Source of the DNA: a virus
Lineage: Duplodnaviria; Caudoviricetes
Reading direction: 5' to 3' (one strand)
Length of the DNA stretch: 64,000 bases
IMG/VR virus record: IMGVR_UViG_3300032138_000524
Span: 32,001-96,000 of that record
A model generated the notes under the pieces. It searched no databases and had not been told where the DNA came from. It was given only the letters and a program-made list of their open reading frames with translations. The position numbers and the translations under genes are program-made. This document shows positions 1 through 64,000 of this stretch, in pieces (position 1 is the first letter of the stretch; each line of letters starts with the position of its first letter).

Positions 1-2
1 AC

Positions 3-497
3 AAAGTTTATGTTTATAAAGGATCAGAAAGAAAAGTAAGTTTTAATTTTGAGATTTATCCAAAATCAAAACAGGAATTTCCTGTATTGATGGAAAAGTT
101 AAATTATCTTATTGGATTATGTTATCCAAGTTTTACAGGTGATAATAGAATGGTAGCTCCATTTATAGAATTAACACTTGGTGATATGTTTAATAAAACA
201 CCTGGATTTCTCGATAGTTTGAGTGTAGAAGTTGATGATACTGGTACTTGGGAATATGAAGAGGGATTACAATTTCCAAAACATATTACTTGTAATTGTA
301 GTTTTACTTATGTTGGAAAATATTTACCATCAACTCTTGGAAAACATTATGAGTTAAATTGGTTACAAGATTCAGGTTGGACAAAAATTGGACAGACAGA
401 AACAAGAGGAACGATTATTGGTGATAATGAACATCCAACAAGATTAGAACCTATGGAAAAATTATTTACGGATTTAGGATCATCCAATGCCAAGTAG
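3..497 (+). CDS. 5'-truncated baseplate/tail-tube-initiator-like structural protein
   Basis: The frame is open from position 3 (KVYVYKGSERKVSFNFEIYPKS...), so the gene begins before the window. The pattern 'PFIELTLGDMF..TPGFLDSLSV...WE' and its position before a LysM gene are typical of myovirus baseplate modules. Confidence 0.55.
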   Translation, partial: KVYVYKGSERKVSFNFEIYPKSKQEFPVLMEKLNYLIGLCYPSFTGDNRMVAPFIELTLGDMFNKTPGFLDSLSVEVDDTGTWEYEEGLQFPKHITCNCSFTYVGKYLPSTLGKHYELNWLQDSGWTKIGQTETRGTIIGDNEHPTRLEPMEKLFTDLGSSNAK

Positions 498-786
498 ATA
501 CGATTATACAACAATAAAATTAAATAAAGATGGAAAGAGAGTTTTTAAACCAACTTTGTATCCCCAAATCCCAATCCGTGATAGTGACGTTTTTATATAT
601 CCAAAATTTGGGGATAGATTGGACAATCTTGCACACAAATATTATGGTGATGTTTCGTTGTGGTGGATTATCGCAAAGGCAAATGGTTTAGATTCAGCAC
701 ACATTGGACTTGAGATGGACAAACAAATTAGAATTCCTATTGACATATCTCCTATCCTTAATAAATTAAAAGAGATGTCTTACTAA
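487..786 (+). CDS. LysM-domain baseplate wedge protein (T4 gp53 / P2 gpX-like)
   Basis: LysM-like motif GDRLDNLAHKYYGDVSLWWIIAKAN...IRIP. Confidence 0.8.
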   Translation: MPSRYDYTTIKLNKDGKRVFKPTLYPQIPIRDSDVFIYPKFGDRLDNLAHKYYGDVSLWWIIAKANGLDSAHIGLEMDKQIRIPIDISPILNKLKEMSY

Positions 787-787
787 T

Positions 788-3700
788 ATGATTACATTAT
801 CACCGATTCATCCAAACATTCAAAACACAATGCATCAAAAAATGAGAATGCTAAAAAAGATGTCTGGAGAAGAAGGAGAATATATTATTGGAACTCCACT
901 ATCCACTTCAGAGGGAGATGTAGAAAAAAATTATATGATGGCTAGAGTACCATTTTTACGAATGACATCTTTTACACCTAAAGGAGTGGGAAATAAAACT
1001 GATGGTAAGGATAAAGAAGCAGTAGTTTTAATGGGTGGTCATCTATTGGGAGGCACAGAAGATTTCCCCATGAATAGGTTAAAGGCAGGGTTTAGAGATA
1101 GTCCTGTAGATGTTGGTTCATCAGTTACAGGAAATGCAAAAGATCCATTTATAAATTATCTTGGAATGTATAATCAACCAGATGGAACTATTATTGATGA
1201 TATTCCATTTAGACCAATGGCTGGAGTAAAGGATATTAGTATACAGTTTCAAGGTGGTGGTATGAGATTGGGAGCAACAAGAACAGCAGAAATAAGTTGG
1301 AATTGTTGGACATGGCAAGAGTTAGAAAATTATAGACCACATTTTTTGCAACATGGTAAAACTATTTTATTAGAATGGGGATGGTCTGGTGATGGTATTA
1401 ATTGGAAAGGTGGTTCACCATTTTATGATATATTTGATGGTAATACTTTAAATATTAGTGAGACAAAAATAAATAAATTAAATCAGAAATTAGTAGAACA
1501 TACTTTAGATCAAAAAGGTCAATATGATGCAATGTTAGGTTTAGTTCAAGATTTTAGTTGGACGGTAACTGAGGATGGTGGTTTTGATTGTAGTACTAAA
1601 ATAATTTCACAAGGAATTACCTTATTACAAAAAATACAAAAAAGAAATAAAACTGCTAATATATCTGTATTACCGTTACTTGCTAATGAAGAATATAATT
1701 CAGGTGGATGGTTGTGGGGAATTGATGATACAAAAACTGTATTTAAAGGGCCTACAGATGTAGCTGGGTATTCACCATATATATCTATTAAAGAATATAT
1801 GAATGATTTTCCAATGCAAATAATGAAGTATATGGATTCAATAGCTGCTCCAGATGTCCTCCAGAACCGCGGTTCTCAATACGCTTATATGAAAGAGCAA
1901 CCCGGACCCACTAACAATTCTGAACATCATACAGCAATACATAATATGAAGTTATTTAGAATAGGAAATCATGCAGGCGGACGTTCTTTTGGTAAAGCAT
2001 TACAAGAAAACACAGTAGAGTCGAAGAAAGATGGTAAAAGAGTTATTGGATCAGAAGCTGAAGTGACAAAGTGTTTTGTGTCTTGGGGTTGGTTTGAAGA
2101 TAATGTTTTAAGTAGATTTTTTGGTTCGGTGACTCAAAAAGAAGGAGAAAATGTATTAATAGGTGAATTTAGAAGTATTCAACCAGTTATGGATGATAAT
2201 GGTATATTATATAAAAAAAGTGAAAAAGATAAAGAAGATGGAATATATAATGGAGCTGCAGTAGGAGAACAGGTATATGAATCAACTAAATTTAGAAATA
2301 GTAGGTATTTAGTTACAGCAGATTCAGCCAAGTGGATAATACCAAATCCAAATGATCCATTTATGGTTTCGTCTTGGACATTGTTTCGTAGAGATATAAA
2401 ATTTGGTGCAGTCAATCCAATCGGAACAGGTGCACCGCCTGTAGCAATAGATATGAAAACTTTAAAGGACAATTTACTTTCAAGTGAAATACAAGGAGAT
2501 GACGGAGCAAGAATTAGAAATGTATATTTTAATGCAAATTATTTAAAAGAAAAATTTAAAGATTCTGGAGATATAGTTGAATCTGTAATGAGTGTGTGGC
2601 AAGAATTTTCAAGTACATATGGTGGTGTTTATAAATTTAAAATAGATTTTGCAGATGATGGTAAAAGAGCCATGATTGTAGAAGAAGGATATACGAGTAG
2701 ATCTGTGAAGGATTCCATAACAGATGACCTTTTTAAAGCAAAAGTATTTGAGTTTCCTACATTTAAGTCAGATTCAATAGTTAAATCACAGAACATTAGT
2801 GCAAAAGTTCCCAAAAGAATGCAATTAGCAGCTATGTATGGAGCAGTAACAAAGAATAAAGAAGAGACAAAAACAGAACCAATTGAACCAAGTGAATATG
2901 AAGATTTAATAGCAAAGGCTTGGGGTAGATTTGTAGAGTCATTACCGAAAAATACTGAAGGTAAGAGTCCAGAACAATTAAAACAGATGAGATATGATGA
3001 TATGTTAAATGGAAGAATAGATTTTCCATCAAGAAAGAATCGTTGGTTTGGACATACTAAAGCAAATGTAAATGAAGAACTTACTGTTGGGGGGTATGAT
3101 ACAGAGAAAGGGGCAAATGACAGTATAATTGAAAAGGGTGCAGTAAAACCAACTGCTAGAGATTCTGGAATTCAAATAATGGATAGTATTATGAATGAGT
3201 TAAAACAGTCTCAAGTAGATGAAATGTATAGACAAGTAAAAATAGCAAAGGGATACGAGGATGATAAGGCAGTAACAGATGCAGCCTATGAGGAAGATTT
3301 GAAAAAAGTATTATCTGCAGATGAAAGTCAAAAGAAATTTTTTGCTACAATGTCAGCCCTTGCATCACATACGGCCCACGGACCAGGTATAGCAGGACTT
3401 TTTGATATATTTTATGATGAAACTACGACAAATGGTCTACCAAAATTAAAACCCAGTTTAAAATTTCAAATGCAAATGTTACTCCAAGGTCATAGTGATG
3501 GAGTTCTAAAGGCTACAGATCCACTTATTCCAATAGAGTTTGAGGTAGAGATAGATGGTATTGGTGGAATTCATCCTGGAAATTCATTTCATAGTTCTTA
3601 TTTACCAGTTAGGTATAAAGAAGAAAGTCTTTTTCAGGCAGTAGGAGTTAGTCATAAAGTAGATAGTGGTGGTTGGATAACTACTATAAAAGGTCAAATT

Positions 3701-4393
3701 AGAGCTACAGCATTAAAAGACGAACCAACAAAAGAAAAGCTTTGGAAAGATTATAATGAAATGACGGATGAAGAAAAGGAACAATATTTAGCTGGACAGA
3801 TAGATACAACACAACAAAGTCTACAAAGAAATATGGATGATCTTTTTTCAGGAAAAACACCTATGTTGTTACACAATCCTGAGTTAGCAGAAAAATTAGG
3901 TATTAAATATGATGTTCCACGAGGATTTGAAACTGATGGTGGTTTAGTTAAATATATAGAAAATAATGGTATTCCAGACTATGAGACTATATTAGCTAAA
4001 TGTGATGGAAATCATGAAGCCGCTTTAGCTATTCAAACGTGGATGAAAAATAGTGGACTTATTTCAGGAGGACAGTTGGGAGAATTATCTCATGCTTCCA
4101 TTTGGCCAGCACCTTGGTATGGAACAGATTTTATTTTTGGAACAACTTCACCGTTTCCTGATGGATGGTTAGATAGTTATAATCAAAATATATCTTGGTC
4201 CCAATCACAAGGTGGTGGTGGTGAATTATGGGCAGTCTTAGGGGAGTGGAATAATTGGAGTGATCCAGCTCTTGCAGGTGCAATAACTTGGACTTCTAAT
4301 GAAGCTTCTCGTGCACAGATGTATATAAATAGAGGTTGGGCTCCAGATGATACACTAAACATGAACGCTTATAACGCTTTATCGGGAAATTAA
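788..4393 (+). CDS. Large baseplate hub-like virion protein
   Basis: 1201 aa, follows the LysM gene. The segment 'IDGIGGIHPGNSF...FQAVGVSHKVDSGGWITTIKG' resembles the C-terminal part of hub (gp27/gpD-like) proteins. Confidence 0.55.
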   Translation: MITLSPIHPNIQNTMHQKMRMLKKMSGEEGEYIIGTPLSTSEGDVEKNYMMARVPFLRMTSFTPKGVGNKTDGKDKEAVVLMGGHLLGGTEDFPMNRLKAGFRDSPVDVGSSVTGNAKDPFINYLGMYNQPDGTIIDDIPFRPMAGVKDISIQFQGGGMRLGATRTAEISWNCWTWQELENYRPHFLQHGKTILLEWGWSGDGINWKGGSPFYDIFDGNTLNISETKINKLNQKLVEHTLDQKGQYDAMLGLVQDFSWTVTEDGGFDCSTKIISQGITLLQKIQKRNKTANISVLPLLANEEYNSGGWLWGIDDTKTVFKGPTDVAGYSPYISIKEYMNDFPMQIMKYMDSIAAPDVLQNRGSQYAYMKEQPGPTNNSEHHTAIHNMKLFRIGNHAGGRSFGKALQENTVESKKDGKRVIGSEAEVTKCFVSWGWFEDNVLSRFFGSVTQKEGENVLIGEFRSIQPVMDDNGILYKKSEKDKEDGIYNGAAVGEQVYESTKFRNSRYLVTADSAKWIIPNPNDPFMVSSWTLFRRDIKFGAVNPIGTGAPPVAIDMKTLKDNLLSSEIQGDDGARIRNVYFNANYLKEKFKDSGDIVESVMSVWQEFSSTYGGVYKFKIDFADDGKRAMIVEEGYTSRSVKDSITDDLFKAKVFEFPTFKSDSIVKSQNISAKVPKRMQLAAMYGAVTKNKEETKTEPIEPSEYEDLIAKAWGRFVESLPKNTEGKSPEQLKQMRYDDMLNGRIDFPSRKNRWFGHTKANVNEELTVGGYDTEKGANDSIIEKGAVKPTARDSGIQIMDSIMNELKQSQVDEMYRQVKIAKGYEDDKAVTDAAYEEDLKKVLSADESQKKFFATMSALASHTAHGPGIAGLFDIFYDETTTNGLPKLKPSLKFQMQMLLQGHSDGVLKATDPLIPIEFEVEIDGIGGIHPGNSFHSSYLPVRYKEESLFQAVGVSHKVDSGGWITTIKGQIRATALKDEPTKEKLWKDYNEMTDEEKEQYLAGQIDTTQQSLQRNMDDLFSGKTPMLLHNPELAEKLGIKYDVPRGFETDGGLVKYIENNGIPDYETILAKCDGNHEAALAIQTWMKNSGLISGGQLGELSHASIWPAPWYGTDFIFGTTSPFPDGWLDSYNQNISWSQSQGGGGELWAVLGEWNNWSDPALAGAITWTSNEASRAQMYINRGWAPDDTLNMNAYNALSGN

Positions 4394-4394
4394 G

Positions 4395-4973
4395 ATGGAT
4401 CTTAGTAATGTAGAAAGAATATCACCTGAATTAAGAGCAGGTAGTTTTGAATTTTTGTATGCAGATAATGTTCCAGTAAGAAAAGGTACTCCTTATATGA
4501 TTTTTTATACGAAATCAAAAATGGAAATCTTTCTTACGAGAAGATGGGCCGAAATCTTTGTAAGAAACCCCGAAAAACATTATACTATGTTCGGTCAATA
4601 TGTTGGAATAAATAGATCAAAGGCAATAAGGGAAAGTTACCTTAAACCACATTCCATTGAATTTACTCCGGCAATGGAGAAAAAGGATGGTATATTTAGA
4701 TATTTTGCAAAATATTATTTTGACGAAACTATATTTGAGATAAATAAACAAGATTTTAACGAAGAAACAAATTTTTATCAAAAGATAGGTATATTTTGGC
4801 AATTACAAGGTTCTCAAGAAAGTATAAAAATGAAAAATGAAGAAGCACTGGAACAGGCAGACAATGAATTAAAAGGAATGAGGTATCTTTTAGATCCACT
4901 TGAATTTTCTAAAGAAGAAAAATTGACTAAATTAGAAAAAATACAGCAAAAATTAAGTAATTTGAAGTATTAA
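4395..4973 (+). CDS. Hypothetical protein
   Basis: 192-aa ORF directly after the hub gene; no recognised motif. Confidence 0.6.
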   Translation: MDLSNVERISPELRAGSFEFLYADNVPVRKGTPYMIFYTKSKMEIFLTRRWAEIFVRNPEKHYTMFGQYVGINRSKAIRESYLKPHSIEFTPAMEKKDGIFRYFAKYYFDETIFEINKQDFNEETNFYQKIGIFWQLQGSQESIKMKNEEALEQADNELKGMRYLLDPLEFSKEEKLTKLEKIQQKLSNLKY

Positions 4974-5003
4974 TTTGATATATATATACAAAGGTTATAG
5001 TAA

Positions 5004-5471
5004 ATGGTTTTATGGTTCACAGGTCAGCCCGGTTCGGGCAAGACTACATTAACAAATAGATTCATAGACGACAAATTAATTGGATTTATGAAAATTCATC
5101 CAGTTAGAATTGTGCATATTGACGGTGATGATTTACGAGATATTGTTGATAACAAAGATTATTCAGAAAAAGGTCGTAGAGAAAATATTACCCTTGCAAT
5201 GAACTTGGCAAGATTTATGGATAATAAAGGTTTTACAGTAATAGTATCATTAGTTTCACCATATAGAGATCAACGAGAAGAATTAAAAATGGAAAGAAAT
5301 ATAGCGGAGTTCTATCTTCATACAACGGAGATACGTGGTAAGGAAGATTATTTCGTAGATAATTACGAACCACCGTTACATAATTTTACAGATATAGATA
5401 CAAACAAACCAATAGAGGAGTGTGTAAATGAAATACTCGATGTTTATCGGCAGATGGCAAGGGTTGCATGA
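5004..5471 (+). CDS. cysC: Adenylylsulfate (APS) kinase
   Basis: WFTGQPGSGKTT P-loop, IDGDDLR, YSEKGRRENI, VSLVSPYR, YEPP. Confidence 0.85.
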   Translation: MVLWFTGQPGSGKTTLTNRFIDDKLIGFMKIHPVRIVHIDGDDLRDIVDNKDYSEKGRRENITLAMNLARFMDNKGFTVIVSLVSPYRDQREELKMERNIAEFYLHTTEIRGKEDYFVDNYEPPLHNFTDIDTNKPIEECVNEILDVYRQMARVA

Positions 5472-5781
5472 TGGTCATAGATGGTTATTTGACCAAGCGT
5501 TAAAACAAGGAAAAAATGTTTTAATTGCTATTAGAGATTGTCCGTTAGATGATCCTGATGAAGAAAATGAATATATTGCAGAAGAAATAATGGGACATCT
5601 TTCAGAAGAATATAGAAATGAGATATTAGATGGTAAAGTTAAACTTATGATTATACCAGATATTGAATCAATTAATTATGGACGAGGGGTTGGTTATGAA
5701 ATTATAGAACATAAACCACCAGAAGATATTAAAAAAATTAAAGGACGAGAATTGAGAAAGGAGAAAAAATGGAACCCGTAA
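5428..5781 (+). CDS. HIGH-superfamily (cytidylyltransferase-like) nucleotidyltransferase
   Basis: FIGRWQGLHDGH (HxGH motif) and INYGRGVGY; overlaps cysC. Confidence 0.7.
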   Translation: MKYSMFIGRWQGLHDGHRWLFDQALKQGKNVLIAIRDCPLDDPDEENEYIAEEIMGHLSEEYRNEILDGKVKLMIIPDIESINYGRGVGYEIIEHKPPEDIKKIKGRELRKEKKWNP

Positions 5782-5972
5782 ACTTAACTTGGTTTTATTT
5801 TCATTGTGTACTTGCACTTGTAATATTAGTGAAAGATAACAACGGAACATTAGAAGATTCGTTAAATAAGTTTGAACAGAAGATTGGGTTATATACAGAA
5901 CCAGATACTACTGATACTGAAACACCACCTTATTATATACCACCAATTGAAGAAGATCCAAATGAAAATTGA
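5769..5972 (+). CDS. Small membrane protein
   Basis: 67 aa, N-terminal hydrophobic segment, AAGGAG upstream. Confidence 0.5.
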   Translation: MEPVNLTWFYFHCVLALVILVKDNNGTLEDSLNKFEQKIGLYTEPDTTDTETPPYYIPPIEEDPNEN

Positions 5973-6672
5973 TGTATTAGACAAAGGTTATATTGAGGTT
6001 GTAGATTCTCTCGGTGATGACCTAACACCAGTAAATGCGGCCAGAGTTTCGTTTGGTGGTCGTAGTGAAAAATTTACAAACAAAGACAGACGATTATCCA
6101 AATTCTTAATTAAACACAAACATTTTAGTCCATTCAGACACCAACACGTGATGATGATTATCAAGGCACCAGAGTTCGTTATGCGACAATGGTATAAACA
6201 CGTTGTTGGAATAGAAACCACATCAGACCATCCTACCAAAGACCACGCTTGGAACGAGATTAGTGGTCGTTATGTTGCCTATGAAGATTTCTATTATCCT
6301 ACAACTTTCAGAAAACAATCTGATGATAATAAACAAGCATCAGAGGGTGAGTTCGAGGGAGAAGAACGAATAGATTGTGAACGAAATTGGAGACAGGCAC
6401 AAGCCAAATCTATAGCAGCCTACAAGAATTTAATAGATATGGGAATGGCAAAAGAACAAGCCAGAAGTATTCTACCATTAACAGTTTATACACAAGTTTG
6501 GTGGACAGCATCATTTCAGTCAATCATGAATTTTATTGAACTTAGAGATGAGAAAACAGCTCAAGTAGAAATACAAGAATACGCAAGAGCATTAAAGGGA
6601 ATAATGTTAGAAGTATTTCCAGAAACAACTAAACTATGGGAAGAAGTATATTGGAATGCAGATAAAAAGTAA
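5962..6672 (+). CDS. thyX: Flavin-dependent thymidylate synthase
   Basis: VNAARVSF, HFSPFRH, RQWYKH...WNEISGRY, AKEQARSILP, FIELR...AQVEIQ. Likely start is MKIDVLDK at 5962 rather than 5872. Confidence 0.9.
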   Translation: MKIDVLDKGYIEVVDSLGDDLTPVNAARVSFGGRSEKFTNKDRRLSKFLIKHKHFSPFRHQHVMMIIKAPEFVMRQWYKHVVGIETTSDHPTKDHAWNEISGRYVAYEDFYYPTTFRKQSDDNKQASEGEFEGEERIDCERNWRQAQAKSIAAYKNLIDMGMAKEQARSILPLTVYTQVWWTASFQSIMNFIELRDEKTAQVEIQEYARALKGIMLEVFPETTKLWEEVYWNADKK

Positions 6673-7327
6673 TACATATGAAAAGGTTTGTCATTTAATA
6701 TCATCAAACATTCGTGATTTAGTAAGAACTCACTCTAATCCAGTATTGGGTTTAGCAACAGGTTCAACACCGATTGGAATTTATCAAGAACTATCTAAGA
6801 TGAGAGATACAAATTTTTCTGATACAATTACTTTTAATCTTGATGAATATGTTGGATTGAATGGATGGCATCCACAATCATACAATTATTTTATGTATGA
6901 ACATTTATTTAAGAGTTTAACATTTAAGCAACGATTTTTTCCAAACAAGGATAATTACAATGAATACGACTTGATGATAAAAAATACAGGTGGTATTGAT
7001 ATTCAGATATTGGGAATTGGAACTAATGGACATATAGCATTCAATGAACCAGGTTCACACAAATATTCCGCAACACGAATAGTTGATTTGACCGAAAATA
7101 CAATCAAAGATAATAGTAGATTTTTTGATAATATTGATGAAGTTCCCACACAAGCATATACAATGGGTATGTCAAGTATTATGGGTGCTGAAAGAATCTA
7201 TTTAGTTGCACAAGGAAAACACAAAAAAGATATTTTAGAAAAGGCAATGTTAGGAGATATAACTCCTGAAGTTCCTGCTTCATTTTTACAAGAACACGAT
7301 AACATAGGAGTATATTATAGTGATTGA
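6656..7327 (+). CDS. nagB: Glucosamine-6-phosphate deaminase
   Basis: LGLATGSTP, TFNLDEYVGL, GGIDIQILGIGTNGHIAFNEPG, VPASFLQEH. Confidence 0.92.
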   Translation: MQIKSNTYEKVCHLISSNIRDLVRTHSNPVLGLATGSTPIGIYQELSKMRDTNFSDTITFNLDEYVGLNGWHPQSYNYFMYEHLFKSLTFKQRFFPNKDNYNEYDLMIKNTGGIDIQILGIGTNGHIAFNEPGSHKYSATRIVDLTENTIKDNSRFFDNIDEVPTQAYTMGMSSIMGAERIYLVAQGKHKKDILEKAMLGDITPEVPASFLQEHDNIGVYYSD

Positions 7328-7826
7328 TAAGATAATGATTGTAGCACACCCTGATGACGAAGCACTATTTGGTGGAGCTGAGTTATTATCACACCCAAAA
7401 GAATATAAAGTTGTAGTAGTAGATGAATATCATAATGAAGTTAGAAAAAAAGAACTTATAGCCTCTATGGAGTTTATAGGAATAGAAGAATATGAACATT
7501 GGACAGGTTATAAAGGTGGGGAAGATTATCATAGAGAAAAACTTATCTATGAATTGTTAAGAGTATTGAGAGAAAGAAAATATAAAAAAATAGTAACACA
7601 TAATAAACAAGGCGAATACGGTCATCCAAGACATAGAGCTTTACACGATATATTAAATCATTTAAGACCAGAGTTGTTATGGTGTTTTGATAAAAATCAT
7701 GATGATAGATTACCTAATGATTTATTATTTAAGAAAAGAGATTTATTAAAAGTGTATGGAAGTCAAACAGATGTTTTGAATTGGTTTAGTCCTTGGTATG
7801 AAAAAATAACAAAGGTTAATAAATGA
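7320..7826 (+). CDS. PIG-L/LmbE-family deacetylase
   Basis: VAHPDDEALFGG and THNKQGEYGHPRH. Confidence 0.8.
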   Translation: MIDKIMIVAHPDDEALFGGAELLSHPKEYKVVVVDEYHNEVRKKELIASMEFIGIEEYEHWTGYKGGEDYHREKLIYELLRVLRERKYKKIVTHNKQGEYGHPRHRALHDILNHLRPELLWCFDKNHDDRLPNDLLFKKRDLLKVYGSQTDVLNWFSPWYEKITKVNK

Positions 7827-8449
7827 AAGTTATATTTTGTATTCCAGGTAATAGTTTTTCAAATGGATTCTTGAAGTGTTGGACTCAACTTACTATGGAA
7901 TTACATAAAAAAGGTATTGAATATGAACTTTTAAGTCAATATGCTCCAAATGTGTATAAAATTAGAAGTATGTTATTAGGTGGTCATCGTAAATTTGGTC
8001 AATATCAAGCTCCGTGGCAAGGTAAGAAAGATTACGATTATATAATGTGGATTGATTCAGACCAAATATTTAAACCAGATGATTTTTTTAAGTTGTTAGA
8101 ACACGATAAGGATATAGTTTCTGGTTTATATTTACGACAACCAGAAGGTGGTACTTTAAATGATATACCTGTTTACTATGCATGTTTTTCTGCAGCAGAC
8201 AAGGGATTATATACAAATGAAGTTAATGGTGAATTGAGAACCGTGTTTGGGAATGGTATGGGTTGGATGTTAATTAAAAAGGGTGTATTTGAAAAAACTC
8301 CATTTCCCTGGTTTGGCCCGATGATAGACGGTCTTGATTTTAATGGAGAAGATGTAGCATTTCAAATAAGAGCAAGAGATTCTGGATTTGAATCTTATGT
8401 AGATACGAGTATTATAGTAGGACATGAAAAGGGAATAGTATTAAAATGA
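7823..8449 (+). CDS. GT-A fold glycosyltransferase
   Basis: MWIDSD DxD motif, IVSGLY, GMGWMLIKKGVFE, GEDVAF, VGHEK. Confidence 0.75.
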   Translation: MKVIFCIPGNSFSNGFLKCWTQLTMELHKKGIEYELLSQYAPNVYKIRSMLLGGHRKFGQYQAPWQGKKDYDYIMWIDSDQIFKPDDFFKLLEHDKDIVSGLYLRQPEGGTLNDIPVYYACFSAADKGLYTNEVNGELRTVFGNGMGWMLIKKGVFEKTPFPWFGPMIDGLDFNGEDVAFQIRARDSGFESYVDTSIIVGHEKGIVLK

Positions 8450-9357
8450 ATGGGTGGATATTATATAAAAATAAAATAGAAGAATCATATGAAACTCAAA
8501 AACTTGTCGATGAATTTGAAAAACAAGACATCAGGATTCGTGTAGTTAATCCACAAGATGTAGATATTTTTGTGGATAGAGATGACAGAAAAAGTATTTT
8601 AGTTGCTGGTAAATCAAGACCATTACCTGATTTTGTGATACCACGAACAGGTAGTGGAACGACTTACTTTATAAAGGCAATTATTAGACACTTAGAGAGA
8701 TTGGGAGTGATACTTATTAATGGAAGTAATTCCATAGATACAGTTAAAGATAAGTTATACACTCAACAGATTTTAGGTGAATCAAATCTTCCAGTACCAA
8801 AAACACTTTTAGTAAGACATCCAATTAATGTGGAGTTTGTTGAGAATAACATAGGATATCCATCAATTATTAAAACATTAAGTGGTTCATTTGGAGCAGG
8901 TGTATTTTTGTGTGAGAATAGAAAACAATTACAACAACTATTAAAGATGGCTGAGATAACGAAACCAAGTTATAATATTATTATTCAAGAGTTTATTAAA
9001 GAATCACATGGTAAAGATTTAAGAGTGTTAGTGGTAAATGGTAAAGTAGTTGGATGTATGATGAGACAATCAGTAGATGATGATTTTAGAGCAAACATAA
9101 CTCGTGGTGGTGAGGGAATTCCTTATCAAATTGATGATGAGATAGAATGGTTGGGTGGTGAATCATCAAGGTTACTTAATTTAGATATTGCTGGTGTTGA
9201 TTTATTGTTTGATAAAGAGGGTTATAGAATTTGTGAAGTAAATTCATCTCCTGGGTTTGAGGGTATGGATAAGTATTGTAAAACAAATGTTGCAGAACAA
9301 ATTGTTACTTATGTAAAACATAAGATAGGTTATAGTGATAGTAGAAACGAAACTTGA
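8446..9357 (+). CDS. RimK-family ATP-grasp ligase
   Basis: DKLYTQQ, IIKTLSGSFGAGV, IIQEFI, DLRVLVV, FRANITRGG, GVDLL, EVNSSPGFEG. Confidence 0.88.
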   Translation: MNGWILYKNKIEESYETQKLVDEFEKQDIRIRVVNPQDVDIFVDRDDRKSILVAGKSRPLPDFVIPRTGSGTTYFIKAIIRHLERLGVILINGSNSIDTVKDKLYTQQILGESNLPVPKTLLVRHPINVEFVENNIGYPSIIKTLSGSFGAGVFLCENRKQLQQLLKMAEITKPSYNIIIQEFIKESHGKDLRVLVVNGKVVGCMMRQSVDDDFRANITRGGEGIPYQIDDEIEWLGGESSRLLNLDIAGVDLLFDKEGYRICEVNSSPGFEGMDKYCKTNVAEQIVTYVKHKIGYSDSRNET

Positions 9358-10618
9358 GTTTGATAGTTTTTTAGAAAAGTATCAAGATTCGAGTTGTATT
9401 TTAATTCCAATTTTATGTGATGTGAATAAACATCCACTTGAGAATTCTTTGTGCTTACTTTATGTTAAATTGTTGGCTCTAAACGATAGTGGTGAATATC
9501 TTTTACCGTTTAATCATAGTGAAGCGATTAATCTTGATGTATCATATCTTGACAAGTTAAATTCAGACTATAAGAAATATATCTATAATAAAAAAGAATT
9601 TAATCATATTGTTAAATGGAAAAATGTTATAGATATAAATTTTCAACATTATATGGAATACAATGAACCATTATATATTGAAGATATAACTACAAATACA
9701 CACGATTATTTTAATAGAAAATATTATAAATTAAATAGAGTAAATTGTGTAATTCCTATATTGAAACATTTGGAATTGTGTAGAAAATTATCCAATGAAT
9801 TTCAGAAACATATTGATTTACCAGTTCATCAAGAATACAATGATAATATAATTGATAACTTAACATATTTAGAATCTTCAGGATTAAGATGTGATAAAGA
9901 TATAGTTTATAGTGAATATAATCCCTATACATCAACGGGTAGACCAAGTAATAGGTTCGGTGGAATTAATTTTGCAGCACTAAATAAAACAGATGGATCA
10001 CGAAAACCATTTCAGAGTAGATTTGAAAACGGAATGTTAGTAGAGTTTGATTATGATGCATATCACTTACGATTGATAGGTGAAGTGGTAGATTATAAAT
10101 TTCCTGAAGGTTCAGTTCATAAACATATGGCAAGGTTTTACGGTGACGTTACCTATGGTGAGTCGAAAAATCAGTCTTTTCAGTATCTTTATGGTCATAT
10201 TCCAATAGATGTAGTTCAAATCAATCCATTTTTTGGTAAAGTTCACGATTATATTAATAAAATTTGGAGTGAATATAAACAAGGAGATTTTATAACTTCT
10301 AATATTTATAATAAGAAGATATTTAGGAAAAACTTATCTGAAATGAATAGGAATAAGCTATTTAACTATATGATACAGTTGATGGAAACAGAAAACAATA
10401 TGAAAATGTTAAGTAATTTGATTCCTACTTTAGAATCATACAATAGTAGATTGATTTTGTATAGTTATGATTCATTTTTGTTTGACTTTAACTTAGACGA
10501 TGGAGTAGACTTTTTGAAAAAAATTAAAAAGATTATTGAGAGTAACGGGTTATTTCCCACTAAAACAAGTAAGGGGACAAACTATCATGAAATGGAAGAT
10601 ATCACAGAGAAATTATGA
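9335..10618 (+). CDS. Compact, divergent family-A DNA polymerase-like protein
   Basis: TSTGRPSN; motif A EFDYDAYHLR; motif B KNQSFQYLYG; NYMIQ; motif C-like YSYDS. Confidence 0.7.
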   Translation: MIVETKLEFDSFLEKYQDSSCILIPILCDVNKHPLENSLCLLYVKLLALNDSGEYLLPFNHSEAINLDVSYLDKLNSDYKKYIYNKKEFNHIVKWKNVIDINFQHYMEYNEPLYIEDITTNTHDYFNRKYYKLNRVNCVIPILKHLELCRKLSNEFQKHIDLPVHQEYNDNIIDNLTYLESSGLRCDKDIVYSEYNPYTSTGRPSNRFGGINFAALNKTDGSRKPFQSRFENGMLVEFDYDAYHLRLIGEVVDYKFPEGSVHKHMARFYGDVTYGESKNQSFQYLYGHIPIDVVQINPFFGKVHDYINKIWSEYKQGDFITSNIYNKKIFRKNLSEMNRNKLFNYMIQLMETENNMKMLSNLIPTLESYNSRLILYSYDSFLFDFNLDDGVDFLKKIKKIIESNGLFPTKTSKGTNYHEMEDITEKL

Positions 10619-12978
10619 ACGATTGGGATAAAATATTAGACGATTTTGCACGTAAGTGTAAAGGTGGTGCACCAGATATGACCAACCCACGTCATCTTGC
10701 ATTACTCAGAGAATCACTAATAAAGTTCGGTTGGAAAGAGTTTGCTACGAATGAGTTTATTGGTAATTTGAGAGAAGGGGAAGATATAAAAATAGTAAAG
10801 GCAGATACAGTTGCACAGGCAAAAGCTTTAGCAAAAAAAGGACAATATTGGAGTGGAAATCACAAGGGAGCTAAAGTATATGGACCAAAGGGTGGTAAAA
10901 AAGATGAAAAAGGTGAAGATGAAGAAGATCAAAGAATAGGATGGAATACTAATTCTAATGTAACTTCAATAGATATAGATGTTCTGGATGGTGAAGCTAA
11001 AAAAGGTGGTATGGATAAAAAGGTAAAGGCACCTGGTAATGATACATCAACAGTAAATGAAATAGGTGTTGGATATGCTATGGCTTGTATGGATGAATCA
11101 CCGAAAGATGTAAAAGGTTGTTTAGATGAGAAATTAAATGATTCTAAATTAGGTTTGAAAACATCAACTCCGAAAAGAGAATTAATTATTCAATCTGCTA
11201 GAGCTGAAAGAAAAAGGGTTGATGACTATATAAAAAATCCTGAAAATGGGTTATCTGAAGATACAAAAGTTTCCCATGTTTGGGGCTCAAAAGAATCTTT
11301 ATCATCTACTGTTGATAAATTAGGTGGCCAAGGTGTAACAGAAATTAATGGAATACCATTTAATCCAAAGGCCGAATTATATGATATAAATTCTGCTGGT
11401 GAAAAAGTTCCAAAACCTGTTGTAATAGATCCAAAAACAGGTAAACCAACCAACTATGCTTCAGTTATTTTAAATGGTGGTGGTGGAGATGATCCAACAG
11501 ATACAACAGTTGTATTGGTTGATCCTGAAACTAAAAAATGTGTAATATTACACACATCCAATAAAACAACATCACAAGATATTCAAGGGAATGGTTCACC
11601 ACATGAAGAATTAGAATCTATTGGTGAAAATACGAAGAAGAAATTAAAAGTTGAAGATAATAGAACTGCAGTTGATGCAGCACAAAAGGATACACAAAAT
11701 ACAATAACAAATGCTAGAAAAAAACAAAAAGAATATGTTAATGGACAATCCAGAAAATTAAATGCTTATGCTAAGAATGAAAAAGCTCAGAAATATATGT
11801 TAGATAGATTGTTAGGTGACGAAGATAGTGATCCACGTGGTATATCAGATACAAAAGGTAAATATTGGAAATCAGTTCAAACTCATCCAGCAGTTAAAGC
11901 TTATATGAAAAAGAGGTTTGGTAAAGATTGGAAGATAGCTATGGATGATCCTGGAAATGCTATATTTGGAAAAGATGGTACTACTGGATCTGGTGGTCAT
12001 ATGGAAGATGATATAAGAATGGAAATGTTGAAAGTATATGGAAATGCCTTAGAAAATCCACGAAAAGTAAAAGACAAAGATCCCAGTTCTGATACATATG
12101 GACAAGAGATAGATGAACCATTAAGAGATGCTGATGTTCAGATTATATCAAGAATGTTCGGTGAAACAAGAATGAATGTTATGAACGAAGATGGACCACC
12201 ACCGACTGTTAAGAAACAGAAAAATAAAGATGGTTCTGAAATAAATGTAACAAAAAAAGTTCATGGTGAAGAACATATGACAGGAAAAAAAATTCCAGAT
12301 GATGAAAATAAATTTTCTAATAAAAGATTAAAAGAGTTTTATTCACAACAAACTGAAGCTATAAATGATAATAGATTAAAATTAAATGAAATAGGTGAAA
12401 GAGAAGGTAATCCTAAACTTGGAGATCAACAGCACACACAAAGAATGATTGATAGATTACATTTAAATATTGCTGGTGAAGATCCACATAATCCCGGTGG
12501 TATTCCAGCGGAAAACTTCCAATTAAATATGGGTGTATTAAACAATAAAGCCGCAATTAGAAAAGATAAAGATGGTAATTTTGTATCTAAGAGAAAAGGT
12601 GGTTATTATAAAATGGATGAAACTGGGGAATGGACTGTTGGTCCAATAACGGATAATGATGGGAAACCACTTAAAAAGAATGACTTTGAAGATAATGATT
12701 GTGCTGTTATAGCTGATGGTAAATCACATAGGTCGTGTTTAGGTTTGAAAGAAGGTGAAGAAGTTATTGATGGGTTTAATGTTAAAAAAGGAATAATTAA
12801 AGAAAGTGGTGAATCTTTAGTTGCTATTATATATGATAAGAATGACCAACCTGTTGCTATACAAACTTGTAGGTCAAAATCTGGTCCTGGTGGTGCAGTA
12901 AATGATACGTTACATTGGTCAAAGGATTACCAAAAATGTTTAGCTGAACATACAATATCAAGTGGTAGGTGTGGTTAA
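10615..12978 (+). CDS. Large hypothetical phage protein, possibly with a PD-(D/E)xK-like nuclease domain
   Basis: 787 aa, highly charged. 'VNE...DPTD(x)nHTSNK' loosely resembles a restriction-fold active site. Confidence 0.45.
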   Translation: MNDWDKILDDFARKCKGGAPDMTNPRHLALLRESLIKFGWKEFATNEFIGNLREGEDIKIVKADTVAQAKALAKKGQYWSGNHKGAKVYGPKGGKKDEKGEDEEDQRIGWNTNSNVTSIDIDVLDGEAKKGGMDKKVKAPGNDTSTVNEIGVGYAMACMDESPKDVKGCLDEKLNDSKLGLKTSTPKRELIIQSARAERKRVDDYIKNPENGLSEDTKVSHVWGSKESLSSTVDKLGGQGVTEINGIPFNPKAELYDINSAGEKVPKPVVIDPKTGKPTNYASVILNGGGGDDPTDTTVVLVDPETKKCVILHTSNKTTSQDIQGNGSPHEELESIGENTKKKLKVEDNRTAVDAAQKDTQNTITNARKKQKEYVNGQSRKLNAYAKNEKAQKYMLDRLLGDEDSDPRGISDTKGKYWKSVQTHPAVKAYMKKRFGKDWKIAMDDPGNAIFGKDGTTGSGGHMEDDIRMEMLKVYGNALENPRKVKDKDPSSDTYGQEIDEPLRDADVQIISRMFGETRMNVMNEDGPPPTVKKQKNKDGSEINVTKKVHGEEHMTGKKIPDDENKFSNKRLKEFYSQQTEAINDNRLKLNEIGEREGNPKLGDQQHTQRMIDRLHLNIAGEDPHNPGGIPAENFQLNMGVLNNKAAIRKDKDGNFVSKRKGGYYKMDETGEWTVGPITDNDGKPLKKNDFEDNDCAVIADGKSHRSCLGLKEGEEVIDGFNVKKGIIKESGESLVAIIYDKNDQPVAIQTCRSKSGPGGAVNDTLHWSKDYQKCLAEHTISSGRCG

Positions 12979-13409
12979 TGAAAACTCAACTACTCTGCAC
13001 ATTCACTAAACGAAATAGACTCTACGATACAATAGGGCTAATCATTGAATGCCACGATATAGTTTTCAATAAGATTTATGTATTTGCAAATGAAGATGAC
13101 CATCATCAGTTAATTTGTACTTACAACATTCCACAAAACCAAGATAATTTCATAGAGGGTATTGATACGATAGCATTACATCGAAAGAAACAGACCAACA
13201 CACTTTATACCATTAATTCATTAAATGAAATCATTAGAGAAAAGAATCAAGGAGTTTTAGATAAAACATTTCCCGTTCCTTGGGAAGAATATCAAAATAC
13301 TTTGTTATTAGTAAATGATGAAGGATTAAATCAAATCCATACACGAATTTATACTATCGTAAATGTAGATACTTGGGAGAATGACCAAAAATTAAGAGAT
13401 GAATTATAG
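12978..13409 (+). CDS. Conserved hypothetical phage protein
   Basis: MKTQLLCTF...HRKKQTNTLYTINSLN; start overlaps the previous stop (TAATG). Confidence 0.65.
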   Translation: MKTQLLCTFTKRNRLYDTIGLIIECHDIVFNKIYVFANEDDHHQLICTYNIPQNQDNFIEGIDTIALHRKKQTNTLYTINSLNEIIREKNQGVLDKTFPVPWEEYQNTLLLVNDEGLNQIHTRIYTIVNVDTWENDQKLRDEL

Positions 13410-14235
13410 GTTTTACTATCCAGAATGGAATAATCGTAAAGAAGTCTGTAAAGACTACCCACAAATAAAAGAAATAACACGAGAACCAACAGCTTTTTGG
13501 TATGGAGTTGGGCCAAAGAGAACCATCCGAAAAACCAAAAAATCAATCCAAAGACTATTAAAACGGGCAGACCCGTATTTACCTATATTAGTTGTATATT
13601 CAATTCCATACAGAGATTTAGGACATCATTCAAAAGGTGGTGCAGAAAGTGATAAAGAGTATTTAAAGTTTATTAGTGAATTCTGTGACGCAATAGGTGA
13701 TAGAAGTCCTATTGTGATATACGAACCAGATTGTATTCCACATATGGAAGATATGGGAGTGGTAGATGGATTAAAACGATTATCTTTGATAAAGAAATCA
13801 GTTGAAATGTTGAGTAGGACAAATTCGTTGGTTTATCTTGATATCGGACATCCAACATGGTTATCAGTCCCAAAAGCTGTCTCATATCTAAGAATGTGTG
13901 ATATACACAAAGTTAGGGGGTTTAGTATCAATACAAGTAACTATTATGCTACAACTACCTGTTATAAGTATGGAAAGACTATAAGTAAGAGATTAGATGG
14001 TAAACATTTCGTAATCGACACGTCAAGAAATGGTAATGGAGCTAATAAAGAACATTTTAATCCATATGGAAGGTCAGTTGGACAGTATCCAACTACTCAA
14101 ACTTGTGATGATATAGTAGATGCATACCTTTGGATTAAAATACCAGGTGAAAGTGATGGAAAAGTGAATGGAGGACCTAAAGCAGGTCGTTTTTCACACA
14201 ATTTAGCGTTAGATTTGATACATAATCGGAAATAG
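13399..14235 (+). CDS. Glycoside hydrolase family 6 (endoglucanase-like)
   Basis: YSIPYRD..HSKGGA, IYEPD, YLDIGHPTWL, RGFSINTSNY, HFVIDTSRNGNG, YLWIKIPGESDG. Confidence 0.88.
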   Translation: MNYRFYYPEWNNRKEVCKDYPQIKEITREPTAFWYGVGPKRTIRKTKKSIQRLLKRADPYLPILVVYSIPYRDLGHHSKGGAESDKEYLKFISEFCDAIGDRSPIVIYEPDCIPHMEDMGVVDGLKRLSLIKKSVEMLSRTNSLVYLDIGHPTWLSVPKAVSYLRMCDIHKVRGFSINTSNYYATTTCYKYGKTISKRLDGKHFVIDTSRNGNGANKEHFNPYGRSVGQYPTTQTCDDIVDAYLWIKIPGESDGKVNGGPKAGRFSHNLALDLIHNRK

Positions 14236-14264
14236 TTTATATTTATTACTGAAAGGAGATTCTT

Positions 14265-14582
14265 ATGAAAAAGATGATATTACTACTTGCATTGATAATT
14301 CCTTTATCAGCTCAAGATAGTACAAAAACAAAAGAGTCCAAAGGTCAGAAAGTTGTTCGACATTTACAAGATGGTGAATGGAGAAAATTTGAAGCCGCCC
14401 ACCGTAGAGCACATTCCAAACGCGGACAACCACAAACTTATATTAGAGAATCTAAAAAACACAATTGGAAACGAACTATTAGTTATGTAGTAGTTGGTGG
14501 ACTTGGATATTACATTGGTACTTTGGAACATAAAGATAAACATGGTATGAAACGTAGACCATATATGGGGGATAGAAAATAA
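14265..14582 (+). CDS. Secreted/membrane protein
   Basis: Signal peptide MKKMILLLALIIPLSA-Q; AAGGAG RBS. Confidence 0.6.
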   Translation: MKKMILLLALIIPLSAQDSTKTKESKGQKVVRHLQDGEWRKFEAAHRRAHSKRGQPQTYIRESKKHNWKRTISYVVVGGLGYYIGTLEHKDKHGMKRRPYMGDRK

Positions 14583-14671
14583 TGGAATGGAATCAAATAA
14601 TTTCGTTAAGTATATTTTTGATATTAGTTGTGGTTGAATATATTAGACCAGGGACTATTACTTCAAAATGA
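14582..14671 (+). CDS. 29-aa single-TM peptide (not in the ORF track)
   Basis: MEWNQIISLSIFLILVVVEYIRPGTITSK; coupled by TAATG upstream and ATGA downstream. Confidence 0.5.
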   Translation: MEWNQIISLSIFLILVVVEYIRPGTITSK

Positions 14672-15225
14672 AACTTAAAAACATATTACTGAGTTGTGTA
14701 TTCATCTTTGGGAGCTTGTCTCTATCGGGGTGTTATACACAGCTCTCTATGTTTCATCCTGACCCAGAAGGTGAAGAAGAACAATTTTATCCTTATTCAG
14801 TAGCAAGAGTAAGACCAAATCTTTCTCTGTATGCAAATGATGGAGCAGGAACATCATTGAGTATGGCATATCAAATGATGTATAATAGGTTTAGTGGGTT
14901 TATGGGAAACAGATACAGTTATTATAACCCATATTATTATGGTGGATATTATAATGATTTTATTACCATTCAAGGTGGAACATATTCGGTTTGGATTCCA
15001 GGTATTAAAGAACATAAACCAAGACTTTGGACAACAGATAGAGATGGTAATACAAATTATCCCAATACACCAAAAACTAAATTAAGAGTTACGAGAACAC
15101 GGACTAATACTACTAATAGAGTATCCGACCCGTATCCAGTACAAGATACACCACGACAAGATACTTTTAATAGTCAAAGACCAAATAACTCATCAGGTGG
15201 AACAAGAGCAACACGAAGAAATTAA
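14668..15225 (+). CDS. Lipoprotein
   Basis: Lipobox LSG-C followed by YTQL; Tyr/Gly-rich middle; R/T/S-rich disordered tail. Confidence 0.7.
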   Translation: MKLKNILLSCVFIFGSLSLSGCYTQLSMFHPDPEGEEEQFYPYSVARVRPNLSLYANDGAGTSLSMAYQMMYNRFSGFMGNRYSYYNPYYYGGYYNDFITIQGGTYSVWIPGIKEHKPRLWTTDRDGNTNYPNTPKTKLRVTRTRTNTTNRVSDPYPVQDTPRQDTFNSQRPNNSSGGTRATRRN

Positions 15226-15254
15226 AAAAAACTTAAAAAAAGTGAAAAAAAGCC

Positions 15255-15283
15255 TTGACTTTCTCGTTTTTTTGTCGTAAGAT
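15255..15283 (+). promoter_or_regulatory. sigma70-type early promoter 1
   Basis: TTGACT-N17-TAAGAT with A-tract UP element. Confidence 0.8.
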
Positions 15284-15288
15284 CAAGT

Positions 15289-15636
15289 ATGGAAAAAAGG
15301 GAAAATATAATGGTTTTAGAAAAAAACATTAAAAGTGGTGTTACTAAGTTTATGGAACACCTTAACAATACTATGGATAAACCTAATGGTTATGAGTATG
15401 AATTAAATACTCGTGGGAGTAAGTATTTCAAAGTTGAAATGAAATCTCACGGAAGTCGTTCTGTTTATTGTTTTATTGAAAAATCAACGGGAAACATTCT
15501 TAAATCAGCAGGTTGGAGAGCACCAGCTAAAGGTTCTCGTGGTTCAGTTCTTGTTGTAGATTCATACAAACATTCTGATTGGAGTGGTGGATGGTTATAC
15601 AAGATTTTTGGAAATGTTTATAATACAATAGGTTAG
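15289..15636 (+). CDS. Small early phage protein
   Basis: KYFKV...RSVYCFIEKSTGNILKSAGWRAPAK; alternative start at 15310. Confidence 0.65.
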   Translation: MEKRENIMVLEKNIKSGVTKFMEHLNNTMDKPNGYEYELNTRGSKYFKVEMKSHGSRSVYCFIEKSTGNILKSAGWRAPAKGSRGSVLVVDSYKHSDWSGGWLYKIFGNVYNTIG

Positions 15637-15638
15637 TT

Positions 15639-15827
15639 ATGAAATTTAAAGAAATAATCAGTAAATTAGAAGAAATAGAAGGTAGTTTAGATGACGCTTT
15701 CTATTCTTTACCAGAGTATAACGCAAATACTGATTCAAGGGATTATATAGATTCCGCACGAAGTGAGTTATATTCTTTAAAAGAAGATATTGAAAAAAAA
15801 CTTAAAAAAAGTGAAAATAAAGCTTGA
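15639..15827 (+). CDS. Small helical hypothetical protein
   Basis: 62-aa ORF, closely spaced after the previous gene. Confidence 0.55.
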   Translation: MKFKEIISKLEEIEGSLDDAFYSLPEYNANTDSRDYIDSARSELYSLKEDIEKKLKKSENKA

Positions 15828-15852
15828 CTTTATCATTTTTTTGTCGTAAGAT
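15824..15852 (+). promoter_or_regulatory. sigma70-type early promoter 2
   Basis: TTGACT-N17-TAAGAT; near-identical ~65-bp repeat of promoter 1. Confidence 0.8.
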
Positions 15853-15879
15853 CAAGTAACAAATAGAGAGAGTAAATAA

Positions 15880-16128
15880 ATGTTAAACATAAAAAACGAA
15901 ATCAGAAAATTAGATAGTCTTTCAGAGTTGAATGAACTATCAGCATTTATCAATGATTGTAAAGTGATGTTAGGTAGAATGTCATTTTCTGTTGGGGATA
16001 AAGTTTATGTAGTCCAAAAGACTAAGAAAACCGAAGGTAGGATTACTAAAGTCAACAAAGTTAAATGTGTTGTTGATATGAGAGGTCGGTTATACAATGT
16101 TCCAATGTCAATGTTGGAGATGAGGTAA
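15880..16128 (+). CDS. Small protein with SH3/KOW-like C-terminal barrel
   Basis: FSVGDKVYV...GRITKVNKVKCVVD...YNVPMSML. Confidence 0.6.
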   Translation: MLNIKNEIRKLDSLSELNELSAFINDCKVMLGRMSFSVGDKVYVVQKTKKTEGRITKVNKVKCVVDMRGRLYNVPMSMLEMR

Positions 16129-16145
16129 AAAAGTCAAAAAAAGCC

Positions 16146-16174
16146 TTGACTTTTACAAATTTTATTCGTAAGAT
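16146..16174 (+). promoter_or_regulatory. sigma70-type early promoter 3 (no CDS follows)
   Basis: TTGACT-N17-TAAGAT. Confidence 0.75.
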
Positions 16175-16179
16175 CAATA

Positions 16180-16434
16180 GTAATGAGAGAGATATGGAAA
16201 TACTAAAAATACTTGTTTAACCCCGTTTGATTAGGTTCATATAAAAGTGTCTAAGGGGAGTTTAAGACACACGAGAGAAAAAAAAATTCGTGGTTTCGTC
16301 CTTTCTACGATAATTTGAAAGGGTGGTGGGTTTGAGAGTGACTACCTATTTGGAACTCTCAAAAATTTTGGGGAATAGATAGTTAGACTATACCGCTGGA
16401 CTCGTTTGAGGACTCTGGATTCCCCAATTTTTTT
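16180..16434 (+). ncRNA. Candidate multi-hairpin ncRNA
   Basis: Serial stems GTGTCT/AGACAC, CACGAG/TTCGTG, CCTTTC/GAAAGG, TTTGAGAGT/ACTCTCAAA and TTGGGGAAT/ATTCCCCAA followed by T7; lies downstream of promoter 3. Confidence 0.5.
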
Positions 16435-16482
16435 AGCTATAAAAGATAGTGTTTGAGAAATTTATGAGATATATATATTAAA

Positions 16483-16547
16483 TGGTGGTGAGGTTTTTTT
16501 ACATATACCCGATAATTTTTAATTATCTAAAACTCACCACTTTTTTT
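16483..16547 (+). ncRNA. Candidate small hairpin RNA
   Basis: GTGGTGAG/CTCACCAC stem with inner GATAATT/AATTATC, followed by T7; preceded by a TTTGAGAAATTT...TATATAT motif. Confidence 0.4.
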
Positions 16548-16624
16548 AAAAAAAGCGAAGAAAAAAGACGTTTTGAGAAATTTGGAGTATATATATAATA
16601 TACGATTAAAATTAAAGAATTAAA

Positions 16625-16788
16625 TTTTGTGGGTCGGAGTTGTAAGATTACCATACGAGAAGAGAAAGACGGTTTTATCCCGTCTTAAATGGTTGACCGA
16701 ATTCCAGTATAAAAAAAGTTGGAGTGGTTTTCTTGTTTCCATTTGACAAAAAGAACAATACCTCTTATGACATGATTTACCTACAAAA
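16625..16788 (+). ncRNA. Y-RNA-like RNA 1
   Basis: TTTTGTGGGT/ACCTACAAAA stem, CGGA/ATGATTT internal loop, GTTGTAAGA/TCTTATGAC stem; adjacent to the Ro60 gene. Confidence 0.65.
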
Positions 16789-16799
16789 AATATTAAAAT

Positions 16800-16869
16800 T
16801 TCGGGTCGGAGTTGATGGATTATCATTATACCAGACAATAAAGACTCCATTAGCAATAATTTATCCGAA
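16800..16869 (+). ncRNA. Y-RNA-like RNA 2
   Basis: TTCGGGT/ATCCGAA stem, CGGA/AATAATTT loop, GTTGATGGA/TCCATTAGC stem; shares GGGTCGGAGTTG with RNA 1. Confidence 0.6.
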
Positions 16870-16910
16870 TAATATTAAAAATTGAATAATTAAAAAAGGA
16901 GACTTATTAA

Positions 16911-18518
16911 ATGAGCTACCAAGCATATACAACATACAACACAAAAGTTACACCACAATCAGAACCAATTCCAGGTTCTAATCAAGTTCCAAATTCCGCA
17001 GGTGGACATTCTTTTGAAGTTGATATATGGACTCGTTTAAATAGATTTCTTATTTTAGGAACTGAAGGTGGAACATATTATATCCGCCAAAAACAATTAA
17101 CAAAAGAGAACGCCAAGTCAATAAAAAAGTGTATTCTGTTAGATGGAAAACGAGTAGTAGATACCGTTATCAATATTTCAGATACAGGTCGTGCAGTTAA
17201 AAACGATCCAGCACTATTTGTTCTTGCAATGTGTGCAGGACTTGGTGATGATTTTACTCGTAAATACGCCTTAACCAATCTACCAAAAATAGCAAGAATT
17301 GGAACTCATTTGTTTCATTTCGCTGGTTATGTAGAACAGTTTAGAGGTTGGGGTCGTGGACTACGAAAAGCTATCGCAAATTGGTATCTGTTAAAAGAAA
17401 CTGATAAGTTAGCATATCAATCTGTAAAGTATCAACAAAGAGATGGTTGGTCACATAAAGACCTATTGAGATTATCTCATCCATCTACACAAGATGCCAA
17501 TAAAGATTTACTATTTGAGTGGGTTACAAAAGGATATAATTCTTCAAAGGAAGATGAATATAAGGATTCACTCAGTATAATTTGGGCCTTCGAGAAGGTC
17601 AAGTCAGTCCAGACAGATGTGGAAGCTGCTAAATTAGTGGAAGAATATAAACTCCCACTTGAGGCAGTTCCTTCTAACCTAAAGACACCTAAAGTTCTGG
17701 AAACAGCATTACCACATTTGGGATTGACAGCTATTATCAGAAACTTAGGTAACTATACCAAACACGGTATTCTCACTCCCCAAAGTGACGCCCTTAAACT
17801 CGTTACTTCGAGAATAACCGATAAGGGGAAATTGCAGAAGGCCCGTATTCATCCATTAAGTGTATTACAGGCAATGCAAACCTATAAGAGTGGTAAAGGA
17901 CTCAAAGGTTCTGGTGAGTGGGAAGTAAACCCACAAATAGTAGATGCTCTTGATGACGCATTCTACTTGTCTTTCGATAATATAATTCCAACTGGTAAAC
18001 GAGTGATGTTATCACTTGATGTATCTTCATCCATGACTTGGGAAGGTTGTGGTGGAATGCCATCAGTAACACCACGAGTTGGTTCAGCTGCAATGGCAAT
18101 GGTTACAATGAGAACTGAAAGTGATTATCTTATAACAGGTTTTACAACTGGATTAGAGATTCTTGATCTTTCTCCGAAAATGAGATTGGATGATGTATGT
18201 GATAGATTGGAAAATCTTGATTTTGGTGGAACTGATTGTTCATTACCAATGTTATACGCACTTGAGAATGACCTCCAGTTTGACGCCTTCGTAGTTTATA
18301 CAGATAGTGAAACTTGGGCAGGTGAAATGCATCCAGTTGAAGCGTTAAAGATGTATAGAAAGAAAACAGGAATTCCAGCAAAACTAATTGTAGTGGGAAT
18401 GGAAGCAAATGATTTTACAATAGCAGATCCAGATGACTCTGGTATGTTAGATATAGTAGGTTTTGATACGACAGCACCTTCCGTGATGTCCGATTTTATC
18501 AGAGAAGATTTACAGTAA
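16911..18518 (+). CDS. rsr: Ro60/TROVE-domain RNA-binding protein (Rsr ortholog)
   Basis: RLNRFLILGTEGGTYY, RGWGRGLRKA, KYQQRDGWSHKDLLRLSHP; vWA MIDAS DVSSSM, GGTDCSLPM, YTDSETW, DIVGFD. Confidence 0.93.
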   Translation: MSYQAYTTYNTKVTPQSEPIPGSNQVPNSAGGHSFEVDIWTRLNRFLILGTEGGTYYIRQKQLTKENAKSIKKCILLDGKRVVDTVINISDTGRAVKNDPALFVLAMCAGLGDDFTRKYALTNLPKIARIGTHLFHFAGYVEQFRGWGRGLRKAIANWYLLKETDKLAYQSVKYQQRDGWSHKDLLRLSHPSTQDANKDLLFEWVTKGYNSSKEDEYKDSLSIIWAFEKVKSVQTDVEAAKLVEEYKLPLEAVPSNLKTPKVLETALPHLGLTAIIRNLGNYTKHGILTPQSDALKLVTSRITDKGKLQKARIHPLSVLQAMQTYKSGKGLKGSGEWEVNPQIVDALDDAFYLSFDNIIPTGKRVMLSLDVSSSMTWEGCGGMPSVTPRVGSAAMAMVTMRTESDYLITGFTTGLEILDLSPKMRLDDVCDRLENLDFGGTDCSLPMLYALENDLQFDAFVVYTDSETWAGEMHPVEALKMYRKKTGIPAKLIVVGMEANDFTIADPDDSGMLDIVGFDTTAPSVMSDFIREDLQ

Positions 18519-18542
18519 CAAATAAGTAACAAAGGAAAAACA

Positions 18543-18758
18543 ATGAACACAGGTACAGTAAAGTGGTTCGACGCTAAAAAAGGATATGGTTTTATATCTG
18601 ATACGGCGACGGATGGCTCAAAAGACTATTTTGTCCATTTCTCCGAAATTCAAACAGACGGCTTTAAGACTTTAGCAGAAGGTCAAAAAGTTGAATTTGA
18701 AATTGGAGAAGGTACAAAAGGTGCTGTTGCGAAGAATGTTAAATCAGCAACAGAATAA
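18543..18758 (+). CDS. cspA: Cold-shock protein
   Basis: [15 protein letters not shown]...[22 protein letters not shown]. Confidence 0.93.
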
Positions 18759-18778
18759 ATTAAATTTAGCATAAAAAG

Positions 18779-18810
18779 TTGGGTTGTTTTTGTAACAACC
18801 CAATATTTAT
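18779..18810 (+). terminator. Hairpin, probable terminator
   Basis: Perfect 10-bp stem TTGGGTTGTT/AACAACCCAA followed by a T-rich tail. Confidence 0.55.
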
Positions 18811-18881
18811 TATTGTCAACGGTTATACCAATGACAATTAACTAATAACAAATAAAAATAATAATAATAAGGAGATAACAA

Positions 18882-19652
18882 ATGGATATTGAAGCCGTAC
18901 GAAAGCGATTAGCACAGTTACAAACTTCAAGTACTCGCACCACAAACTTGTGGAAACCTCAACCCGGAAAAACACAAATCCGAATTTTACCATACAAACT
19001 AAATACAGATACGCCGTTTATCGAGCTATTTTTTCATTATGATTTAGGTGGAAAGTCTTATCTTTCACCAATCTCATTTGGTCGTCCAGACCCGATTGAA
19101 GAATTTGCCGAGAAACTTAAATCTTCAGGAAATCGTGAAGATTGGCGACTTGGAAAGAAATTGGAAGCAAAACTCAGAACTTTTGCACCAGTTGTAGTTC
19201 GTGGTGAAGAAAATCAAGGATCTAAGTTTTGGGGTTTTGGTAAAACAGTATATCAAGAACTATTATCAATCATAGCAGATCCTGATTATGGTGATATTAG
19301 TGATCCAGTAAATGGACGAGATGTAGTTGTTGAGTTCAAAACAGCCGAAGAAACTGGAGCATCGTTTCCAAAAACTTCTATTCGAGTTAAACCGAATCAA
19401 ATACCAATCACAGAAGATAAAGCAGTTCTAACTACTTTACTTGATGATCAAAAAGATATACGAGAAGTATATAACGAGTTAAGTTATGACGAACTTGCAG
19501 AAGCTTTAGGAGATTGGTTAAACCCAAGTGAAGATGGAGAAGAAAAATCATCCAAAAGTGATCCAGTTCCAGCATCAACATCAACATTAGCAAGTGCAAC
19601 AAGTAATACTACTAATGTTAGTGATGCATTTGATGATCTGTTTAATAAGTAA
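18882..19652 (+). CDS. Single-stranded DNA-binding protein (gp32-like)
   Basis: LWKPQPGKTQIRILP, FWGFGKTVYQ, DISDPVNGRD; acidic C-terminal tail DAFDDLFNK; lies next to UvsX. Confidence 0.8.
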   Translation: MDIEAVRKRLAQLQTSSTRTTNLWKPQPGKTQIRILPYKLNTDTPFIELFFHYDLGGKSYLSPISFGRPDPIEEFAEKLKSSGNREDWRLGKKLEAKLRTFAPVVVRGEENQGSKFWGFGKTVYQELLSIIADPDYGDISDPVNGRDVVVEFKTAEETGASFPKTSIRVKPNQIPITEDKAVLTTLLDDQKDIREVYNELSYDELAEALGDWLNPSEDGEEKSSKSDPVPASTSTLASATSNTTNVSDAFDDLFNK

Positions 19653-19667
19653 ATAAAGGAGACATAT

Positions 19668-20774
19668 ATGTCTGTATCAGCAAAAGACGAACTTGCACAA
19701 GTTCTTGCCGATAGTCTTAATAAACAGTTCAAGGATACAAAGGTAGCTTATTTTCTCGATGGTTCTAATGCTACTCCAACTGATATCAAGGAATTCGTAT
19801 CTACTGGTTCATCTGTATTAGACCTTGCAATTTCCAACCGTCCAAACGGTGGAGTTGCAGTTGGTCGTATTACAGAAATCAATGGATTGGAATCAAGTGG
19901 TAAATCTCTAATAGGAACTCACATTCTTGCTGAAACTCAGAAAAAGGGTGGTGTTGCAGTCTATATAGATACTGAAACATCAGTTAGTAGAGAATGGTTA
20001 GAAACTATTGGTGTAAATGTTCAAGACTTGTTATATCTTCATGTCGAAACCGTTGAAGATATATTCGAATGTATTGAAAGTATCATTAGTAAGATTAGAG
20101 AATCAGATAGAGAAAGGTTAGTTACAATTCTTGTAGATTCACTTGCAGGAGCATCTACCAAAGTAGAAATGGAAGCCGACTTTGAGAAAGACGGATGGGC
20201 AACGAGTAAAGCGATTATCGTTTCAAAAGCGATGAGAAAGATTACTCAAATGGTTGGTCGTGAGAGAATAGCTCTCGTATTCACCAATCAACTCAGACAA
20301 AAACTCGGAGTAATGTTCGGTGATCCGTGGACTACTTCTGGTGGAAAAGCATTACCATTTCACTCATCAACTCGTATTCGTTTAAAGAATATGGGGCAAA
20401 TTAAAGATACAAGTAAAAATGTATTAGGTATGAAGTGTAGGGCACAGATTATTAAAAATCGCTTGGGTCCTCCACTTCGTCATGCTGACTTTAACTTATA
20501 TTTCGATAGTGGTATTGATGATAAGGGGAGTTGGTTACAAGTATTAAAAGACCACAAACTTCTAAAGATTGCAGGAGCTTGGTATACCTTGAATTTTGAA
20601 GGTAAGGATATCAAATTTCAATCTAAAGATTTTGAGAAAAAATTAGAAGAAACTGATGGACTCCAAGAACACTTGTATGACCAAATCTGTGATGCATCTA
20701 TACTAAAGTATCAATCAGCCGATTTAGGTATTGATGATGTAGTATATACAGATGAAGTAGTCGGTGATGAGTAA
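19668..20774 (+). CDS. recA: RecA/UvsX recombinase
   Basis: GRITEINGLESSGKS, YIDTE, VDSLA, FTNQLR, TTSGGKALPFH. Confidence 0.92.
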   Translation: MSVSAKDELAQVLADSLNKQFKDTKVAYFLDGSNATPTDIKEFVSTGSSVLDLAISNRPNGGVAVGRITEINGLESSGKSLIGTHILAETQKKGGVAVYIDTETSVSREWLETIGVNVQDLLYLHVETVEDIFECIESIISKIRESDRERLVTILVDSLAGASTKVEMEADFEKDGWATSKAIIVSKAMRKITQMVGRERIALVFTNQLRQKLGVMFGDPWTTSGGKALPFHSSTRIRLKNMGQIKDTSKNVLGMKCRAQIIKNRLGPPLRHADFNLYFDSGIDDKGSWLQVLKDHKLLKIAGAWYTLNFEGKDIKFQSKDFEKKLEETDGLQEHLYDQICDASILKYQSADLGIDDVVYTDEVVGDE

Positions 20775-21831
20775 TGAAAAATACCTTTCTATTCTCGATG
20801 AGATAAAGAAACACGGCGGCGATGTAGATTCAACAAATCCCAATGAAAAAATACTGATAATAGATGGCTTAAATACCTTTATTAGAGTGTTTAGTGTTAT
20901 ACCAACTACTAATGATGATGGAATTCACATTGGTGGAATAGTTGGTTTTCTGAAATCAGTAGGTTACGCTATAAAAATGTTGGCACCCACAAGAACCATC
21001 ATAGTATTTGATGGTAAAGGTGGGAGTAATCGTCGCCGTAAAATTTATCCAGAATACAAGGCAAAACGAAGAACAGCAAAAATCCGACTCAATCGTGTAA
21101 ACGATTTTGAGAATATAGAAGATGAGCGTCATTCTATGATGATGCAACTATCACGTTGCGTTGAATACTTAGAATGTCTGCCAGTATCTATCCTTTCCAT
21201 TGATAGTGTAGAGGCGGATGATGTTATTGCCTATGCTGCAAAACAACTCTTACCGAAAAGTAAGGTTACAATCATGAGTACCGATAAGGATTTTTTGCAG
21301 TTAGTAGATGATAGAATATCTGTGTGGTCGCCCACCAAAAAGAAACTATACAAACCTGATATGATAAAAGAAGAATATGGTGTAACACCCAATAATCTTT
21401 TAATGTGTAGAATTTTTGACGGCGACCAATCAGATAATATAAAAGGGGTATTGGGTATAGGAACTAAAACTCTCGTAAAGAATTTTCCTGATCTTAAAGA
21501 TGGTGTCCATTATTCAGTAGATGATATTATCAAAACAGCAGAAAGTAAGAAAGATAGTGGTGATGGTAAATTTTACAACACTATTTTAGAACAAAAAGAT
21601 ACTATGCATATGAACCATAGATTAATGCAGTTACAAGAAGTAGATATAAGTGGTTCAGCAAAACTTAAAACAAATAATATCGTAAATGGTAAAATACAAG
21701 AATTAATAAAATCAAAATTCCAAACAATGTTTATAGAAGATAGGATGTTTGGTGCATTACCTAATATGGATAGTTGGTTAATGACAGTTTGGGCAAAACT
21801 TAATAGATTTGCGAAGATAAACAATGGGTAG
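20767..21831 (+). CDS. 5'-3' exonuclease / T4 RNase H-like flap nuclease
   Basis: IIDGLN, VFDGKGG, YPEYKAKR, EADDVIA, STDKDFLQL, GDQSDNIKGVLGIG. Confidence 0.9.
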   Translation: MSNEKYLSILDEIKKHGGDVDSTNPNEKILIIDGLNTFIRVFSVIPTTNDDGIHIGGIVGFLKSVGYAIKMLAPTRTIIVFDGKGGSNRRRKIYPEYKAKRRTAKIRLNRVNDFENIEDERHSMMMQLSRCVEYLECLPVSILSIDSVEADDVIAYAAKQLLPKSKVTIMSTDKDFLQLVDDRISVWSPTKKKLYKPDMIKEEYGVTPNNLLMCRIFDGDQSDNIKGVLGIGTKTLVKNFPDLKDGVHYSVDDIIKTAESKKDSGDGKFYNTILEQKDTMHMNHRLMQLQEVDISGSAKLKTNNIVNGKIQELIKSKFQTMFIEDRMFGALPNMDSWLMTVWAKLNRFAKINNG

Positions 21832-22006
21832 AAAAAAGAAATATTATACTAAAGAAGAAAAACTTGAAGCTCAACGAAAGTGGCAGATGGACCACTATGA
21901 GCGTAATAAATCCAAAATTCTCAAGAAAGCTAAAGAACGATATAGACTAAAAAAGATAGAAGATAGACGAAAGGAAAAAAGGAGAAAAATGTATGGGGAG
22001 CAGTAA
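21824..22006 (+). CDS. Small basic protein
   Basis: 60 aa, K/R-rich; overlaps both neighbours. Confidence 0.55.
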   Translation: MGRKKKYYTKEEKLEAQRKWQMDHYERNKSKILKKAKERYRLKKIEDRRKEKRRKMYGEQ

Positions 22007-23687
22007 ACTAATCAACGGAGATTGTTTAGAAGAACTGAAAAAACTTGATGATGATTCTATAGACTTACTCTGTACAGACCCACCATACGGATATGGATTT
22101 ATGGGGAAACATTGGGATACATTCCAAGAGAAAAAATCTACAAAATCTCAATCAGTAGGTTGGATGAGTCCTGGTATGAAGAAATCCACATATGGGATGA
22201 AAGAGTTTTTTGTTCCTATTTGGGAAGAGGCATTAAGAGTATTGAAACCAGGAGCATTCTCATTCGTTATGTCTGCACCAAGAAGTGATGTTCAAATGGT
22301 TATGTTACAAACTTTACAAGAATCAGGATTTGATGTGAGTTTCACACCAATTTATTGGACATACGCTACAGGTTTTCCAAAGGCTATGAATATTGGTAAG
22401 GCGGTAGATAAGAGATTGGGTAAAGAACGAGAGGTTATTGGAGTGAAGAAACGAGGTGATGTAGAAGAAGCCAAGAAACGAGGAACTACATTTACTCAAG
22501 CAGAGGCTAACCAAAATAACAAAGATATATTTGGATATGGGGAAGAAGAAATAACATCAGGACCAGCATCAGACGAAGCCAAGAAACTTGATGGAAGTTA
22601 CGCAGGATACCAACCAAAACCAGCGGTAGAAGTAGTAATTGTGGCTATGAAACCATTAGAACAAAAAGGTTATTTAGACCAAGCACTTGATAATCAAAAG
22701 GGAGTAACTTGGTTAGATGATTGTAGAATACCATTTGCAGGAATGAGTGATTCAGAACAATACGAGAGTGATAGAAAAGGATTTATAGAAAGAAGTTCCA
22801 TAGAAGAAGGTTCGGTATATGCTGAAGAATATGGTGGAACATATAATTATGGATTTAAGAAACCGATTAGTAAAGATTTAGAACAATATAATAAGGATAA
22901 TGTAGGTAGTCAGAAAAACTTTGATACTGAGGCAGACGGATTGTCCAGGGGAAATCAACCATCAAGAAAAACCACAAAGAGGAAACCGAGAGAAGAAAAT
23001 ACGGTATTTAAGACAAGTGGATTTAAGAGTGAAGATAATGATACAGCAGAAGCATCACCACTCGGTAGATTTGCAGCAAACTTGTTGGTAAGTGATGATG
23101 TGTTGAATGTTGAAAGTAAAGGTCAGTTAGCACCAACTACTGGTAAAGAACCATCTAATTACAAAGAGAATAATACACATGGTAGTTATTTGGGTTATCG
23201 TAAAGAAATGAAACCAAGAGATGATGGAAATTCATTCAGTAGATATTATAGTTTAGATGCTTGGTGGGAAGATAGGGTTAAGAAATTACCAGAAGAAATA
23301 CAACGGACATTTCCATTTTTGATAGTTCCAAAGGCGAGTAAATCTGAAAAGAATAGTGGATTGGATAAATTTGAGACAAAACAGAAGGATGAAAGAACCG
23401 ATGTAGGTAAGGGCTCTTTTACAGAAAAAGGATTACAGCCAGGTAAAAATATTCATCCAACCGTAAAACCAACAACCTTGATGAGTTACTTAGTTACACT
23501 TGGTAGTCGTAAAGATGATGTTGTATTAGACCCATTTTCAGGAAGTGGAACAACGGGAATTGCTTGTGTGTTTTCAGAAAGGAACTACATACTTATTGAA
23601 AGAGAAAAAGAGTATTTTAAGATACTAAAGGCTCGGATTGAGAAAGCAAAAAATCCAGCAGGATTAGTAGAAAATGAATGGTTTTAA
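21993..23687 (+). CDS. N6-adenine/N4-cytosine DNA methyltransferase (beta class) with long insertions
   Basis: GDCLEEL, TDPPYG, HPTVKP, VLDPFSGSGTT. Confidence 0.88.
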   Translation: MGSSKLINGDCLEELKKLDDDSIDLLCTDPPYGYGFMGKHWDTFQEKKSTKSQSVGWMSPGMKKSTYGMKEFFVPIWEEALRVLKPGAFSFVMSAPRSDVQMVMLQTLQESGFDVSFTPIYWTYATGFPKAMNIGKAVDKRLGKEREVIGVKKRGDVEEAKKRGTTFTQAEANQNNKDIFGYGEEEITSGPASDEAKKLDGSYAGYQPKPAVEVVIVAMKPLEQKGYLDQALDNQKGVTWLDDCRIPFAGMSDSEQYESDRKGFIERSSIEEGSVYAEEYGGTYNYGFKKPISKDLEQYNKDNVGSQKNFDTEADGLSRGNQPSRKTTKRKPREENTVFKTSGFKSEDNDTAEASPLGRFAANLLVSDDVLNVESKGQLAPTTGKEPSNYKENNTHGSYLGYRKEMKPRDDGNSFSRYYSLDAWWEDRVKKLPEEIQRTFPFLIVPKASKSEKNSGLDKFETKQKDERTDVGKGSFTEKGLQPGKNIHPTVKPTTLMSYLVTLGSRKDDVVLDPFSGSGTTGIACVFSERNYILIEREKEYFKILKARIEKAKNPAGLVENEWF

Positions 23688-23690
23688 TCT

Positions 23691-25055
23691 ATGAGTGATA
23701 AATCAACTTTAACACAATTTGGACACGTTTTTCAGGCCAAGATTATCTCGTCTTTACTATCAGATAAAAAATTTATACAAACTATATCAGATATTTTAGA
23801 ACCAGATTATTTCGATAGTGATGCCAACAAGTGGTTATGTGAAAATATAAGAGATTATTTCTTTGAGTATAAAACTACACCAACTCTTGACGTGATGAAA
23901 GTTAAGATAGATGAGATGGAGAATGAGATTTTACAGGTTTCAGTAGTAGACAACTTAAAAGAAAGTTGGAGAAATGTAGAATCAACAGACTTAAAGTTTG
24001 TCCAAGAACAAACATTAGAGTTTTGTAGAAATCAAGTTATGAAAAATGCCATTATGGATAGTGTTGATTTGATTGAGGTCGGACAATATGACCAAATCAA
24101 AAAAATCGTGGATGAGGCAATGAAAGCTGGTTCAGATAGAGATTTAGGTCATGATTATATTGTTGGTATAGAAGAACGACTTACAAAATCTACAAGAGAT
24201 ACCGTAAAGACAGGTTGGGACCCAATAGACGAAGTTATGGATGGTGGATTAGGTAAAGGTGAATTGGGTGTTGTCGTAGCACCTGCTGGAATTGGTAAAA
24301 CTTGGTGTTTACAAAATATCGGAGCGAATTCAGTTAAGAATGGATTAAATGTAGTTCACTATACATTAGAGTTAAATCAGAATTATGTTGGTTTGAGATA
24401 CGATACAGTTTTTAGTGGAGTTACAACATCAGATATAAAATATTATCAAGATGATGTTAAGAAGAAAATAGATGCACTTAAAGGAACATTATTGATAAAG
24501 TATTTTCCCACCAAAAGTGCTTCAGTTCAAACGTTAACTGCACATCTAAGTCAAATTGAAATACAAGGAGTTAAACCTGATTTAGTATTGGTTGATTACG
24601 CCGATATTTTAAAGGGTGTTGGTTCAGAAAAAAGACACGTTTTAGAAAATATTTATGAAGATTTAAGAGGACTTGCGGGGGAAATTGAATGTCCAATATG
24701 GACAGCTTCACAGGCGAACAGAAGTTCATTGGAAGAAGAAGTGATTGACGCTACAAAAGTTGCAGAAGCTTATTCAAAAGTAATGATAGCAGATTTCGTG
24801 GTATCAGTTAGTAGAAAGGTTGAAGATAAGATTGCAAATACAAGCAGGTTTCACGTTATAAAGAATAGATTTGGTATAGATGGTATAACTTTTCCATCAA
24901 GTATGAATACGAATATTGGTAAAATCCAGATTTACGAATCAACAACTCAGAGTGGACAAGAGGTTCAAGGTAAAATGGATAATAGTCAAGAGTATTTACG
25001 AAAACAACTGGCAAATAAATATAATGCGGAAAAAGATATGGAAGGCTTTGAGTAG
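23691..25055 (+). CDS. Replicative DnaB/gp41-like helicase
   Basis: APAGIGKT, YTLEL, LVDYAD, WTASQANR, IKNRFG. Confidence 0.9.
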   Translation: MSDKSTLTQFGHVFQAKIISSLLSDKKFIQTISDILEPDYFDSDANKWLCENIRDYFFEYKTTPTLDVMKVKIDEMENEILQVSVVDNLKESWRNVESTDLKFVQEQTLEFCRNQVMKNAIMDSVDLIEVGQYDQIKKIVDEAMKAGSDRDLGHDYIVGIEERLTKSTRDTVKTGWDPIDEVMDGGLGKGELGVVVAPAGIGKTWCLQNIGANSVKNGLNVVHYTLELNQNYVGLRYDTVFSGVTTSDIKYYQDDVKKKIDALKGTLLIKYFPTKSASVQTLTAHLSQIEIQGVKPDLVLVDYADILKGVGSEKRHVLENIYEDLRGLAGEIECPIWTASQANRSSLEEEVIDATKVAEAYSKVMIADFVVSVSRKVEDKIANTSRFHVIKNRFGIDGITFPSSMNTNIGKIQIYESTTQSGQEVQGKMDNSQEYLRKQLANKYNAEKDMEGFE

Positions 25056-25129
25056 AAGTCAGTATATATTATATTTATAGTCGGGTGTTACAAAGGAAAT
25101 AATTTTTACAACAAGGAGAAATAGTTTAT

Positions 25130-27115
25130 ATGGAAAAGTTTCAGTTATCGGAAAATTTTATAAATAAGTATAAAAGAAAAAAACCCCCGTTTGGTTTTAA
25201 TGGTTTAGGTGAATTAGTGTATATGAGAACCTATTCTCGTATTAAAGAAAACGGTAAAAATGAAAGATGGTGGGAAACGGTTAAGAGGGTTGTAGAAGGA
25301 ACTTATTCTATGCAAAAGAATTGGATTGATTCTCATCAACTCGGATGGAATCCTTGGCAAGCTCAAGCATCAGCTCAAGAAATGTACGAAAGAATGTTTA
25401 ATATGAAGTTCTTACCACCTGGCCGTGGACTTTGGGCAATGGGAACTGCTATAACAGAAGAAAAGAATCTTTATGCTGCCCTTAATAATTGTGCATTCGT
25501 ATCTACTAAAACACTTAAAGAAGATTACTCAAAACCATTTTGTTTCTTAATGGACGCATCTATGTTAGGTGTAGGAGTTGGTTTTGATACAAAGGGTGCT
25601 GGTGAGATAGTAATAAAGGGAGTTAATACTGATAGAGGAGAAGAAGTATTTAAGATACCTGATACGAGAGAAGGTTGGGTAGAATCATTAAAGTTATTGT
25701 TAGAGAGTTATTTTCATGGAACTGCACCAGTATATTTTGATTACAGAAAGATTAGACCAGCGGGAGCACCAATTAAAGGTTTTGGTGGTGTTTCAAGTGG
25801 TCATGAACCATTAGAAGAAATTCATGATGAAATTAGAAAAGTATTAGAACAAAATAGTAAAGAACCAATTACAGTTACTACAATTGTGGACATAATGAAC
25901 CTTATTGGTAAATGTGTCGTAGCAGGGAACGTAAGACGAACAGCGGAGATTGTGTTCGGTGATCCATTTGATGAGGAGTATTTGGATTTAAAGAATTATC
26001 AAGTCAATCCACATAGAGAACAATATGGTTGGACTTCCAATAATTCAATATATGCAGAACTCGGTATGGATTATACAGAGGTATGTAAGAGGATTAACGA
26101 TAATGGAGAACCTGGATTCGCATGGTTAAAGAATATGAGAAAATTTTCTCGTATGCAAAATGGTGGAGATAATAAAGACCATAGAGTTGCAGGTGGAAAT
26201 CCTTGTTTAGAACAATCATTAGAAAGTTATGAATTATGTTGTTTAGTAGAAACATTTCCGTATAACCATGAAGATTTAGAGGACTATAAAAGGACACTTA
26301 AATATGCTTATCTGTATGCCAAAACGGTAACACTTGGTAAAACTCATTGGAGTGAAACCAATAGAGTTATGTTAAGAAATAGACGAATTGGATGTTCAGT
26401 AAGTGGTGTCGCACAATTTATTACAAAACACGGAATGGATAATTTAAGAAAGTGGTTAGAGAAAGGATATGATACAATACAAGATTGGGATTGTACTTAT
26501 TCTGATTGGTTCGCGGTTCCAAAGTCAATTAAAACCACAAGTGTAAAACCAAGTGGTACGGTTTCACTTTTAGTAGGAGCAACTCCTGGAATGCACTATC
26601 CAGAGTCAAGATTCTACATAAGACGAATGAGGTTGTCAAAACATTCAGAGTTAATAGAACCACTAAGAAAAGCAGGTTACAAATTAGAACCAGCCTTCGG
26701 TTCAGAAGATTCAACGATGGTAGTAGAGGTGCCGGTAGATGTCGGGGAGGGTATTAGAACTGCGGCTGAACTTTCGATTTGGGAACAATTCAGTTTAGCC
26801 GCGTTCTTACAACGACATTGGGCAGATAACCAAGTAAGTTGTACAGCAACATTTGACCCTGAAACAGAGTCCGACCAATTACCACACGTTTTAAATTATT
26901 TTCAATATAGATTAAAAGGTATATCGTTATTACCAAGACATCCATTAGGAGCTTACAAACAAATGCCCTATGAAGCAATTACAGAACAAGATTATGAAAA
27001 ACAAGTTAAAAAACTTGGTTATTTAAGTTTTGTAGGCGTTGAAGGTGAAGAAGCAGAAATAGATAAATTTTGTAACAATGATGTTTGTGATATACCAGAT
27101 ATACCAGAAGCATGA
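25130..27115 (+). CDS. nrdJ: Class II (adenosylcobalamin-dependent) ribonucleotide reductase, monomeric RTPR type
   Basis: FLPPGRGLW, LNNCAF, VAGNVRRTAE, GNPCLEQ, TTSVKPSGTVS; C-terminal CNNDVC. Confidence 0.92.
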   Translation: MEKFQLSENFINKYKRKKPPFGFNGLGELVYMRTYSRIKENGKNERWWETVKRVVEGTYSMQKNWIDSHQLGWNPWQAQASAQEMYERMFNMKFLPPGRGLWAMGTAITEEKNLYAALNNCAFVSTKTLKEDYSKPFCFLMDASMLGVGVGFDTKGAGEIVIKGVNTDRGEEVFKIPDTREGWVESLKLLLESYFHGTAPVYFDYRKIRPAGAPIKGFGGVSSGHEPLEEIHDEIRKVLEQNSKEPITVTTIVDIMNLIGKCVVAGNVRRTAEIVFGDPFDEEYLDLKNYQVNPHREQYGWTSNNSIYAELGMDYTEVCKRINDNGEPGFAWLKNMRKFSRMQNGGDNKDHRVAGGNPCLEQSLESYELCCLVETFPYNHEDLEDYKRTLKYAYLYAKTVTLGKTHWSETNRVMLRNRRIGCSVSGVAQFITKHGMDNLRKWLEKGYDTIQDWDCTYSDWFAVPKSIKTTSVKPSGTVSLLVGATPGMHYPESRFYIRRMRLSKHSELIEPLRKAGYKLEPAFGSEDSTMVVEVPVDVGEGIRTAAELSIWEQFSLAAFLQRHWADNQVSCTATFDPETESDQLPHVLNYFQYRLKGISLLPRHPLGAYKQMPYEAITEQDYEKQVKKLGYLSFVGVEGEEAEIDKFCNNDVCDIPDIPEA

Positions 27116-27137
27116 TAAGAATTCACATACCACAAAA

Positions 27138-27176
27138 ACAGGCAGTTGACGCACCTGTGAAAAAATGCGTCTTAAC
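27138..27176 (+). promoter_or_regulatory. H-type pseudoknot in the leader of the TonB receptor gene
   Basis: S1 ACAGG/CCTGT and S2 GACGCA/TGCGTC are interleaved; ends shortly before the GAGGAG RBS. Confidence 0.5.
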
Positions 27177-27199
27177 CAAACAAAAAGAGGAGAACGTTA

Positions 27200-30019
27200 A
27201 TGAATAAACGTAATCTAATCTCATCGGTAATGACCATTCTAATGCCTATGTTCCTTTTCGGACAAGCAGTAATTGAAGAAAAGGTAGAGACAAGCATTGG
27301 TGGTGTAGTTTCTGATGAGTCAAACAATCCAATAGTTGGAGCCAATGTGATTGTAGAAGGAACTGATTTAGGTTCAGCTGCAGATGCAGATGGATACTAC
27401 TCTATTGATTTAGGGGCAGGTTCTTATTCACTTACAGCTTCCGCAATTGGATATGAATCTCAATCGTCTGAGGTGTCAATAAAAGAAGGTGATTCAGGAA
27501 TTACCAACTTTGTATTGGTCATATCAGCAATTGAGATGTCGGCATTAGAAGTTTTAGCTTCTCGTGCAGGCGAAAAGACACCTGTTGCACATACAACGGT
27601 AGAAAAAGCAGAAATTGAATTTCGTCTTGGTTCACAAGACTTACCAATGTCTCTTAATCTAACACCAAGTGTATATGCAACTCAACAAGGTGGTGGTGCG
27701 GGTGATGCTCGTATCAATGTTCGTGGTTTTAATCAACGGAATGTGGCGGTAATGATTAACGGAGTCCCACAAAATGATATGGAAAACGGTTGGGTCTATT
27801 GGTCTAACTGGGACGGTGTAGCAGACGCTGCACATTCTATCCAGATGCAACGTGGACTCTCCGCAGTCAATTTAGCTACCCCTTCCATTGGTGGAACTAT
27901 GAACATCATAACTGATCCTACTGCTCACGAAAAGGGTGGTAAGTTCAAACAAGAAAGTGGCGCAGGTGGTTTTCTAAAAACCACTCTGAATTATAATAGT
28001 GGTCTTATAGGTGATAAATTCGCCTTGAGTGGTACTATTGTAAGAAAAACAGGTGATGGTGTCATAGACAAAACATGGACAGACGCTTGGGCATATTACT
28101 TTGGTGCAAGTTACGCACTAAACGCTGATAACCGATTCGAATTATACGCAATCGGTGCTCCACAACGACATGGACATAATTTATACAAACAGAATCTTGG
28201 TGCATACGATGCCGATTTTGCTGCGAGTGTAGATGGATATGATACTGAAGCACTTGGTGAAGATGGTAAGTTCAAGGATGTCGGTAGGTTCTTTAATCAG
28301 AACTGGTCACCAGTTGATCCGTCATATACAGGTAAACAATACTATTATATGTATGGAGCTAAAACTGTTGATAGACACGATCCTAACTTCATTAATGAAA
28401 GAGAAAATTTCTTTCATAAACCATTAGTAAACCTTAACCATTATTTAACTATCGATGACAAAACAAGACTGAGTTCAGTTCTGTATTGGAGTGGTGGTTC
28501 AGGTGGTGGAACTGGTACTTATGGTAGGATTCCTACAACGGATGCTGATGGAGTTACGGGTCTGGAGGATTATAAGTTCTATTATGGTCGTAGTCCTTGG
28601 ACACGTGATTGGAATGCTCTTATCGCTATGAATAGTGGTGATGATGATACAGTATATGTAGACAAAAGAGTTCTTCCAAGAACACACGGTGAAGGTAATA
28701 ACCAATCTGTAGGTATTTTGAGGAATAGTATTAATCGTCAGAATACACTTGGTCTTATTTCTAAACTTAACTATGATTTTAGTGATGAACTTAAATTACA
28801 AGTTGGTATAGATTGGAGAACAGCAGGTATCGAACACGCACGTGAAGTTCGTGATTTGATGGGTGGAGATTATTATTTGGATTTTGCAGATGATAACGCA
28901 CCAGATGGTAAAAGAGTTGAGTTAGGTGATATAATCGCTTATCACAATGAAACTACCGTTGATTGGTTAGGTGGATTCTTACAGGGTTCATATTCTTCAG
29001 GACCACTTTCCGCATATGGTATGGGTGGAGTATCAAGCATAGCTTATACTTACCAAGACCATTTCACAGTTGCTGATGAAGTAATATCTGCAGACGCTAT
29101 TATTACTACTCAGTTCAAAGGTGGAGCAATGTATGATGTTACTGAAGGACTTAGTGTTTTCGGTAACTTTGGTATAGTAGAAAAACCGCCCATTATGGAT
29201 AATGTGATTTATTTTGATGGAACGGTTGCTTCAGATCCCGCAAACGAAAGATTCGTCAGTTCAGAAGCTGGTGTAAACTATTCGTCAGGGATTGGAGCAG
29301 TTAAAGTATCTGCTTATAGTACAGATTGGAAAGACAGAAACCTTACCAAATCTGTAACAAGCGGACAAGGTTCAAGTGGTGATACTGATGTTATATTCCT
29401 AAGTGGAATAAATCAGAAACACCAAGGTGTTGAAATTGAAGCTTCCACACAAGTACTTGATTTACTTAGCTTAGGTGCTATAGTAAGTCTTGGAAATTGG
29501 AAGTTCGATGGTGATGCCGATGGAAATTATCAAGAAGATGAGTTTAACGAAGATGGTCAAGTCATTGGACAAACGACTACTCCGTATTCTTACGCACTTG
29601 ATGGTTTGTTTGTTGGTGATATGCCTCAAACATCTTACGCACTTGTTGGAACTCTAACTCCCATAAAGGGATTACAGTTACAGGCAGTATACAATCAGTA
29701 TGATAACAATTATTCTGATTGGAGTCCTGGAGCAAGAGAGTATGATGGTTCAGATGCAGACGCAGACAGAGAACAAGTATGGAAAGCACCTGGATATTCC
29801 AAAGTGGATCTCCACGCTTCCTATAAACTACCGATTGGTGGATATGATGCATCTTTATTCGCTCATGTATTTAACGCGACAGACGCAGTATTTGTTCAAG
29901 ATGCGGTAGATCACAGTCAATACAATAGTTACGGTGATAAAACACACGCAGCTCACAACGCAGAAGTATTTCTTGGAACTCCAAGATATTTCAATGTTGG
30001 TATTGCAGTTAGTTTCTAA
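27200..30019 (+). CDS. TonB-dependent outer-membrane receptor with CarboxypepD_reg-like N-terminal domain
   Basis: Signal peptide; PIVGANVIVEGT..G..AD.DGYYSI; plug RINVRGF...INGVP; C-terminal PRYFNVGIAVSF. Confidence 0.9.
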   Translation: MNKRNLISSVMTILMPMFLFGQAVIEEKVETSIGGVVSDESNNPIVGANVIVEGTDLGSAADADGYYSIDLGAGSYSLTASAIGYESQSSEVSIKEGDSGITNFVLVISAIEMSALEVLASRAGEKTPVAHTTVEKAEIEFRLGSQDLPMSLNLTPSVYATQQGGGAGDARINVRGFNQRNVAVMINGVPQNDMENGWVYWSNWDGVADAAHSIQMQRGLSAVNLATPSIGGTMNIITDPTAHEKGGKFKQESGAGGFLKTTLNYNSGLIGDKFALSGTIVRKTGDGVIDKTWTDAWAYYFGASYALNADNRFELYAIGAPQRHGHNLYKQNLGAYDADFAASVDGYDTEALGEDGKFKDVGRFFNQNWSPVDPSYTGKQYYYMYGAKTVDRHDPNFINERENFFHKPLVNLNHYLTIDDKTRLSSVLYWSGGSGGGTGTYGRIPTTDADGVTGLEDYKFYYGRSPWTRDWNALIAMNSGDDDTVYVDKRVLPRTHGEGNNQSVGILRNSINRQNTLGLISKLNYDFSDELKLQVGIDWRTAGIEHAREVRDLMGGDYYLDFADDNAPDGKRVELGDIIAYHNETTVDWLGGFLQGSYSSGPLSAYGMGGVSSIAYTYQDHFTVADEVISADAIITTQFKGGAMYDVTEGLSVFGNFGIVEKPPIMDNVIYFDGTVASDPANERFVSSEAGVNYSSGIGAVKVSAYSTDWKDRNLTKSVTSGQGSSGDTDVIFLSGINQKHQGVEIEASTQVLDLLSLGAIVSLGNWKFDGDADGNYQEDEFNEDGQVIGQTTTPYSYALDGLFVGDMPQTSYALVGTLTPIKGLQLQAVYNQYDNNYSDWSPGAREYDGSDADADREQVWKAPGYSKVDLHASYKLPIGGYDASLFAHVFNATDAVFVQDAVDHSQYNSYGDKTHAAHNAEVFLGTPRYFNVGIAVSF

Positions 30020-30030
30020 TAGTAGAGTTC

Positions 30031-30064
30031 GGGGGGGATTGGAATATATTTCCCCCACTTTATT
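30031..30064 (+). terminator. Probable terminator hairpin
   Basis: GGGGGA...TCCCCC stem followed by CTTTATT. Confidence 0.45.
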
Positions 30065-30081
30065 AAAATCGGAGAGTTAAA

Positions 30082-31074
30082 ATGCACAAATTAGAATATT
30101 TGTGGTTGGACGGTTGTAACCCAACTCAAATTAGAAGTAAAACCAAGATAGTTAAGTCTTTTGGACGAAAGGGTGGTGAGGCACCAGTATGGGGATTTGA
30201 TGGCAGTTCAACTGAACAGGCAGAAGGTAAAAATTCTGATTGTGTGTTGAAACCAGTAAGGGTATATCCACATCCATCTGAACAAGATAATAGTTCAATA
30301 GTTTTATGTGAAGTATGGAATGTAGATGATACACCACATTCAACAAATACAAGGAGAGAGTTAGAGGAAACATTACAAGCTTTAGAAAGTGATATTGATG
30401 AATGGGTAGGATTCGAACAAGAATACACTTTATATGAAAACAATAAACCATACGGTTGGCCAGATATAGGAGAACCACCACCACAAGGAGATTATTATTG
30501 TGGTAGAAACATTGGTGAAAATATATCAAGAGAACATATGAACGCCTGTATAGAAGCAGGTATTCAGATTTGTGGAACAAACGCAGAAGTGATGTTAGGT
30601 CAATGGGAATATCAGATTGGTGCAGGTGGTTCAATTCATATGAGTGATGACTTGTGGGTAGCCCGTTGGTTAATGGAAAGAATTTGTGAGAAACACGAGT
30701 TATCAGTTTCGTTACATCCAAAACCAATCGCAGGTGATTGGAATGGTGCAGGATGTCATACTAACTTCTCTACAGGGGAAATGAGAGAAGATGGTGGATA
30801 TCCAGCTATTATTGAGGCCTGTGAAAAGTTATCAGAAAATCCACAAGAACATATTGATGTGTATGGTCAAGATAATGACCAAAGACTTACAGGAGAACAC
30901 GAAACTTGTTCTATTGAAGAATTTCGTTATGGAGTTTCAGATAGAGGAGCATCAATTCGTATTCCTTGGCAAGTAGAGAAAGATGGTTGTGGTTATTTAG
31001 AAGATAGACGACCATCATCTAACTGTGATCCGTATAAAGTTAGCAAAAAATTGATAGAAACGATTTGTAGTTAG
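30082..31074 (+). CDS. glnII: Glutamine synthetase type II
   Basis: EYLWLDG, WGFDGSST, GFEQEY, NAEVMLGQWEYQIG, HPKPIAGDWNGAGCHTNFS, RGASIRIP, YLEDRRPSSNCDPY. Confidence 0.9.
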   Translation: MHKLEYLWLDGCNPTQIRSKTKIVKSFGRKGGEAPVWGFDGSSTEQAEGKNSDCVLKPVRVYPHPSEQDNSSIVLCEVWNVDDTPHSTNTRRELEETLQALESDIDEWVGFEQEYTLYENNKPYGWPDIGEPPPQGDYYCGRNIGENISREHMNACIEAGIQICGTNAEVMLGQWEYQIGAGGSIHMSDDLWVARWLMERICEKHELSVSLHPKPIAGDWNGAGCHTNFSTGEMREDGGYPAIIEACEKLSENPQEHIDVYGQDNDQRLTGEHETCSIEEFRYGVSDRGASIRIPWQVEKDGCGYLEDRRPSSNCDPYKVSKKLIETICS

Positions 31075-31098
31075 ATATTTATAGTAAAAGAGGTTATA

Positions 31099-33630
31099 TT
31101 GTATCAAAACGTTTATTACGAAAGTCGTAAAAACAAAGTACATATATGGGATGATAAAAGTGGTCATGTAGTTGTGCCTTATAAAAGGTATGCTTATGTG
31201 AAAGATAATTATGGAACTCATGTATCTTTGTATGGTGACAGATTAAAGAAAGTATATAAGTGGGAAAAAGGTCTTAAAGGATTACACGAAAGTGATATAA
31301 ATCCTGAAACACGAACTCTCATTGATATGTATACCAATAGTGAAGAACCATCAACTGGTCATAAAATTATGATTATTGATATTGAGGTAGAAGTTACAGA
31401 AGGATTTCCAAGTCCACAAAAGGCACCAAATAAGATTACTTCTATTGCCATTCACGATAGTGTAACCGACCATTATTGGTGTTTTGTTCTTGATGAACAA
31501 AGTAAACTCCAACGGTCTGATTGGGGTAAAAATGTAACTGTAGAAACTTTTGATAAAGAGTTTGGGTTATTACAGAGGTTTTACGCAAAGTATTTAGAAA
31601 TACGACCAACTATTATAACTGGTTGGAATGTAGATGGTTTTGATATTCCGTATCTTTACAATCGTTCACAACAGATAGTTGGTAAGAATATTGCTGATTG
31701 TCTTTCACCAATTTCAAAAGTATTTTATAATAAATACAGAGAAAAATATATGATAGCAGGGGTGAGTTGTTTAGACTACCTTATGTTATACAAGAATTTT
31801 ACTTTTAGTTCTAAACCATCTTACAGATTAGATGAGATTGGTAAGAGTGAAGTTGGAACATCCAAAATATCATACGAGGGAACTTTAAATGATTTATATG
31901 AAAACCACTTGGAAGATTTTGTTAAGTATAATATTCACGATGTTAGGATAGTAAAGAAATTAGACGACAAGTTAGATTTTATTGATGTAGCTCGTGGTAT
32001 TTGTCATGTAGGGCATGTTCCGTATGAGGACATTGTGTATGATTCTCGGTTCTTGGAAGGTGCAATATTAGTATATATGAAAAAACTTGGAGTTGTAGCA
32101 CCTAATAAAACACCACGAGAAGATGTAAAGAAAGATAAGAAATTTGCAGGAGCATATGTTCAGGATCCACAAAAAGGTAGACACGATTGGGTGTATGATT
32201 TAGATATTACATCTATGTATCCGTCAATTATTATGAGTTTGAATGTATCTCCTGAAATGAAGATTGGTAAAGTTGTTGGTTGGAATCCAGAAGAATTTAT
32301 TAGAGGTAAGAATAAGACTTATTCTATTCAAATGAATGGAAAGAAGAAAGGACAATTTACTGAAACAGAGTTGAAAGATTTCTTTGATAAAAATCAAGTA
32401 TCTATATCCAATAATGGTATTTTATATAGAACTGATAAACAAGGATTAATACCAACATTATTATCAGAATGGTTTGATAAACGAAAAGAGTTTAGAAAGT
32501 TAGCAAAAAAGTTTGGTGATGAGGGTGATGAAGAAAAATATGGTTATTTTAATAGACGACAACATATTCAGAAGATTGTGTTGAACTCTATGTATGGAGT
32601 ATTGGGTTTACCAGTATTTAGGTTCTATGACTTGGATAATGCAGAAGCAACTACATTAACAGGTCAATCTCTTATTAAGTTCACACGAAAACTTGTTAAT
32701 CACTTTTATAACAAGGAATTAGGAACGGAAAAAGACTATTGTATTTATATTGATACTGATTCAGTATTTTATTCTGCAGTACCATTAATTGAACATAGGT
32801 TTAAGGGTGAAATGAGTGATGTAATGATGACTCAAAGAATTAATGAGGTTGCAACAGAAGTTCAAGGATTTTTAAATGAAACCTATGATTATTTTGCACA
32901 GAAATTCTGTAATTTGAATAAACATCGTTTTGAGATTAAACAAGAAATTGTAGCAAAGAGTGGGTTATTTATAGTAAAGAAACGATATGGTATGAAGGTC
33001 ATTTCAGATAATGGTGTTCAAGTGAACAAAACGATGGTTAAAGGATTAGATACAGTTCGTAGTAATTTTGCACCACTATTCAGACAATTATTAGCTGATG
33101 TATTAGATGATATTTTAGGAAGTGTTCCAAAGGACAAGATAGACCACAGAATAACAAGATTTAAAAAGAATATGAAACTTAATCAACTCGATGAAATCTC
33201 ATCTCCGACTGGAGTTAAGGGGATATGGAAATATTTGAGAAAAGATAATGAACATACTTCAGATTTACTTGAAAAACAAAAAGATAGACGAGTATTTTCT
33301 TTATTCCATAAAGGAACACCAGTTCATGTAAAGGCAGCAATTGCATACAATGACTTGGTTAGGTATTTTGGCCAAGATAACAAATATGGGTTTATAAATA
33401 ATGGGGATAAAATTCGTTGGGTGTATCTGAAAAATAATCCATTGGGGTTAAAGGTCGTGGCATATAAAGGACATGAAGATCCACCAGAAATTATGAAATA
33501 TATAGATGAACATATAGACCACGATAAAATTTATGACCAAGCAATGACCAAAAAATTACAAATGTTTTATGATTGTTTGGATTGGGGAAAACCAGTAGAT
33601 GAAGAACAAAGTATAGAAAGATTTTTTTGA
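31099..33630 (+). CDS. Family B DNA polymerase (gp43-like)
   Basis: Exo DIEV and GWNVDGFDIPY; DLDITSMYPS; KIVLNSMYG; YIDTDS; KKRY; TTG start after AAGAGG. Confidence 0.93.
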   Translation: MYQNVYYESRKNKVHIWDDKSGHVVVPYKRYAYVKDNYGTHVSLYGDRLKKVYKWEKGLKGLHESDINPETRTLIDMYTNSEEPSTGHKIMIIDIEVEVTEGFPSPQKAPNKITSIAIHDSVTDHYWCFVLDEQSKLQRSDWGKNVTVETFDKEFGLLQRFYAKYLEIRPTIITGWNVDGFDIPYLYNRSQQIVGKNIADCLSPISKVFYNKYREKYMIAGVSCLDYLMLYKNFTFSSKPSYRLDEIGKSEVGTSKISYEGTLNDLYENHLEDFVKYNIHDVRIVKKLDDKLDFIDVARGICHVGHVPYEDIVYDSRFLEGAILVYMKKLGVVAPNKTPREDVKKDKKFAGAYVQDPQKGRHDWVYDLDITSMYPSIIMSLNVSPEMKIGKVVGWNPEEFIRGKNKTYSIQMNGKKKGQFTETELKDFFDKNQVSISNNGILYRTDKQGLIPTLLSEWFDKRKEFRKLAKKFGDEGDEEKYGYFNRRQHIQKIVLNSMYGVLGLPVFRFYDLDNAEATTLTGQSLIKFTRKLVNHFYNKELGTEKDYCIYIDTDSVFYSAVPLIEHRFKGEMSDVMMTQRINEVATEVQGFLNETYDYFAQKFCNLNKHRFEIKQEIVAKSGLFIVKKRYGMKVISDNGVQVNKTMVKGLDTVRSNFAPLFRQLLADVLDDILGSVPKDKIDHRITRFKKNMKLNQLDEISSPTGVKGIWKYLRKDNEHTSDLLEKQKDRRVFSLFHKGTPVHVKAAIAYNDLVRYFGQDNKYGFINNGDKIRWVYLKNNPLGLKVVAYKGHEDPPEIMKYIDEHIDHDKIYDQAMTKKLQMFYDCLDWGKPVDEEQSIERFF

Positions 33631-33688
33631 TTTTGAACAAAGTTGTATATATGTATATATAACAGATTAACAATAAGGAGAATAATAA

Positions 33689-34408
33689 ATGAATAAATAC
33701 AAATTAACTCGTTTCATTGATAAATACCATTTAGGTGGTAATGTTAATGCAGTGGTTATCAATAGTAAAAAAGACAGTCTTACGACTCGTTTTATTACTG
33801 GAGATAAAGCACTACTCGGTGAACTATCAATGGCTAATTGGACATTTGATGAAGCCGAATTAGGAGTTTACGATACGGAACAACTTAGTAGATTATTAGG
33901 TGTTTTGGATGATGATGTAAATCTTAATTTGACTCAATCAGGTGATAAAGCAATTGCAGTTGAGATTTCTGATGCACTATCCAAAGTCAACTTTATGTTG
34001 TCGGATAAATCAGTTATAAATCAACCACCACCTTTGAAACAACTTCCTGAATTTCAGATAGCAATCAAGGTGGATTCCAATTTCATTCAGAGGTTCATTA
34101 GTGGTAAATCTGCATTACCAGATACAGATACCTTCACGGTAATTACCGATGATGATGGAGTGAAACTTGTTATAGGTTATTCGTCAATTAATACAAACAG
34201 GGTTACTATTCCTGTTGAAACTACTGAACATTCTAATATAGAAAATGTGTCTTTTAACGCAAATTTATTCAAAGATGTGTTAGTAGCAAATAAGGAATGT
34301 GAAAGTGCAACGCTTGAAGTAAGTGAACAAGGATTGTCAAAAATCAATTTTAAGGTTGATGACTATGATGTTACTTACTTTCTTGTAGCCGTCCAAACAG
34401 TTGATTGA
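33689..34408 (+). CDS. Sliding clamp (gp45/PCNA-like)
   Basis: 239 aa directly after PolB; alternating beta/alpha pattern ending VTYFLVA as in clamps. Confidence 0.7.
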   Translation: MNKYKLTRFIDKYHLGGNVNAVVINSKKDSLTTRFITGDKALLGELSMANWTFDEAELGVYDTEQLSRLLGVLDDDVNLNLTQSGDKAIAVEISDALSKVNFMLSDKSVINQPPPLKQLPEFQIAIKVDSNFIQRFISGKSALPDTDTFTVITDDDGVKLVIGYSSINTNRVTIPVETTEHSNIENVSFNANLFKDVLVANKECESATLEVSEQGLSKINFKVDDYDVTYFLVAVQTVD

Positions 34409-35375
34409 TTTTGATAATTTCCCAACTTTTAGTGAAGAACATTTCCAGACTTGGACAAATGAATTAACACCGATTGAAGAACATAAAGGTTATTTAGTTA
34501 AACGAGATGACCTTTTCAATCTAAGTGGAGTTTCTGGAGGCAAAGTTAGACAATGTTCTAAACTTGTCTATGATAATTTAGACCACATACTCAATGAGTG
34601 TAATGGTGGGATATTAACGGCTGCCGGTATTCCGTCGCCACAAAGTTGTATCACATCAGCAGTCGCTAAGTATTTTGGTCTAAAATGTTTGATTACGATA
34701 CCACATTATCCAGACCACATTAGAGATAGTTATAGAGTAAATGCTTCATTATCGCAGAAGTTTGGTGCCAAGGTGTATGGAGTAGGTAATCCGAATATAT
34801 CAGGACCAGAACTTGATGCCAAGAAATTAGTAGGTGAAACGGGTTATTTTCAGATAAAATTTGGTATGAATGGACGACAAGTAATGAAAACTATTGCCCA
34901 ACAAGTCAAAAATGTTCCAGATCACGTGACAACAGTCGTGGGGATCGCTGGGAGTGGTTTGTCTATGTTAGGTGTAGCAATGGGTTGTAAGTTGTATAAT
35001 AAGAATATTAAAACGATATATCCTGTAGCATTAAGTAGTTATGTGTATAAAAACAAGAAAATGTGGTATGATCGTCTCCCAAAACGTGATCAATTTGACG
35101 GAGATTTTAAAGTTGTTCAGTCAGACTATCCATACCAACATAAATTGAAATTAGATGAATCACTACCACTTGACCAAACATACGAGGCAAAAGCATGGGA
35201 TTGGATGGTAAAGAACTTAGAACCATCTGAAAAAGTGTTATTTTGGGATGTTGGTATTAAGGAATATGACTTAGATTATATTGAACCTATCAAATGGCAC
35301 AAAAGTGAATATGAGAAAATCATAGATAGAGAGGTAAGGAGAAAGTCAAAGGTTACAAAACATGACTTTTTCTAA
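34401..35375 (+). CDS. PLP-dependent fold-II enzyme (D-cysteine desulfhydrase / ACC deaminase-like)
   Basis: LTPIE, VKRDDL...SGGKVR (PLP lysine), GIAGSGLSMLG, LDQTYEAKAW. Confidence 0.75.
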   Translation: MIDFDNFPTFSEEHFQTWTNELTPIEEHKGYLVKRDDLFNLSGVSGGKVRQCSKLVYDNLDHILNECNGGILTAAGIPSPQSCITSAVAKYFGLKCLITIPHYPDHIRDSYRVNASLSQKFGAKVYGVGNPNISGPELDAKKLVGETGYFQIKFGMNGRQVMKTIAQQVKNVPDHVTTVVGIAGSGLSMLGVAMGCKLYNKNIKTIYPVALSSYVYKNKKMWYDRLPKRDQFDGDFKVVQSDYPYQHKLKLDESLPLDQTYEAKAWDWMVKNLEPSEKVLFWDVGIKEYDLDYIEPIKWHKSEYEKIIDREVRRKSKVTKHDFF

Positions 35376-35895
35376 GGCGTGGTTAGAAAAGAAGATAATG
35401 TGTGGTTTATGTAACTTCGGTTGCTGTAATCATCCATCATTTCATGTAGAAATCACAGAAGAAGAACAAGAATTTTACCAAAAGGAATATGAATTAGACC
35501 TTGAATTGGAATGGAAGCAAGACGGTTGTTGTAAGTTATTAAAAGATGACAATACAGGCTGTAGTTTGGGAGATGACAGACCAGTATTTTGTAAGTTGTA
35601 TCCATTAGTAGAAAACAAGTCTAATAGATTAGTGATGAATAATTGGGGATACTTACATTGTCCTAAACCTGACAATTATGAATTAGATAAAGTAGTAGAT
35701 GGAAAATATCACTACAAGTTAAAAAAGAAACATAAGAATAAACGAGATAAATTGATATTGGATGATAAGATAGAAAATGTGGTTAAACAGATTTGGTTGC
35801 AATCAAAAGATTCTATTATTCAGAAATATGGTCGAGAGTATTATGAGAAAATAAAAATGGAAATGAAACAAACAATTAAACACGAGTTTTTTTAA
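35362..35895 (+). CDS. CxxCxxxCC Fe-S/Zn cluster protein (YkgJ-like)
   Basis: CGLCNFGCC, CCKLL...GCSL..RPVFCKLYP, CP. Confidence 0.7.
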   Translation: MTFSKAWLEKKIMCGLCNFGCCNHPSFHVEITEEEQEFYQKEYELDLELEWKQDGCCKLLKDDNTGCSLGDDRPVFCKLYPLVENKSNRLVMNNWGYLHCPKPDNYELDKVVDGKYHYKLKKKHKNKRDKLILDDKIENVVKQIWLQSKDSIIQKYGREYYEKIKMEMKQTIKHEFF

Positions 35896-35898
35896 AAG

Positions 35899-36408
35899 AT
35901 GAGTAAAATATTTTTAATAGGTTTTATGGGAGTTGGTAAAACTACAGTTGGTAAAGTTTTAGCAAAAAAGTTAAATTATAATTTTATCGATACAGATGAC
36001 GTAATAGTTAATAAATTTAATATTCATAATGGTGATATATTGGGATTTTTTGAAGATAGAAAAAAATATTTAGATGAAGAAACTATTATTATTGAAGATT
36101 TAATTAAACAAAAAGATATAGTAGTTGCTACTGGTGGTGGTATTATTTTGAAGAATAAAAACATACAATTAATGATGGAAAATGGAATTGTAATATATTT
36201 GAAAATGTCCGTAGAAACTCAAATTGAAAGAATAGAAAGTTTAGAAGAAAAATCTTTGAAAAAAAGATTTTTACCGACCATTAGAGATAGTGGTAAAAAG
36301 TTTATGGAAGGCAGAAATATACTTTATGAAAATAATGATTTTACTGTTGATACAAATAATAAATCTGTTGAAGAAGTTTGTTCGGATATAATTAGTGAGG
36401 TTTTTTAA
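35899..36408 (+). CDS. aroK: Shikimate kinase-like P-loop kinase
   Basis: IFLIGFMGVGKTTVG, FIDTD, VVATGGG, R..LY. Confidence 0.75.
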   Translation: MSKIFLIGFMGVGKTTVGKVLAKKLNYNFIDTDDVIVNKFNIHNGDILGFFEDRKKYLDEETIIIEDLIKQKDIVVATGGGIILKNKNIQLMMENGIVIYLKMSVETQIERIESLEEKSLKKRFLPTIRDSGKKFMEGRNILYENNDFTVDTNNKSVEEVCSDIISEVF

Positions 36409-37430
36409 TGAGTACAGAAACGGCCTTTTGTGATTTACCTTGGACAAGACTTAAAGTTAGTCCTGGTGGAGAAATAACTAATTGTTGTTGGCAACAGATA
36501 GGTATTGGAAATGTGATACATAAATCATTTACAGATTTATGGACAAATAGTGATACTTTAAAAAGTATTAGAAAAGATATAAAAGATGGAGATTTTCATC
36601 CGTTATGTAGTGAATTTGGTTCTTGCCCATATATGAGTGATGCGAATCCTGCAGAATGGAGTTCTTGGTATTCTAACGAAGAAAGTACTTTTGAGTATGA
36701 TAAGTATCCAACAATGTTAGAACTCGATTTACCAAACACTCATTGTAATATTGGTCCTGGTATTCCAGATGATGATACGAATCCTGCTTGTATTATGTGT
36801 GCAAGACGACTTGATGGGTTTGTTAATGATACTACTCATCTTTTTAAAGGTATATGCGAAAAGATTCAATTTTTGATGCCTTATTTAGAGAGAATTCATA
36901 TTCAAGGATATGCAGAACCACTTTATAAAGATATAGTTTTTGAAGTCTTAGATTGGTTAGATTTTAGTATTTTCAAAAAAAAAGTGTGGTTGAGTATGAT
37001 TACTAACGGAATGTATGTTAATGAAAAGACTTCTAATAGATGGATTGAATCTGCTGATAAAACTACAATAATGGTTTCGATAGATGCTGGAAGCAGAGAA
37101 ACATATAAAAAAATTAGAATAGCAGATGCGTATGATTTAGTGATAAAGAATATGATTAAGTATAGTAAAAATAGAGATGGTGAACAACATAAACTTCATA
37201 TTAATAATAACATTAACACAATTAATGTTCATGAGTGTGTAAAAATGATAGAAGATGCGGATAGGATTGGAGTAGATGTTATACAACTTGGTCCTACGGA
37301 TCCTATGGAAATGACGCAAGATATATGTGTAAATGAATCTAATAGGGAAATATTTGAAGAAAACTTTGAACTTGCAAGATTAAGAGCAGAAGAATTAGGT
37401 GTTAACATTCAACTTTTAAAAGGATTTTAA
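36408..37430 (+). CDS. Radical SAM protein with N-terminal SPASM/twitch domain
   Basis: CDLPW...NCC...C..CP, then CX14CX2C, GYAEPL, ITNG, VSIDAG. Confidence 0.75.
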   Translation: MSTETAFCDLPWTRLKVSPGGEITNCCWQQIGIGNVIHKSFTDLWTNSDTLKSIRKDIKDGDFHPLCSEFGSCPYMSDANPAEWSSWYSNEESTFEYDKYPTMLELDLPNTHCNIGPGIPDDDTNPACIMCARRLDGFVNDTTHLFKGICEKIQFLMPYLERIHIQGYAEPLYKDIVFEVLDWLDFSIFKKKVWLSMITNGMYVNEKTSNRWIESADKTTIMVSIDAGSRETYKKIRIADAYDLVIKNMIKYSKNRDGEQHKLHINNNINTINVHECVKMIEDADRIGVDVIQLGPTDPMEMTQDICVNESNREIFEENFELARLRAEELGVNIQLLKGF

Positions 37431-38650
37431 TGTATATAGATTACTTTGATAAATTTTACAATATGGAGCCCTATCTTAAAATAGATGAGAAAGATTGGGA
37501 ATACATAAAAGAAACATTTGATAAAGAGGATGTAAAGGAAAGTCTTGCTACGGTAGCAATGACCTATCCACTTCCATATCCAAACTTAACTGAAAAGAAG
37601 GCGTGGAGAGATTTTCAGAAATTAAAGGGTATGAAATGGAACGAAATTATGGTAGAGGGTGAGTGGTATGCAAGAGAGGGGACGAAGTATAGTTACAATT
37701 TGAATTATGATGGAAAACAACTTTATTTTCGTAGGTTGAATGCAGGAAACGATTGTAGTAATTATTTTCAGATAGAAAATCGTTGGTCAGTAGATGGTTC
37801 AGTATCACCAGGTCCGAAACGGACTTGGGAAAACCACAAGTTTATGAAAACACTTATGGGAAGTGCATATTCACTTAAAATGCCTAAGATTACCAAGAAT
37901 ATACTGAGAACTATGATTGGACTTCGTAAATATATTTGTTCCCAATTTAAACCGAATGTGGCTAAGATAATTTATGATATGTTTGAGTCAGAGAATATTC
38001 TTGATTTCAGTGCAGGTTGGGGTGATAGACTTGCTGGATTCTATGCAAGTGAACACGGAAAACATTATGTAGGAATAGACCCACGAAAAGAGAATCATTC
38101 TTTATATGAAAAACAAGCTAATTTTTACGATAAACATTTAGGATTTTTTGAACACGAGAGAAAATCAGAATTTTATTGTTCACCTGCAGAAGATTTTGAT
38201 TTTACTCAGTATGACGAACACTTCGATATGGTATTTACGAGTCCACCATACTTTAGCGTAGAGCGTTATAGTTATGACGATACACAAAGTTGGGTTAGAT
38301 ACAAAGATATAAACGATTGGAATAAAGATTTCTTACAGACGACCTTGGGTAACTTATGGGGCAGTATTAAGAGTGGTGGATACTTATTAGTGAACATTAG
38401 TGATGTTTATACAAATTCAAAATGGTCAACCGAAAGGGGTTGGTTAGAGATTTGTAATCCAATGAATGACTATCTATCTAAATTAGGAGAGTATCAAGGT
38501 TGTATTGGAATGGAAATGGCAAAAAGACCGAATAGTGGTGGAGCAGGAACAGCAAAAACCTACGAAGGTTCAGTATGGACAGAAAAATCACTTGAAAATA
38601 AAGAAGATAAGAAATTCGGAGAACCTATTTGGGTATGGAAAAAGATTTAA
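37430..38650 (+). CDS. Amino-methyltransferase (N4-C/N6-A DNA methylase-like)
   Basis: SQFKPNVAK, ILDFSAGWGDRL, YVGIDP, FTSPPYF. Confidence 0.75.
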   Translation: MYIDYFDKFYNMEPYLKIDEKDWEYIKETFDKEDVKESLATVAMTYPLPYPNLTEKKAWRDFQKLKGMKWNEIMVEGEWYAREGTKYSYNLNYDGKQLYFRRLNAGNDCSNYFQIENRWSVDGSVSPGPKRTWENHKFMKTLMGSAYSLKMPKITKNILRTMIGLRKYICSQFKPNVAKIIYDMFESENILDFSAGWGDRLAGFYASEHGKHYVGIDPRKENHSLYEKQANFYDKHLGFFEHERKSEFYCSPAEDFDFTQYDEHFDMVFTSPPYFSVERYSYDDTQSWVRYKDINDWNKDFLQTTLGNLWGSIKSGGYLLVNISDVYTNSKWSTERGWLEICNPMNDYLSKLGEYQGCIGMEMAKRPNSGGAGTAKTYEGSVWTEKSLENKEDKKFGEPIWVWKKI

Positions 38651-39303
38651 ATGTAGATATAAATAATTTTATTGTAAACTACGAAAGAGATTGGATTATA
38701 GAACTCAGAGATGATTATTTAAAACTCATATCAAAATACGATGTTTACCATAAAAAATTTTTTGATGCACCAGGTAATTGGGGCCCAACACAACGGAATA
38801 ACGACTTATACTTTGATTCTGAAATTTCTGATTATTTTAAAAGGTTACTATACTTACCAAATGTTGCAGTATTAGATTTTATTATTCGTAATAGAGAGGA
38901 ATTCCAAGATTTAAAATTTTTAGATAATGGTTCAGGGTTTGGGTTGTTATCTATTTTTATGAAAAAATTAAATTTAGATTGTTATAATTTTGATAACTAT
39001 GAACAGATGGGAAATATTAATCCGTCTGATGATTCATTTTTTAAAAAATATGATATAAATCCACCAAGTAAATTATTACCAAATGATATAAATATTATGA
39101 TGAGTAATGGTATTTTTATTACAGAAGATGGACTAATAGATTCTGAGTTTGATTACTTATTTATAGATAGTATGTATTTAACTGAAAATTCTGCATGGGA
39201 TGTGAAATGGCCTAACCGAAAAAGGTTTTGGTCAAAGGTAGATGATAATTATAATTTAGAACATCAGTATGATGGTGTTCTTTCAATTTTTAGACACAAA
39301 TGA
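38629..39303 (+). CDS. Class I SAM-dependent methyltransferase-like protein
   Basis: FLDNGSGFG glycine loop. Confidence 0.5.
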   Translation: MGMEKDLNVDINNFIVNYERDWIIELRDDYLKLISKYDVYHKKFFDAPGNWGPTQRNNDLYFDSEISDYFKRLLYLPNVAVLDFIIRNREEFQDLKFLDNGSGFGLLSIFMKKLNLDCYNFDNYEQMGNINPSDDSFFKKYDINPPSKLLPNDINIMMSNGIFITEDGLIDSEFDYLFIDSMYLTENSAWDVKWPNRKRFWSKVDDNYNLEHQYDGVLSIFRHK

Positions 39304-40082
39304 AATACATTAAATTTATATATCCAAAATATCCACCAACAGGATTATTACATCTTACAGTTAATTTAAAATATCTTTTAAAATATTCATACGATATAGG
39401 AAAGATTCCAATAATACCAAAGTTTACTCTTGGTGAGAGAGTAGGGTTAGGTTCAGAAAAGGTATTTGATTCAAATCTTAGTGAATATTACGATTATCCA
39501 AATGTAAAAATAAATGGTGAATCATATAAAGTATTAGTTGATGATAATAATCTAAAAGAAGATGATGTTGAGATATTTAATTGTGAATGTAAAGAAAAAC
39601 TACCTTCTTCTAATTATTTTCCCACGAATTCTAATTTTAATAAATTAGTTGGTAAAAATATAGATATTGAATTACCGATTCAAAAATATTTAGTAGAAAG
39701 TGCCTCTAAGATAACAGAACTATTAAGAAAATATGTGTGTGTTCATGTAAGACGAGGAGACTTATTGAAATTAGAACCAGAATCGGTTAGGGCTACAGAA
39801 TCAAAAAATATATTAAAAGTTTTAGATGAGGTAGTTGATGAGTCTTATTGTGTTTACATTATGACAAACGAAACGGATTTAAGTTTATTTGATGACATAA
39901 CTGAAAAATATAATACTCATTTTTGGACAGAGTTTGATGAATTAAAAAAATGGTATAGTAAAAGTAATTATCTATTATTTGCCATTGAGTTATTAATTTT
40001 AAAAAATGCAAATAAAAAGATTTCAACACAAGAGAAACCTTATGGGTTTGGTGTTGGTTATTGTGATAAGTGGTTATTTTGA
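39300..40082 (+). CDS. Fucosyltransferase-like (GT-B) protein
   Basis: VCVHVRRGD and VYIMTNE motifs typical of GT11/GT23/O-FucT. Confidence 0.6.
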   Translation: MKYIKFIYPKYPPTGLLHLTVNLKYLLKYSYDIGKIPIIPKFTLGERVGLGSEKVFDSNLSEYYDYPNVKINGESYKVLVDDNNLKEDDVEIFNCECKEKLPSSNYFPTNSNFNKLVGKNIDIELPIQKYLVESASKITELLRKYVCVHVRRGDLLKLEPESVRATESKNILKVLDEVVDESYCVYIMTNETDLSLFDDITEKYNTHFWTEFDELKKWYSKSNYLLFAIELLILKNANKKISTQEKPYGFGVGYCDKWLF

Positions 40083-40083
40083 T

Positions 40084-41124
40084 ATGATAATATTACATAA
40101 AGATAACCCTATATATTCTTCACACGGAAAAGATAATTATTTAGAAAGATTTATTGGAACGGATAGAGATAACAAATATAAATGGAGTCATATCGGTGGA
40201 TTGTATCATGAAAAATTTGAAACCTTATTTAAGTCTTGTGGTTTAGATTATAAAATGTCTTATTATGAAGATTATCCTAATATAGAAGGTGAATATTTTT
40301 TTGGTAGATTTGCACATGCAAAATCCGATAAGGATATACATAAAAATATTTATCCTAAATTGGAAAAGAGATTTGATAATATTTGGCCTAATAAAATAAC
40401 ATATGAATTATATGATGAAAAAATAAAACAATTTGAATGGTTGGAGTCGGTTGGATATTCTCACTTGGTAGATTATGAAGTTGTTAATTCACTCGAAGAA
40501 CTTTATCAGAAAGTTAAAGTAGGTGATGTTGTTAAATCAAGTGTTGGTGCATCAAGTGGGAATTTATTTCTAATAACAGAACCTAAGTATTGTGAGTATG
40601 AAAATTTATATGAATTGATAAGGGAATGTGATGAGAATCGGTTGTGGAATTCAAATGATAATTTTTTTCCAGCAATGATACAACCAAAATATGAAGGATT
40701 GGTTCACAAGTTATTTATAACTAACAATTATGTTTATGATAAGAAGTGGACACAATCATGTGATACTTCTGAACCATTAAATTTCGGTGTAGGTCATCCA
40801 GATAGGAAGTGGATAAATACAAATAAAACATTATCAAGTTATGTGACATTAAAGGATGAGTTGAGTCAGATATCAATTTATAATGAGTGTTTGGACATTT
40901 GGGATAGATTAGATACACCAAATTTGTGTATCGATTATATTGAAACAGATTTGGGTGGAAAGATAATAGAGTTTAGTTATTTATACACAGAACCTATTCC
41001 AGCATCAGATTTTTATGGTAGATATAATTTTGATAAAAATAAATTTGAAAATACAGAAGAAAATATGAATGAAATATCATATAACCAAGTTAGTTCAGTA
41101 TTAAAGGAGTTTAATTTAGTATGA
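40084..41124 (+). CDS. ATP-grasp-like hypothetical protein
   Basis: YDEKIKQ, VVKSSVGASSGNL, MIQP, CIDY...IIEFSY. Confidence 0.5.
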   Translation: MIILHKDNPIYSSHGKDNYLERFIGTDRDNKYKWSHIGGLYHEKFETLFKSCGLDYKMSYYEDYPNIEGEYFFGRFAHAKSDKDIHKNIYPKLEKRFDNIWPNKITYELYDEKIKQFEWLESVGYSHLVDYEVVNSLEELYQKVKVGDVVKSSVGASSGNLFLITEPKYCEYENLYELIRECDENRLWNSNDNFFPAMIQPKYEGLVHKLFITNNYVYDKKWTQSCDTSEPLNFGVGHPDRKWINTNKTLSSYVTLKDELSQISIYNECLDIWDRLDTPNLCIDYIETDLGGKIIEFSYLYTEPIPASDFYGRYNFDKNKFENTEENMNEISYNQVSSVLKEFNLV

Positions 41125-41618
41125 TAAAAGTTAATTATGTAAATTATCAAACAATTGAGAAATATAAGGATAATCAATGGTTAGAAGTTTTTCCCGAAAG
41201 TGAAGATACACTTAAACATCACTATTTTGAATTCTATTCAGATGATGAGCCTATTGGATTTTGGAGATTAAGACATAAAGATGGAATAACTAATCATGGA
41301 AATAATTTTGTTTATTATGAACACCGCGGTAAAGGTTGGGGAAATAAAATTTTATTAATTAGTATGAATGTTATAAAAGAAATATTTCCTGATACTAAGA
41401 TTTTTTATGTACAATGTATTTTTACTAACAACAGAAATTTACATATAAGAGATAAACAATTTGGAATAGAAAATAGATATCTTGAAACAGCAGAACCAAA
41501 TAGGTTTGGGTTTATGGAAAAGTGTGAAAAGGATTACATTTATTATGATTCATTTGAAAATGTGTGGAATCGAAACAAGAAAGATATTGATAAATTAAAG
41601 GTTGTTTATGAAGGTTAA
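41121..41618 (+). CDS. GNAT acetyltransferase
   Basis: FVYYEHRGKGWG acetyl-CoA motif A. Confidence 0.65.
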   Translation: MIKVNYVNYQTIEKYKDNQWLEVFPESEDTLKHHYFEFYSDDEPIGFWRLRHKDGITNHGNNFVYYEHRGKGWGNKILLISMNVIKEIFPDTKIFYVQCIFTNNRNLHIRDKQFGIENRYLETAEPNRFGFMEKCEKDYIYYDSFENVWNRNKKDIDKLKVVYEG

Positions 41619-42276
41619 TGGTTTTTGGTATGGTTCTGAATTAGGTGAACTTGAAAAGTTATGTATTGAGTCTTGGATAAAGAATGGATATGAGTTTTAT
41701 CTTTGGGTATATGATTTAGATATTGAAGTACCTGATAAGGTGGTTATAGCTAATGCAAATCATATAGTTCAGTTTAGTGAGTATTTCACTTACGATGAAG
41801 GACATTCAAAAGGAACACCTATAGCATTTTCGAATTTATTTAGGGCAGAATTATTATATCAACGAGGTGGATTGTATACAGATTTAGATGTGTTATGTTT
41901 GAAATCATATCATTTTAAAAAACGATTAGTTTTTTCAGAACAAGTGGATAGTGGTCATGATTATCATGTTGCAACTTGTATATTATATAGTGAGAATGCA
42001 GGAGAAGAATTATTTAAAGATTGGATAGATTGGATTATAGCAAAAAGAAATAATTGGCGTCCAACTACACATGGTGATTTGGGGCCTAATTTAATTACAC
42101 CATTGATTATATCAAGGGACTTGAAAGAATATGTTTTACCCAAAGAATATTTTTGTCCAGTAGATTGGCAATCTTATAAGGGTATATTTGATTATAAGGG
42201 AGATTCCTATGGAATTCATTTATTTGGTAGTATATGGAATGATGAAGATTATAAAAATATAGATAAACTAAAATGA
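41608..42276 (+). CDS. GT32/OCH1-like DxD glycosyltransferase
   Basis: FWYG..L..LE.LCIESW, FSNLFRAELLYQRGGLYTDLD, LGP. Confidence 0.8.
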   Translation: MKVNGFWYGSELGELEKLCIESWIKNGYEFYLWVYDLDIEVPDKVVIANANHIVQFSEYFTYDEGHSKGTPIAFSNLFRAELLYQRGGLYTDLDVLCLKSYHFKKRLVFSEQVDSGHDYHVATCILYSENAGEELFKDWIDWIIAKRNNWRPTTHGDLGPNLITPLIISRDLKEYVLPKEYFCPVDWQSYKGIFDYKGDSYGIHLFGSIWNDEDYKNIDKLK

Positions 42277-43070
42277 GAATAGAACAAGCATATATTTCAC
42301 GAGCGTTATCACACTTTAAAGAAGAGTTTTTTGATCGTTGGAATTTAAAAGAGTATAGTAATTTTGAAGAACCTGCTCTATTTTGGGGTTTATATCCTGA
42401 GTGGGATGGTAAAACTAAATCAGAAAAAGATACATCATATGATATAGATGTGTTTAATAAACATGAAGGGTTGAAAGTATTATTGTGTGGTGGTGTTGAA
42501 TATAGGTTAAATGTTTTTGAAAAAATAAAAGATTATAAACTTATATGTGTTGATAAATGGGAATCGTATAATGCATCTAAAATGGGATTGGAATATCTAT
42601 CATTAAAAATACCATATTTTAATTTTGATAAATATCCAACAACAAAATTTGGTGATAAAATATATTCACACATTCCATTAAGAGAAAGGGGTGGAGAATG
42701 GGGAAAACACTTTGAGAATATGTTTCAGTATGAAAAATTAATGAATTTATTTGGTGAAGATATGTTCTGTTTTCCAAAAGAATGGATTGAACCCAATGAG
42801 TGTATTGGATATTTTAATCAGAGTTTTGTAAATATAAAACCACATAAAATTAGAGGTGCAAATACAGCTTGGAAGTTAGGATGTATGGGTAGAAATACAA
42901 TAACTACTAATAATGAACAAGTACCAAGTTATTTATATTATGATTCTGATGATGAATTGAAAAGGTTAGTAGATGAAGAATCAAAAAAAATTGGAACTAT
43001 ACAAGAGAATAAATTGTGGGATTACTTTCATCAATCTGATGATTGGTTACATGAGGATTATTGGAAATGA
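42273..43070 (+). CDS. Hypothetical protein, possible glycosyltransferase
   Basis: Lies in the glycan island; weak GT-B-like C-terminus. Confidence 0.4.
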   Translation: MRIEQAYISRALSHFKEEFFDRWNLKEYSNFEEPALFWGLYPEWDGKTKSEKDTSYDIDVFNKHEGLKVLLCGGVEYRLNVFEKIKDYKLICVDKWESYNASKMGLEYLSLKIPYFNFDKYPTTKFGDKIYSHIPLRERGGEWGKHFENMFQYEKLMNLFGEDMFCFPKEWIEPNECIGYFNQSFVNIKPHKIRGANTAWKLGCMGRNTITTNNEQVPSYLYYDSDDELKRLVDEESKKIGTIQENKLWDYFHQSDDWLHEDYWK

Positions 43071-44140
43071 AATTAACAAAAGTAAAAGAACCTTGGGAAC
43101 ACTTTTTATTTGAAGATGTTTTGGACAAGAATAACTTTAATTCATTATTAGAGTATCCTGAATTAGATTCAGATTATAGTAATGTAGATGGATTAAAAAG
43201 AGAGAGTGTTGAGAATAGAGTTTTCATTAATGATAAGTTCGTAGATGATAATCCACAATTTAAAAATTTAATAGAGTTTCTAAATAATAAAAAAATGTGG
43301 GAAGATATATTTGATGTGGATTTATCAAATGCTTATTTACGACCAGAACTTACAGACGATAGATATCCATTTGAACTTGAAGTACATTCAGACATAACTG
43401 AAAAGTTATTATCAATATTAATTCATATAGATAAAGATGATGAACAAAATTTAACAACAGACTTATATAGTGATGAGACTACATTTCATACAAAGTTAGA
43501 TTGGATACCTAATACTGGTGTAGGTTGGGTAAACTCTGATAAAGAGAATAAATGGCATGCGTTTACACCAAAAGAATTTAAAGGGAAAAGACGAGTATTA
43601 ATAGTTAATTGGTGTGATAAAGATACTTGGAATAATAAGTCACAATTATATATTGGATATAAATGGTATAGTGGTTCATATAGTATAAATTTTCATGATG
43701 TAGAAAATGATCCAATACTACAAGATAGATTTGCAAATGATTTTGATTTCCATATAGGTGTTAAATATGATATACCTAAAGATGGTTTATTTCAAGCAAA
43801 GTGGCCAAATGGTAATTTAAGATATGAATGGAATTATAAAGATGGTAAAAGAGCAGATGGTAAATCCTACGGATGGTGGCCAAATGGTAAGATAAAAATA
43901 ATACGAAATTGGAAAGATGGTAAACACTATGGATTACAACGAGAGTTTTATACTGATGGTTCTATTTGGTTAGAAGAAACTATATCCACAGGAACATTTG
44001 TAGAGTATAGTAAAGATGGTAATGTTATGCAAACAGGAAGTTTTAATTTAGATTATATAGAGACTGGTGATTATGGTGCAAAACTAAGTCAACCGAAATG
44101 GGATGATAATTGGAATGAAGATAGCAATACTACAAAGTAA
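43067..44140 (+). CDS. 2OG-Fe(II) oxygenase-like domain fused to MORN-variant repeats
   Basis: EPWEH, VHSD...WH...RR (HxD..H facial triad); then WPNGNLRYE..YKDGK repeats. Confidence 0.7.
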   Translation: MKLTKVKEPWEHFLFEDVLDKNNFNSLLEYPELDSDYSNVDGLKRESVENRVFINDKFVDDNPQFKNLIEFLNNKKMWEDIFDVDLSNAYLRPELTDDRYPFELEVHSDITEKLLSILIHIDKDDEQNLTTDLYSDETTFHTKLDWIPNTGVGWVNSDKENKWHAFTPKEFKGKRRVLIVNWCDKDTWNNKSQLYIGYKWYSGSYSINFHDVENDPILQDRFANDFDFHIGVKYDIPKDGLFQAKWPNGNLRYEWNYKDGKRADGKSYGWWPNGKIKIIRNWKDGKHYGLQREFYTDGSIWLEETISTGTFVEYSKDGNVMQTGSFNLDYIETGDYGAKLSQPKWDDNWNEDSNTTK

Positions 44141-44729
44141 TTACTTACCTTGGACGGGTGTATTTGAATTAATAAATTCAGTTGATAAGTTTGTATTTTA
44201 TGACAATGTACAATTTACAAAACAAGATTGGAGAACAAGAAATAAGATACAACCAAATAATTGGTTATCAGTTCCAATACAAAGACAAAAATTAAATACT
44301 AACATAATAGATATCAAAATATGTAATGATATTAATTGGAAGAAGAAACATTACAAAGGTATCTATCAGACATATTGTAAGACAAGATATTTTAATCAAT
44401 ATAAATATTTATTAGATTTTTATTTACGAGATTGGAAATACCTATACGAGTTAAATCGTTACACTACAAAAAAGATTTGTAAAACCTTACATATAGATAC
44501 TGAATTTTATCATTCAGAAGATTTTAATCTAAAAGGTAATTCATCAGAACGATTGGTTCAATTAATAAAAGAACTTGGTGGTACACATTATATATCAGGA
44601 CCAAAGGCAAAAAATTATATTGATGAAGAATTATTTGGTGATATTGAATTAGAATATATGAAATATAAAACAAAAAACAATTTTACAATATTGGATAATA
44701 TTTTTAATAATGGAATAGATATATTATGA
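44115..44729 (+). CDS. WbqC-family protein
   Basis: AILQSNYLPW.G.F, FYDNVQF.KQDWRTRNKI, YISGP. Confidence 0.85.
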   Translation: MKIAILQSNYLPWTGVFELINSVDKFVFYDNVQFTKQDWRTRNKIQPNNWLSVPIQRQKLNTNIIDIKICNDINWKKKHYKGIYQTYCKTRYFNQYKYLLDFYLRDWKYLYELNRYTTKKICKTLHIDTEFYHSEDFNLKGNSSERLVQLIKELGGTHYISGPKAKNYIDEELFGDIELEYMKYKTKNNFTILDNIFNNGIDIL

Positions 44730-45328
44730 ATCCATATATAGTTGTAAAAGAATTTGAAAAAGAATTAAGTAAATATACAGGAGCACCATATGTAGTATGT
44801 GTTGATAGTTTAACTAATGCATTATTTTTATGTTGTTATCGTTCAGAAGTAGATATGGTGACTATTCCTAAACATACCTATTTGTCTGTACCAATGTCAA
44901 TTATACATTCGGGTGGTAAAGTAGAATTTGAAGATTTAGAGTGGAGTGGTATTTACCAACTTAAACCATATCCAATATGGGATTCTGCTAAAAGAATGAA
45001 AAAAGATATGTATATCAACGGAAGTTATATGACATTATCGTTTCATATGACTAAACACATTCCAATTGGTAAAGGTGGTGCAATACTTTGTGATAATAAA
45101 GAAGATTACGAATGGTTCAAGAAGGCAAGATACGAGGGTAGAAGTGAAGTATCATATCACGATGACGATATAGAATTTTGTGGTTGGAATATGTATATGA
45201 CACCATCTCAGGCTATTAGAGGGTTAGAATTAATTCAGAATTTACCAGATAATAACGAAGATTTAATTGAAGATCCACCATATAGAGATTTAACAACATT
45301 TAAGGTATTTAATGATGAAAATTTTTGA
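44726..45328 (+). CDS. Compact DegT/DnrJ/EryC1/StrS PLP aminotransferase
   Basis: FEKEL..YTGAPY.VCVDS.TNAL, WDSA, LSFHMTKHIPIGKGGAI. Confidence 0.8.
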   Translation: MNPYIVVKEFEKELSKYTGAPYVVCVDSLTNALFLCCYRSEVDMVTIPKHTYLSVPMSIIHSGGKVEFEDLEWSGIYQLKPYPIWDSAKRMKKDMYINGSYMTLSFHMTKHIPIGKGGAILCDNKEDYEWFKKARYEGRSEVSYHDDDIEFCGWNMYMTPSQAIRGLELIQNLPDNNEDLIEDPPYRDLTTFKVFNDENF

Positions 45329-45860
45329 AATAGGAGTAGCAAAAACAGGTACAGTTTCTCTTGGAATAGCATTTAAAATCTTAGGGTTTACTCATAAAGG
45401 GTTTAGTGAAGAATGTTATTTACCAGAACCATATCCAAATTGGACAAAAGAAGATTCTTGGCCAGTTATGTGTGAGGTTGCTGATAAATACGAATCTTTT
45501 ACAGATGGTCCTTGGCACGATGTTCCATTTGAATGGTGGGATGAAAGGTATCCAAATAGTAAGTTTATTATTTTAGAAAGAGATGATGAAAGTTGGATTA
45601 AATCACAAGAGTTTTTTCAGACTAATGTTTTAGATTGGGATAAACAATGGTTAAGCGATAGAGATGGTGCTATAAAAAATCATCTTGAGTTTAAAAAAAC
45701 AAAATACAATAGGATAAAGAAACATTTTAAAGATAGACCAGATGATTTATTGGTAATGAACATATGTGATGGAGATGGATGGGAAGTATTGTGTCCATAT
45801 TTAGAAAAAGATATACCTGATGTTCCTTTTCCACAAGAAAATGTAACGGAGTTTAAGTGA
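45312..45860 (+). CDS. Sulfotransferase-family protein
   Basis: IGVAKTGTVSL PAPS-binding loop, D.PW, YPNSKFIILER..ESWIKS, DGWEVLCPYL, PFP..N. Confidence 0.8.
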   Translation: MMKIFEIGVAKTGTVSLGIAFKILGFTHKGFSEECYLPEPYPNWTKEDSWPVMCEVADKYESFTDGPWHDVPFEWWDERYPNSKFIILERDDESWIKSQEFFQTNVLDWDKQWLSDRDGAIKNHLEFKKTKYNRIKKHFKDRPDDLLVMNICDGDGWEVLCPYLEKDIPDVPFPQENVTEFK

Positions 45861-46582
45861 AATATTTATTTGTAATTTATACTGATAAAGAATATAAAAA
45901 ACATTTAGAGAATTTTAAATGGAAAGATTTTTATATAAAGATTTGTAATGACCCGAACATTGAGGTTATAGAATGGGGTGCAGACTATCATACAGATTAC
46001 AAAGATTTACCAATTAAAACTCAACAGATGATGAAATGGTGTAGTGAAAATAAGGAATATGATTATTTGATAAAATGTGATGATACTATTTTTGATGATA
46101 AGTGGATTCATTATAGTGATAGGATAATATATGAAAATATTTTTAAAAATGATGATATAGAATATAGTTGGGTGTGGGGAGATTATTTTGATTCTTCAAA
46201 ATTTCCAAGAAGTGAGATAGATAAAAATGAAAAATTTTTTGAACCAAATAAACATTGGGAATGGGGGTTGTTTGGGGCGTGGATTAAAATAAATCAAATC
46301 AATAACGATTATCGTGGAATTAATTTGTTGGAATTAGAAGAAAAGGATTGGTTAGGATTTGAAAAAGACCATGATTCGGTAGATTCTATTAATATTAATT
46401 TTATACCAAATGATATTCCGTTTTTTGAAGGAAAATTTTATATGGTTTCACGAGATTTTAGTATATTTATAGGTGAACAGGAAAAGTTAGCCAAAGACTT
46501 GTCTAATAATTTTCCTGTTGAAGATTTAATGGTAGGTTATTTGTCAAATGAATTCAAAAGTATTCGTAGCATTAGCAAATAA
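45857..46582 (+). CDS. GT31-like galactosyltransferase
   Basis: Y.DLPIKT, YLIKCDD, G.FYMVS, VEDLMVG. Confidence 0.6.
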   Translation: MKYLFVIYTDKEYKKHLENFKWKDFYIKICNDPNIEVIEWGADYHTDYKDLPIKTQQMMKWCSENKEYDYLIKCDDTIFDDKWIHYSDRIIYENIFKNDDIEYSWVWGDYFDSSKFPRSEIDKNEKFFEPNKHWEWGLFGAWIKINQINNDYRGINLLELEEKDWLGFEKDHDSVDSININFIPNDIPFFEGKFYMVSRDFSIFIGEQEKLAKDLSNNFPVEDLMVGYLSNEFKSIRSISK

Positions 46583-47396
46583 AAAATTTATAGAACATTC
46601 TAAAAGTCTATTTTATAGTGCTAAAGTAGATGGTAAATGGGATGGTGATTTTGTGCTTATTGTACCAGAAGAGGACAGGGATACATTTAATGAAAAGGAA
46701 TTTACTGATAGAGGAGTTGAGATTTTCTTCGGTAAAACCTTACCTGGAAAACCAAAACCACATTATTACAAATATTATTTGTGGACAGAATACTTTAAGA
46801 AATGGGATTGGATTTTTTATTGTGATATGGATGTATTGTTTTTTAATAAAATAGAATTTGATTTAGAGAGCAGACAAAAAGATATTTTATATGCAAATGA
46901 TTGTAATGGAACTTGTTTAAAATTTCAATTTGAATATCGAGATTTTGAAGTAAAAAGATTTAATGAAGAACAACAACAAAAGTATGAATGGATTCAAGAA
47001 AATTGGAGTTGGGATACACCATCATTTCAGAGTTGTTTTATGTTATTTCATAAAGATTTAATACAAAATAATACATTTGATAATTTAATAAAATTACATA
47101 ATGAATACTATGTTTATTATGATTTAGTATTGCATGGGTTGACAGAGGAACAATCTATTTTAAATGTAGAGTTTATAGATAAGTGGAAGAAACTTGGAGA
47201 TAAATTTTTGAATGCATATTCAAGGGCCAATGAATTGAATTGGGAATTTGATAAAATGGATGAGGATTACGAAGATAAAGAAGATTATAGAAGTGATGGT
47301 ATTGTTGCATTACATTTCTATCAATTTTTTCAGCCTTGGTCAAAACATAATTTAAAATTTTATCCAATATGGAAAGAGTATAATGACAAATTTTGA
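46548..47396 (+). CDS. GT8-like glycosyltransferase
   Basis: FYCDMDVL, EQSILN, ALHF..QPW. Confidence 0.7.
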   Translation: MNSKVFVALANKKFIEHSKSLFYSAKVDGKWDGDFVLIVPEEDRDTFNEKEFTDRGVEIFFGKTLPGKPKPHYYKYYLWTEYFKKWDWIFYCDMDVLFFNKIEFDLESRQKDILYANDCNGTCLKFQFEYRDFEVKRFNEEQQQKYEWIQENWSWDTPSFQSCFMLFHKDLIQNNTFDNLIKLHNEYYVYYDLVLHGLTEEQSILNVEFIDKWKKLGDKFLNAYSRANELNWEFDKMDEDYEDKEDYRSDGIVALHFYQFFQPWSKHNLKFYPIWKEYNDKF

Positions 47397-48642
47397 TGTA
47401 AAACACGGTGAGTATATATCTTATAATGATTATGGAAAAGTTACCAAAATAGAATGGTATACACATGGACATTTTGATTGTGAATTAGATGTTACAGATG
47501 GTGAACATTCTTATAATCACGGTGATGACCAACTTTGGCAAAAATATACTCTGATAAATGGTAAACCAGATGGTGATTGGGTTTTGTATCATTCTAATGG
47601 ACAGATGAGTATTTATAGGAAATATAAAAATGGTTCAAGAGAAGGAACTTGGAAGTCTTGGCACGATGATGGAAAACAATGGGACGAACAAACTTATGTG
47701 GATAATAAAAAAGAGGGACAATCTAAAAGGTGGAGATATGATGAAGTACCAGAATACTCAGGTCAATATAAAAATGATAAAAAAGAAGGAAAATGGACTG
47801 GATACTATGAAACTGGATTTAGAGAATATGTAGGAAAATATAAAAGTGGTAAGAGAATTGGTAAATGGACTACATATCATAATAACAAGGATAGTAAAAT
47901 ATATTCAAAAGTTTTCTTTGTTAATGATAAACAGGAAGGAGAGTATTTAGAGTATGATATTCAAGGTAATATTAAAGTGGTTGGTAATTATGAAAACGAT
48001 AAAAGAGAAGGTGACTGGAGATATAGAAGAGATGATGTAGATGAATTAAATAATGATAATTTATGGAAACGAGAACAATATAAGAATGGATTATTAGATG
48101 GTTTATATAAAGAAAAACATCCTACAGGACAAATGTGGAAAAATTATAGATATAAAAACGGAAAATTACACGGTGAATGCACAGAATATAATATGTTAGG
48201 AAACCTATCGAGTGTTAAACATTGGCTGTTAGGGACTAAGAATAGAAAATGGTGGATTTATTATTCAAACGGATCAACTAAAGAAACTTTTATATATAAG
48301 ATGGGAGTTTTGAATGGAAAGGCATTGAAATATTATCCAAATGGTCAAATTTTATCAGATAAATCGTATAAGAGTGATAAATTGAGTGGAGAGTATATAG
48401 AATATTATATGCAAGGTAGATCACGATCACAGGGAGTCATGGTAGAAGATGAGATGGACGGTAAATGGAAATTTTGGCATCATAATGGTCAAATGGAATG
48501 TGAACTTGAATGTCATCATGGAGAAATTATTGAGAGTAAAGTTTGGGATGATGAGGGCAATATAAAAGAGGAACTACAGAGAGTGAAATTGTCTGAAGAT
48601 CCTAATTTTTCAGGAAGAAAAACTACCAGAAATTTAAAATGA
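47383..48642 (+). CDS. MORN-variant repeat protein (YwqK-like)
   Basis: Many YxNGxxxGxWxxYxxNG repeats. Confidence 0.8.
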   Translation: MTNFDVKHGEYISYNDYGKVTKIEWYTHGHFDCELDVTDGEHSYNHGDDQLWQKYTLINGKPDGDWVLYHSNGQMSIYRKYKNGSREGTWKSWHDDGKQWDEQTYVDNKKEGQSKRWRYDEVPEYSGQYKNDKKEGKWTGYYETGFREYVGKYKSGKRIGKWTTYHNNKDSKIYSKVFFVNDKQEGEYLEYDIQGNIKVVGNYENDKREGDWRYRRDDVDELNNDNLWKREQYKNGLLDGLYKEKHPTGQMWKNYRYKNGKLHGECTEYNMLGNLSSVKHWLLGTKNRKWWIYYSNGSTKETFIYKMGVLNGKALKYYPNGQILSDKSYKSDKLSGEYIEYYMQGRSRSQGVMVEDEMDGKWKFWHHNGQMECELECHHGEIIESKVWDDEGNIKEELQRVKLSEDPNFSGRKTTRNLK

Positions 48643-49673
48643 AAATTAAATATAAAAAAGTTCTGAATAATGAAAGTGCAATAGAAATTGATGGAAAGGT
48701 AGTGTTGGCATTTGATCCACGATATAAAGAATATTTGAAATGGAAAAATAATAATCCTGATTTAGAAGAACTTTTAGTAGATAATTTAAAACAAGAAACA
48801 AAGAATAAAGAATTATATAATAATGGCGCACCCCATGTTAATAAAGATAAAAATGGAAAACCGATAGGTAAATGTATATTTTATTTTAAAAATGGACAGA
48901 AGAAATGGGAAGGTTATTATAAAGATTATGTTTTAGAAGGTGAAGTGATTCAGTATAGAGAAAATGGAATTTTAATATCAAAGGAGACTTTTGTAAACGG
49001 AGAAATGATAGGACCGTATGAATATTATTATAAAGATGGTAAATTAAGACAAACTGGACTTATTAAAAATCATATAAAAGAAGGAGAAATTAAATCGTAT
49101 CGACAAGATGGTAATATAAAAGTAATAGAAAATTTTAAGAATGGACTTAGAGTTGGTGATATAAAAAGATATATATCAGATGGTAAAGTGATTATGTCAG
49201 GACAATATAGTGATAATTATAAAATAGGAGAGTGGATATGGTATTATCCCAATGGACAAGCAAAGAATCGAGAAGTATATGAGATTAGAGTAGGTTTTCC
49301 TGTTCCTATATTAGTAAAGGTTACTAATTGGCTTGCAAATGGTCAAAAGATTATAGAAGATGAAAGGGCTGTGTCAATGATGGGTTCTCTTCTTGATGTT
49401 TGGAAACATACTGGTAGATATTCGAGTGGAGTTAGGAAATATGATATAACTTATCTGGATGGAAAGTTACACGGTAAGTGGGTGGGGTGGTATAACAATG
49501 GTATAAAAAGATCAGAAGGTAATATGCAATATGGTGAGATGAGCGGAAAATGGACATTTTGGTGGCCTAACGGACAAAAAGAATTAGAATGTGATTTTGA
49601 TTTTGGAAATCCTGTTGGTAGTGTAAAAATATACCATGATAGCGGTGTATTAAAGAAAAATATAAATTTTTGA
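48639..49673 (+). CDS. MORN-variant repeat protein with a distinct N-terminal domain
   Basis: N-terminal FDPRYKEYLKW domain followed by MORN repeats. Confidence 0.8.
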   Translation: MKIKYKKVLNNESAIEIDGKVVLAFDPRYKEYLKWKNNNPDLEELLVDNLKQETKNKELYNNGAPHVNKDKNGKPIGKCIFYFKNGQKKWEGYYKDYVLEGEVIQYRENGILISKETFVNGEMIGPYEYYYKDGKLRQTGLIKNHIKEGEIKSYRQDGNIKVIENFKNGLRVGDIKRYISDGKVIMSGQYSDNYKIGEWIWYYPNGQAKNREVYEIRVGFPVPILVKVTNWLANGQKIIEDERAVSMMGSLLDVWKHTGRYSSGVRKYDITYLDGKLHGKWVGWYNNGIKRSEGNMQYGEMSGKWTFWWPNGQKELECDFDFGNPVGSVKIYHDSGVLKKNINF

Positions 49674-50308
49674 AGATGAAGTATAGAAAAGTTCCAAACA
49701 ATGAAAATGCAATAGAGATTGATGGAAAAATTATTTTATCATTTGATTCACGGTACAAAGAGTATTTAAAATGGAGAGATGAAAATCCAGATTTAGAGCA
49801 ACAATTGATAGTTGAGTTAAAACGAGAAATAGAAAATAAAAGATTATATAATAATGGTGCACCACACAAGGAAGATAATGTTTGGAAGTGGTTTCATGAG
49901 AATGGACAATTAAATTTGATTTGTGAAATGAAGAATGGTAAAAAAGATGGTGTAGAAAAGGGGTTTTATGATAATGGAGATAAGATGTCTATTGTTCACT
50001 ATAAAAATGGCAAAAAACATGGAAAATTGAAATTTTATCATCAATACCAAGATTTAGTAGTTAAGAATAACAGAGTTGAAACTTACAAAGATGGTAAACT
50101 TTATGGAGAATACATTGATTATCATTTAAATAGTAAAGAAAGAGCAAAAGGTAATATGTTATATGGTATGATGGAAGGTAAATGGACATTTTGGTATCAC
50201 AATGGAAAAAAAGAATTAGAATGTAAATTTGATTTTGGAAACCTTGTTGGTAGTGCAAAAATATATCATGATAATGGTGTGTTAAAAAAAGAAGTAAGTT
50301 TTGAGTAA
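49670..50308 (+). CDS. MORN-variant repeat protein, paralog of the preceding gene
   Basis: N- and C-termini closely similar to 48639..49673, with fewer repeats. Confidence 0.8.
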   Translation: MKMKYRKVPNNENAIEIDGKIILSFDSRYKEYLKWRDENPDLEQQLIVELKREIENKRLYNNGAPHKEDNVWKWFHENGQLNLICEMKNGKKDGVEKGFYDNGDKMSIVHYKNGKKHGKLKFYHQYQDLVVKNNRVETYKDGKLYGEYIDYHLNSKERAKGNMLYGMMEGKWTFWYHNGKKELECKFDFGNLVGSAKIYHDNGVLKKEVSFE

Positions 50309-51494
50309 AAATAAATTATTGAAAATACTGAAATCAAATAATATTGATATAGAAGTATTAAAAAATAATAATGTATGTTTAATGGGTGGATCTATTTTAA
50401 GGTTAGTTATGGGATTACCATTAGATACAGATTTGGATTTTTATTTTGTAGATTATGAAAGTTATAAAAAAGTAGATAGTTACTTTAAGAATAATTTTAT
50501 GTGTATTGGAGAATCAAATTCGTGGAGAAATTATAAATGTAATGATCTAACTGTACAACTTATATGGAATAAAGACGCGGAGTGGGGAAAGGGAAGTTAT
50601 GATGATGTAGTTTCAACTTTTGATTTTACTATAACTAATGGTGGTTTTGAGTTTAAAAATGAAATATTTAGATATTCAAAAACATATTTTGATGATATAG
50701 AAAATAAAAAATTGATTCCCAATTATTGGCCCTTTAGTGATCACAATAATCATACTACTGAACAGCTACTTTTTAGAATACAAAAATTTAAGAAATTAGG
50801 ATTTAAAATTGAAAGTGATTTATTGAATAAAATTAGAAATAAACCTACAGTAACCGATGAGTTTAATCAGAGAGTAGTAAAAACAAGTTGGTTAAGGAAT
50901 GAAGAAGTTTATCCTATTGTTCCTAATATTGATGTATTTGTTAATTGGTTAATGGATATAAAAGACCATCCGAGTTTAGGTAAGTTCAATGTTTATCTAT
51001 GGGGTGGATTTATATTTCGACCATATGAAACTAAAGATATTGATGTATTAATAACAAAAAGAGATGGTCAACATGCTACACTTAAAGAACTTGAAGAATT
51101 AATGGTAGATATGTTTAATTTAGCCTATGATACTCACGGATTTTTTCTTGATACTCATTATATGAGAATACCACAATGGATTGGTGATTATCCACGAGTT
51201 AGAAAAGTTTTAAAGTTGGTAGAGAAAAAACAATTATTTATAACGATTACAAAATATGAAGATAAAGAAATAGTTTGTAAATATAGAAGATATGGGTTAT
51301 TAAATTGTTCTTATACAGGTAGTTTTACTTTACGTGGAGTAGAACCATCGAGTTTAATACATAGATGGGTAGATTTGAATGGGAATTATGCAAGAATGGT
51401 AGATTTAAGAAAGATTATAAAGTATTATGAAAATAATAGAGAAAGAAATATAGAAGATTTTTTGAATAAGTTCCAAGAATATTCAGGTTATTAG
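50301..51494 (+). CDS. Tandem Pol-beta-superfamily nucleotidyltransferase domains
   Basis: GGSILR...DTDLDFY...FDFTITN (CCA/poly(A) polymerase head-like); second YLWGG...TKDIDVL. Confidence 0.65.
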   Translation: MSKNKLLKILKSNNIDIEVLKNNNVCLMGGSILRLVMGLPLDTDLDFYFVDYESYKKVDSYFKNNFMCIGESNSWRNYKCNDLTVQLIWNKDAEWGKGSYDDVVSTFDFTITNGGFEFKNEIFRYSKTYFDDIENKKLIPNYWPFSDHNNHTTEQLLFRIQKFKKLGFKIESDLLNKIRNKPTVTDEFNQRVVKTSWLRNEEVYPIVPNIDVFVNWLMDIKDHPSLGKFNVYLWGGFIFRPYETKDIDVLITKRDGQHATLKELEELMVDMFNLAYDTHGFFLDTHYMRIPQWIGDYPRVRKVLKLVEKKQLFITITKYEDKEIVCKYRRYGLLNCSYTGSFTLRGVEPSSLIHRWVDLNGNYARMVDLRKIIKYYENNRERNIEDFLNKFQEYSGY

Positions 51495-51497
51495 AAA

Positions 51498-51923
51498 ATG
51501 AAAAAATACTTTGAATTAGCACAAAATATAGCAGATATTTTTTCTCATGATGAAAAAACAAAGGTTGGAGCAGTCATTTTAAGTAGAGAGAACCTTGACA
51601 TATTATCTGTTGGGTATAATAGGTTTTCTGATGTTGATGATGAAAAAACAATAACATTATTAAATAAATCACCGAGAAAATATAATTTAATTTTACATGC
51701 TGAACGTATGGCAATAGAAAGAGCGAAAAAATATGGTTTACCAGTAGATAATAATATAATTATAACTACACTATTCCCTTGTTGGAACTGTGCAGAATTA
51801 ATTGTTAAAAATAAATTATCAAAGGTTTTTACTTATAAAAGACCACTCAGGGGATCTTGGTGGGATGATGAGCCTGTTTTAAAGTTATTTAAAAATAATA
51901 AATTGGAGATATATTATGATTAG
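51498..51923 (+). CDS. dCMP deaminase
   Basis: KVGAVI, SVGYN, HAE, PCWNC. Confidence 0.8.
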   Translation: MKKYFELAQNIADIFSHDEKTKVGAVILSRENLDILSVGYNRFSDVDDEKTITLLNKSPRKYNLILHAERMAIERAKKYGLPVDNNIIITTLFPCWNCAELIVKNKLSKVFTYKRPLRGSWWDDEPVLKLFKNNKLEIYYD

Positions 51924-52833
51924 TTTTATTATACCTTTTTCTACGATAGAAAAAGATAAATTTTTAAACTTAAATGAAAAAGATTCTATATGGGAAGAAA
52001 ATGATTCTGCTAGTATAATTTTTTCTACAATAAAGACTATTAAGAATATTAATACTCTTAAATGTGAAAAGGAAATTTTATTAGTAGATAATAGTCATAC
52101 ATTTCCCGATATAGACTTACCAAATGTGAGAGTAATTAAAGGATTACAAGCGCTTCCACTCAAAGAACTTGAGAAGATTCCACAATTTATGAACCATAGG
52201 GATATACAGTTAAGTTTGGATAATCTTGGTTGTTTGACTATGTGGGTATCTATGGCTTTTCACTTGGGAATACAAAAGTCAAAGGGCGATTATATTGTTC
52301 TACAACATAATGATACTTTTTATCATCAAGATTGTATTGATGAAATGATTGAACATATGGATAAAGAAGAACTCGAATATATTTCAGTCGATAATAAAAA
52401 AATATGGATTTCAACTTATCTTTTAAATAAAGAATTTTTGGATAAATATATTAAAGAGTATTCTTCACAGCCAGTAGTAATACGACCAGAAAATGGAGGA
52501 TATATAGGAACTAAAAAAATTGGATTTGCAGATGCGTATTTTTTCTTGTGTAAGAGAAAGTTCTTTGATAATTATAATATAGACTGGTATTATGGAGATA
52601 CCAATCATGGTGCAACTATTTATTGTCTTGATAATGATTTAAAATATCTTCATTTGGGTCCTTATTATGATAATCCAAATTGGGAAACAGAAGATACGTT
52701 ACATACATATTTCTATAAGGATGAGCCATTTCTAACTCATCTTAAAGGTGGATTTTCAGAACATAAGATGACATCACCTGATTTTGAAGAAGAATTTAAT
52801 AAATATTTAAAGGAATTAAAAAGTGCAAATTGA
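51916..52833 (+). CDS. GT2-like glycosyltransferase
   Basis: ISFIIP, EILLVDN, GDYIVLQHND. Confidence 0.65.
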   Translation: MISFIIPFSTIEKDKFLNLNEKDSIWEENDSASIIFSTIKTIKNINTLKCEKEILLVDNSHTFPDIDLPNVRVIKGLQALPLKELEKIPQFMNHRDIQLSLDNLGCLTMWVSMAFHLGIQKSKGDYIVLQHNDTFYHQDCIDEMIEHMDKEELEYISVDNKKIWISTYLLNKEFLDKYIKEYSSQPVVIRPENGGYIGTKKIGFADAYFFLCKRKFFDNYNIDWYYGDTNHGATIYCLDNDLKYLHLGPYYDNPNWETEDTLHTYFYKDEPFLTHLKGGFSEHKMTSPDFEEEFNKYLKELKSAN

Positions 52834-53743
52834 ACATACCTTATGGGTAGAAAAATATAGGCCCATATCACTTGATACTTACATTGGAAATGAACATCTA
52901 AAAAGTAAGGTTAAAGTGTATTTGGAGAGTGGAGATTTACCACACCTTTTACTTTTTGGGAAGGCTGGTACAGGTAAGACTACTCTCGCAAAATTACTTG
53001 TTAATAACATAGATTGTGATCACTTGTATATAAATGCATCAGATGAGAATAGTGTAGATACGGTTAGGGATAAGGTTAAGAGTTTTGCATCTACACTTGG
53101 TTTCAAGGATATGAAAATTGTTATATTGGATGAGTGTGATTATATTACACCAAACGCTCAAGCTGCATTAAGAAACCTAATGGAAACATTCAGTAAACAT
53201 TGTAGGTTTATATTGACTTGTAATTTTGTAGAAAGAATTATTGACCCGATACAATCTCGATGTCAATCTTTTCAGGTTATTCCACCCGATAGGAAACAAG
53301 TTGCAATTCACCTTAGTAATATATTGACAAGTGAGAATGTAGAAAGTGAAGTTAGTGATATTGCACTTTTAGTGAATAGTGGATATCCCGATATAAGACG
53401 AGTTATCAATTCTGCACAACGACAATCTATTGATGGTAAATTGACAATAGATAAACAGAGTATAGTAGAGAATGATTATAAATTAAAGTTATTAGAGATA
53501 TTAAAGAAACAAGATAAAGCAAGTGCATTTAAAAATATCCGACAGTTATTGGCAGATAGTCAAGTTAAGGATTATGCAGACTTATTTAGACTACTATATG
53601 ATGAAGTAGATAGTTATGGTAAGGGACATATAGCTGAATGTATCTTGGTTATAGCAAAGTATGAATTAAGTGATAGTCAGGTAGTTGATAAAGAAATCAA
53701 TGCTATGGCTATGATAATAGAATTATTAGGAGTTATAAAATGA
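52823..53743 (+). CDS. Clamp loader ATPase subunit (gp44/RFC-small-like)
   Basis: LWVEKYRP, GKAGTGKTT, INASDE, ILDECD, AQAALR, IQSRC. Confidence 0.92.
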   Translation: MQIEHTLWVEKYRPISLDTYIGNEHLKSKVKVYLESGDLPHLLLFGKAGTGKTTLAKLLVNNIDCDHLYINASDENSVDTVRDKVKSFASTLGFKDMKIVILDECDYITPNAQAALRNLMETFSKHCRFILTCNFVERIIDPIQSRCQSFQVIPPDRKQVAIHLSNILTSENVESEVSDIALLVNSGYPDIRRVINSAQRQSIDGKLTIDKQSIVENDYKLKLLEILKKQDKASAFKNIRQLLADSQVKDYADLFRLLYDEVDSYGKGHIAECILVIAKYELSDSQVVDKEINAMAMIIELLGVIK

Positions 53744-53913
53744 GAAGATTTCCCCCAGAACCAAAGACAAGGGATGATCATATTTGGGAATTAGAAAATC
53801 AATTATTTGATTTATTTCCACTTTGTAAAGATAAAGATAAGGCAAGTAGATTGTTAAATGAGATTATTCAACATTTAGTTATTAGAACTGATAATATATT
53901 TAAGGGAGCGTAA
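53740..53913 (+). CDS. 57-aa hypothetical protein (not in the ORF track)
   Basis: MRRFPPEPKTRDDHIWELE...FKGA*; ATGA-coupled to the clamp loader and fills the gap. Confidence 0.55.
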   Translation: MRRFPPEPKTRDDHIWELENQLFDLFPLCKDKDKASRLLNEIIQHLVIRTDNIFKGA

Positions 53914-53914
53914 A

Positions 53915-54532
53915 ATGATAGATGAAAAGCATTGGGGTGAAAAGAAACCACCTGCTAAAAAAGACGTACAGCCACCTAATAGTGGTAAGCCAGAAAAACA
54001 TATAGCAGTTCATGAGAATAAGATTTATTATTATGCTGGTGTGAATAGGGAAAGTGCAGCAGAATTAAATAAAAAGATAGGTGAATTAGAAACTAAATGT
54101 TTAACACTATGTCATAATTTAGATTTGGAAAAACCACCAACACTTAAAGTATTGATAAATTCAGGTGGTGGTTCAATCACCGCTGGTATTTCTTCAATGG
54201 ATACTATATTAAGATGTAAAGTTCCAGTTGAAACATATGTAGATGGATTTTGTGCAAGTGCGGCAACATTTCTTTCAGTAGTTGCAAGTCATAGACTTAT
54301 GAGTAGAAATTCTTATATGTTAATTCATCAATTATCTACAAATTTTTGGGGAAAGTATTCGGAGTTTGAAGATGAAAAACAGAATCTTGATTTAATGATG
54401 GAAACGATTAAAAGGGTGTATAAGGAATTTACAAAGGTTCCCGAAAAGAAACTTGATGAAATATTGAAACATGATTTGATGTGGGATGCAGAAACTTGTT
54501 TAAAATATGGATTAATTGATGAGGTAATTTAA
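53915..54532 (+). CDS. ClpP-like protease
   Basis: INSGGGSITAG, GFCASAATFL (catalytic Ser), MLIHQ, A..CLKYGLIDEV. Confidence 0.8.
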   Translation: MIDEKHWGEKKPPAKKDVQPPNSGKPEKHIAVHENKIYYYAGVNRESAAELNKKIGELETKCLTLCHNLDLEKPPTLKVLINSGGGSITAGISSMDTILRCKVPVETYVDGFCASAATFLSVVASHRLMSRNSYMLIHQLSTNFWGKYSEFEDEKQNLDLMMETIKRVYKEFTKVPEKKLDEILKHDLMWDAETCLKYGLIDEVI

Positions 54533-55335
54533 TGAATGTATTAGTTATAGGGGATAGTTGTAAGGATGTTTTTATCTATGGAGATATAGAAAGAATAAGT
54601 CCTGAAGCACCAATACCAGTTTTTAAACCAACAAGTGAAGAATCAAATGGTGGTATGGCAAAAAATGTTGCAGATAATGTTGAATCATTAGATATGCACA
54701 TTCATACTGTAACAAATAAAAATAGTATTACAAAGATAAGATTTGTAGAAAATCGTTCCAGCCAAATGGTTTTAAGAGTTGATGAACATGATTATTGTGA
54801 TAGAATTGATGAATCTTTGTTAGAAGGTCTTGTAAAAAATAAATTTAAAAAACCACCATTTGGGTTTGATTCACGTAGAGAAGATTATTATGATGCAATT
54901 ATTATTTCAGATTATTGTAAAGGGTTTTTAGAAGAATCTGATATTCAACATATTTGTAAATATAATAAAAATGTATTCGTGGATACTAAAAAGAAACTTG
55001 GTGAATGGATTAACGATGCAGATTTTATTAAGATAAATGAGTTAGAATACCAGAAGAACCACGAACTGTTATCAGAAAATGGATTTGAAGAAAAACTTAT
55101 TGTTACATTAGGCAGTAAAGGATGTAGATACAATGGAAAAGATTTTCCAGTAAAAGAAGTTCCTGTAAAGGATGTGAGTGGAGCAGGAGATACATTTATT
55201 GCAGGATTAGTTCGTGGTTATTTAGATACACAAGATATAGAAAGTGCAATAGAATTTGCACAAAAATGTACAACATTTGTTGTCCAACAACATGGTGTTG
55301 CAACAGTTACATTAAAGGAGATAGAAAATGGCTAA
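54532..55335 (+). CDS. PfkB-family heptose-7-phosphate kinase (RfaE/HldE kinase domain)
   Basis: LVIGD...RISPEAPIPV, GGMAKNVA, ISDYCKG, DVSGAGDTF. Confidence 0.85.
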   Translation: MNVLVIGDSCKDVFIYGDIERISPEAPIPVFKPTSEESNGGMAKNVADNVESLDMHIHTVTNKNSITKIRFVENRSSQMVLRVDEHDYCDRIDESLLEGLVKNKFKKPPFGFDSRREDYYDAIIISDYCKGFLEESDIQHICKYNKNVFVDTKKKLGEWINDADFIKINELEYQKNHELLSENGFEEKLIVTLGSKGCRYNGKDFPVKEVPVKDVSGAGDTFIAGLVRGYLDTQDIESAIEFAQKCTTFVVQQHGVATVTLKEIENG

Positions 55336-55648
55336 AAGAAAAGCACCACCCCAACCACAAACAGAAGTTCAAGTGGATTTACAAAAGGCGGATACTATAA
55401 AATGTGATGATTGTGGAAATTATCTTTTCATTACATCACACGTAATTAAAAGGATTTCGCCAATTTTATCACCAACGGGTAAAGAAGCACTTGTACCAGT
55501 TCAAGTTTATAGTTGTGGTAATTGTGGTAAAGTTCCGAAGATGTTTTTAGAAGGGAGTGGATTGGGTTTAGATGAAGAAATCAATAAACCAAAAGAAGAT
55601 GCACTTTCACGACCAGATTTAGAATGGGCCGACAGTAAAGGAATTTAG
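55328..55648 (+). CDS. Zn-ribbon hypothetical protein
   Basis: CDDCG...CGNCG. Confidence 0.6.
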   Translation: MAKRKAPPQPQTEVQVDLQKADTIKCDDCGNYLFITSHVIKRISPILSPTGKEALVPVQVYSCGNCGKVPKMFLEGSGLGLDEEINKPKEDALSRPDLEWADSKGI

Positions 55649-56376
55649 TGATTAAAAAACTCTATACCATTGGAGACAGTTGGACATATGGAGATGAATT
55701 AGAAAATCCTGAAACAGAATGTTATCCGTATTTGTTATCACAGGAGTTTAATTGTGAACTTATAAATAAGGCAATATGTGGAGGCCCCAACGATTGGATG
55801 TTTAGAAAAACAATAGAATGGGTTTGTAGTCAAGAAAATCTTGATGATGTGATTGTGATTGTGGGTTGGAGTCCAGTAAATCGTAGAGAAGAAAATTATA
55901 AAACTTATCACGGAGCATATCAAGATGATGAAATAGATAAATTTATTTTTAGTAAGTTATCAAATAATGAATTAGAACATTATAAGTCAATTTGTTATAT
56001 GATTTCCTTACAGGAGTTTTTAAAATCTAAAAATGTGAAGTATTTATTTTATCAGTCGTGGTATGATATACTTGATTGTGAAGAAAAATTACTTAGGGGT
56101 AGACAACAACAAGAGAGAATGAAATGGTTATTTAAGAATGATGTCAGAGATGATTATGATAAGAGTTGTTATACTAATGAATTAACAATTGGTAAAATTA
56201 TAGATAAAGTTGATAAAAAATATGTAGTAGGTCCATCGGTAGATGATGTTAAACGAATAATGAGTGGTATTTATGGTAGAAATAAAGATGGTAAGAAAAA
56301 AATGCATCCTAATAAAAATGACCATAAAGTGATGTGTGAATTTATTAAGGAAAAGTTAATGGAGTTATATTCATGA
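55648..56376 (+). CDS. SGNH/GDSL-hydrolase-like protein
   Basis: IGDSWTYG, N.AICGG.N, VGWS, C-terminal HP...H. Confidence 0.65.
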   Translation: MIKKLYTIGDSWTYGDELENPETECYPYLLSQEFNCELINKAICGGPNDWMFRKTIEWVCSQENLDDVIVIVGWSPVNRREENYKTYHGAYQDDEIDKFIFSKLSNNELEHYKSICYMISLQEFLKSKNVKYLFYQSWYDILDCEEKLLRGRQQQERMKWLFKNDVRDDYDKSCYTNELTIGKIIDKVDKKYVVGPSVDDVKRIMSGIYGRNKDGKKKMHPNKNDHKVMCEFIKEKLMELYS

Positions 56377-56972
56377 TTGATCTTGAAAATATATCGTTAG
56401 ATATATCCAATTCTTGGGTAGCAAACAATATGTTAACTGATGCGAATAGAGGAACTTTTGTTGCTTTTGATTGGAGAAAAGAAGAAGGAGAATATTATTT
56501 AACTGAAATTAATACTAATATCGATTTGGGTATATTTGAATGTGAATATTTTAAATTTGATGTCTTTATAAAATTTTTAAAAGAGAACAATTTTAACTTC
56601 GTGTTGGGATTAAGAAACAATGATTTTTTTAATAATCCATCAGAGGAATGGACAGATAAATTAAAGGAATCATTAGAATCTAATGAAATGGAGTATGATG
56701 AATATATAACAGATAAATGGCCAAGTCCTATTCCAGACTTTGATGTACCAGATAATGTTTTTGTTCTAAGATATGCATATGACGAATACTGTAAGGTAGA
56801 TAAACTTGCATCATCATCATATTCATTTAAAAGTTGGATAGAAAAGAGTTATTGGAGTGGATACTATAAAAAAATTGAATCTGAAGAAGTAGTAAGAGTT
56901 ACAGTTTTTTGTAGTATGATAGAAAATTTTATTTTAAAGGGAAGAACCTATAAGATGTTGTTTAAAAAATAA
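56373..56972 (+). CDS. Hypothetical protein, possibly a divergent ATP-grasp fragment
   Basis: AFDW...YYLTEINTN. Confidence 0.4.
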   Translation: MIDLENISLDISNSWVANNMLTDANRGTFVAFDWRKEEGEYYLTEINTNIDLGIFECEYFKFDVFIKFLKENNFNFVLGLRNNDFFNNPSEEWTDKLKESLESNEMEYDEYITDKWPSPIPDFDVPDNVFVLRYAYDEYCKVDKLASSSYSFKSWIEKSYWSGYYKKIESEEVVRVTVFCSMIENFILKGRTYKMLFKK

Positions 56973-56981
56973 AAGGATACA

Positions 56982-58154
56982 ATGATAAAATTTTATTTTG
57001 ATTTAAAGGGTTATATAGAATATAAAGTTTCAGATGAAATTAAAAAAATAGAAGTTATTGATCAACAAAAACTTCAAGATGGAATAGAAACATTTCAGGG
57101 TGAATTAGATTGGAAAGAAATGTGGACGGTAGATGATTCAGAAAAACGATTGGAAGATGGTTGGTGGTTTTATGTCGTAGAAAAAGATGATAAATATATT
57201 GGTTGGGCGTGGTTTGATACTGAAACAAAAAGGTTTTGTAATTTATATGTTCATAAAGATTATAGAGATAGTGGATATGGTAAAGAATTGGTATATGCAC
57301 GATTGAATGAATGTAAGAAACAAAATATTGAAAAGGTTTGGATGGAAGTGGATTCTTGGAATATACCTATTCAAAAAATTGGTCAAGAACTTGGATGGAC
57401 ACCAAAGATACATTATACATTTTGGACAGGAGGATATGATACAACTTTTTATGTATGTAAACTTTTGACAGAGGGAGAATTAGTTCAACCTATTTATATT
57501 GATGATAGGATAGATCATGGCGGTTATCATGCTAACCCACTTATAGTCCAAAGAGGAGAAACTGATAAATATCCAAGAAATTCATTTGATATAGAACAAG
57601 AAAGAATGGAGTGGTTACGAAAGAAAATTTATAAAACTATTCCAAATTCTGAAGAAAATTTTTTGAAAATGATGTTTATTGATAAACCTATAAATGAATA
57701 TCCAGAAATAAGTAAAACTGTTGAAAAATATAATGAATGGATTCCAGAAACTATACATAAAACTAAAAATAATGAATCATCTTGGTTAGAGGTACAAGCA
57801 GATATTGTATTACGATTTCAAAAAGAATTTGGATTGGAAATAGAATATCCGATAGAATATATAGAAGATGATTGGTATGAAATCATAGATTGTGCAATAG
57901 AAGATGGTAAATTTTATTCTGAAAGGTTACCAGAAAAATATAAAGATTTAAAAGTGTTTGGGGGATTTTCTTATCCATCAAGACACTTGACACGAGAAGA
58001 TATGTTAGAGGTGGCAGAAAAGATGGGGTTTGATGATTTGTTATATTATACTTGGACGTGTTGGTATCCAACAGATAAAGGTGAACCTTGTGGTAAATGT
58101 AAAATATGTAAGGAGAGAATAATAGAATGTCGGAGTATTGGGGACATCACTTAA
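56982..58154 (+). CDS. GNAT fused to a QueC-like PP-loop ATPase domain
   Basis: LYVHKDYRDSGYGKEL; WTGGYDTT; TWTCWYP..PCGKCKIC. Confidence 0.7.
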   Translation: MIKFYFDLKGYIEYKVSDEIKKIEVIDQQKLQDGIETFQGELDWKEMWTVDDSEKRLEDGWWFYVVEKDDKYIGWAWFDTETKRFCNLYVHKDYRDSGYGKELVYARLNECKKQNIEKVWMEVDSWNIPIQKIGQELGWTPKIHYTFWTGGYDTTFYVCKLLTEGELVQPIYIDDRIDHGGYHANPLIVQRGETDKYPRNSFDIEQERMEWLRKKIYKTIPNSEENFLKMMFIDKPINEYPEISKTVEKYNEWIPETIHKTKNNESSWLEVQADIVLRFQKEFGLEIEYPIEYIEDDWYEIIDCAIEDGKFYSERLPEKYKDLKVFGGFSYPSRHLTREDMLEVAEKMGFDDLLYYTWTCWYPTDKGEPCGKCKICKERIIECRSIGDIT

Positions 58155-58486
58155 TACTTGATTGTAAATCAGGTAGTAAGAAGTTAATTAGTGATAAACA
58201 AAATCTAAAAAATTTTGTTGATGAACTTGTGAATAGAATAGATATGGTCGCTGTCGGTGAACCAATTATAAAATATCTGGCTTCTAATGCCGTGGATAAG
58301 GCGGGATATAGTCTTGTTCAATTAATAGAGACAAGTTCTATTGTTGGACATTTTATAAACAGTAGTGGTGATTTTTATTTAGATGTATTTAGTTGTAAAG
58401 AATTTGAAATAGAGAAGGTTACAGAGTGTGTGGATCAATTTTTTTCACCGCTTGAAACAAAAAGTAGATACTTATTAAGAGAATAA
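58127..58486 (+). CDS. speD: S-adenosylmethionine decarboxylase proenzyme
   Basis: WGHHLILDC, GYSLVQLIETSSIVGHF, YLDVFSCKEF. Confidence 0.8.
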   Translation: MSEYWGHHLILDCKSGSKKLISDKQNLKNFVDELVNRIDMVAVGEPIIKYLASNAVDKAGYSLVQLIETSSIVGHFINSSGDFYLDVFSCKEFEIEKVTECVDQFFSPLETKSRYLLRE

Positions 58487-58503
58487 AATAAGGAGAAGTT
58501 ACA

Positions 58504-59325
58504 ATGAATAAAATAATAAGGTTATTGTTGATAGGAATGGTTTCAATACTATCAGCCCAAACCGCAACAATCAAAAATAGTATAGTAGGATATTCTACAT
58601 TAGGAGATACAGTTTCTTTTGATAAACCATATCTTTGGTCATTCATTAAAAGTGATGATTCAAAATGGATGGCATCAATATTTGTAGAAGCACCTTGGAG
58701 TGACGAGTCAGTATATGTTGAGGAGTTGTTCTATAAACCGTATAGTGATAAATTTACTATTGGTTTAGGACGACAGGCAATTCCATTTGGTTCTAATGTT
58801 CCATATCTTGATTTAACAAGAGGAGATAAGTTTACTTATCAGACACCAACAGAACACGATGTTGGTTTGTTATATTTTGGTGATGGAGTTAGTGCATATG
58901 GTGGAATTGGAGATTTCTTTATTGAAACATATTATGGTTCAGATATTGAAAATGGTTGGGAATCACTTTCAACTGCCCGATTAAGTTATGAATGGAAAGA
59001 CCACTTTGTAGGATTTTCATATGATAATCAAGAACGGGCGGTAATTGATGTAAGTGGATATACTAAATATGTTGATTATGTTAGTGAAGTTAGTTTAGTT
59101 AATGACTATCAATGGATTAGAGCAATAGTGAAACCTGGTTTGTATGGTGTTTCTTTATTGACGGGATATGAAATAACTAATGGTGAAAGTCAGGCACTTT
59201 ATGGTCTTGTGTGGCAATATGGAGAACCTAATCGTTTCCTTTCCGCTGAATTAAGTGGTGAAGGTGATGTAAGGGTTAAATTGTATTATGGTTTTAACTT
59301 AAATATAGGAAAAGAAAATGAATAA
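58504..59325 (+). CDS. Putative outer-membrane beta-barrel/porin-like protein
   Basis: Signal peptide; amphipathic beta-strands; IGLGRQAIPFG. Confidence 0.55.
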   Translation: MNKIIRLLLIGMVSILSAQTATIKNSIVGYSTLGDTVSFDKPYLWSFIKSDDSKWMASIFVEAPWSDESVYVEELFYKPYSDKFTIGLGRQAIPFGSNVPYLDLTRGDKFTYQTPTEHDVGLLYFGDGVSAYGGIGDFFIETYYGSDIENGWESLSTARLSYEWKDHFVGFSYDNQERAVIDVSGYTKYVDYVSEVSLVNDYQWIRAIVKPGLYGVSLLTGYEITNGESQALYGLVWQYGEPNRFLSAELSGEGDVRVKLYYGFNLNIGKENE

Positions 59326-60226
59326 GTTTTTAAAAGGATTTTTAGCAATAACAGCTGCAGTATTCGCTTGGTCAACCCTTGAGGTTACTGGTAGTTTTAT
59401 ATTCGCTGAAGGAGCAGGACCCGTATCGGTATTGTCGGTTAGATTTCTAATCGCCACACTATTGTTTGCTGGGGTAATGTTATGGAAGAAACAAACAACA
59501 GGTGAAAATCTATTCGCCGTGGAAAAGGAAGATAGGAAGAAATTTCTATTAAATGGTGTAATATTGGCAGCACACTTGTTAGTGTATTGGTTCGCTTGGG
59601 AATTACTCGACCCGAACCTACCTGTTATTTACGCACTATTCTATATATATCCATTTATATTGTGTTTGATTTCCATATTTTACTATGGAGAGAAGTTCAG
59701 TAAAAATAGAAAACTCGCATTAGGATTGGGAACTCTTGGTTGTGCGTTCGCTATTGAATTGATACCAGCATTCTCACTTGAAGCCCTAAACACCAAAGGT
59801 GTATTATTGGGTGTGGCAGCTGGATTATCTTGGGTAGCATACTTGTTAGTAGGACAAGACATAATGAGAAAATATAAACCACTTACGATTGTATTTTATG
59901 ACTTTCTACAAGTGTTTGTTTATGTTTCATTATTCCAATCCCCCATGACAACACTTTCAGAGGTAACATTTAACGGATTACTGGCAATCACTTACATTTC
60001 AGTAGTGGCAAGTTTTATTGCTTATCTATGTTATTGGATAGCAGTTAAGAATATTGGAGCAACCAACACAGGAATTGCTGAATTGGGAACACCGATATTT
60101 GGAGTAACACTCGGTTACTTTTTCTTAGCTATGTCACCATCATTGTGGCAGATAGCTGGACTTGTGATGATTTCAAGTGGATTGTACTTAATCTACAATG
60201 AAAAACAAGTCGTATATGACCAATGA
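59318..60226 (+). CDS. EamA/DMT-family transporter
   Basis: ~10 TM segments; P..V...RFLIA, AYLCY..AVKNIGA, P.FGV..G. Confidence 0.88.
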   Translation: MNKFLKGFLAITAAVFAWSTLEVTGSFIFAEGAGPVSVLSVRFLIATLLFAGVMLWKKQTTGENLFAVEKEDRKKFLLNGVILAAHLLVYWFAWELLDPNLPVIYALFYIYPFILCLISIFYYGEKFSKNRKLALGLGTLGCAFAIELIPAFSLEALNTKGVLLGVAAGLSWVAYLLVGQDIMRKYKPLTIVFYDFLQVFVYVSLFQSPMTTLSEVTFNGLLAITYISVVASFIAYLCYWIAVKNIGATNTGIAELGTPIFGVTLGYFFLAMSPSLWQIAGLVMISSGLYLIYNEKQVVYDQ

Positions 60227-60938
60227 TCCTCAAATCTATGATCCCCTTATAATTGAATTAGATGAATATTTAGATTTATCTAATTTTAATTTATGTGTTC
60301 AAGAGTTTAAAGATACATTTGATAAAATACCGAATGATTATATAACTATTGGCCAATTTACTCCAGATGCATCAGTTGAAGATCCAGTTGATGCTAAAAC
60401 AATTAATTTAAGAGTACTTAAAAATTATGAAGATAGGAATGATTGGTCTTTAATTGATAAAGAGGAAAGGTTTAAAGATGGATTTACTTATAACTTATTT
60501 CCAAACATTAGAGAATTTGTTTCCCAGTTACCATTTAAAAGTATAGGTAGAATCTTTATCAGTTTTACAGAAAATGGAACAGACATAACACCACACGCTG
60601 GATTTACTCCAGAAGTTCAAAAGACTTGGAGACAAGAATTCTTGTGGTTTAGTTTGATTGGTAATAAAAGAATGTGGGCTACTAACTATGACAATACTTT
60701 GGAATTCTATAAAAATGGTTTTGTATTAGAGGATAGATTTGAAAAAGTATATTCTAAGGGAATATCTTGTAGATTTAATCCAGTTATGTTACATGGCGTA
60801 AAATGTGGAGATGATTTTTCTGCAAGTTTAAGAGTAGATGGAGAATATACAAGAGAGTTTAGGAAAAAGATATTTGGTGACGGTGAGTGGAGAACAGAAT
60901 TTACTCATGTAGATGAAAAACATTTACGGAGTAATTAG
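60216..60938 (+). CDS. Cupin / 2OG-oxygenase-like hypothetical protein
   Basis: LPFKSIGRI, ITPH, FN...HG, SLRVDG. Confidence 0.5.
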   Translation: MTNDPQIYDPLIIELDEYLDLSNFNLCVQEFKDTFDKIPNDYITIGQFTPDASVEDPVDAKTINLRVLKNYEDRNDWSLIDKEERFKDGFTYNLFPNIREFVSQLPFKSIGRIFISFTENGTDITPHAGFTPEVQKTWRQEFLWFSLIGNKRMWATNYDNTLEFYKNGFVLEDRFEKVYSKGISCRFNPVMLHGVKCGDDFSASLRVDGEYTREFRKKIFGDGEWRTEFTHVDEKHLRSN

Positions 60939-60940
60939 GT

Positions 60941-61441
60941 ATGACCAATGATGAAAAATATATATTAGAATGGTATAGAAATAAAATATGGGCAAAACCA
61001 TTTCTATCTAAAATATGTAATGGAATTGGAATGATTGCCATTCGTGATATACCTAAAGGAACGAGTATATTTGATTTAGCAGAAAAGAGTGTATACGGTT
61101 GGATTCCTTGGGGCAAGGCAAGGTCAATACCAAGAGAAGTTTTAGAATGGGTATTGGAGTGTCAACCACAACTTGGTGATAAAGTGGTGGATGTTGAAAC
61201 ACTACATAATGAATTTTTCAATGATGAACATGAATCTATGTTTGGATATACACAACAAGGAATGAATTGGCAAACAACTTGGTATTACGTTAACCATTCA
61301 TCAGACAATTCTAATGTAGCTGCACATTCAACTGGTCATCCAAGAGTTCAAAAGTATATCACTCTTAAAGATATTTATAAGGGAGAAGAAATATTAGAGG
61401 ATTATAATGGATATACAAAAGAATGGAAATTAGATATTTAG
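60941..61441 (+). CDS. SET-domain protein
   Basis: GIGMIAIRDIPKGT, YVNHS..SN, LKDIYKGEEILEDY. Confidence 0.8.
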   Translation: MTNDEKYILEWYRNKIWAKPFLSKICNGIGMIAIRDIPKGTSIFDLAEKSVYGWIPWGKARSIPREVLEWVLECQPQLGDKVVDVETLHNEFFNDEHESMFGYTQQGMNWQTTWYYVNHSSDNSNVAAHSTGHPRVQKYITLKDIYKGEEILEDYNGYTKEWKLDI

Positions 61442-62265
61442 ATTTAAAAGAAATTTCACCTGAGGTTTATACATCACTTTGGGAATACGATAGAGTTATT
61501 CAACTTGAAGAACCAACTTTTATAAAATTTTCCCCAAAAGATACAATTATTCAGTTTTGGCAAGGCCCATATTGGGATAGTGGTAGTGAATCTTGGAAAG
61601 AAGATTATACCAATATGGAAGTGTTTTATAATTCAGATATTATCCGTGATGAGATTAAAACAAGGTGTTATATTCCGATTGAAATTCCATATAGTGCAGA
61701 TGTATCATATTATATAGCATCCAAATATGGAACAGATTTTATTGTATTTGTGCCCAATTCAAATATACAGAAGAGGTCTGAATTAGATTCTGTTTTTAGA
61801 CATTTACTTTCTGATTTAATAACCAATAGAAATATTAAAAGTAAAGTAGAAGGTAATGATGTTTTTTATGAAAAAGATGGTATGTTTAAAAAGTTTTCAG
61901 GATCTATATATAGACCAGCAAGTAATGAATATGGATATGTTGATAATGGGATAACCTATAAATTTAATTCTGAGTTGGCTAATAGATTAAGAAGAGTAAA
62001 AACTGATGGCATTAATATTAAAAAATTTGAAGTAGATGATATATCAGATGCGGTAGGTGGGCTATGGGAAGTAGATCCTACTATAGATAGAGATAAATTA
62101 GATTTTGAAGTAGTTCAAGAAATGTCAAATCATTTAGGATATACGATAAGACATGATATTTTGACAAATAAAGAAGAAGATTTATTATTTGAGAGAGGAC
62201 ATAGGAGAATGACAGAAAAAGAATGGTATTTATATGGGAATAATGACATATTTGATATTTATTAG
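61423..62265 (+). CDS. Lipoate-protein ligase (LplA/BPL)-like protein
   Basis: GNDVFY....KKFSG motif; C-terminal EW.LYG. Confidence 0.55.
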   Translation: MEIRYLDLKEISPEVYTSLWEYDRVIQLEEPTFIKFSPKDTIIQFWQGPYWDSGSESWKEDYTNMEVFYNSDIIRDEIKTRCYIPIEIPYSADVSYYIASKYGTDFIVFVPNSNIQKRSELDSVFRHLLSDLITNRNIKSKVEGNDVFYEKDGMFKKFSGSIYRPASNEYGYVDNGITYKFNSELANRLRRVKTDGINIKKFEVDDISDAVGGLWEVDPTIDRDKLDFEVVQEMSNHLGYTIRHDILTNKEEDLLFERGHRRMTEKEWYLYGNNDIFDIY

Positions 62266-62286
62266 TGAAATAAATTGGGAAAATAA

Positions 62287-62691
62287 ATGGATTTTAAAAT
62301 AAATAATACATTTCGATACATATCAAGCAGTTCACTGGATGATGTTATATATTCTGTTAGGTATTCTTTTGAAGAAAGTGGTTCTTCAGAACACACCACA
62401 CTTTTGAATTATGAAACTCGTAGATTTTTTCATAATTGTGATCCAGTTACTTATGAAAATTTTGTAGCATTTAATACTGCTACTTCATCATTGAAGGACT
62501 GGGTTCAGAGTTCACACGGAGAAAATTGGGGTTCATTTACTGCGAGTGTTCAAACTTCGATGACTAACGCATTAAATTCCAGAACTTCTTCACCACCTAC
62601 CGATGTAATGACTTGGAATTCTGGATCATTGGTATTGGATGTTAAAGAAATAACAAGTGGGAGCCAACGCTCGGGCGAAGAATCGGAATAA
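62287..62691 (+). CDS. Hypothetical S/T-rich protein, possibly virion-associated
   Basis: 134 aa; DVIYSVRY...NFVAF...KDWV pattern. Confidence 0.5.
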   Translation: MDFKINNTFRYISSSSLDDVIYSVRYSFEESGSSEHTTLLNYETRRFFHNCDPVTYENFVAFNTATSSLKDWVQSSHGENWGSFTASVQTSMTNALNSRTSSPPTDVMTWNSGSLVLDVKEITSGSQRSGEESE

Positions 62692-62703
62692 CAGACCTTA
62701 ATA

Positions 62704-63891
62704 ATGAGTAATTTACCAAAAGGTCAATGTTATACAGGTTATTTGTTTGCTAGATTAGACGCGGGCGGTAACTATCATATTTGTTGTGGATCTATACCAG
62801 AAGGTGGTTCATATAAAGAAGATGGAAGATTTTTAAAGTATTGGAAATCTGATAAACTTAAAAAGTTATTACATGGATTAAAAACAAATTTATTAAAATA
62901 TAATTCTATGTGGGATAATGCATGTGATGATTGTCCTCATGTTGTAAGTAATAATGAGATATATGACCACTTAGATGGTGTAAGAGAGTTGCCTAAAGAG
63001 TATGCAATGGATACTTATCTCGAATCATTTAAATCTGATGATTTTACATTAGCTCCTGTATCTTTTTCTTTTGAGATTATAAATTCTTGTGACCATAGAT
63101 GTAATTTTTGTTGGAATTGGTCATATGATATGTTAGATAATAACGCACAATGGCCCGAGTGGAAATCTTGGACAAAAGAAAAAATATCATTTAAGATATT
63201 CAAAGAAACGATAGATGATTTAATAGAACTTGGTAGTCCAGCACCATTTGGTAGTGGACAGGGTGGATGTGAAGATATATTGATTTGTGGTGGTGGAGAA
63301 CCATTTTTACATCCACAAATTATGGATATGGTATCTCATGTTAAGAATAATAATTTTTATTGTCAAGTTACAACAAATTTTAGTAATAGTATTACAGATG
63401 AAATAATAGACGAATTGATAGAATTACAGGCAAATCAATTAATAATCAATACTTCAGCAGGGACAGAAGAAACTTATTGTAAAACGAGAAAAGTTAAAAA
63501 ATCAGCATGGGATAAGTTATTACATAATTTAAATTATATTAGTAATAGAAAGAAAGAAGTTGATTCGGTGAATCCAGAAGTTATAACTAAGTTTATTTTG
63601 ACAAGAACAAATGTTCATGAGATAAGTGAAATGATAGATTTGGCAATTAAAACAAAAGCGGATACAATTACATTTAAAAGGTTTTTAGTAAATGATGTTT
63701 ATAGTGGAAAAAATTTGACAGTAACAGATGAACAATATAATAAATTTCGTCCAATTTTAGAGGATAAAATGGAACAATATGAATTTGAAAAAATAATAGA
63801 CTATAATGGAATGTATAATTTTAATTATGTATCAAAAAAATATAATGTTACTTTAAGAAGTGATATAACTGGATTTTTTAGTAATTCATGA
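62704..63891 (+). CDS. Radical SAM protein with N-terminal SPASM domain
   Basis: CYTG...ICC...CDDCP; CDHRCNFC; GGGEPFLHP; TTNF. Confidence 0.85.
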   Translation: MSNLPKGQCYTGYLFARLDAGGNYHICCGSIPEGGSYKEDGRFLKYWKSDKLKKLLHGLKTNLLKYNSMWDNACDDCPHVVSNNEIYDHLDGVRELPKEYAMDTYLESFKSDDFTLAPVSFSFEIINSCDHRCNFCWNWSYDMLDNNAQWPEWKSWTKEKISFKIFKETIDDLIELGSPAPFGSGQGGCEDILICGGGEPFLHPQIMDMVSHVKNNNFYCQVTTNFSNSITDEIIDELIELQANQLIINTSAGTEETYCKTRKVKKSAWDKLLHNLNYISNRKKEVDSVNPEVITKFILTRTNVHEISEMIDLAIKTKADTITFKRFLVNDVYSGKNLTVTDEQYNKFRPILEDKMEQYEFEKIIDYNGMYNFNYVSKKYNVTLRSDITGFFSNS

Positions 63892-64000
63892 AAGAACAAC
63901 GAAATATTTGGACAGATGTAAATGGTGAAAAGTTATCCATGTGGACTGGTGAAGAATTGCCAATGTCAGAAGATAGCAAAGCTTATTGGGGATATAAACG
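63888..64000 (+). CDS. 3'-truncated hypothetical protein
   Basis: ATGA-coupled to the previous gene; open to the window end. Confidence 0.45.
   Translation, partial: MKEQRNIWTDVNGEKLSMWTGEELPMSEDSKAYWGYK

What the first reader, a model, noticed from the sequence alone, without database searches (positions are those of the whole stretch)
16129..16620. Additional promoter-to-terminator ncRNA units packed upstream of the Y-like RNAs
This is the only long non-coding stretch in an otherwise densely coding window. Promoter 3 (16146-16174) is followed by no credible ORF. Instead come ~250 nt of consecutive hairpins (16247-70, 16270-92, 16300-22, a perfect 9-bp stem at 16331-63) and a branched domain closed by TTGGGGAAT/ATTCCCCAA (16368-16427) plus T7. 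That last domain has a 7-bp GGGGAAT/ATTCCCC-A stem reminiscent of a tRNA acceptor stem. A second unit follows: TTTGAGAAATTT..TATATAT motif, hairpin GTGGTGAG/CTCACCAC (16485-16540), T7. Inference: a cluster of three or four phage sRNAs, perhaps Ro60 substrates, decoys or RNA antitoxin/anti-defence mimics.
Basis: partly seen in the sequence, partly recalled or inferred. Interest (0 to 1): 0.7.

Follow-up and report, generated by a model that had tools for sequence, protein, structure and literature searches.

The report
Modular phage small-RNA array, not Ro60-bound
The gene-free stretch of this uncultured marine phage holds real folded RNAs: two tandem pseudoknot hairpins with a branched terminator, then the leftover promoter and terminator of a lost "manA" RNA gene. 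These pieces recur in related phages that have no Ro60 gene, so they are not Ro60 accessories.

Summary
**Observation:** mostly confirmed.

**Supported by relatives:**
- The core of unit 1 (16288-16434) is well supported.
  - Hairpins A and B keep their loops (CUAC..AUUUG) while their stems covary.
  - The GUGG upstream of each hairpin pairs with the loop CUAC, and the adjoining pairs covary. Each hairpin is therefore probably an H-type pseudoknot.
  - The three-way domain covaries in all three helices and sits where relatives have a plain terminator.
- Unit 2 (16484-16547) also covaries.

**Not supported:** the leader hairpins (16247-92). They fold no better than shuffles and occur only in near-identical relatives.

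**Interpretation:** partly right.
- These are + strand RNA elements with no Rfam match in the window.
- Units 1 and 2 occur in relatives without Ro60 or Y RNAs. Unit 1 is absent from 39 distant Ro60-carrying viral loci.
- Unit 2 is the conserved 3' hairpin/terminator of the clade's free-standing manA RNA gene. In this window the body is missing, with only 8 nt between promoter and hairpin.

**Context:** the locus is a modular RNA island. In relatives it also carries manA, an 88-nt element, tRNA-like RNAs and once a tRNA. This scan had already noted such manA-containing RNA islands on other DNA.

**Function:** unknown. My best guess is a structured protein- or ligand-binding sRNA.

The parts
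16127..16177 (+). Early promoter-like site with an A-rich upstream element. TTGACT lies at 16146-51 and TAAGAT at 16169-74.
   Evidence: Consensus scan. It is the third of three 51-nt repeat copies in 15.2-16.2 kb and one of 5 strict copies in the genome. Promoter function is inferred from the consensus only.
16180..16287 (+). Variable 5' leader.
   Evidence: Fold z = +0.6. Found only in near-identical relatives L011, L012 and L014. Other relatives have an ORF end, a promoter or a tRNA-like RNA here instead. The mini-ORF keeps its frame across a 3-nt indel in L011/L012/L014, which is weak evidence.
16288..16325 (+). Module A. The hairpin pairs 16297-16305 with 16317-16325 and has loop CUACGAUAAUUUG. 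The upstream strand UCGUGG (16288-93) pairs with loop CUACGA (16305-10), giving a candidate H-type pseudoknot.
   Evidence: Five stem variants all stay paired. The pseudoknot pair 16288/16310 is U-A in 8, C-G in 4 and A-U in 1 of 13 sequences. The other five pseudoknot pairs are invariant.
16325..16363 (+). Module B. The hairpin pairs 16331-16339 with 16355-16363 and has loop (GA)CUACCUAUUUG(GA). The upstream strand GGUGG (16325-29) pairs with loop CUACC (16342-46).
   Evidence: z = -3.2. At least three stem variants stay paired. The fifth pseudoknot pair is G-C here. In relatives it is A-U (L157 type) or U-A (L153), with one A.A exception.
16368..16434 (+). Three-way-junction terminator. The outer stem pairs 16368-76 with 16419-27. 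Arm 1 is 16379-91, the variable arm 2 is 16393-16418, and the U7 tract is 16428-34. An A-tract lies 5' of it.
   Evidence: z = -2.3. Among 13 variants the outer stem changes from GGGGAAU/AUUCCCC to GGGGAUU/AAUCCCC, arm 1 from AUAG/CUAU to GAUG/CAUC or AGUU/AACU, and the base of arm 2 from CCG/UGG to CUG/CAG. Arm 2 ranges from about 13 to 70 nt. In L157, L159 and L174 a plain GC hairpin with a U-run stands after modules A-B where the window has this domain.
16450..16481 (+). P2a, the first copy of the promoter-like repeat GTTTGAGAAATTT-N5-ATATATAT. It can be read as an extended -10 (TGaGATATA).
   Evidence: Only two copies exist in the genome, at 16452 and 16572. The same motif stands upstream of the cargo in several manA-bearing relatives. 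In L098, L081 and L082 the matched motif instead overlaps a small terminator-like hairpin. Other TGATATATA sites occur in the genome. Promoter function is inferred.
16484..16547 (+). Unit 2, a terminal hairpin and terminator. The outer stem pairs 16485-92 with 16533-40. Inside are the conserved 5' internal loop UUACAUAUACC and an inner hairpin, followed by a U7 tract at 16541-47.
   Evidence: z = -3.3. About 21 distinct variants show covarying outer and inner stems, with G.U pairs on the + strand only. In relatives it follows a manA RNA or an 88-nt element. In the window it lies 8 nt after P2a.
16548..16601 (+). Conserved A-rich spacer and P2b, the second copy of the repeat (TTGAGA-17-TAATAT). 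It leads into the first Y-like RNA.
   Evidence: The spacer resembles the upstream element of the early promoters (family D3). It belongs to the Y RNA/Ro60 cassette, which is absent from the L064-type relatives.

Best explanation
The stretch is part of a modular island of phage RNA genes, read on the + strand. The phage belongs to an abundant, uncultured marine clade.

**Unit 1 core (about 16288-16434)**
- It is a small structured RNA made of two tandem modules.
- In each module, a GUGG-containing strand pairs with the CUAC start of the loop of the hairpin that follows. This would form an H-type pseudoknot and leave a conserved AUUU segment unpaired.
- The RNA ends in a conserved three-way-junction intrinsic terminator.

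**Unit 2**
- It is the constant 3' hairpin/terminator of a free-standing manA-RNA gene.
- In this genome the gene body is absent, so the P2 promoter is followed almost at once by its terminator.

**Relation to Ro60**
- Neither unit depends on Ro60.
- The second P2 copy, the Y RNAs and the Ro60 gene form a cassette that some relatives lack.

**Most likely mode of action of the A-B RNA (inferred, not shown)**
- It acts in trans as a folded decoy or scaffold that binds a protein, or possibly a small ligand, through the repeated pseudoknot modules.
- It probably does not act through antisense seeds.
For: **Shown**
- Stems covary: for unit 1; for unit 2; for the three-way domain.
- Pseudoknot pairs covary, with 3 Watson-Crick types at one position and 4 at another.
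- G.U pairs and a lower folding energy favour the + strand.
- Rfam finds nothing in the stretch.
- Units 1 and 2 are present in relatives without Ro60 or Y RNAs.
- Model R1 is absent from 39 distant Ro60 loci.
- manA RNA scores 58.8-68.8 bits (gathering score 55.2) between the P2 site and unit 2 in relatives. The P2-to-hairpin gap is 454-640 nt there and 8 nt here.
- Modules occur in other combinations: A-B alone, one to three hairpins, A-B with a tRNA-like domain and the three-way domain, and the tRNA-like domain with the three-way domain but no A-B.
- In L157 and L159, A-B with a terminator ends an operon, with no + strand ORF over 70 aa in the next 2.5 kb. In L174 a promoter-like site abuts it.
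- RNA-library contigs cover the stretch. One high-depth contig over unit 2 carries the 88-nt element in front of it.

**Inferred**
- Protein or ligand binding. The basis is invariant loop and linker letters on variable stems, a copy number of 1-3, and loops tied up in pseudoknots.
Against: - No transcript ends are known. The RNA evidence is unstranded contigs of low depth over unit 1.
- The pseudoknot has a steric problem as drawn. The linker is 1-5 nt against a stem of 8-11 bp, so the outer stem pairs would have to open, or the two foldings may alternate.
- One module (L153-2) has an A.A mismatch and one (L084) a G.A mismatch in the pseudoknot helix.
- The outer stem of the three-way domain is nearly invariant within close relatives.
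- No binding partner, ligand or host is known.
- Promoters are consensus matches only.
- The 'deleted body' reading of unit 2 assumes that the manA-bearing form is ancestral. An empty slot that was later filled fits equally well.
Confidence: 0.6

Rival explanations
1. Ro60 partners. Units 1 and 2 would be extra Y-like RNAs, substrates or decoys that work with the phage Ro60.
For: They lie directly upstream of two Y-like RNAs and a full Ro60 gene. Bacterial Ro60 loci often hold several Y RNAs, some of them tRNA-like (PMC4201824).
Against: The same units occur in relatives that lack Ro60 and Y RNAs. Model R1 finds nothing in 39 distant Ro60-bearing viral loci. I saw no GNCGAA-type Ro60-binding helix when reading the sequence, and there is no YrlA or Y RNA hit at E<=10.
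Confidence: 0.08
2. Cis-acting control element. The tandem pseudoknots would be riboswitch aptamers, or nut/put-like antitermination sites, that decide whether RNA polymerase reads through the terminator that follows.
For: The layout is 'structured element, then intrinsic terminator' on the same strand as the downstream genes. Small H-type pseudoknots are a common riboswitch fold. In L154 an ORF starts about 20 nt after the terminator, with no promoter in view.
Against: In L157, L159 and L174 the A-B pair and its terminator end the transcription unit, with no sizeable + strand gene downstream. The copy number varies from 1 to 3. I saw no alternative pairing with the terminator stem. Rfam riboswitch models find nothing.
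Confidence: 0.14
3. Base-pairing sRNA. The conserved loops CUAC..AUUUG would be seeds that pair with host or phage mRNAs.
For: The layout is typical of an sRNA: a 5' functional domain followed by a Rho-independent terminator, sometimes derived from a 3' UTR. The loop sequences are conserved.
Against: Loop complements are not enriched in the window: 8 matches against 5.4 expected. Half of each loop is engaged in the covarying pseudoknot. The host is unknown, so host targets could not be tested.
Confidence: 0.12
4. Only terminators, insulators and 3' stabilisers. The structures would stop transcription between cassettes and protect 3' ends, with no function in trans.
For: Both units end in a stem with a U7 tract. 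The three-way domain can be exchanged for a plain terminator. Unit 2 is the 3' end of the manA gene.
Against: This does not explain invariant loop letters, pseudoknot covariation, conserved junction letters or conserved inner hairpins across many variants. A plain hairpin would be enough to terminate.
Confidence: 0.12
5. DNA-level element, such as a replication origin, a packaging site or a recombination site.
For: It is the only long gene-free, AT-rich, repeat-bearing stretch in the region.
Against: Cumulative GC skew rises steadily through the window, with no turn near 16 kb. Compensatory changes use G.U pairs, which work only in + strand RNA. There are no iterons beyond the promoter repeats.
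Confidence: 0.03

Closest known systems
manA RNA motif (Rfam RF01745; Weinberg et al. 2010, PMC2864571; cage assemblies in preprint 10.64898/2026.07.01.735769)
   Same: In relatives, the slot between the P2 site and the unit-2 hairpin holds a manA RNA above Rfam's gathering score. Unit 2 is that gene's 3' end.
   Different: The window itself has no manA RNA; only the flanks remain. Unit 2 is not part of the Rfam model. Here manA looks like a free-standing gene with its own terminator, not a 5' leader.
Phage T4 stable RNAs C and D in the tRNA cluster (NC_000866, rnaC and rnaD)
   Same: Both are phage-encoded small stable RNAs of unknown function, packed head to tail with tRNA or tRNA-like genes. 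T4 rnaC has a canonical T-arm, as do the tRNA-like RNAs beside A-B in relatives.
   Different: There is no homology: model R1 gives no hit on rnaC or rnaD. The window's own three-way domain lacks a T-loop, and no tRNA lies in the 131.8-kb record.
Bacterial and phage Y RNAs, YrlA/YrlB (Chen et al. 2014, PMC4201824)
   Same: They lie next to a Ro60 gene. A modular, tRNA-like theme runs through the island.
   Different: Units 1 and 2 lack the Ro60-binding helix, are present without Ro60 and are absent from other Ro60 loci.
Tandem pseudoknots followed by a tRNA-like 3' domain in tobamovirus 3' UTRs, and tmRNA (comparison from my own knowledge)
   Same: The architecture is similar: a chain of H-type pseudoknots followed by a tRNA-shaped terminal domain.
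   Different: This is analogy only. There is no CCA end or T-loop in the window. ARAGORN finds no tmRNA in the window or in any relative searched. The biology is different, since those are eukaryotic RNA viruses.

Membership tests
tRNA or tRNA-like domain (for the three-way domain 16368-16427) | Recognised by tRNA or tmRNA gene finders and by the Rfam tRNA model | tested here: not met
   ARAGORN finds 0 genes in the window and in the genome. Rfam gives no tRNA hit at E<=10 on 15800-17000.
tRNA or tRNA-like domain (for the three-way domain 16368-16427) | T-arm with a GUUCRANYC-type loop, and GG in the D-loop | tested here: not met
   Reading the sequence shows neither arm loop has the motif. 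Relatives carry a separate domain with GGUUCGAAUCC next to the three-way domain, so the two are different modules.
tRNA or tRNA-like domain (for the three-way domain 16368-16427) | A 7-bp acceptor stem, a 2-nt linker, a 4-5-bp arm, and a last arm that abuts the 3' strand | tested here: met
   The topology is present and conserved in 13 variants. This is a resemblance in shape only.
Y RNA / YrlA | Ro60-binding helix (GNCGAA-type or GGUCCGA-type) formed by the 5' and 3' ends | tested here: not met
   None was seen in 16129-16560 on reading the sequence. The Rfam hit to a Y-related family is at 16797-16870 only.
Y RNA / YrlA | Co-occurrence with a Ro60 gene | tested here: not met
   Present without Ro60 in L064-L070, L061, L067, L071 and L082. 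Absent from 39 distant Ro60 loci.
manA RNA (RF01745) | Score at or above Rfam's gathering score | tested here: not met
   No hit in the window. The same slot in relatives is hit at 58.8-68.8 bits.
Intrinsic (Rho-independent) terminator | A GC-containing stem followed directly by a U-tract on the transcribed strand | tested here: met
   A 9-bp stem with U7 ends at 16434, and an 8-9-bp stem with U7 ends at 16547. The simple scanner misses both because their 'loops' are long. Termination activity was not tested.
H-type pseudoknot (modules A and B) | Loop letters pair with a strand outside the hairpin, supported by covariation | tested here: met
   Pair 16288/16310 is U-A in 8, C-G in 4 and A-U in 1 sequence. 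Helix B is 100% paired. Across modules there are four Watson-Crick types at the fifth pair, with one mismatch.
H-type pseudoknot (modules A and B) | Loop lengths that can span the stems | tested here: inconclusive
   The linker is 1-5 nt against stems of 8-11 bp. This works only if the outer stem pairs open. It needs probing or 3D modelling.

The most novel reading that the evidence does not exclude
The GUGG-hairpin-CUAC..AUUUG pseudoknot module would be a new, phage-specific class of structured RNA. It occurs in 1-3 tandem copies and binds a defined host or phage factor, which could be a protein or a small molecule. The whole locus would be a cassette system for RNA genes, with constant promoter and terminator flanks and swappable cargo: manA cages, tRNA-like RNAs, Y RNAs with Ro60, or nothing. 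An abundant ocean phage clade would use it to reprogramme host RNA metabolism.
Probability: 0.3. Interest if true: 0.75.

Novelty: new variant of a known kind. Interest (0 to 1): 0.5.

Why it matters
- Phage-encoded structured RNAs are poorly catalogued. Here, two or three RNA families that Rfam does not recognise sit in a very common marine phage clade. That clade gave at least 599 hits to its gp32-like protein in IMG/VR.
- These families lie next to manA RNA and to Y RNA/Ro60, both of which are themselves unexplained.
- The modules are exchanged as cassettes and are independent of Ro60. This corrects an attractive but wrong functional link.
- The work gives concrete, testable RNA targets: the pseudoknot pairs and the branched terminator.
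- It supports the view that manA is a free-standing RNA gene with a defined 3' end.

Tried and rejected
- **Rfam.** The gathering-score scan of the whole window gave nothing. The E<=10 scan of 15800-17000 gave only a chance-level nqrA-II match over the stretch.
- **tRNA/tmRNA search.** ARAGORN on the window, the genome and about 35 relatives found no tRNA or tmRNA, apart from one tRNA-Pro in L176.
- **Cultured phages.** A distant blastn of 15800-17000 hit only a small ORF of Pelagibacter phage HTVC008M, not the RNAs.
- **Antisense targets.** Complements of loop B are at chance level in the window. The loop motif occurs once.
- **Kissing interaction.** I considered a kiss between loop A and the inner hairpin of unit 2. 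I dropped it because the changes in L007, L009 and L018 do not covary.
- **Host clue.**
  - Scans of 185,579 species genomes for the three-way domain and for module A found only a 928-nt phage-like contig binned with a Verrucomicrobia MAG, plus a chance hit in a GC-rich MAG.
  - One further scan was wasted on a wrong gap length.
- **T4 rnaC/rnaD.** No homology.
- **RNA runs.** Only contigs were available, so there are no ends, strand or levels. Parts without cover mean nothing.
- **Coding.** The 38-aa ORF at 16482-16598 is not conserved.
- **Alignment problems.**
  - MAFFT misaligned some variants of hairpin B and the three-way domain. Column counts for those helices understate the pairing, so I checked each variant by folding it alone.
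  - My first shuffle script timed out.

Full report
**Setting**

The window is part of a 131,840-base IMG/VR virus record with 32% G+C and no tRNA genes. Nearly all genes around the finding lie on the + strand. A 535-aa Ro60 protein (TROVE plus vWA_Ro60 domains) is encoded at 16911-18518. It is followed by a cold-shock protein and a gp32-like single-strand DNA-binding protein.

The gp32-like protein has at least 599 relatives in IMG/VR, so this is a common marine phage group. The closest cultured relatives of gp32 are only 38-50% identical: Microcystis phage Mel-JY01 and the Flavobacterium 'immuto' phages. The host is unknown.

**Checking the observation**

All the named elements are present.

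Taken one at a time, several fold better than dinucleotide shuffles:

| Element | z-score |
|---|---|
| Hairpin A | -2.0 |
| Hairpin B | -3.2 |
| Three-way domain | -2.3 |
| Unit 2 | -3.3 |

The whole 257-nt stretch does not (z = -0.48). The leader 16180-16288 does not either (z = +0.6). Thermodynamics alone would therefore have left the finding open.

Rfam finds nothing at gathering score in the whole window. At E<=10 the only hit of note is a nematode Y-RNA-like family at 16797-16870, outside this finding.

**Comparative evidence for unit 1**

Ro60-anchored and pattern-anchored searches gave 13 distinct versions of 16281-16441.

- Conservation starts at AAUUCGUGG, about 16285.
- Upstream of that point, relatives carry a different leader, an ORF stop codon, a promoter-like site or a tRNA-like RNA.
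- On the alignment, 94.9% of cells are paired. Eight pairs show changes on both sides, and no shuffle of 500 reaches the observed covariation. Sliding the partners drops pairing to 30-55%.
- Folding each variant alone shows five different stems for hairpin A and at least three for hairpin B, all around the same loops.
- Many pairs are G.U, and the + strand folds 11 kcal/mol better than the minus strand. The element is therefore an RNA read from the + strand, not a DNA cruciform.

**Pseudoknots**

Every CUAC..AUUUG hairpin found in any locus (37 distinct) is preceded by GUGG. GUGG is complementary to CUAC, and the adjoining positions covary.

- In A-type modules, the letter two positions before GUGG and the sixth loop letter are U-A, C-G or A-U. 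On alignment A3 the counts are 8, 4 and 1, with all 13 paired.
- The letter directly before GUGG and the fifth loop letter are C-G in the A type, G-C in the B type, A-U in the L157 type and U-A in L153. There is one A.A exception.
- Counting distinct states only, 7 of 8 are pairs. By my own binomial estimate, with a 0.375 chance of a pair per state, this gives about 0.006. The estimate ignores phylogeny.

I therefore read each module as an H-type pseudoknot of 5-7 bp plus the hairpin stem, leaving AUUU unpaired. There is a caveat. The linker between GUGG and the stem is 1-5 nt while the stem is 8-11 bp. Either the outer stem pairs open, or the two foldings alternate.

**The three-way domain**

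Thirteen variants are known.

- The outer stem changes from GGGGAAU/AUUCCCC to GGGGAUU/AAUCCCC.
- Arm 1 changes from AUAG/CUAU to GAUG/CAUC or AGUU/AACU.
- The base of arm 2 changes from CCG/UGG to CUG/CAG.
- Arm 2 varies from about 13 to 70 nt.

The domain is flanked by an A-tract and a U7 tract. In L157, L159 and L174 a plain GC hairpin with a U-run stands after A-B where the window has it. It is therefore a terminator, but a conserved, branched one.

It has tRNA-like topology: a 7-bp stem, a 2-nt linker, a 4-5-bp arm, and a last arm stacked on the 3' strand. It has no T-loop and is not called by ARAGORN or Rfam. Relatives have a separate domain with a canonical T-arm right beside it, so the two are not the same thing.

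**Unit 2**

The hairpin at 16484-16541 with its U7 tract is conserved in about 21 distinct versions, in relatives whose gp32 is as little as about 82% identical.

- The outer and inner stems covary.
- The internal loop UUACAUAUACC is conserved.
- G.U pairs occur on the + strand only.

What differs between relatives is the cargo between the P2 promoter-like site and the hairpin.

- It is 8 nt in the window and the L064 type.
- It is 87-89 nt, holding a folded 88-nt element, in L002, L009 and L013.
- It is 454-640 nt in most others.
- That long cargo contains a manA RNA above Rfam's gathering score in L061, L067 and L071, and in 12 of 20 further loci scanned.
- In nine of those twelve, the manA match ends about 20-110 nt before the unit-2 hairpin.

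Unit 2 is therefore the 3' end of the clade's free-standing manA gene, and the window carries only the gene's flanks.

An RNA-library contig of high depth over unit 2 continues upstream into the 88-nt element, not into the window's sequence (loose end at 16484). This fits an abundant RNA of a relative that ends in unit 2.

**No dependence on Ro60**

- In L064-L070, units 1 and 2 are followed by a 73-aa ORF, the cold-shock gene and gp32. Nothing there corresponds to 16556-18487.
- L061, L067, L071 and L082 also lack Ro60.
- Model R1 finds no unit 1 in 39 viral loci whose Ro60 is 37-54% identical.
- The second P2 copy, the Y-like RNAs and Ro60 thus form a cassette that is present in only part of the clade.

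**Module shuffling**

Model and pattern searches show these combinations:
- A-B alone (L144, L165).
- One hairpin (L114, L119) or three (L153).
- A-B with a tRNA-like domain and the three-way domain (L082, L084, L183).
- The tRNA-like domain and three-way domain without A-B (L085-L087).
- A-B with a plain terminator (L157, L159, L174).

Further context:
- In L157 and L159 the element ends an operon. Only short + strand ORFs follow it, the longest 70 aa within 2.5 kb. In L174 a promoter-like site lies about 10 nt upstream. This argues against a purely cis-regulatory role.
- L176 has a true tRNA-Pro about 360 nt downstream.
- Species-representative bacterial genomes do not contain the modules, apart from a 928-nt phage-like contig in a MAG.

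**Transcription**

- Promoters are consensus matches only.
- Four RNA libraries from four studies hold contigs over the stretch.
- In X16 and X19, unit 1 has about 2-3 times the depth of the leader and the ORFs upstream.
- These are unstranded contigs, possibly from relatives or from DNA, so they are only a weak hint.

**Function**

Not shown. The relevant features are these:
- invariant loop and linker letters on freely changing stems;
- a copy number of 1-3;
- loops tied up in pseudoknots;
- a position at transcript 3' ends or behind a promoter of their own.

These fit a trans-acting folded RNA that binds a protein or a small ligand better than they fit an antisense sRNA. Loop complements are at chance level in the window. 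They also fit better than a read-through switch, given the L157-type context. I hold this loosely. The rivals are listed with their odds.

**Comparison with what is known**

- The closest catalogued family in the locus is manA, which is present only in relatives.
- The closest analogue in organisation is the T4 tRNA cluster with stable RNAs C and D. T4 rnaC has a T-arm like the relatives' tRNA-like RNAs. There is no homology to unit 1.
- Earlier notes of this scan describe modular, manA-containing RNA islands and free-standing manA genes in other marine phages. They also describe a three-way junction at the end of an early operon that shares 7 of 39 sampled short words with unit 1. These agree with my reading, and I did not rely on them.

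**Verdict**

These are real RNA families that Rfam does not recognise, in an ordinary kind of locus, a phage RNA-gene cluster. The Ro60 link is rejected, and unit 2 is explained as the stub of a manA gene. Interest is moderate.

Noticed in passing
L067:743-927; L082:808-1010; L098:3323-3524 and others: In related phages a manA RNA (RF01745, 58.8-68.8 bits) occupies the slot that is empty in the window. It has its own promoter-like site and the unit-2 terminator, so it looks like a free-standing gene.
   Followed up: yes
L009:3487-3573; L013:831-915; also L098 and L106: An 88-nt element closed by UUGGAAAGU/ACUUUCCAA lies between the P2 site (or manA) and unit 2. It has no Rfam match, and its fold and function are unknown.
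   Followed up: partly
L082:395-455; L085:1966-2030; L165 about 4800-4950; L013:560-640; L067:200-300: tRNA-like RNAs with a canonical T-arm (GGUUCGAAUCC or GAGUUCGAGUCUC) and a 6-7-bp acceptor-like stem lie next to the A-B modules. They are not called by ARAGORN. They recall T4 rnaC.
   Followed up: partly
window 16637-16819: In RNA library X19, contig depth is 1,260-4,100 here, against about 136 over Ro60 and about 5 upstream. This interval covers Y-like RNA 1 and the invariant 90-nt block between the two Y-like RNAs (16706-16795), which may be part of an abundant RNA.
   Followed up: no
window 16194-16220: A mini-ORF, MEILKILV*, follows a GAGAGAG ribosome-binding-like site just after the early promoter. 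L011, L012 and L014 have MLLKIVV* in frame after a 3-nt indel. It may be a leader peptide or a remnant.
   Followed up: partly
window 15236-15286, 15805-15855, 16127-16177; genome 101137 and 126546: There is a family of early promoter-like sites with an A-rich upstream element: AAAAAAGTGAAAAAAAGCCTTGACTTT..CGTAAGATCAA.
   Followed up: partly
L070:4572-5867: Relatives carry an ATP-dependent DNA ligase and a 131-aa ORF directly upstream of unit 1, where the window has small early ORFs. The region between the GH6-like gene and gp32 is hypervariable.
   Followed up: partly
L154 (PNEW01000217.1, 928 nt): A contig binned with a Verrucomicrobia MAG carries unit 1 and this phage's early promoter. It is probably a phage fragment and not a reliable clue to the host.
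   Followed up: partly
L176:7562-7637 (-): A true tRNA-Pro(UGG) lies about 360 nt downstream of the A-B modules on the same strand in one relative.
   Followed up: no

Follow-up and report, generated by a model that had tools for sequence, protein, structure and literature searches.

Two Y RNAs encoded upstream of a phage Ro60 gene have been published for mycobacteriophages in 2014 (PMC4201824) and for the Thermus phage phiLo in 2025 (PMC12135203). In the yrlA-yrlB-rsr locus of M. smegmatis a single precursor gives rise to both Y RNAs (Chen et al. 2014, PMC4201824). The Ro60 protein of phiLo binds Yrl1 and Yrl2 and forms ternary complexes with the PNPase of the host (PMC12135203; PDB 9KOP, 9L5Y), and according to the published model the phage RNP co-opts the host enzyme (PMC12135203).

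The locus described here comes from an uncultured marine phage of low GC content (~33%), represented by a 132-kb record with a CheckV completeness of 63%. The window, i.e. the whole stretch of this record that was analysed, is 64 kb (64,000 nucleotides) long. The features of interest are two RNA elements, A and B, the genes of a Ro60 protein and of a cold-shock protein, and the sites flanking them:

16573-16601, + strand: promoter-like site TTGAGA-N17-TAATAT, found by consensus scan, right after the T-run of an upstream terminator
16625-16788, + strand: element A, predicted long Y RNA (R2 model match, fold, conservation in relatives)
16666-16686, + strand: variable hairpin in the apical domain of A (AAGACGG, 7-nt loop, CCGTCTT)
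16687-16762, + strand: near-invariant A-rich 76-nt core of the apical domain of A, clade-specific, not tRNA-like
16799-16870, + strand: element B, predicted short Y RNA, a YrlB-like hairpin (R1, R2 and RF01656 matches)
16896-16901, + strand: Shine-Dalgarno sequence AAGGAG of the Ro60 gene, read from the sequence, 25 nt beyond the end of B and outside the B stem
16911-18518, + strand: gene of the Ro60/Rsr orthologue, 535 aa, with DxSxS MIDAS motif (LDVSSSM)
18543-18758, + strand: gene of a CspA-type cold-shock protein, 71 aa (Pfam CSD, PF00313, 1.7e-27, residues 3-67)
18778-18813, + strand: intrinsic terminator-like hairpin (18778-18804) with a T-rich tail, found by scan

Judged by its domains and full-length matches, the phage protein is a full-length, canonical Ro60 orthologue. 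Pfam recognizes the TROVE domain (PF05731, 3.8e-36) and the vWA_Ro60 domain (PF25045, 3.2e-65), corresponding to the HEAT-repeat ring and the C-terminal vWA domain, and the full-length matches include D. radiodurans Rsr (2NVO, 8.8e-132), Xenopus Ro60 (1YVP, 2.8e-123) and 9NEN. Relatives with 79% (P0010) and 64% (P0011) identity were found by protein search. No further intermediates emerged from the contig scans (viral contigs with P0010 and P0011, metagenome contigs with P0010, genome contigs with the Ro60 of the window), which returned the same clade or proteins of at most 58% identity, and the genome-contig scan gave no Ro60 match in Bacteroidota. Recent capture of the gene from a host was rejected, the best cellular Ro60, from a Brocadia MAG, being only 53% identical. 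The 780-nt stretch upstream of Ro60 is free of genes and crowded with other structured RNAs.

The earlier note, made from the sequence alone, had drawn attention to a 12-mer occurring twice just upstream of Ro60, in two copies that fold alike and differ by compensatory changes. All three observations were borne out. The 12-mer GGGTCGGAGTTG is present exactly twice in the 64-kb window, on the + strand in each case (16631 and 16803); allowing one mismatch added none, and two or more copies occurred in 0 of 100 shuffles. In element A the 10-bp lower stem is formed by TTTTGTGGGT (16625-16634) and ACCTACAAAA (16779-16788), the upper (inner) stem by GTTGTAAGA (16639-16647) and TCTTATGAC (16763-16771). 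The motifs GUCGGAG and UUACC occupy positions 16633-16639 and 16648-16652, and the apical domain comprises 115 nt (16648-16762). In element B the lower stem pairs TTCGGGT (16800-16806) with ATCCGAA (16863-16869), and the upper stem pairs GTTGATGGA (16811-16819) with TCCATTAGC (16846-16854) below an apical loop of 26 nt; here GUCGGAG lies at 16805-16811 and UUAUC at 16820-16824. RNAfold recovered the stem/internal-loop/stem fold of both elements at these positions (z = -2.7 for B, -1.6 for the whole of A). Between A and B, three inner-stem pairs (U-A to A-U, A-U to U-A, A-U to G-C) and two lower-stem pairs are changed on both sides.

A and B start 286 nt and 112 nt, respectively, upstream of the Ro60 ATG. 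They precede Ro60, in identical layout, in every close relative with sufficient upstream sequence. All stem substitutions among these relatives preserve pairing, and one pair is represented by the full series G-C, G-U, A-U. Two small ORFs overlapping the region (16724-16885 on the + strand, 16620-16856 on the - strand) were rejected as genes. The A/B region is non-coding, because 1-nt and non-triplet indels in the relatives break both frames.

Two covariance models place A and B in a wider family. R1 was derived from 23 short units that belong to other phages, and 11 of its 16 pairs show compensatory changes. Searching the 64-kb window with R1 gave a single match, to B (16799-16870, + strand, 38.3 bits, E 9e-6); there was no match to A even with the filters off, probably because A exceeds the maximum hit length of the model. 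R2, the wider family model, scored B at 50.2 bits and matched A over the whole model (16627-16786, 32.1 bits, E 2.9e-6 over 821 nt) with 115 nt as an apical insertion; B is one of the 148 rows of the R2 seed alignment, so the score of A is not fully independent of its paralogue. The 148 units come from 87 viral Ro60 loci, are all on the Ro60 strand and lie mostly just upstream of the gene. In the alignment 94.3% of the pair cells hold standard pairs, as against 66% in shuffles, and 16 of 16 pairs covary. In bacteria R2 detected 53 units in 23 of 24 loci, including Mycobacterium and Nocardia, with 51 units on the rsr strand and most of them within 700 nt upstream of rsr, an arrangement in line with the yrlA-yrlB-rsr locus in print (PMC4201824). 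Units of this type, one to eight per locus, stand beside most viral and many bacterial Ro60 genes.

Both elements have the closing stem with internal loop and the 5′ motif of a Y RNA and lie less than ~2 kb from Ro60 on the same strand; B, by its R1 match, also has the form of the short hairpin Y RNAs (YrlB/Yrn2 type), which contain no tRNA module. By sequence and predicted structure A and B are members of the bacterial/phage Y RNA (Yrl) family that accompanies Ro60, and they would be expected to bind the protein. The earlier note had read them as Y RNAs that share the strand of an intact phage Ro60 gene and lie just before it, a reading that the models and the Pfam matches support. Conservation and covariation upstream of homologous Ro60 genes, on which that reading depended, were found among the relatives and in the 87 viral loci, and R1, derived from Ro60-linked RNAs of other phages, hits the window at B. 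To call A and B a new Y RNA class was an overstatement: models of other phages' Y RNAs find them, and tandem Y RNAs had already been published.

Could A and B be structured spacers of a general kind (RNase processing sites, attenuators, mRNA stabilisers) with a chance likeness to Y RNAs? The abundance of other structured RNAs in the 780-nt gene-free stretch would suit this explanation, as would the fold of the whole of A, which improves little on chance (z = -1.6). It is nevertheless very improbable, given that two independent models, one from Ro60-linked RNAs of other phages and one from curated Rfam Y RNA homologues, match B, that the linkage of the family to Ro60, by position as well as by strand, is strict in 87 viral and 24 bacterial loci, and that a 20-mer from the core of A is confined to Ro60-bearing contigs.

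The presumed Ro60-contact motif, GUCGGAG, differs from the bacterial GNCGAAG at one position. Of the 5′ motifs in 121 units from other viral Ro60 loci, 38 in number, GCCGGAG is the most frequent (39/121), and GTCGGAG occurs twice (2/121); G-N-C-G-G-A-G prevails among phage units. In the window the U within GUC faces a compensating A in the 3′ strand, this pair being C-G in 136 rows of the alignment and U-A in nine. Because GCCGGAG is the commonest form elsewhere and GTCGGAG recurs, GUCGGAG is not a variant Ro-binding site. The epithet "non-canonical" was likewise an overstatement, CGGAG being the commonest phage form.

A, B, Ro60 and cspA probably belong to one transcription unit: A has a conserved promoter-like site in front of it, and the only terminator-like site that the scan found outside coding sequence comes after cspA. 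The promoter-like site is conserved upstream of A in nine of nine relatives with enough sequence, and its motif has only two occurrences in the window; a near-copy lies at 16453-16476; matches to the consensus numbered 19 in the scanned region compared with 10.8 expected for such AT-rich DNA. The hairpin at 18778-18804 is the only non-coding terminator-like site on the + strand that the scan found downstream of the promoter-like site, and the same hairpin follows cspA in the relatives L001 and L014. RNA-library contigs from four marine studies bridge A and B (16661-16815) and join B to Ro60 (16758-16913, 16787-16915 and 16844-16981); these are assembled contigs, which do not reveal RNA ends, strand or level and for which DNA carry-over is possible. 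One RNA-library insert flanked by adapters spans 16640-17032. Some RNA-library runs have uncovered stretches upstream of A, to which we give no weight.

The proximity of B to Ro60 raises the question of whether B works chiefly in cis, as a leader or operator. Ro60 would then attach to the 5′ UTR of its own mRNA, blocking translation or changing the decay of the message. A gap of 25 nt separates the end of B from the Shine-Dalgarno sequence, the scan found no terminator-like site between the two, and the RNA-library contigs continue from B into Ro60. Moreover, three loci of the actinophage type (L026, L033 and L054) have the Shine-Dalgarno sequence of Ro60 within their last unit, in the 3′ strand of its lower stem (CCGGAGG, 6-9 nt, ATG), and in these loci folding or Ro60 binding could gate translation. 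In the window, however, the Shine-Dalgarno sequence lies outside the B stem, and the spacer between them varies in length by an 8-nt repeat, which disfavours a precise operator geometry. Loci have one to eight copies of the same fold, including copies far from the start codon and even some on the downstream side of Ro60, and in M. smegmatis the RNA in the equivalent position, YrlB, is stable, bound by Rsr and released from a precursor by cleavage (PMC4201824). We consider a mainly regulatory B unlikely. A role as operator would be compatible with B also being a Y RNA.

The cold-shock gene is an optional passenger of the Ro60 unit and no fixed partner: most close relatives have it, L007, L012 and L013 lack it, and a tblastn search of the distant Ro60 loci examined returned no CspA. 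Of the proposed co-transcription with Ro60 and a CspA chaperone, the single unit stands as probable, with CspA as a member that is not fixed. A link to RNA repair is unsupported; the 132-kb record (63% complete) encodes neither RtcB nor an RNA ligase, and no rtcBA repair operon adjoins Ro60.

The apical domain of A is the least conventional part of the locus. Its hairpin at 16666-16686 varies among the relatives in sequence and in loop length (7 or 10 nt), with one compensatory change, C-G to U-A, in L002, L009 and L161. The adjoining core is 97-100% identical (74-76 of 76 nt) in 10 relatives, in which the third codon positions of Ro60 are 83-90% identical; by this comparison the core is under selective constraint. 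Within IMG/VR the core 20-mer is confined to Ro60 contigs. When ~100 other Ro60 loci and the remainder of the window were searched with blastn-short and nhmmer, no homologue or target of the apical domain or core rose above chance.

As the earlier note had remarked, neither RNA has a tRNA-like T-loop. No match to RF02553 (YrlA) or RF00005 was found in 16100-17000 at E up to 10, ARAGORN detected no tRNA in the window, and 16600-16900 contains no T-loop motif. The features of a YrlA RNA, namely a T-arm with UUCRANY loop, a D-arm and a connecting stem, are absent from both A and B. The T-loop motif is carried by 54 of the 121 units of other viral Ro60 loci, and several of these units show sub-threshold RF02553 matches (29-42 bits). 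Tentative tRNA-like readings of A (16666-16686 as T-arm, AAAA/AGUUGGAGUGG/UUUU as D-arm, a UUCCAUU loop) were dropped, because the loops vary in length or close improperly and no model supports them.

The invariance of the core might also reflect a signal at the DNA level, for example an internal promoter that drives B and Ro60 without A. The core does contain a perfect -35 hexamer (TTGACA, 16743-16748) followed after 17 nt by TATGAC. In addition, the RNA fold predicted for the apical domain or core is no better than that of shuffles (z = -0.6), and the core is conserved in sequence without covarying pairs. The last point has a simple reason: with so little variation in the core, covariation has nothing to act on. 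Promoters constrain ~12-30 nt, not 76; the hexamer reads TTAACA in one relative (L163); and the site, whose second hexamer lacks the final T, was missed by the consensus scan, in DNA where such matches are frequent (19 against 10.8 expected). Bacteroidota promoters follow a different consensus, which would count further against an internal promoter if the host belongs to this phylum. A DNA-level origin of the constraint seems to us quite improbable.

The reading that we favour, and regard as likely, is that A and B are two Yrl-family Y RNA genes heading a transcription unit with Ro60 and, in most cases, cspA, which provides a phage Ro60 RNP. We infer the following course, from the start of transcription to the purpose of the effector. 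The conserved promoter-like site at 16573-16601 would drive synthesis of a single precursor, from which host RNases may excise two stem-closed RNAs, as with yrlA-yrlB-rsr of M. smegmatis. Each RNA would dock on the ring of the phage Ro60 by its conserved terminal module, which consists of the lower stem, the 5′ GUCGGAG opposite a 3′ A/U-rich loop, the 9-bp upper stem and UUAYC. B would be a plain hairpin Y RNA. A would display its 115-nt apical domain, made up of the variable hairpin and the near-invariant, weakly structured A-rich core of 76 nt, and the core would most likely recruit a partner. By analogy with Deinococcus, Salmonella and phiLo this partner may be a host 3′-5′ exoribonuclease such as PNPase. 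Against PNPase speaks that its contact in the systems studied is a tRNA-like module, which neither A nor B has. With such an RNP of its own making the phage could handle or degrade structured RNA during infection.

A bolder version of this scheme, which is possible but which we rather doubt, is that in this lineage the A-rich 76-nt module replaces the tRNA-like effector module and tethers the Ro60 ring to a different partner. Candidates for this role would be a different host RNase, a factor that binds single-stranded RNA, or a complementary RNA. If the replacement were real, the module would represent a second kind of Ro60 adaptor RNA. In any case the strongly constrained module of the long RNA offers a concrete bait for pull-downs.

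The phage Ro60/Y RNA module as such is already known, and what is new here is the lineage and the unusual middle part of the long RNA. With this locus the module, previously seen in actinophages, a Thermus phage and a few jumbo phages, reaches a marine phage that is uncultured and of low GC content; the cassette recurs in marine metagenomes and is covered by marine RNA-library contigs. The basic picture of Ro60 RNPs is unchanged by these findings.

A close parallel is yrlA-yrlB-rsr of M. smegmatis and the mycobacteriophages, where likewise a long and then a short Y RNA stand directly before Ro60 on the same strand, a terminal stem closes the RNA, and the 5′ motif, GNCGAAN0-1G, is that of the window with one substitution; R2 finds the same stem module before rsr in Mycobacterium and Nocardia contigs. 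The differences are the fifth position of the motif (G here, A there), the phage itself, which is low-GC (~33%) and marine rather than an actinophage, and the long RNA, which in the window has no T-arm/D-arm module and no RF02553 (YrlA) match. With neither RNA carrying a tRNA-like module, the locus is an exception to the rule published by Chen et al. (PMC4201824).

With phiLo the locus shares a phage Ro60, two Y RNA-like genes immediately upstream and the stem/bulge/stem architecture. The phiLo Ro60 is a remote, partial match to that of the window (E 1.4e-8), in contrast to the full-length matches of the D. radiodurans and Xenopus proteins, and its RNAs were chosen by the motif CGAA, where the window has CGGA; binding was demonstrated for phiLo and is predicted from sequence for A and B. 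The D. radiodurans Rsr-Yrn1-PNPase complex (RYPER) contains a close orthologue of the window's Ro60 (2NVO, 8.8e-132) and, like Salmonella Rsr-YrlA-PNPase, illustrates the same modular logic, with Ro60 bound by the stem and an effector brought in by the distal domain. In these two systems the effector-binding domain is tRNA-like, whereas that of the window is clade-specific and A-rich with no detectable tRNA features; also unlike them, the Ro60 of the window has no adjoining rtcBA operon.

Nematode sbRNAs and vertebrate Y RNAs are eukaryotic RNAs transcribed by RNA polymerase III. Among the Rfam models recommended by the earlier note, Y_RNA and YrlA gave no match (the vertebrate Y_RNA model none in 16100-17000 at E up to 10), and no Rfam match in the window reached its gathering score. 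RF01656, the model of the nematode sbRNAs, which are Y RNA homologues, did match B (32.1 bits, E 1.7e-4), below its gathering score of 38, so that B resembles sbRNAs without being assigned to them; on four other phage units it scored 40.6-43 bits, above that threshold. The sbRNAs were not found bound to ROP-1, the worm Ro60 orthologue, and act in DNA replication assays (PMC4726728). Yet the nematode sbRNA/vertebrate Y RNA consensus (RF01656; PMC4726728, PMC4450293) matches the phage units block for block: GG-N-CCGGAG, an upper stem of 9-10 bp, GGUUAUC at the start of the loop, and CA..ACUUG-N-CC on the 3′ side. Homology of bacterial/phage and animal Y RNAs was denied by a 2015 review (PMC4726728); the near coincidence of the R2 consensus with the nematode sbRNAs, including UUAUC, bears on this question.

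The 12-mer GGGTCGGAGTTG, described in the earlier note as a repeat preceding the phage Ro60 gene, occurs exactly twice in the window (16631 and 16803, both on the plus strand). Allowing one mismatch yielded no additional match, and two or more copies appeared in 0 of 100 shuffles. All stems proposed in that note were found in the sequence at the coordinates it listed, and RNAfold recovered the folds of both the long (A) and the short (B) Y RNA. The elements and the sites around them are as follows.

16573-16601, promoter-like site TTGAGA-N17-TAATAT, right after the T-run of an upstream terminator
16625-16788, plus strand, element A: lower stem 16625-16634/16779-16788, upper stem GTTGTAAGA/TCTTATGAC, internal loop CGGA opposite ATGATTT, apical part 115 nt
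16799-16870, plus strand, element B: lower stem 16800-16806/16863-16869, upper stem GTTGATGGA/TCCATTAGC, internal loop CGGA opposite AATAATTT, apical part 26 nt
16911-18518, plus strand, Ro60 gene
18000-18018, plus strand, weak terminator-like site inside the Ro60 coding sequence
18778-18804, plus strand, terminator-like site 3′ of cspA

Compensatory changes between A and B, also claimed earlier, were borne out: three upper-stem and two lower-stem pairs are altered on both sides with pairing kept.

The 1.3 kb upstream of Ro60 was scanned for G-N-C-G-R followed 7-13 nt later by (G/T)TT(A/C)YC. The pattern marked 121 units in 38 other viral Ro60 loci (1-6 per locus). Twenty-three aligned short units, all from phages outside the clade of the window, served as seed of a covariance model (R1); for this alignment RNAalifold predicted two stems, lower and upper, of 8 bp each, and 11 of the 16 pairs showed compensatory changes. 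The only R1 match in the 64-kb window was element B (16799-16870, plus strand, 38.3 bits, E 9e-6; the E-values of both models are rough owing to a shortened calibration), and the whole 132-kb virus record likewise gave a single match. Over 87 viral loci R1 found 148 matches, every one on the strand of Ro60 and almost every one immediately upstream of it. In their alignment standard pairs fill 94.3% of the pair cells (66% in shuffles, 30-44% in slid controls) and covariation is seen at 16/16 pairs. A wider model rebuilt from these 148 matches (R2), which tolerates long apical insertions, matched A at 16627-16786 over its whole length with 32.1 bits (rough E 2.9e-6, 821 nt searched), a score almost but not strictly independent because B is one of the 148 seed rows; B itself scored 50.2 bits. 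The covariance search proposed in the earlier note, built on units upstream of other phages' Ro60 genes, had found B with R1 and both elements with R2. R2 also identified 53 units in 23 of the 24 bacterial contigs tried, Mycobacterium and Nocardia included; 51 are on the rsr strand and most lie within 700 nt upstream of rsr. This is the layout of YrlA and YrlB, which precede rsr and for which binding to Rsr and excision from a common precursor have been demonstrated (PMC4201824). Judged by sequence, A and B are members of the Ro60-linked Y RNA family.

The Y RNA units upstream of viral Ro60 genes come in arrays of 1-8 (eight in locus L089, seven in L107; L numbers denote other Ro60-bearing contigs, with coordinates of their own), mostly at a distance of 100-1300 nt (L021-L060, L086-L150). 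In a few loci (L113, L115, L117, L146, L106) the units are downstream of Ro60 instead.

The proposal that GUCGGAG is a variant Ro-binding site defining a new class was not supported, the CGGAG form being the commonest among the 121 other viral units. Their most frequent 5′ motif is GCCGGAG (39), followed by GCCGGAT (16) and the textbook GCCGAAG (14), and GTCGGAG itself recurs in L025 and L031. In the window the partner of the U in GUC is a 3′-strand A (UUUAUCC in place of CUUGNCC); at this pair 136 rows of the family alignment have C-G and 9 have U-A. Because the motif form is common and the U is matched by a 3′-strand A, the stems of A and B are ordinary family members. What is unusual lies elsewhere, in the lack of a tRNA-like module, the apical domain of A and the optional cold-shock gene. 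GGGTCG-type units like those of the window were also found in the low-GC viral loci L147 and L150, as short Y RNAs with the same GGGUCG/UUUAUC(C/U) variant (L147:2340-2395, GGGTCGTAGTTGATGATTATC; L150:2323-2385). Together with the window they point to a putative low-GC subfamily with U-A instead of C-G at this pair of the Ro motif. Immediately upstream of these short Y RNAs there are odd T-arm-like hairpins (GGGTAGATGCGAATCCC).

The same Ro60 gene was present in 20 IMG/VR contigs, with proteins 89-98% identical to that of the window, and in 15 metagenome contigs, which were recovered with the relative P0010 (79% identical protein) as query and carry the same upstream elements. Every clade contig with enough upstream sequence has both A and B, at unchanged distances. 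Of the nine upper-stem pairs of B five vary, all variants being standard pairs; at one of them most contigs have G-C, L153 and L165 have G-U, and L004, L008, L014, L163 and L164 have A-U. A has one-sided changes at two upper-stem pairs and a C-G to U-A change in the first apical hairpin. Two mechanical ORFs overlapping the region were ruled out by a 1-nt T-run indel and by several other indels with lengths not divisible by three. An 8-nt unit, AATTGAAT, at 16876-16892 between B and the Ro60 Shine-Dalgarno sequence, differs in copy number among relatives, with about four copies in L012 and 8-nt insertions at 16879 and 16892 in contigs from RNA libraries.

The absence of a tRNA-like T-loop, noticed earlier, was confirmed: the Rfam YrlA model (RF02553), a search suggested in the earlier note, and the tRNA model matched neither element at E up to 10, ARAGORN found no tRNA, and no T-loop motif was found in the A/B region. 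Elsewhere the motif occurs in at least one unit of 33 of the 38 other viral loci (and in about 45% of the units of the first 38 loci), and several units give sub-threshold RF02553 matches. The core of A's apical domain (16687-16762) is identical at 74-76 of 76 nt in 10 relatives, whose Ro60 codons are 83-90% identical at third and 95-97% at first and second positions. This constraint is local, since the adjacent hairpin and element B vary freely. A 20-mer of the core was found only in Ro60-bearing contigs of IMG/VR; about 100 other Ro60 loci contained no homologue of the core, and the window no convincing complementary target. The predicted fold of the apical domain is no better than that of shuffled sequence (z = -0.6), so the constraint appears to act on the sequence of the core, which is A-rich and probably largely single-stranded. 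On these sequence comparisons, the apical domain is specific to this clade and A differs from other Y RNAs in its effector domain.

All nine relatives whose sequence extends far enough share the promoter-like site, and the two plus-strand terminator-like sites were the only ones that the scan listed downstream of it. Contigs from RNA libraries of four marine studies bridge A and B (16661-16815) as well as B and Ro60 (16758-16913, 16787-16915, 16844-16981), and one adapter-flanked insert spans 16640-17032. These assembled contigs, which are silent on ends, strand and level and may include DNA carry-over, weakly support a precursor running through A and B into Ro60. The gene-free stretch upstream of Ro60 measures 780 nt, and its remainder (16129-16620) holds other promoter-to-terminator units; in it a second, nearly identical promoter-like motif (16453-16476) precedes a long hairpin terminator (about 16483-16547). 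Among relatives the gap from the upstream ORF to Ro60 ranges from about 0.8 to 2.7 kb.

Element B, 25 nt from the Ro60 Shine-Dalgarno sequence, may, less probably, be an autoregulatory operator of Ro60, and some actinophage loci do have the Shine-Dalgarno sequence within the 3′ strand of their last Y RNA unit. In the window, however, this sequence is outside the 3′ strand of B, and the family is found at many positions unrelated to start codons. In the actinophage-type loci, which are high in GC (L026:2895-3003, L033:2907-3003, L054:2872-3003), it is the lower stem of the last Y RNA whose 3′ strand holds the Shine-Dalgarno sequence (CCGGAGG, 6-9 nt, ATG); translation of Ro60 could there be controlled by folding or by Ro60 binding. 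For the window, family membership and synteny favour a model in which A and B would be cut from a common precursor and bind the phage Ro60 via the conserved stem module, with the apical domain of A recruiting a partner.

The Ro60 gene is full-length, with TROVE and vWA_Ro60 domains, and its product matches D. radiodurans Rsr (E 8.8e-132) and Xenopus Ro60 (E 2.8e-123). It is followed by genes for a 71-aa cold-shock protein, gp32, a RecA-family recombinase and a 5′-3′ exonuclease. An optional component is the cold-shock gene. Most close relatives have it next to Ro60, L007, L012 and L013 lack it and have gp32 directly next, and tblastn found it in none of the distant Ro60 loci fetched by then. 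The cassette heads a replication and nucleotide-metabolism block comprising gp32, the RecA-family recombinase, a DnaB-like helicase, a class II ribonucleotide reductase and a family B DNA polymerase; its position is compatible with the speculation that host RNA breakdown feeds nucleotide pools. The early/replication region includes the class II (B12-dependent) reductase at 25130-27115 and an ORF with a glycoside hydrolase family 6 match (13399-14235, E 5e-46). An unusual auxiliary gene (27200-30019) encodes a 939-aa SusC-like TonB-dependent receptor with carboxypeptidase-regulatory-like and Plug domains, an architecture that hints at a Bacteroidota host, consistent with the 33% GC. The 132-kb record contains no RtcB or RNA ligase, so nothing points to the RNA repair role considered earlier.

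In D. radiodurans and Salmonella the partner recruited by the Y RNA is PNPase. For Thermus phage phiLo, Ro60 was found to bind both Yrl RNAs encoded upstream of it and to assemble with host PNPase into ternary complexes (PMC12135203). As the effector module of A is not tRNA-like, its partner may differ from PNPase.

Phage Ro60 genes are common, with matches in 367 phage records of GenBank, most of them from actinophages. Y RNAs beside them have been known since 2014, in 22 phages (PMC4201824), the two of phiLo were characterised biochemically in 2025 (PMC12135203), and in a jumbo-phage review the TROVE protein is listed alongside a tRNA-like partner (PMC7824862). With such pairs already published, A and B are a new member in a new lineage and not a new class; what is new is the lineage, an uncultured low-GC marine phage, and the long RNA with a different effector domain.

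The stem-module consensus of R2 resembles the Rfam consensus of nematode sbRNAs almost block for block, sharing GGNCCGGAG, GGUUAUC at the loop start and 3′ CA..ACUUGNCC (CA..ACUUG-N-CC). The nematode stem-bulge RNA model (RF01656) scored four phage units (L026:2410-2483, L026:2755-2878, L033:2219-2292, L054:2431-2502) at 40.6-43 bits, above its gathering score of 38, and element B (16797-16870) at 32 bits, below it. The UUAUC motif is reported to be functionally important in sbRNAs and vertebrate Y RNAs (PMC4726728); within an incomplete literature collection it was found together with "Y RNA" for eukaryotic systems only. The RF01656 scores and the common consensus blocks suggest a real homology of bacterial and phage Y RNAs with those of animals, contrary to a 2015 review, which regarded bacterial Y RNAs as not homologous to vertebrate ones (PMC4726728).

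What the first reader, a model, noticed from the sequence alone, without database searches (positions are those of the whole stretch)
33600..38650. Possible clamp-tethered DNA-modification cassette: shared C-terminal FF tails beside the sliding clamp
Seen in sequence: PolB ends EQSIERFF. The PLP enzyme that overlaps the clamp gene ends KVTKHDFF, the next CxxCxxxCC protein ends TIKHEFF, and the DNA methylase at 21993 ends VENEWF. Established: T4/RB69 gp43 and PCNA partners dock on the clamp through short C-terminal hydrophobic (PIP-like) peptides. Phage thymidine hypermodification pathways (e.g. Pseudomonas phage M6) combine a P-loop kinase, a radical SAM enzyme and a PLP enzyme. Inference: two unrelated enzymes sharing a KH[D/E]FF tail may ride the clamp and act on newly replicated DNA. 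Together with the adjacent kinase, radical SAM and SPPY methylase, they could form an undescribed replication-coupled base-modification system that would otherwise be annotated as metabolic genes. No amino-acid:DNA transferase or hmdU synthase is recognisable in this window.
Basis: partly seen in the sequence, partly recalled or inferred. Interest (0 to 1): 0.75.

Follow-up and report, generated by a model that had tools for sequence, protein, structure and literature searches.

The report
Clamp-docking tails on phage DNA-modification enzymes
In this marine T4-like phage, a vitamin-B6 enzyme and a cysteine-rich protein next to the sliding-clamp gene end in the same short peptide as the DNA polymerase, so they probably ride the clamp; the B6 enzyme is a distant relative of an enzyme known to trim amino acids attached to phage DNA, which points to an undescribed DNA modification.

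Summary
Of about 155 ORFs in the 131.8-kb phage contig, only three end in FF: PolB, the PLP enzyme and the CxxCxxxCC protein. The tails are kept in about 35 related viral contigs behind a variable linker.

The clamp-docking reading is supported in silico. In two distant T4-like phages (PolB 28% identical) the PLP homologue ends in the local polymerase's own tail (MEQFFV beside MEQFFI; IERFFV beside MEKFFK). Their gp55, a known gp45 ligand in T4, carries the same motif. A complete 44-kb phage with no detectable gp45-type clamp or PolB has a PLP homologue without the tail. Complex prediction gave weak support only.

The PLP enzyme is not an ordinary ACC deaminase. It is a remote homologue of ViI gp226, which decarboxylates serine attached to thymine in DNA. 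The 5-hmdU pathway partners were not detected.

Its recurrent neighbour is the SPPY methyltransferase-like gene. The kinase is shikimate-kinase-family and was found in none of the related contigs examined; the radical SAM enzyme is in only one of them.

The likeliest reading is a new clamp-coupled DNA modification of unknown chemistry.

The scan had already noted polymerase-like tails on hypermodification enzymes in other phages. It had also flagged this operon in two other genomes.

The parts
31099..33630 (+). Family B DNA polymerase (gp43-like). Its C-terminal tail SIERFF lies at 33610-33627.
   Evidence: PF00136 E 1e-40 and phrog_262 E 7e-178. Tail read; ERFF is kept in related contigs.
33689..34408 (+). 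gp45-type sliding clamp.
   Evidence: phrog_223 E 6e-12. 1108 homologues at E<=1e-3 in the representative library.
34401..35375 (+). Fold-type II PLP enzyme of the gp226-like 'GGKVRQ...SPQ' family. Tail-less homologues end shortly after the core LFWxVG motif; about 45 further residues from roughly nt 35256 form a linker and the tail KHDFF (35358-35372).
   Evidence: PF00291. hhalign to ViI gp226: probability 98.95, E 1e-17. Family profile scores 67 bits on gp226 against 26 bits on the best ACC deaminase. Tail conservation and co-variation.
35362..35895 (+). CxxCxxxCC (PF03692, YkgJ-like) protein with eight conserved Cys (seven invariant, one nearly) and the tail KHEFF (35878-35892).
   Evidence: PF03692, 25 bits against a cut-off of 23. 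Conserved Cys. Tails KH[EGD]FF; a 53%-identical homologue ends EEFFA behind an unrelated linker.
35899..36408 (+). Shikimate-kinase-family P-loop kinase. No homologue was found in the related contigs examined, so it is an accessory gene rather than part of the conserved module.
   Evidence: PF01202 E 3.5e-36. NCBIfam shikimate kinase models at 118 bits, below their cut-offs. No SK homologue in related loci.
36408..37430 (+). Radical SAM enzyme with an N-terminal SPASM/twitch domain. Accessory: present here and in one related contig.
   Evidence: PF13186 and PF04055. NF033640 twitch radical SAM, E 3e-21. Found only in L075 among relatives. No match in cultured phages.
37430..38650 (+). SPPY amino-methyltransferase-like enzyme: a class I SAM fold behind an N-terminal domain of unknown function. 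It is the recurrent neighbour of the PLP gene.
   Evidence: Invariant F.P..A, D.S.GWG.R and TSPPY motifs. Model pLDDT 85. Best structural matches TrmN and Trm11, Z 15.4. Linked to the PLP gene in 5 of 6 phage lineages.
21993..23687 (+). N6/N4 DNA methyltransferase ending ENEWF (23670-23684), possibly a fourth tail-bearing clamp ligand.
   Evidence: PF01555 E 9e-28. Tail [NH]EWF is kept in relatives, and the G001 homologue ends FIDRFMK, like that phage's PolB tail MEKFFK.

Best explanation
The FF tail is this phage lineage's version of the C-terminal gp45-binding epitope that T4 gp43, gp55 and gp33 share. The PLP enzyme and the CxxCxxxCC protein, and probably the DNA methylase at 21993, carry it on a flexible, variable linker. 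This would tether them to the sliding clamps left on newly replicated DNA.

The PLP enzyme belongs to the same divergent branch of fold-type II enzymes as ViI gp226, which decarboxylates an amino acid attached to a base in polymeric DNA. I therefore infer that it processes an amino-acid-like adduct on phage DNA, not a free metabolite.

Its recurrent partner, the SPPY methyltransferase-like enzyme, is the best candidate for the enzyme that acts on the base first. The Cys-cluster protein is a lineage-specific accessory factor. The shikimate-kinase-like and radical SAM genes are strain-level additions.

Shown: the tails, their conservation and co-variation, the homology to gp226, the gene linkage, and no detectable 5-hmdU pathway partners. 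Inferred: clamp binding, DNA as the substrate, and any chemistry.
For: 1. Rarity and conservation. Three of 155 ORFs end in FF (P = 0.0034). The tails are kept in about 35 related contigs behind a high-entropy linker.

2. Co-variation. In G002 (complete, 179.7 kb) PolB ends MEQFFI and PLP ends MEQFFV. In G001 (175.7 kb) PolB ends MEKFFK and PLP ends IERFFV. In each genome only 3 of about 260 ORFs have FF in the last four residues.

3. Comparison with a known ligand. The gp55 homologues of G001 and G002 (phrog_234) carry GIERFM and GIEKFM at or near the C-terminus. The motif [ILMVF][ED][RKQH]F[FMW] occurs 5 times in each proteome, 4 of them in C-terminal tails, where 0.24 are expected (the motif was defined after seeing these tails). 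T4 gp43, gp55 and gp33 tails are known, interchangeable gp45 ligands on divergent linkers (PMC2988020).

4. Absence where no clamp was detected. A complete 44-kb phage (G005) with no detectable gp45-type clamp or family-B polymerase has a PLP homologue that ends in a non-hydrophobic tail.

5. Complex prediction, clamp plus PLP residues 280-324: weak support. Score 0.51, best of 3 controls 0.00. The mark was reached by 58 of 80 solved complexes and 2 of 110 mismatched pairs. At 0.60 or under it was reached by only 7 of those 80 solved complexes and by both mismatches that passed. The runs agree in at least 95% of contacts and the partner's pLDDT is at least 55. A like complex (RB69 clamp with peptide) has been solved, so the pass may come from memory.

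6. Homology to gp226. hhalign probability 98.95, E 1e-17 over 260 columns. The family's invariant Lys aligns with the proposed Schiff-base Lys92 of gp226. The SPQ loop and the YE.K...LFW.VG motifs are shared. The family profile gives 67 bits on gp226 against 26 bits on the best solved ACC deaminase. gp226 acts on O-serinyl-thymidine in DNA (PMC8989533).

7. Linkage. The PLP gene lies near an MT-family gene in 5 of 6 phage lineages, in different arrangements and at GC contents from 33% to 62%.

8. Precedents. T4 alpha-glucosyltransferase binds gp45 (PMC13216743). In ViI, the hypermodification kinase gp243 and transferase gp247 end like the ViI polymerase.
Against: - Binding has not been measured, and the structure prediction is only a weak pass.
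- In this phage's own clade the PLP and CxxC tails ([KE]H.FF) share only the terminal FF with PolB (IERFF). gp55 is not on this 63%-complete contig, so the comparison with gp55 comes from distant phages only.
- No amino-acid:DNA transferase, 5-hmdU kinase or ThyA-type hydroxymethylase was detected in G000. No transferase or ThyA-type enzyme was detected in the (near-)complete G001, G002 and G005. The substrate adduct therefore has no identified source.
- The surrounding genes here and in G001 and G002 are glycan and small-molecule modification genes, which fits a metabolic role.
- The MT gene is absent within 10 kb of the PLP gene in one lineage (L070). MT homologues occur in cultured phages that did not appear among the PLP matches.
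- gp226 itself does not end in a polymerase-like tail.
Confidence: 0.55

Rival explanations
1. The tails do dock on the clamp, but the enzymes do not modify bases. For example, the PLP enzyme could destroy or convert the amino-acid part of SAM or S-adenosylhomocysteine next to clamp-bound methyltransferases. Alternatively, the proteins could regulate clamp occupancy.
For: - The tail evidence is as in the main explanation.
- Two or three DNA methyltransferase-like genes are present, one of them with its own aromatic tail.
- No enzyme that would install an amino acid on DNA was detected.
Against: - The closest characterised relative, gp226, acts on DNA-bound amino acids (PMC8989533).
- No known fold-type II enzyme is documented to use S-adenosylhomocysteine in this way (my own knowledge, not tested here).
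Confidence: 0.15
2. The FF tails are not clamp ligands; they could be chance, shared ancestry or a different partner. The PLP, CxxC, kinase and radical SAM genes would then be the first genes of the roughly 32-kb glycan and metabolic island inserted between the clamp and clamp-loader genes, acting on small molecules or sugars.
For: - Downstream genes are glycosyltransferases, WbqC, DegT and a sulfotransferase.
- In G001 and G002 the PLP gene also lies among TylF, FkbM, fucosyltransferase, SDR and AMP-ligase genes.
- The kinase is shikimate-kinase-like.
- Mel-JY01 has PolB, clamp and clamp loader with no insert, so this position is an insertion hot spot.
Against: - The tail is rare in every proteome examined. 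It follows the local PolB and gp55 tails across phages whose PolB is only 28% identical, and it is lost in the phage with no detectable clamp.
- The profile similarity to gp226 far exceeds that to metabolic ACC deaminases.
Confidence: 0.2
3. The locus is a variant of the canonical 5-hmdU-based thymidine hypermodification pathway (kinase, amino-acid:DNA transferase, radical SAM isomerase, PLP decarboxylase), as in M6 or ViI.
For: A P-loop kinase, a radical SAM enzyme and a gp226-like PLP enzyme lie side by side.
Against: - No match to gp247 (transferase) or gp243 (kinase), and no ThyA-type hydroxymethylase, was found in G000. No gp247 or ThyA-type match was found in G001, G002 or G005.
- The kinase is shikimate-kinase-family.
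- The radical SAM enzyme is a twitch/SPASM type with no hit in cultured phages, M6 included.
- No homologue of the kinase was found in the related contigs examined, and the radical SAM enzyme is in only one of them.
Confidence: 0.04

Closest known systems
C-terminal gp45-binding epitopes of T4/RB69 gp43, gp55 and gp33 (PMC2988020)
   Same: A short hydrophobic, partly acidic peptide at the extreme C-terminus behind a divergent flexible linker. It is shared between the polymerase and unrelated proteins of one phage, and in G001 and G002 the same motif is on gp55.
   Different: Here it sits on a PLP enzyme, a Cys-cluster protein and a DNA methyltransferase rather than on transcription factors. 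The motif is (E/H)-x-F-F. Binding has not been measured.
Salmonella phage ViI gp226 / Pseudomonas phage M6 gp52: PLP-dependent decarboxylases of amino-acid-thymidine conjugates in DNA (PMC8989533)
   Same: The same divergent branch of fold-type II PLP enzymes. The Schiff-base Lys aligns, and the SPQ loop and C-terminal core motifs are shared.
   Different: About 23% identity. No 5-hmdU kinase, amino-acid:DNA transferase or hydroxymethylase was detected in the genomes that carry it. It has a polymerase-like tail, which gp226 lacks. Its recurrent neighbour is an SPPY methyltransferase-like gene.
T4 alpha-glucosyltransferase binding to gp45 (PMC13216743)
   Same: A post-replicative DNA-modifying enzyme that binds the phage sliding clamp.
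   Different: A different enzyme class and chemistry. In T4 the clamp interaction was found not to determine the share of alpha-glucosylation.
MccD plus MccE aminopropylation of microcin C (PMC10491745)
   Same: A SAM-dependent methyltransferase-fold enzyme paired with a PLP-dependent decarboxylase, the same logic as the MT-PLP pair here. MccD was the top Foldseek hit of the MT model.
   Different: The fold match is not distinguishable from many other class I methyltransferases. The substrate there is a peptidyl-nucleotide, not DNA. No homology of the PLP parts was tested.

Membership tests
gp45-binding C-terminal epitope (T4 gp43/gp55/gp33 type) | Epitope at the extreme C-terminus, joined by a divergent linker | tested here: met
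   The last two residues are F in all 26 sequences aligned at that column, then F or W in 25 of 26. The preceding roughly 12 columns have 2.5-3.3 bits of entropy. Homologues without the extension end at the core.
gp45-binding C-terminal epitope (T4 gp43/gp55/gp33 type) | Same peptide as the cognate DNA polymerase of the same phage | tested here: met
   G002: MEQFFV (PLP) and MEQFFI (PolB). G001: IERFFV and MEKFFK. In G000 only the terminal FF is shared: KHDFF and KHEFF against IERFF.
gp45-binding C-terminal epitope (T4 gp43/gp55/gp33 type) | Same peptide on gp55 of the same phage | tested here: inconclusive
   Met in G001 and G002: GIERFM and GIEKFM. gp55 is not on the 63%-complete G000 contig.
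gp45-binding C-terminal epitope (T4 gp43/gp55/gp33 type) | Physical binding to the clamp | not testable with these tools
   Prediction only: score 0.51 against a best control of 0.00, rated weak.
ViI gp226 / M6 gp52 PLP decarboxylases of DNA-bound amino acids | Fold-type II PLP enzyme whose Schiff-base Lys aligns with gp226 K92 | tested here: met
   BLASTP and hhalign place the family's invariant G(G/S)K(V/L)RQ lysine on gp226 K92. K92 is named in PMC8989533.
ViI gp226 / M6 gp52 PLP decarboxylases of DNA-bound amino acids | Closer to gp226 than to metabolic fold-type II enzymes | tested here: met
   The family profile scores 67.3 bits on gp226 against 25.8 bits on the best solved ACC deaminase, at the same database size.
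ViI gp226 / M6 gp52 PLP decarboxylases of DNA-bound amino acids | Co-occurrence with 5-hmdU DNA kinase, amino-acid:DNA transferase and dUMP hydroxymethylase | tested here: not met
   No gp247 or PF00303 match in G000, G001, G002 or G005, and no gp243 match in G000. Very remote homologues could have been missed.
ViI gp226 / M6 gp52 PLP decarboxylases of DNA-bound amino acids | Decarboxylase activity on polymeric DNA | not testable with these tools
   Needs enzymology.
ACC deaminase / D-cysteine desulfhydrase (TIGR01275) | Score above the curated family cut-off | tested here: not met
   36 bits against a cut-off of 289, with only residues 32-101 matched.
5-hmdU DNA kinase (ViI gp243 type) | Sequence similarity of the window's kinase to gp243 | tested here: not met
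   gp243 finds nothing in G000 at E<=1. The kinase matches PF01202 shikimate kinase, E 3.5e-36.
Shikimate kinase (PF01202 / NCBIfam equivalogs) | Family score cut-offs | tested here: inconclusive
   Pfam gathering score passed (125 against 22 bits). All NCBIfam shikimate kinase equivalogs are below their cut-offs (118 against 204). An SK-fold homoserine kinase model also matches (97.5 bits).
(S/D/N)PPY amino-methyltransferases of nucleic acids | SAM-binding Rossmann fold with motif I and an invariant xPPY motif IV | tested here: met
   Invariant D.S.GWG.R and TSPPY. Model pLDDT 85. Z 15.4 to TrmN and Trm11, rmsd 2.5-2.9 over 175-180 residues. PF01555 at 25.3 bits, just under the cut-off of 26.7; the G002 homologue passes at 29.2.
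PF03692 CxxCxxCC (YkgJ-like) | Pfam gathering score and conserved Cys clusters | tested here: met
   25.0 bits against a cut-off of 23. Eight conserved Cys, seven invariant and one nearly.
MccD-type SAM aminocarboxypropyl transferase | Specific structural or sequence similarity beyond the generic class I methyltransferase fold | tested here: inconclusive
   MccD (5fcd) is the top Foldseek hit at E 2e-7, but it is tied with many methyltransferases. VIA Z is 13.0 against 15.4 for Trm11 and TrmN.

The most novel reading that the evidence does not exclude
The SPPY methyltransferase-fold enzyme does not methylate. Like MccD, it would transfer the 3-amino-3-carboxypropyl group of SAM, here onto an exocyclic amine of a DNA base. 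The clamp-tethered gp226-like PLP enzyme would then decarboxylate this adduct to an aminopropyl base. That would be a SAM-derived, replication-coupled cationic DNA hypermodification that needs no 5-hmdU. It would occur in an abundant group of marine T4-like phages and would have spread horizontally to unrelated phages.
Probability: 0.12. Interest if true: 0.9.

Novelty: new variant of a known kind. Interest (0 to 1): 0.62.

Why it matters
If the tails bind the clamp, the sliding clamp of T4-like phages recruits a wider set of proteins than polymerase and late-transcription factors, including DNA-modifying enzymes. The tail then becomes a cheap sequence mark for finding DNA-acting enzymes among genes that are otherwise annotated as metabolic.

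The gp226-like PLP family without any detectable 5-hmdU machinery points to a DNA hypermodification route that has not been described. It occurs in phages that are very abundant in marine metagenomes: the neighbouring MT gene alone has more than 3,500 homologues in the protein collection. Such modifications shape resistance to restriction and CRISPR. They also bias sequencing of environmental viromes.

Tried and rejected
The ENA and Logan contigs that carry PLP homologues with SLF- or SLFD-type tails could not be fetched, so co-variation rests on two distant genomes plus this phage's own clade.
- A genome-contig scan with the broad alignment A5 failed for lack of a conserved stretch. A narrower alignment worked.
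- The CxxC protein folded poorly (mean pLDDT 49), so no fold search was made. It has no match in cultured phages, and the Atlas lists only viral PF03692 clusters above 0.95.
- The radical SAM protein has no match in cultured phages.
- ViI gp247, gp243 and PF00303 found nothing in G000. gp247 and PF00303 found nothing in G001, G002 or G005.
- Fold searches of the MT model cannot separate methyl transfer from aminocarboxypropyl transfer. phmmer of MT against PDB sequences gave nothing useful.
- An MT-family HMM found no member near the PLP gene in L070, L087, L100 or L103, in the Bacteroidales loci, or in the ViI region.
- Pfam on the neighbours of the PLP gene in L070, L090 and L099 showed no shared third partner.
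- Literature searches found no report of polymerase-like tails on hypermodification enzymes other than T4 alpha-GT binding gp45. This library is incomplete.
- I considered that the PLP tail is forced by its overlap with the CxxC start codon. I rejected this because relatives without the CxxC gene keep the tail.

Full report
**Setting.** The window is bases 32001-96000 of a single 131,840-bp viral contig, rated 63% complete. Almost all genes lie on the + strand, and GC is about 30%. It is a distant T4-like phage: its family B polymerase is 44.5% identical to that of Microcystis phage Mel-JY01 and about 30% identical to those of T4-like cyanophages and vibriophages.

The replication genes run in this order:
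- Ro60
- gp32-like SSB
- UvsX/RecA
- 5'-3' exonuclease
- a DNA methyltransferase
- DnaB-like helicase
- class II ribonucleotide reductase
- a TonB-dependent receptor
- a glutamine-synthetase-like protein
- PolB (31099-33630)
- a gp45-type clamp (33689-34408)

In Mel-JY01 the clamp gene is followed directly by the clamp-loader genes. Here a gp62-like clamp-loader gene appears only at G000 98992-99435. The genes of the finding therefore open a roughly 32-kb accessory island. Further downstream the island holds glycosyltransferases, WbqC, DegT and a sulfotransferase.

**The observation.** All the quoted C-termini are correct. A simple ORF call gives 155 ORFs, and only PolB, the PLP enzyme and the CxxCxxxCC protein end in FF. 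The expected number is 0.30, and the binomial P for three or more is 0.0034. Only one further ORF ends in two aromatic residues, the DNA methylase (ENEWF).

In about 35 related IMG/VR contigs (64-97% identity) the tails persist as ERFF on PolB, H[DNG]FF on PLP and H[EGD]FF on CxxC. Relatives without the CxxC gene keep the PLP tail, so the tail is not a side effect of its overlap with the CxxC start codon.

Across 32 PLP homologues, the roughly 12 residues before the tail are among the most variable in the protein. The last two are F in all 26 sequences aligned at that column, then F or W in 25 of 26. More distant homologues of 28-37% identity stop shortly after the catalytic core and have no extension. 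A 53%-identical CxxC homologue ends EEFFA behind an unrelated linker. This is the anatomy described for T4 gp55: a conserved hydrophobic and acidic clamp epitope on a divergent linker (PMC2988020).

**Is it a clamp epitope?** Two (near-)complete T4-like phages from IMG/VR, G001 (175.7 kb) and G002 (179.7 kb, terminal repeats), encode PLP homologues that are 47-48% identical to this one. Their PolB is only 28% identical, so the PLP gene has moved between lineages.

| Genome | PolB tail | PLP tail | gp55 tail |
|---|---|---|---|
| G002 | MEQFFI | MEQFFV | GIEKFMVVV |
| G001 | MEKFFK | IERFFV | GIERFM plus 8 residues |
| G000 (this phage) | IERFF | KHDFF | gp55 not on the contig |

In each of G001 and G002 only three of about 260 ORFs have FF in the last four residues. 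Both phages have strong gp45 homologues. Their gp55 homologues were identified with phrog_234; in T4, gp55 is a known gp45 ligand.

The G001 homologue of the window's DNA methylase ends FIDRFMK. The motif [ILMVF][ED][RKQH]F[FMW] occurs five times in each proteome. Four of the five lie in C-terminal tails, where 0.24 would be expected. The motif was written after seeing the tails, so this number describes the pattern and is not an independent test.

A complete 44-kb, 62%-GC phage (G005) has no detectable gp45-type clamp or family B polymerase. Its PLP homologue ends in a polar, non-aromatic tail.

A complex prediction of the clamp with PLP residues 280-324, both with alignments, gave weak support:
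- Score 0.51, best of 3 controls 0.00.
- The mark was reached by 58 of 80 solved complexes and 2 of 110 mismatched pairs.
- At 0.60 or under it was reached by only 7 of those 80 solved complexes and by both mismatches that passed.
- The runs agree in at least 95% of contacts, and the partner's pLDDT is at least 55.
- Because the RB69 clamp-peptide complex is solved, the pass may reflect likeness to it.

I rate clamp docking as likely, at about 0.7, but unmeasured.

**What the PLP enzyme is.** Pfam sees only a weak PALP match. NCBIfam's D-cysteine desulfhydrase and ACC deaminase models score far below their cut-offs. A family profile reaches solved ACC deaminases at only 26 bits.

Among cultured phages, tblastn finds 274 records, by organism name mostly phages of Salmonella, Klebsiella, Escherichia and Dickeya. 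Those inspected (aagejoakim, ViI) are Ackermannviridae. The matched gene is syntenic with ViI gp226, YP_004327553. gp226 is the purified PLP-dependent enzyme that decarboxylates O-serinyl-thymidine in polymeric DNA (PMC8989533).

The evidence for homology is:
- hhalign of the family against gp226 gives probability 98.95, E 1e-17, over 260 columns.
- The same profile scores 67 bits on gp226.
- The family's invariant lysine aligns with gp226 K92, the proposed Schiff-base residue.
- An SPQ loop and the C-terminal YE.K...LFW.VG motifs are shared.

The enzyme therefore belongs to the gp226-like branch rather than to metabolic ACC deaminases. The rest of the thymidine pathway was not detected. The serine:DNA transferase gp247, the kinase gp243 and ThyA-type hydroxymethylases find nothing in G000. 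gp247 and ThyA find nothing in G001, G002 or G005. This is a 'works like' claim, not membership of the 5-hmdU pathway.

**The other genes.** What recurs with the PLP gene is the SPPY methyltransferase-like gene (37430-38650), or its paralogue family:
- adjacent or nearly so in the G000 clade
- two copies upstream in L099
- directly upstream in G001
- four genes downstream in G002
- divergently adjacent in the 62%-GC phage group

It is absent within 10 kb in one lineage, L070. Its motifs F.P..A, D.S.GWG.R and TSPPY are invariant. The model is confident, with pLDDT 85. The best structural matches are xPPY-type RNA amino-methyltransferases: TrmN and Trm11 at Z 15.4, and METTL5. Homologues in cultured phages are annotated as DNA methyltransferases.

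The CxxCxxxCC protein (PF03692, eight conserved Cys) is confined to this clade. The kinase is shikimate-kinase-family, and no homologue was found in the related contigs examined. The radical SAM enzyme is a twitch/SPASM type found in one related contig. These two are not part of a conserved cassette.

**Mechanism.** The best-supported reading is that the PLP enzyme, the Cys-cluster protein and probably the DNA methylase are tethered to clamps on newly replicated DNA through a polymerase-type tail. The PLP enzyme would then process an amino-acid-like adduct on DNA.

There are precedents for clamp-bound DNA modifiers. T4 alpha-glucosyltransferase binds gp45 (PMC13216743). In ViI itself, the kinase gp243 and the transferase gp247 end like the ViI polymerase: VSLLGLMRKA and VNLMSLLKR beside VNLLSMMGKKG. 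gp226's own end does not resemble them.

The source of the adduct is open. One coherent but untested idea follows microcin C maturation. There the methyltransferase-fold MccD transfers the aminocarboxypropyl group of SAM, and a PLP decarboxylase turns it into an aminopropyl group (PMC10491745). MccD was the top Foldseek hit of the MT model, but it is not separable from other methyltransferases.

The rival readings are a clamp-bound but non-modifying role, or a purely metabolic role within the glycan island. Both remain possible, because the flanking genes here and in G001 and G002 are sugar and small-molecule enzymes.

**Earlier notes of this scan.** First readers flagged the same PLP, Cys-cluster and methyltransferase operon between the clamp and clamp-loader genes in two other genomes, without follow-up. 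Follow-up reports on ViI-like and T4-like phages had already noted polymerase-like tails on thymidine-hypermodification enzymes. I checked that claim on ViI sequences myself.

**Verdict.** The clamp-tether inference is supported in silico. The link to DNA modification is supported by homology and gene linkage. The proposed kinase and radical SAM cassette is not supported. This is a new variant of two known things: clamp-docking tails and gp226-type DNA-acting PLP enzymes. The chemistry is unknown and probably new.

Noticed in passing
L140-L146 (Bacteroidales MAG contigs): Tail-less homologues of the PLP enzyme (286-315 aa) sit directly beside a divergently transcribed tyrosine integrase. They are followed by variable defence genes: type I R-M HsdM/HsdS, REase-ARP, OLD/AAA_15 ATPases, NACHT. 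The 44-kb phage G005 also has an integrase next to its PLP gene.
   Followed up: partly
L137 (Salmonella phage ViI, NC_015296 110000-157061): The ViI DNA polymerase, the 5-hmdU kinase gp243 and the serine:DNA transferase gp247 end in similar peptides (VNLLSMMGKKG, VSLLGLMRKA, VNLMSLLKR). gp226 does not.
   Followed up: partly
window 27200-30019 and 30082-31074: A full-length TonB-dependent receptor lies between the ribonucleotide reductase and PolB genes. It has CarboxypepD_reg and Plug domains, a signal-peptide-like N-terminus and a terminal F. A glutamine-synthetase-like protein follows it. Both recur in related contigs.
   Followed up: no
window 34401-35375 compared with G001 and G002: The PLP enzyme is 47-48% identical between this phage and G001/G002, whereas PolB, UvsX and the helicase are only 24-28% identical. 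Homologues also occur in phages of 51% and 62% GC. The gene therefore appears to move horizontally between phages.
   Followed up: partly
window 36408-37430: The radical SAM protein has its SPASM/twitch domain at the N-terminus. Its only candidate cluster motif has the spacing C-x14-C-x2-C rather than CxxxCxxC.
   Followed up: no
window 35899-36408: The shikimate-kinase-like protein also matches the NCBIfam model of an SK-fold homoserine kinase (97.5 bits). It is below the cut-off of every model, so its substrate is open.
   Followed up: no
window 38629-53743: A long run of glycan-modifying genes lies inside the replication module: GT11-like, DXD glycosyltransferase, WbqC, a short DegT fragment, a sulfotransferase, a galactosyltransferase, MORN repeats and GNAT. 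The gene content varies between close relatives.
   Followed up: no
window 13399-14235 and 16911-18518: A glycoside hydrolase family 6 protein and a full-length Ro60 (TROVE plus vWA) are encoded upstream of the replication genes.
   Followed up: no
G000 99435-100520 (beyond the window): A second, 30%-identical paralogue of the SPPY methyltransferase-like gene lies directly after the gp62-like clamp-loader gene. It is the version most similar to the MT genes of G001, G002 and G005.
   Followed up: partly
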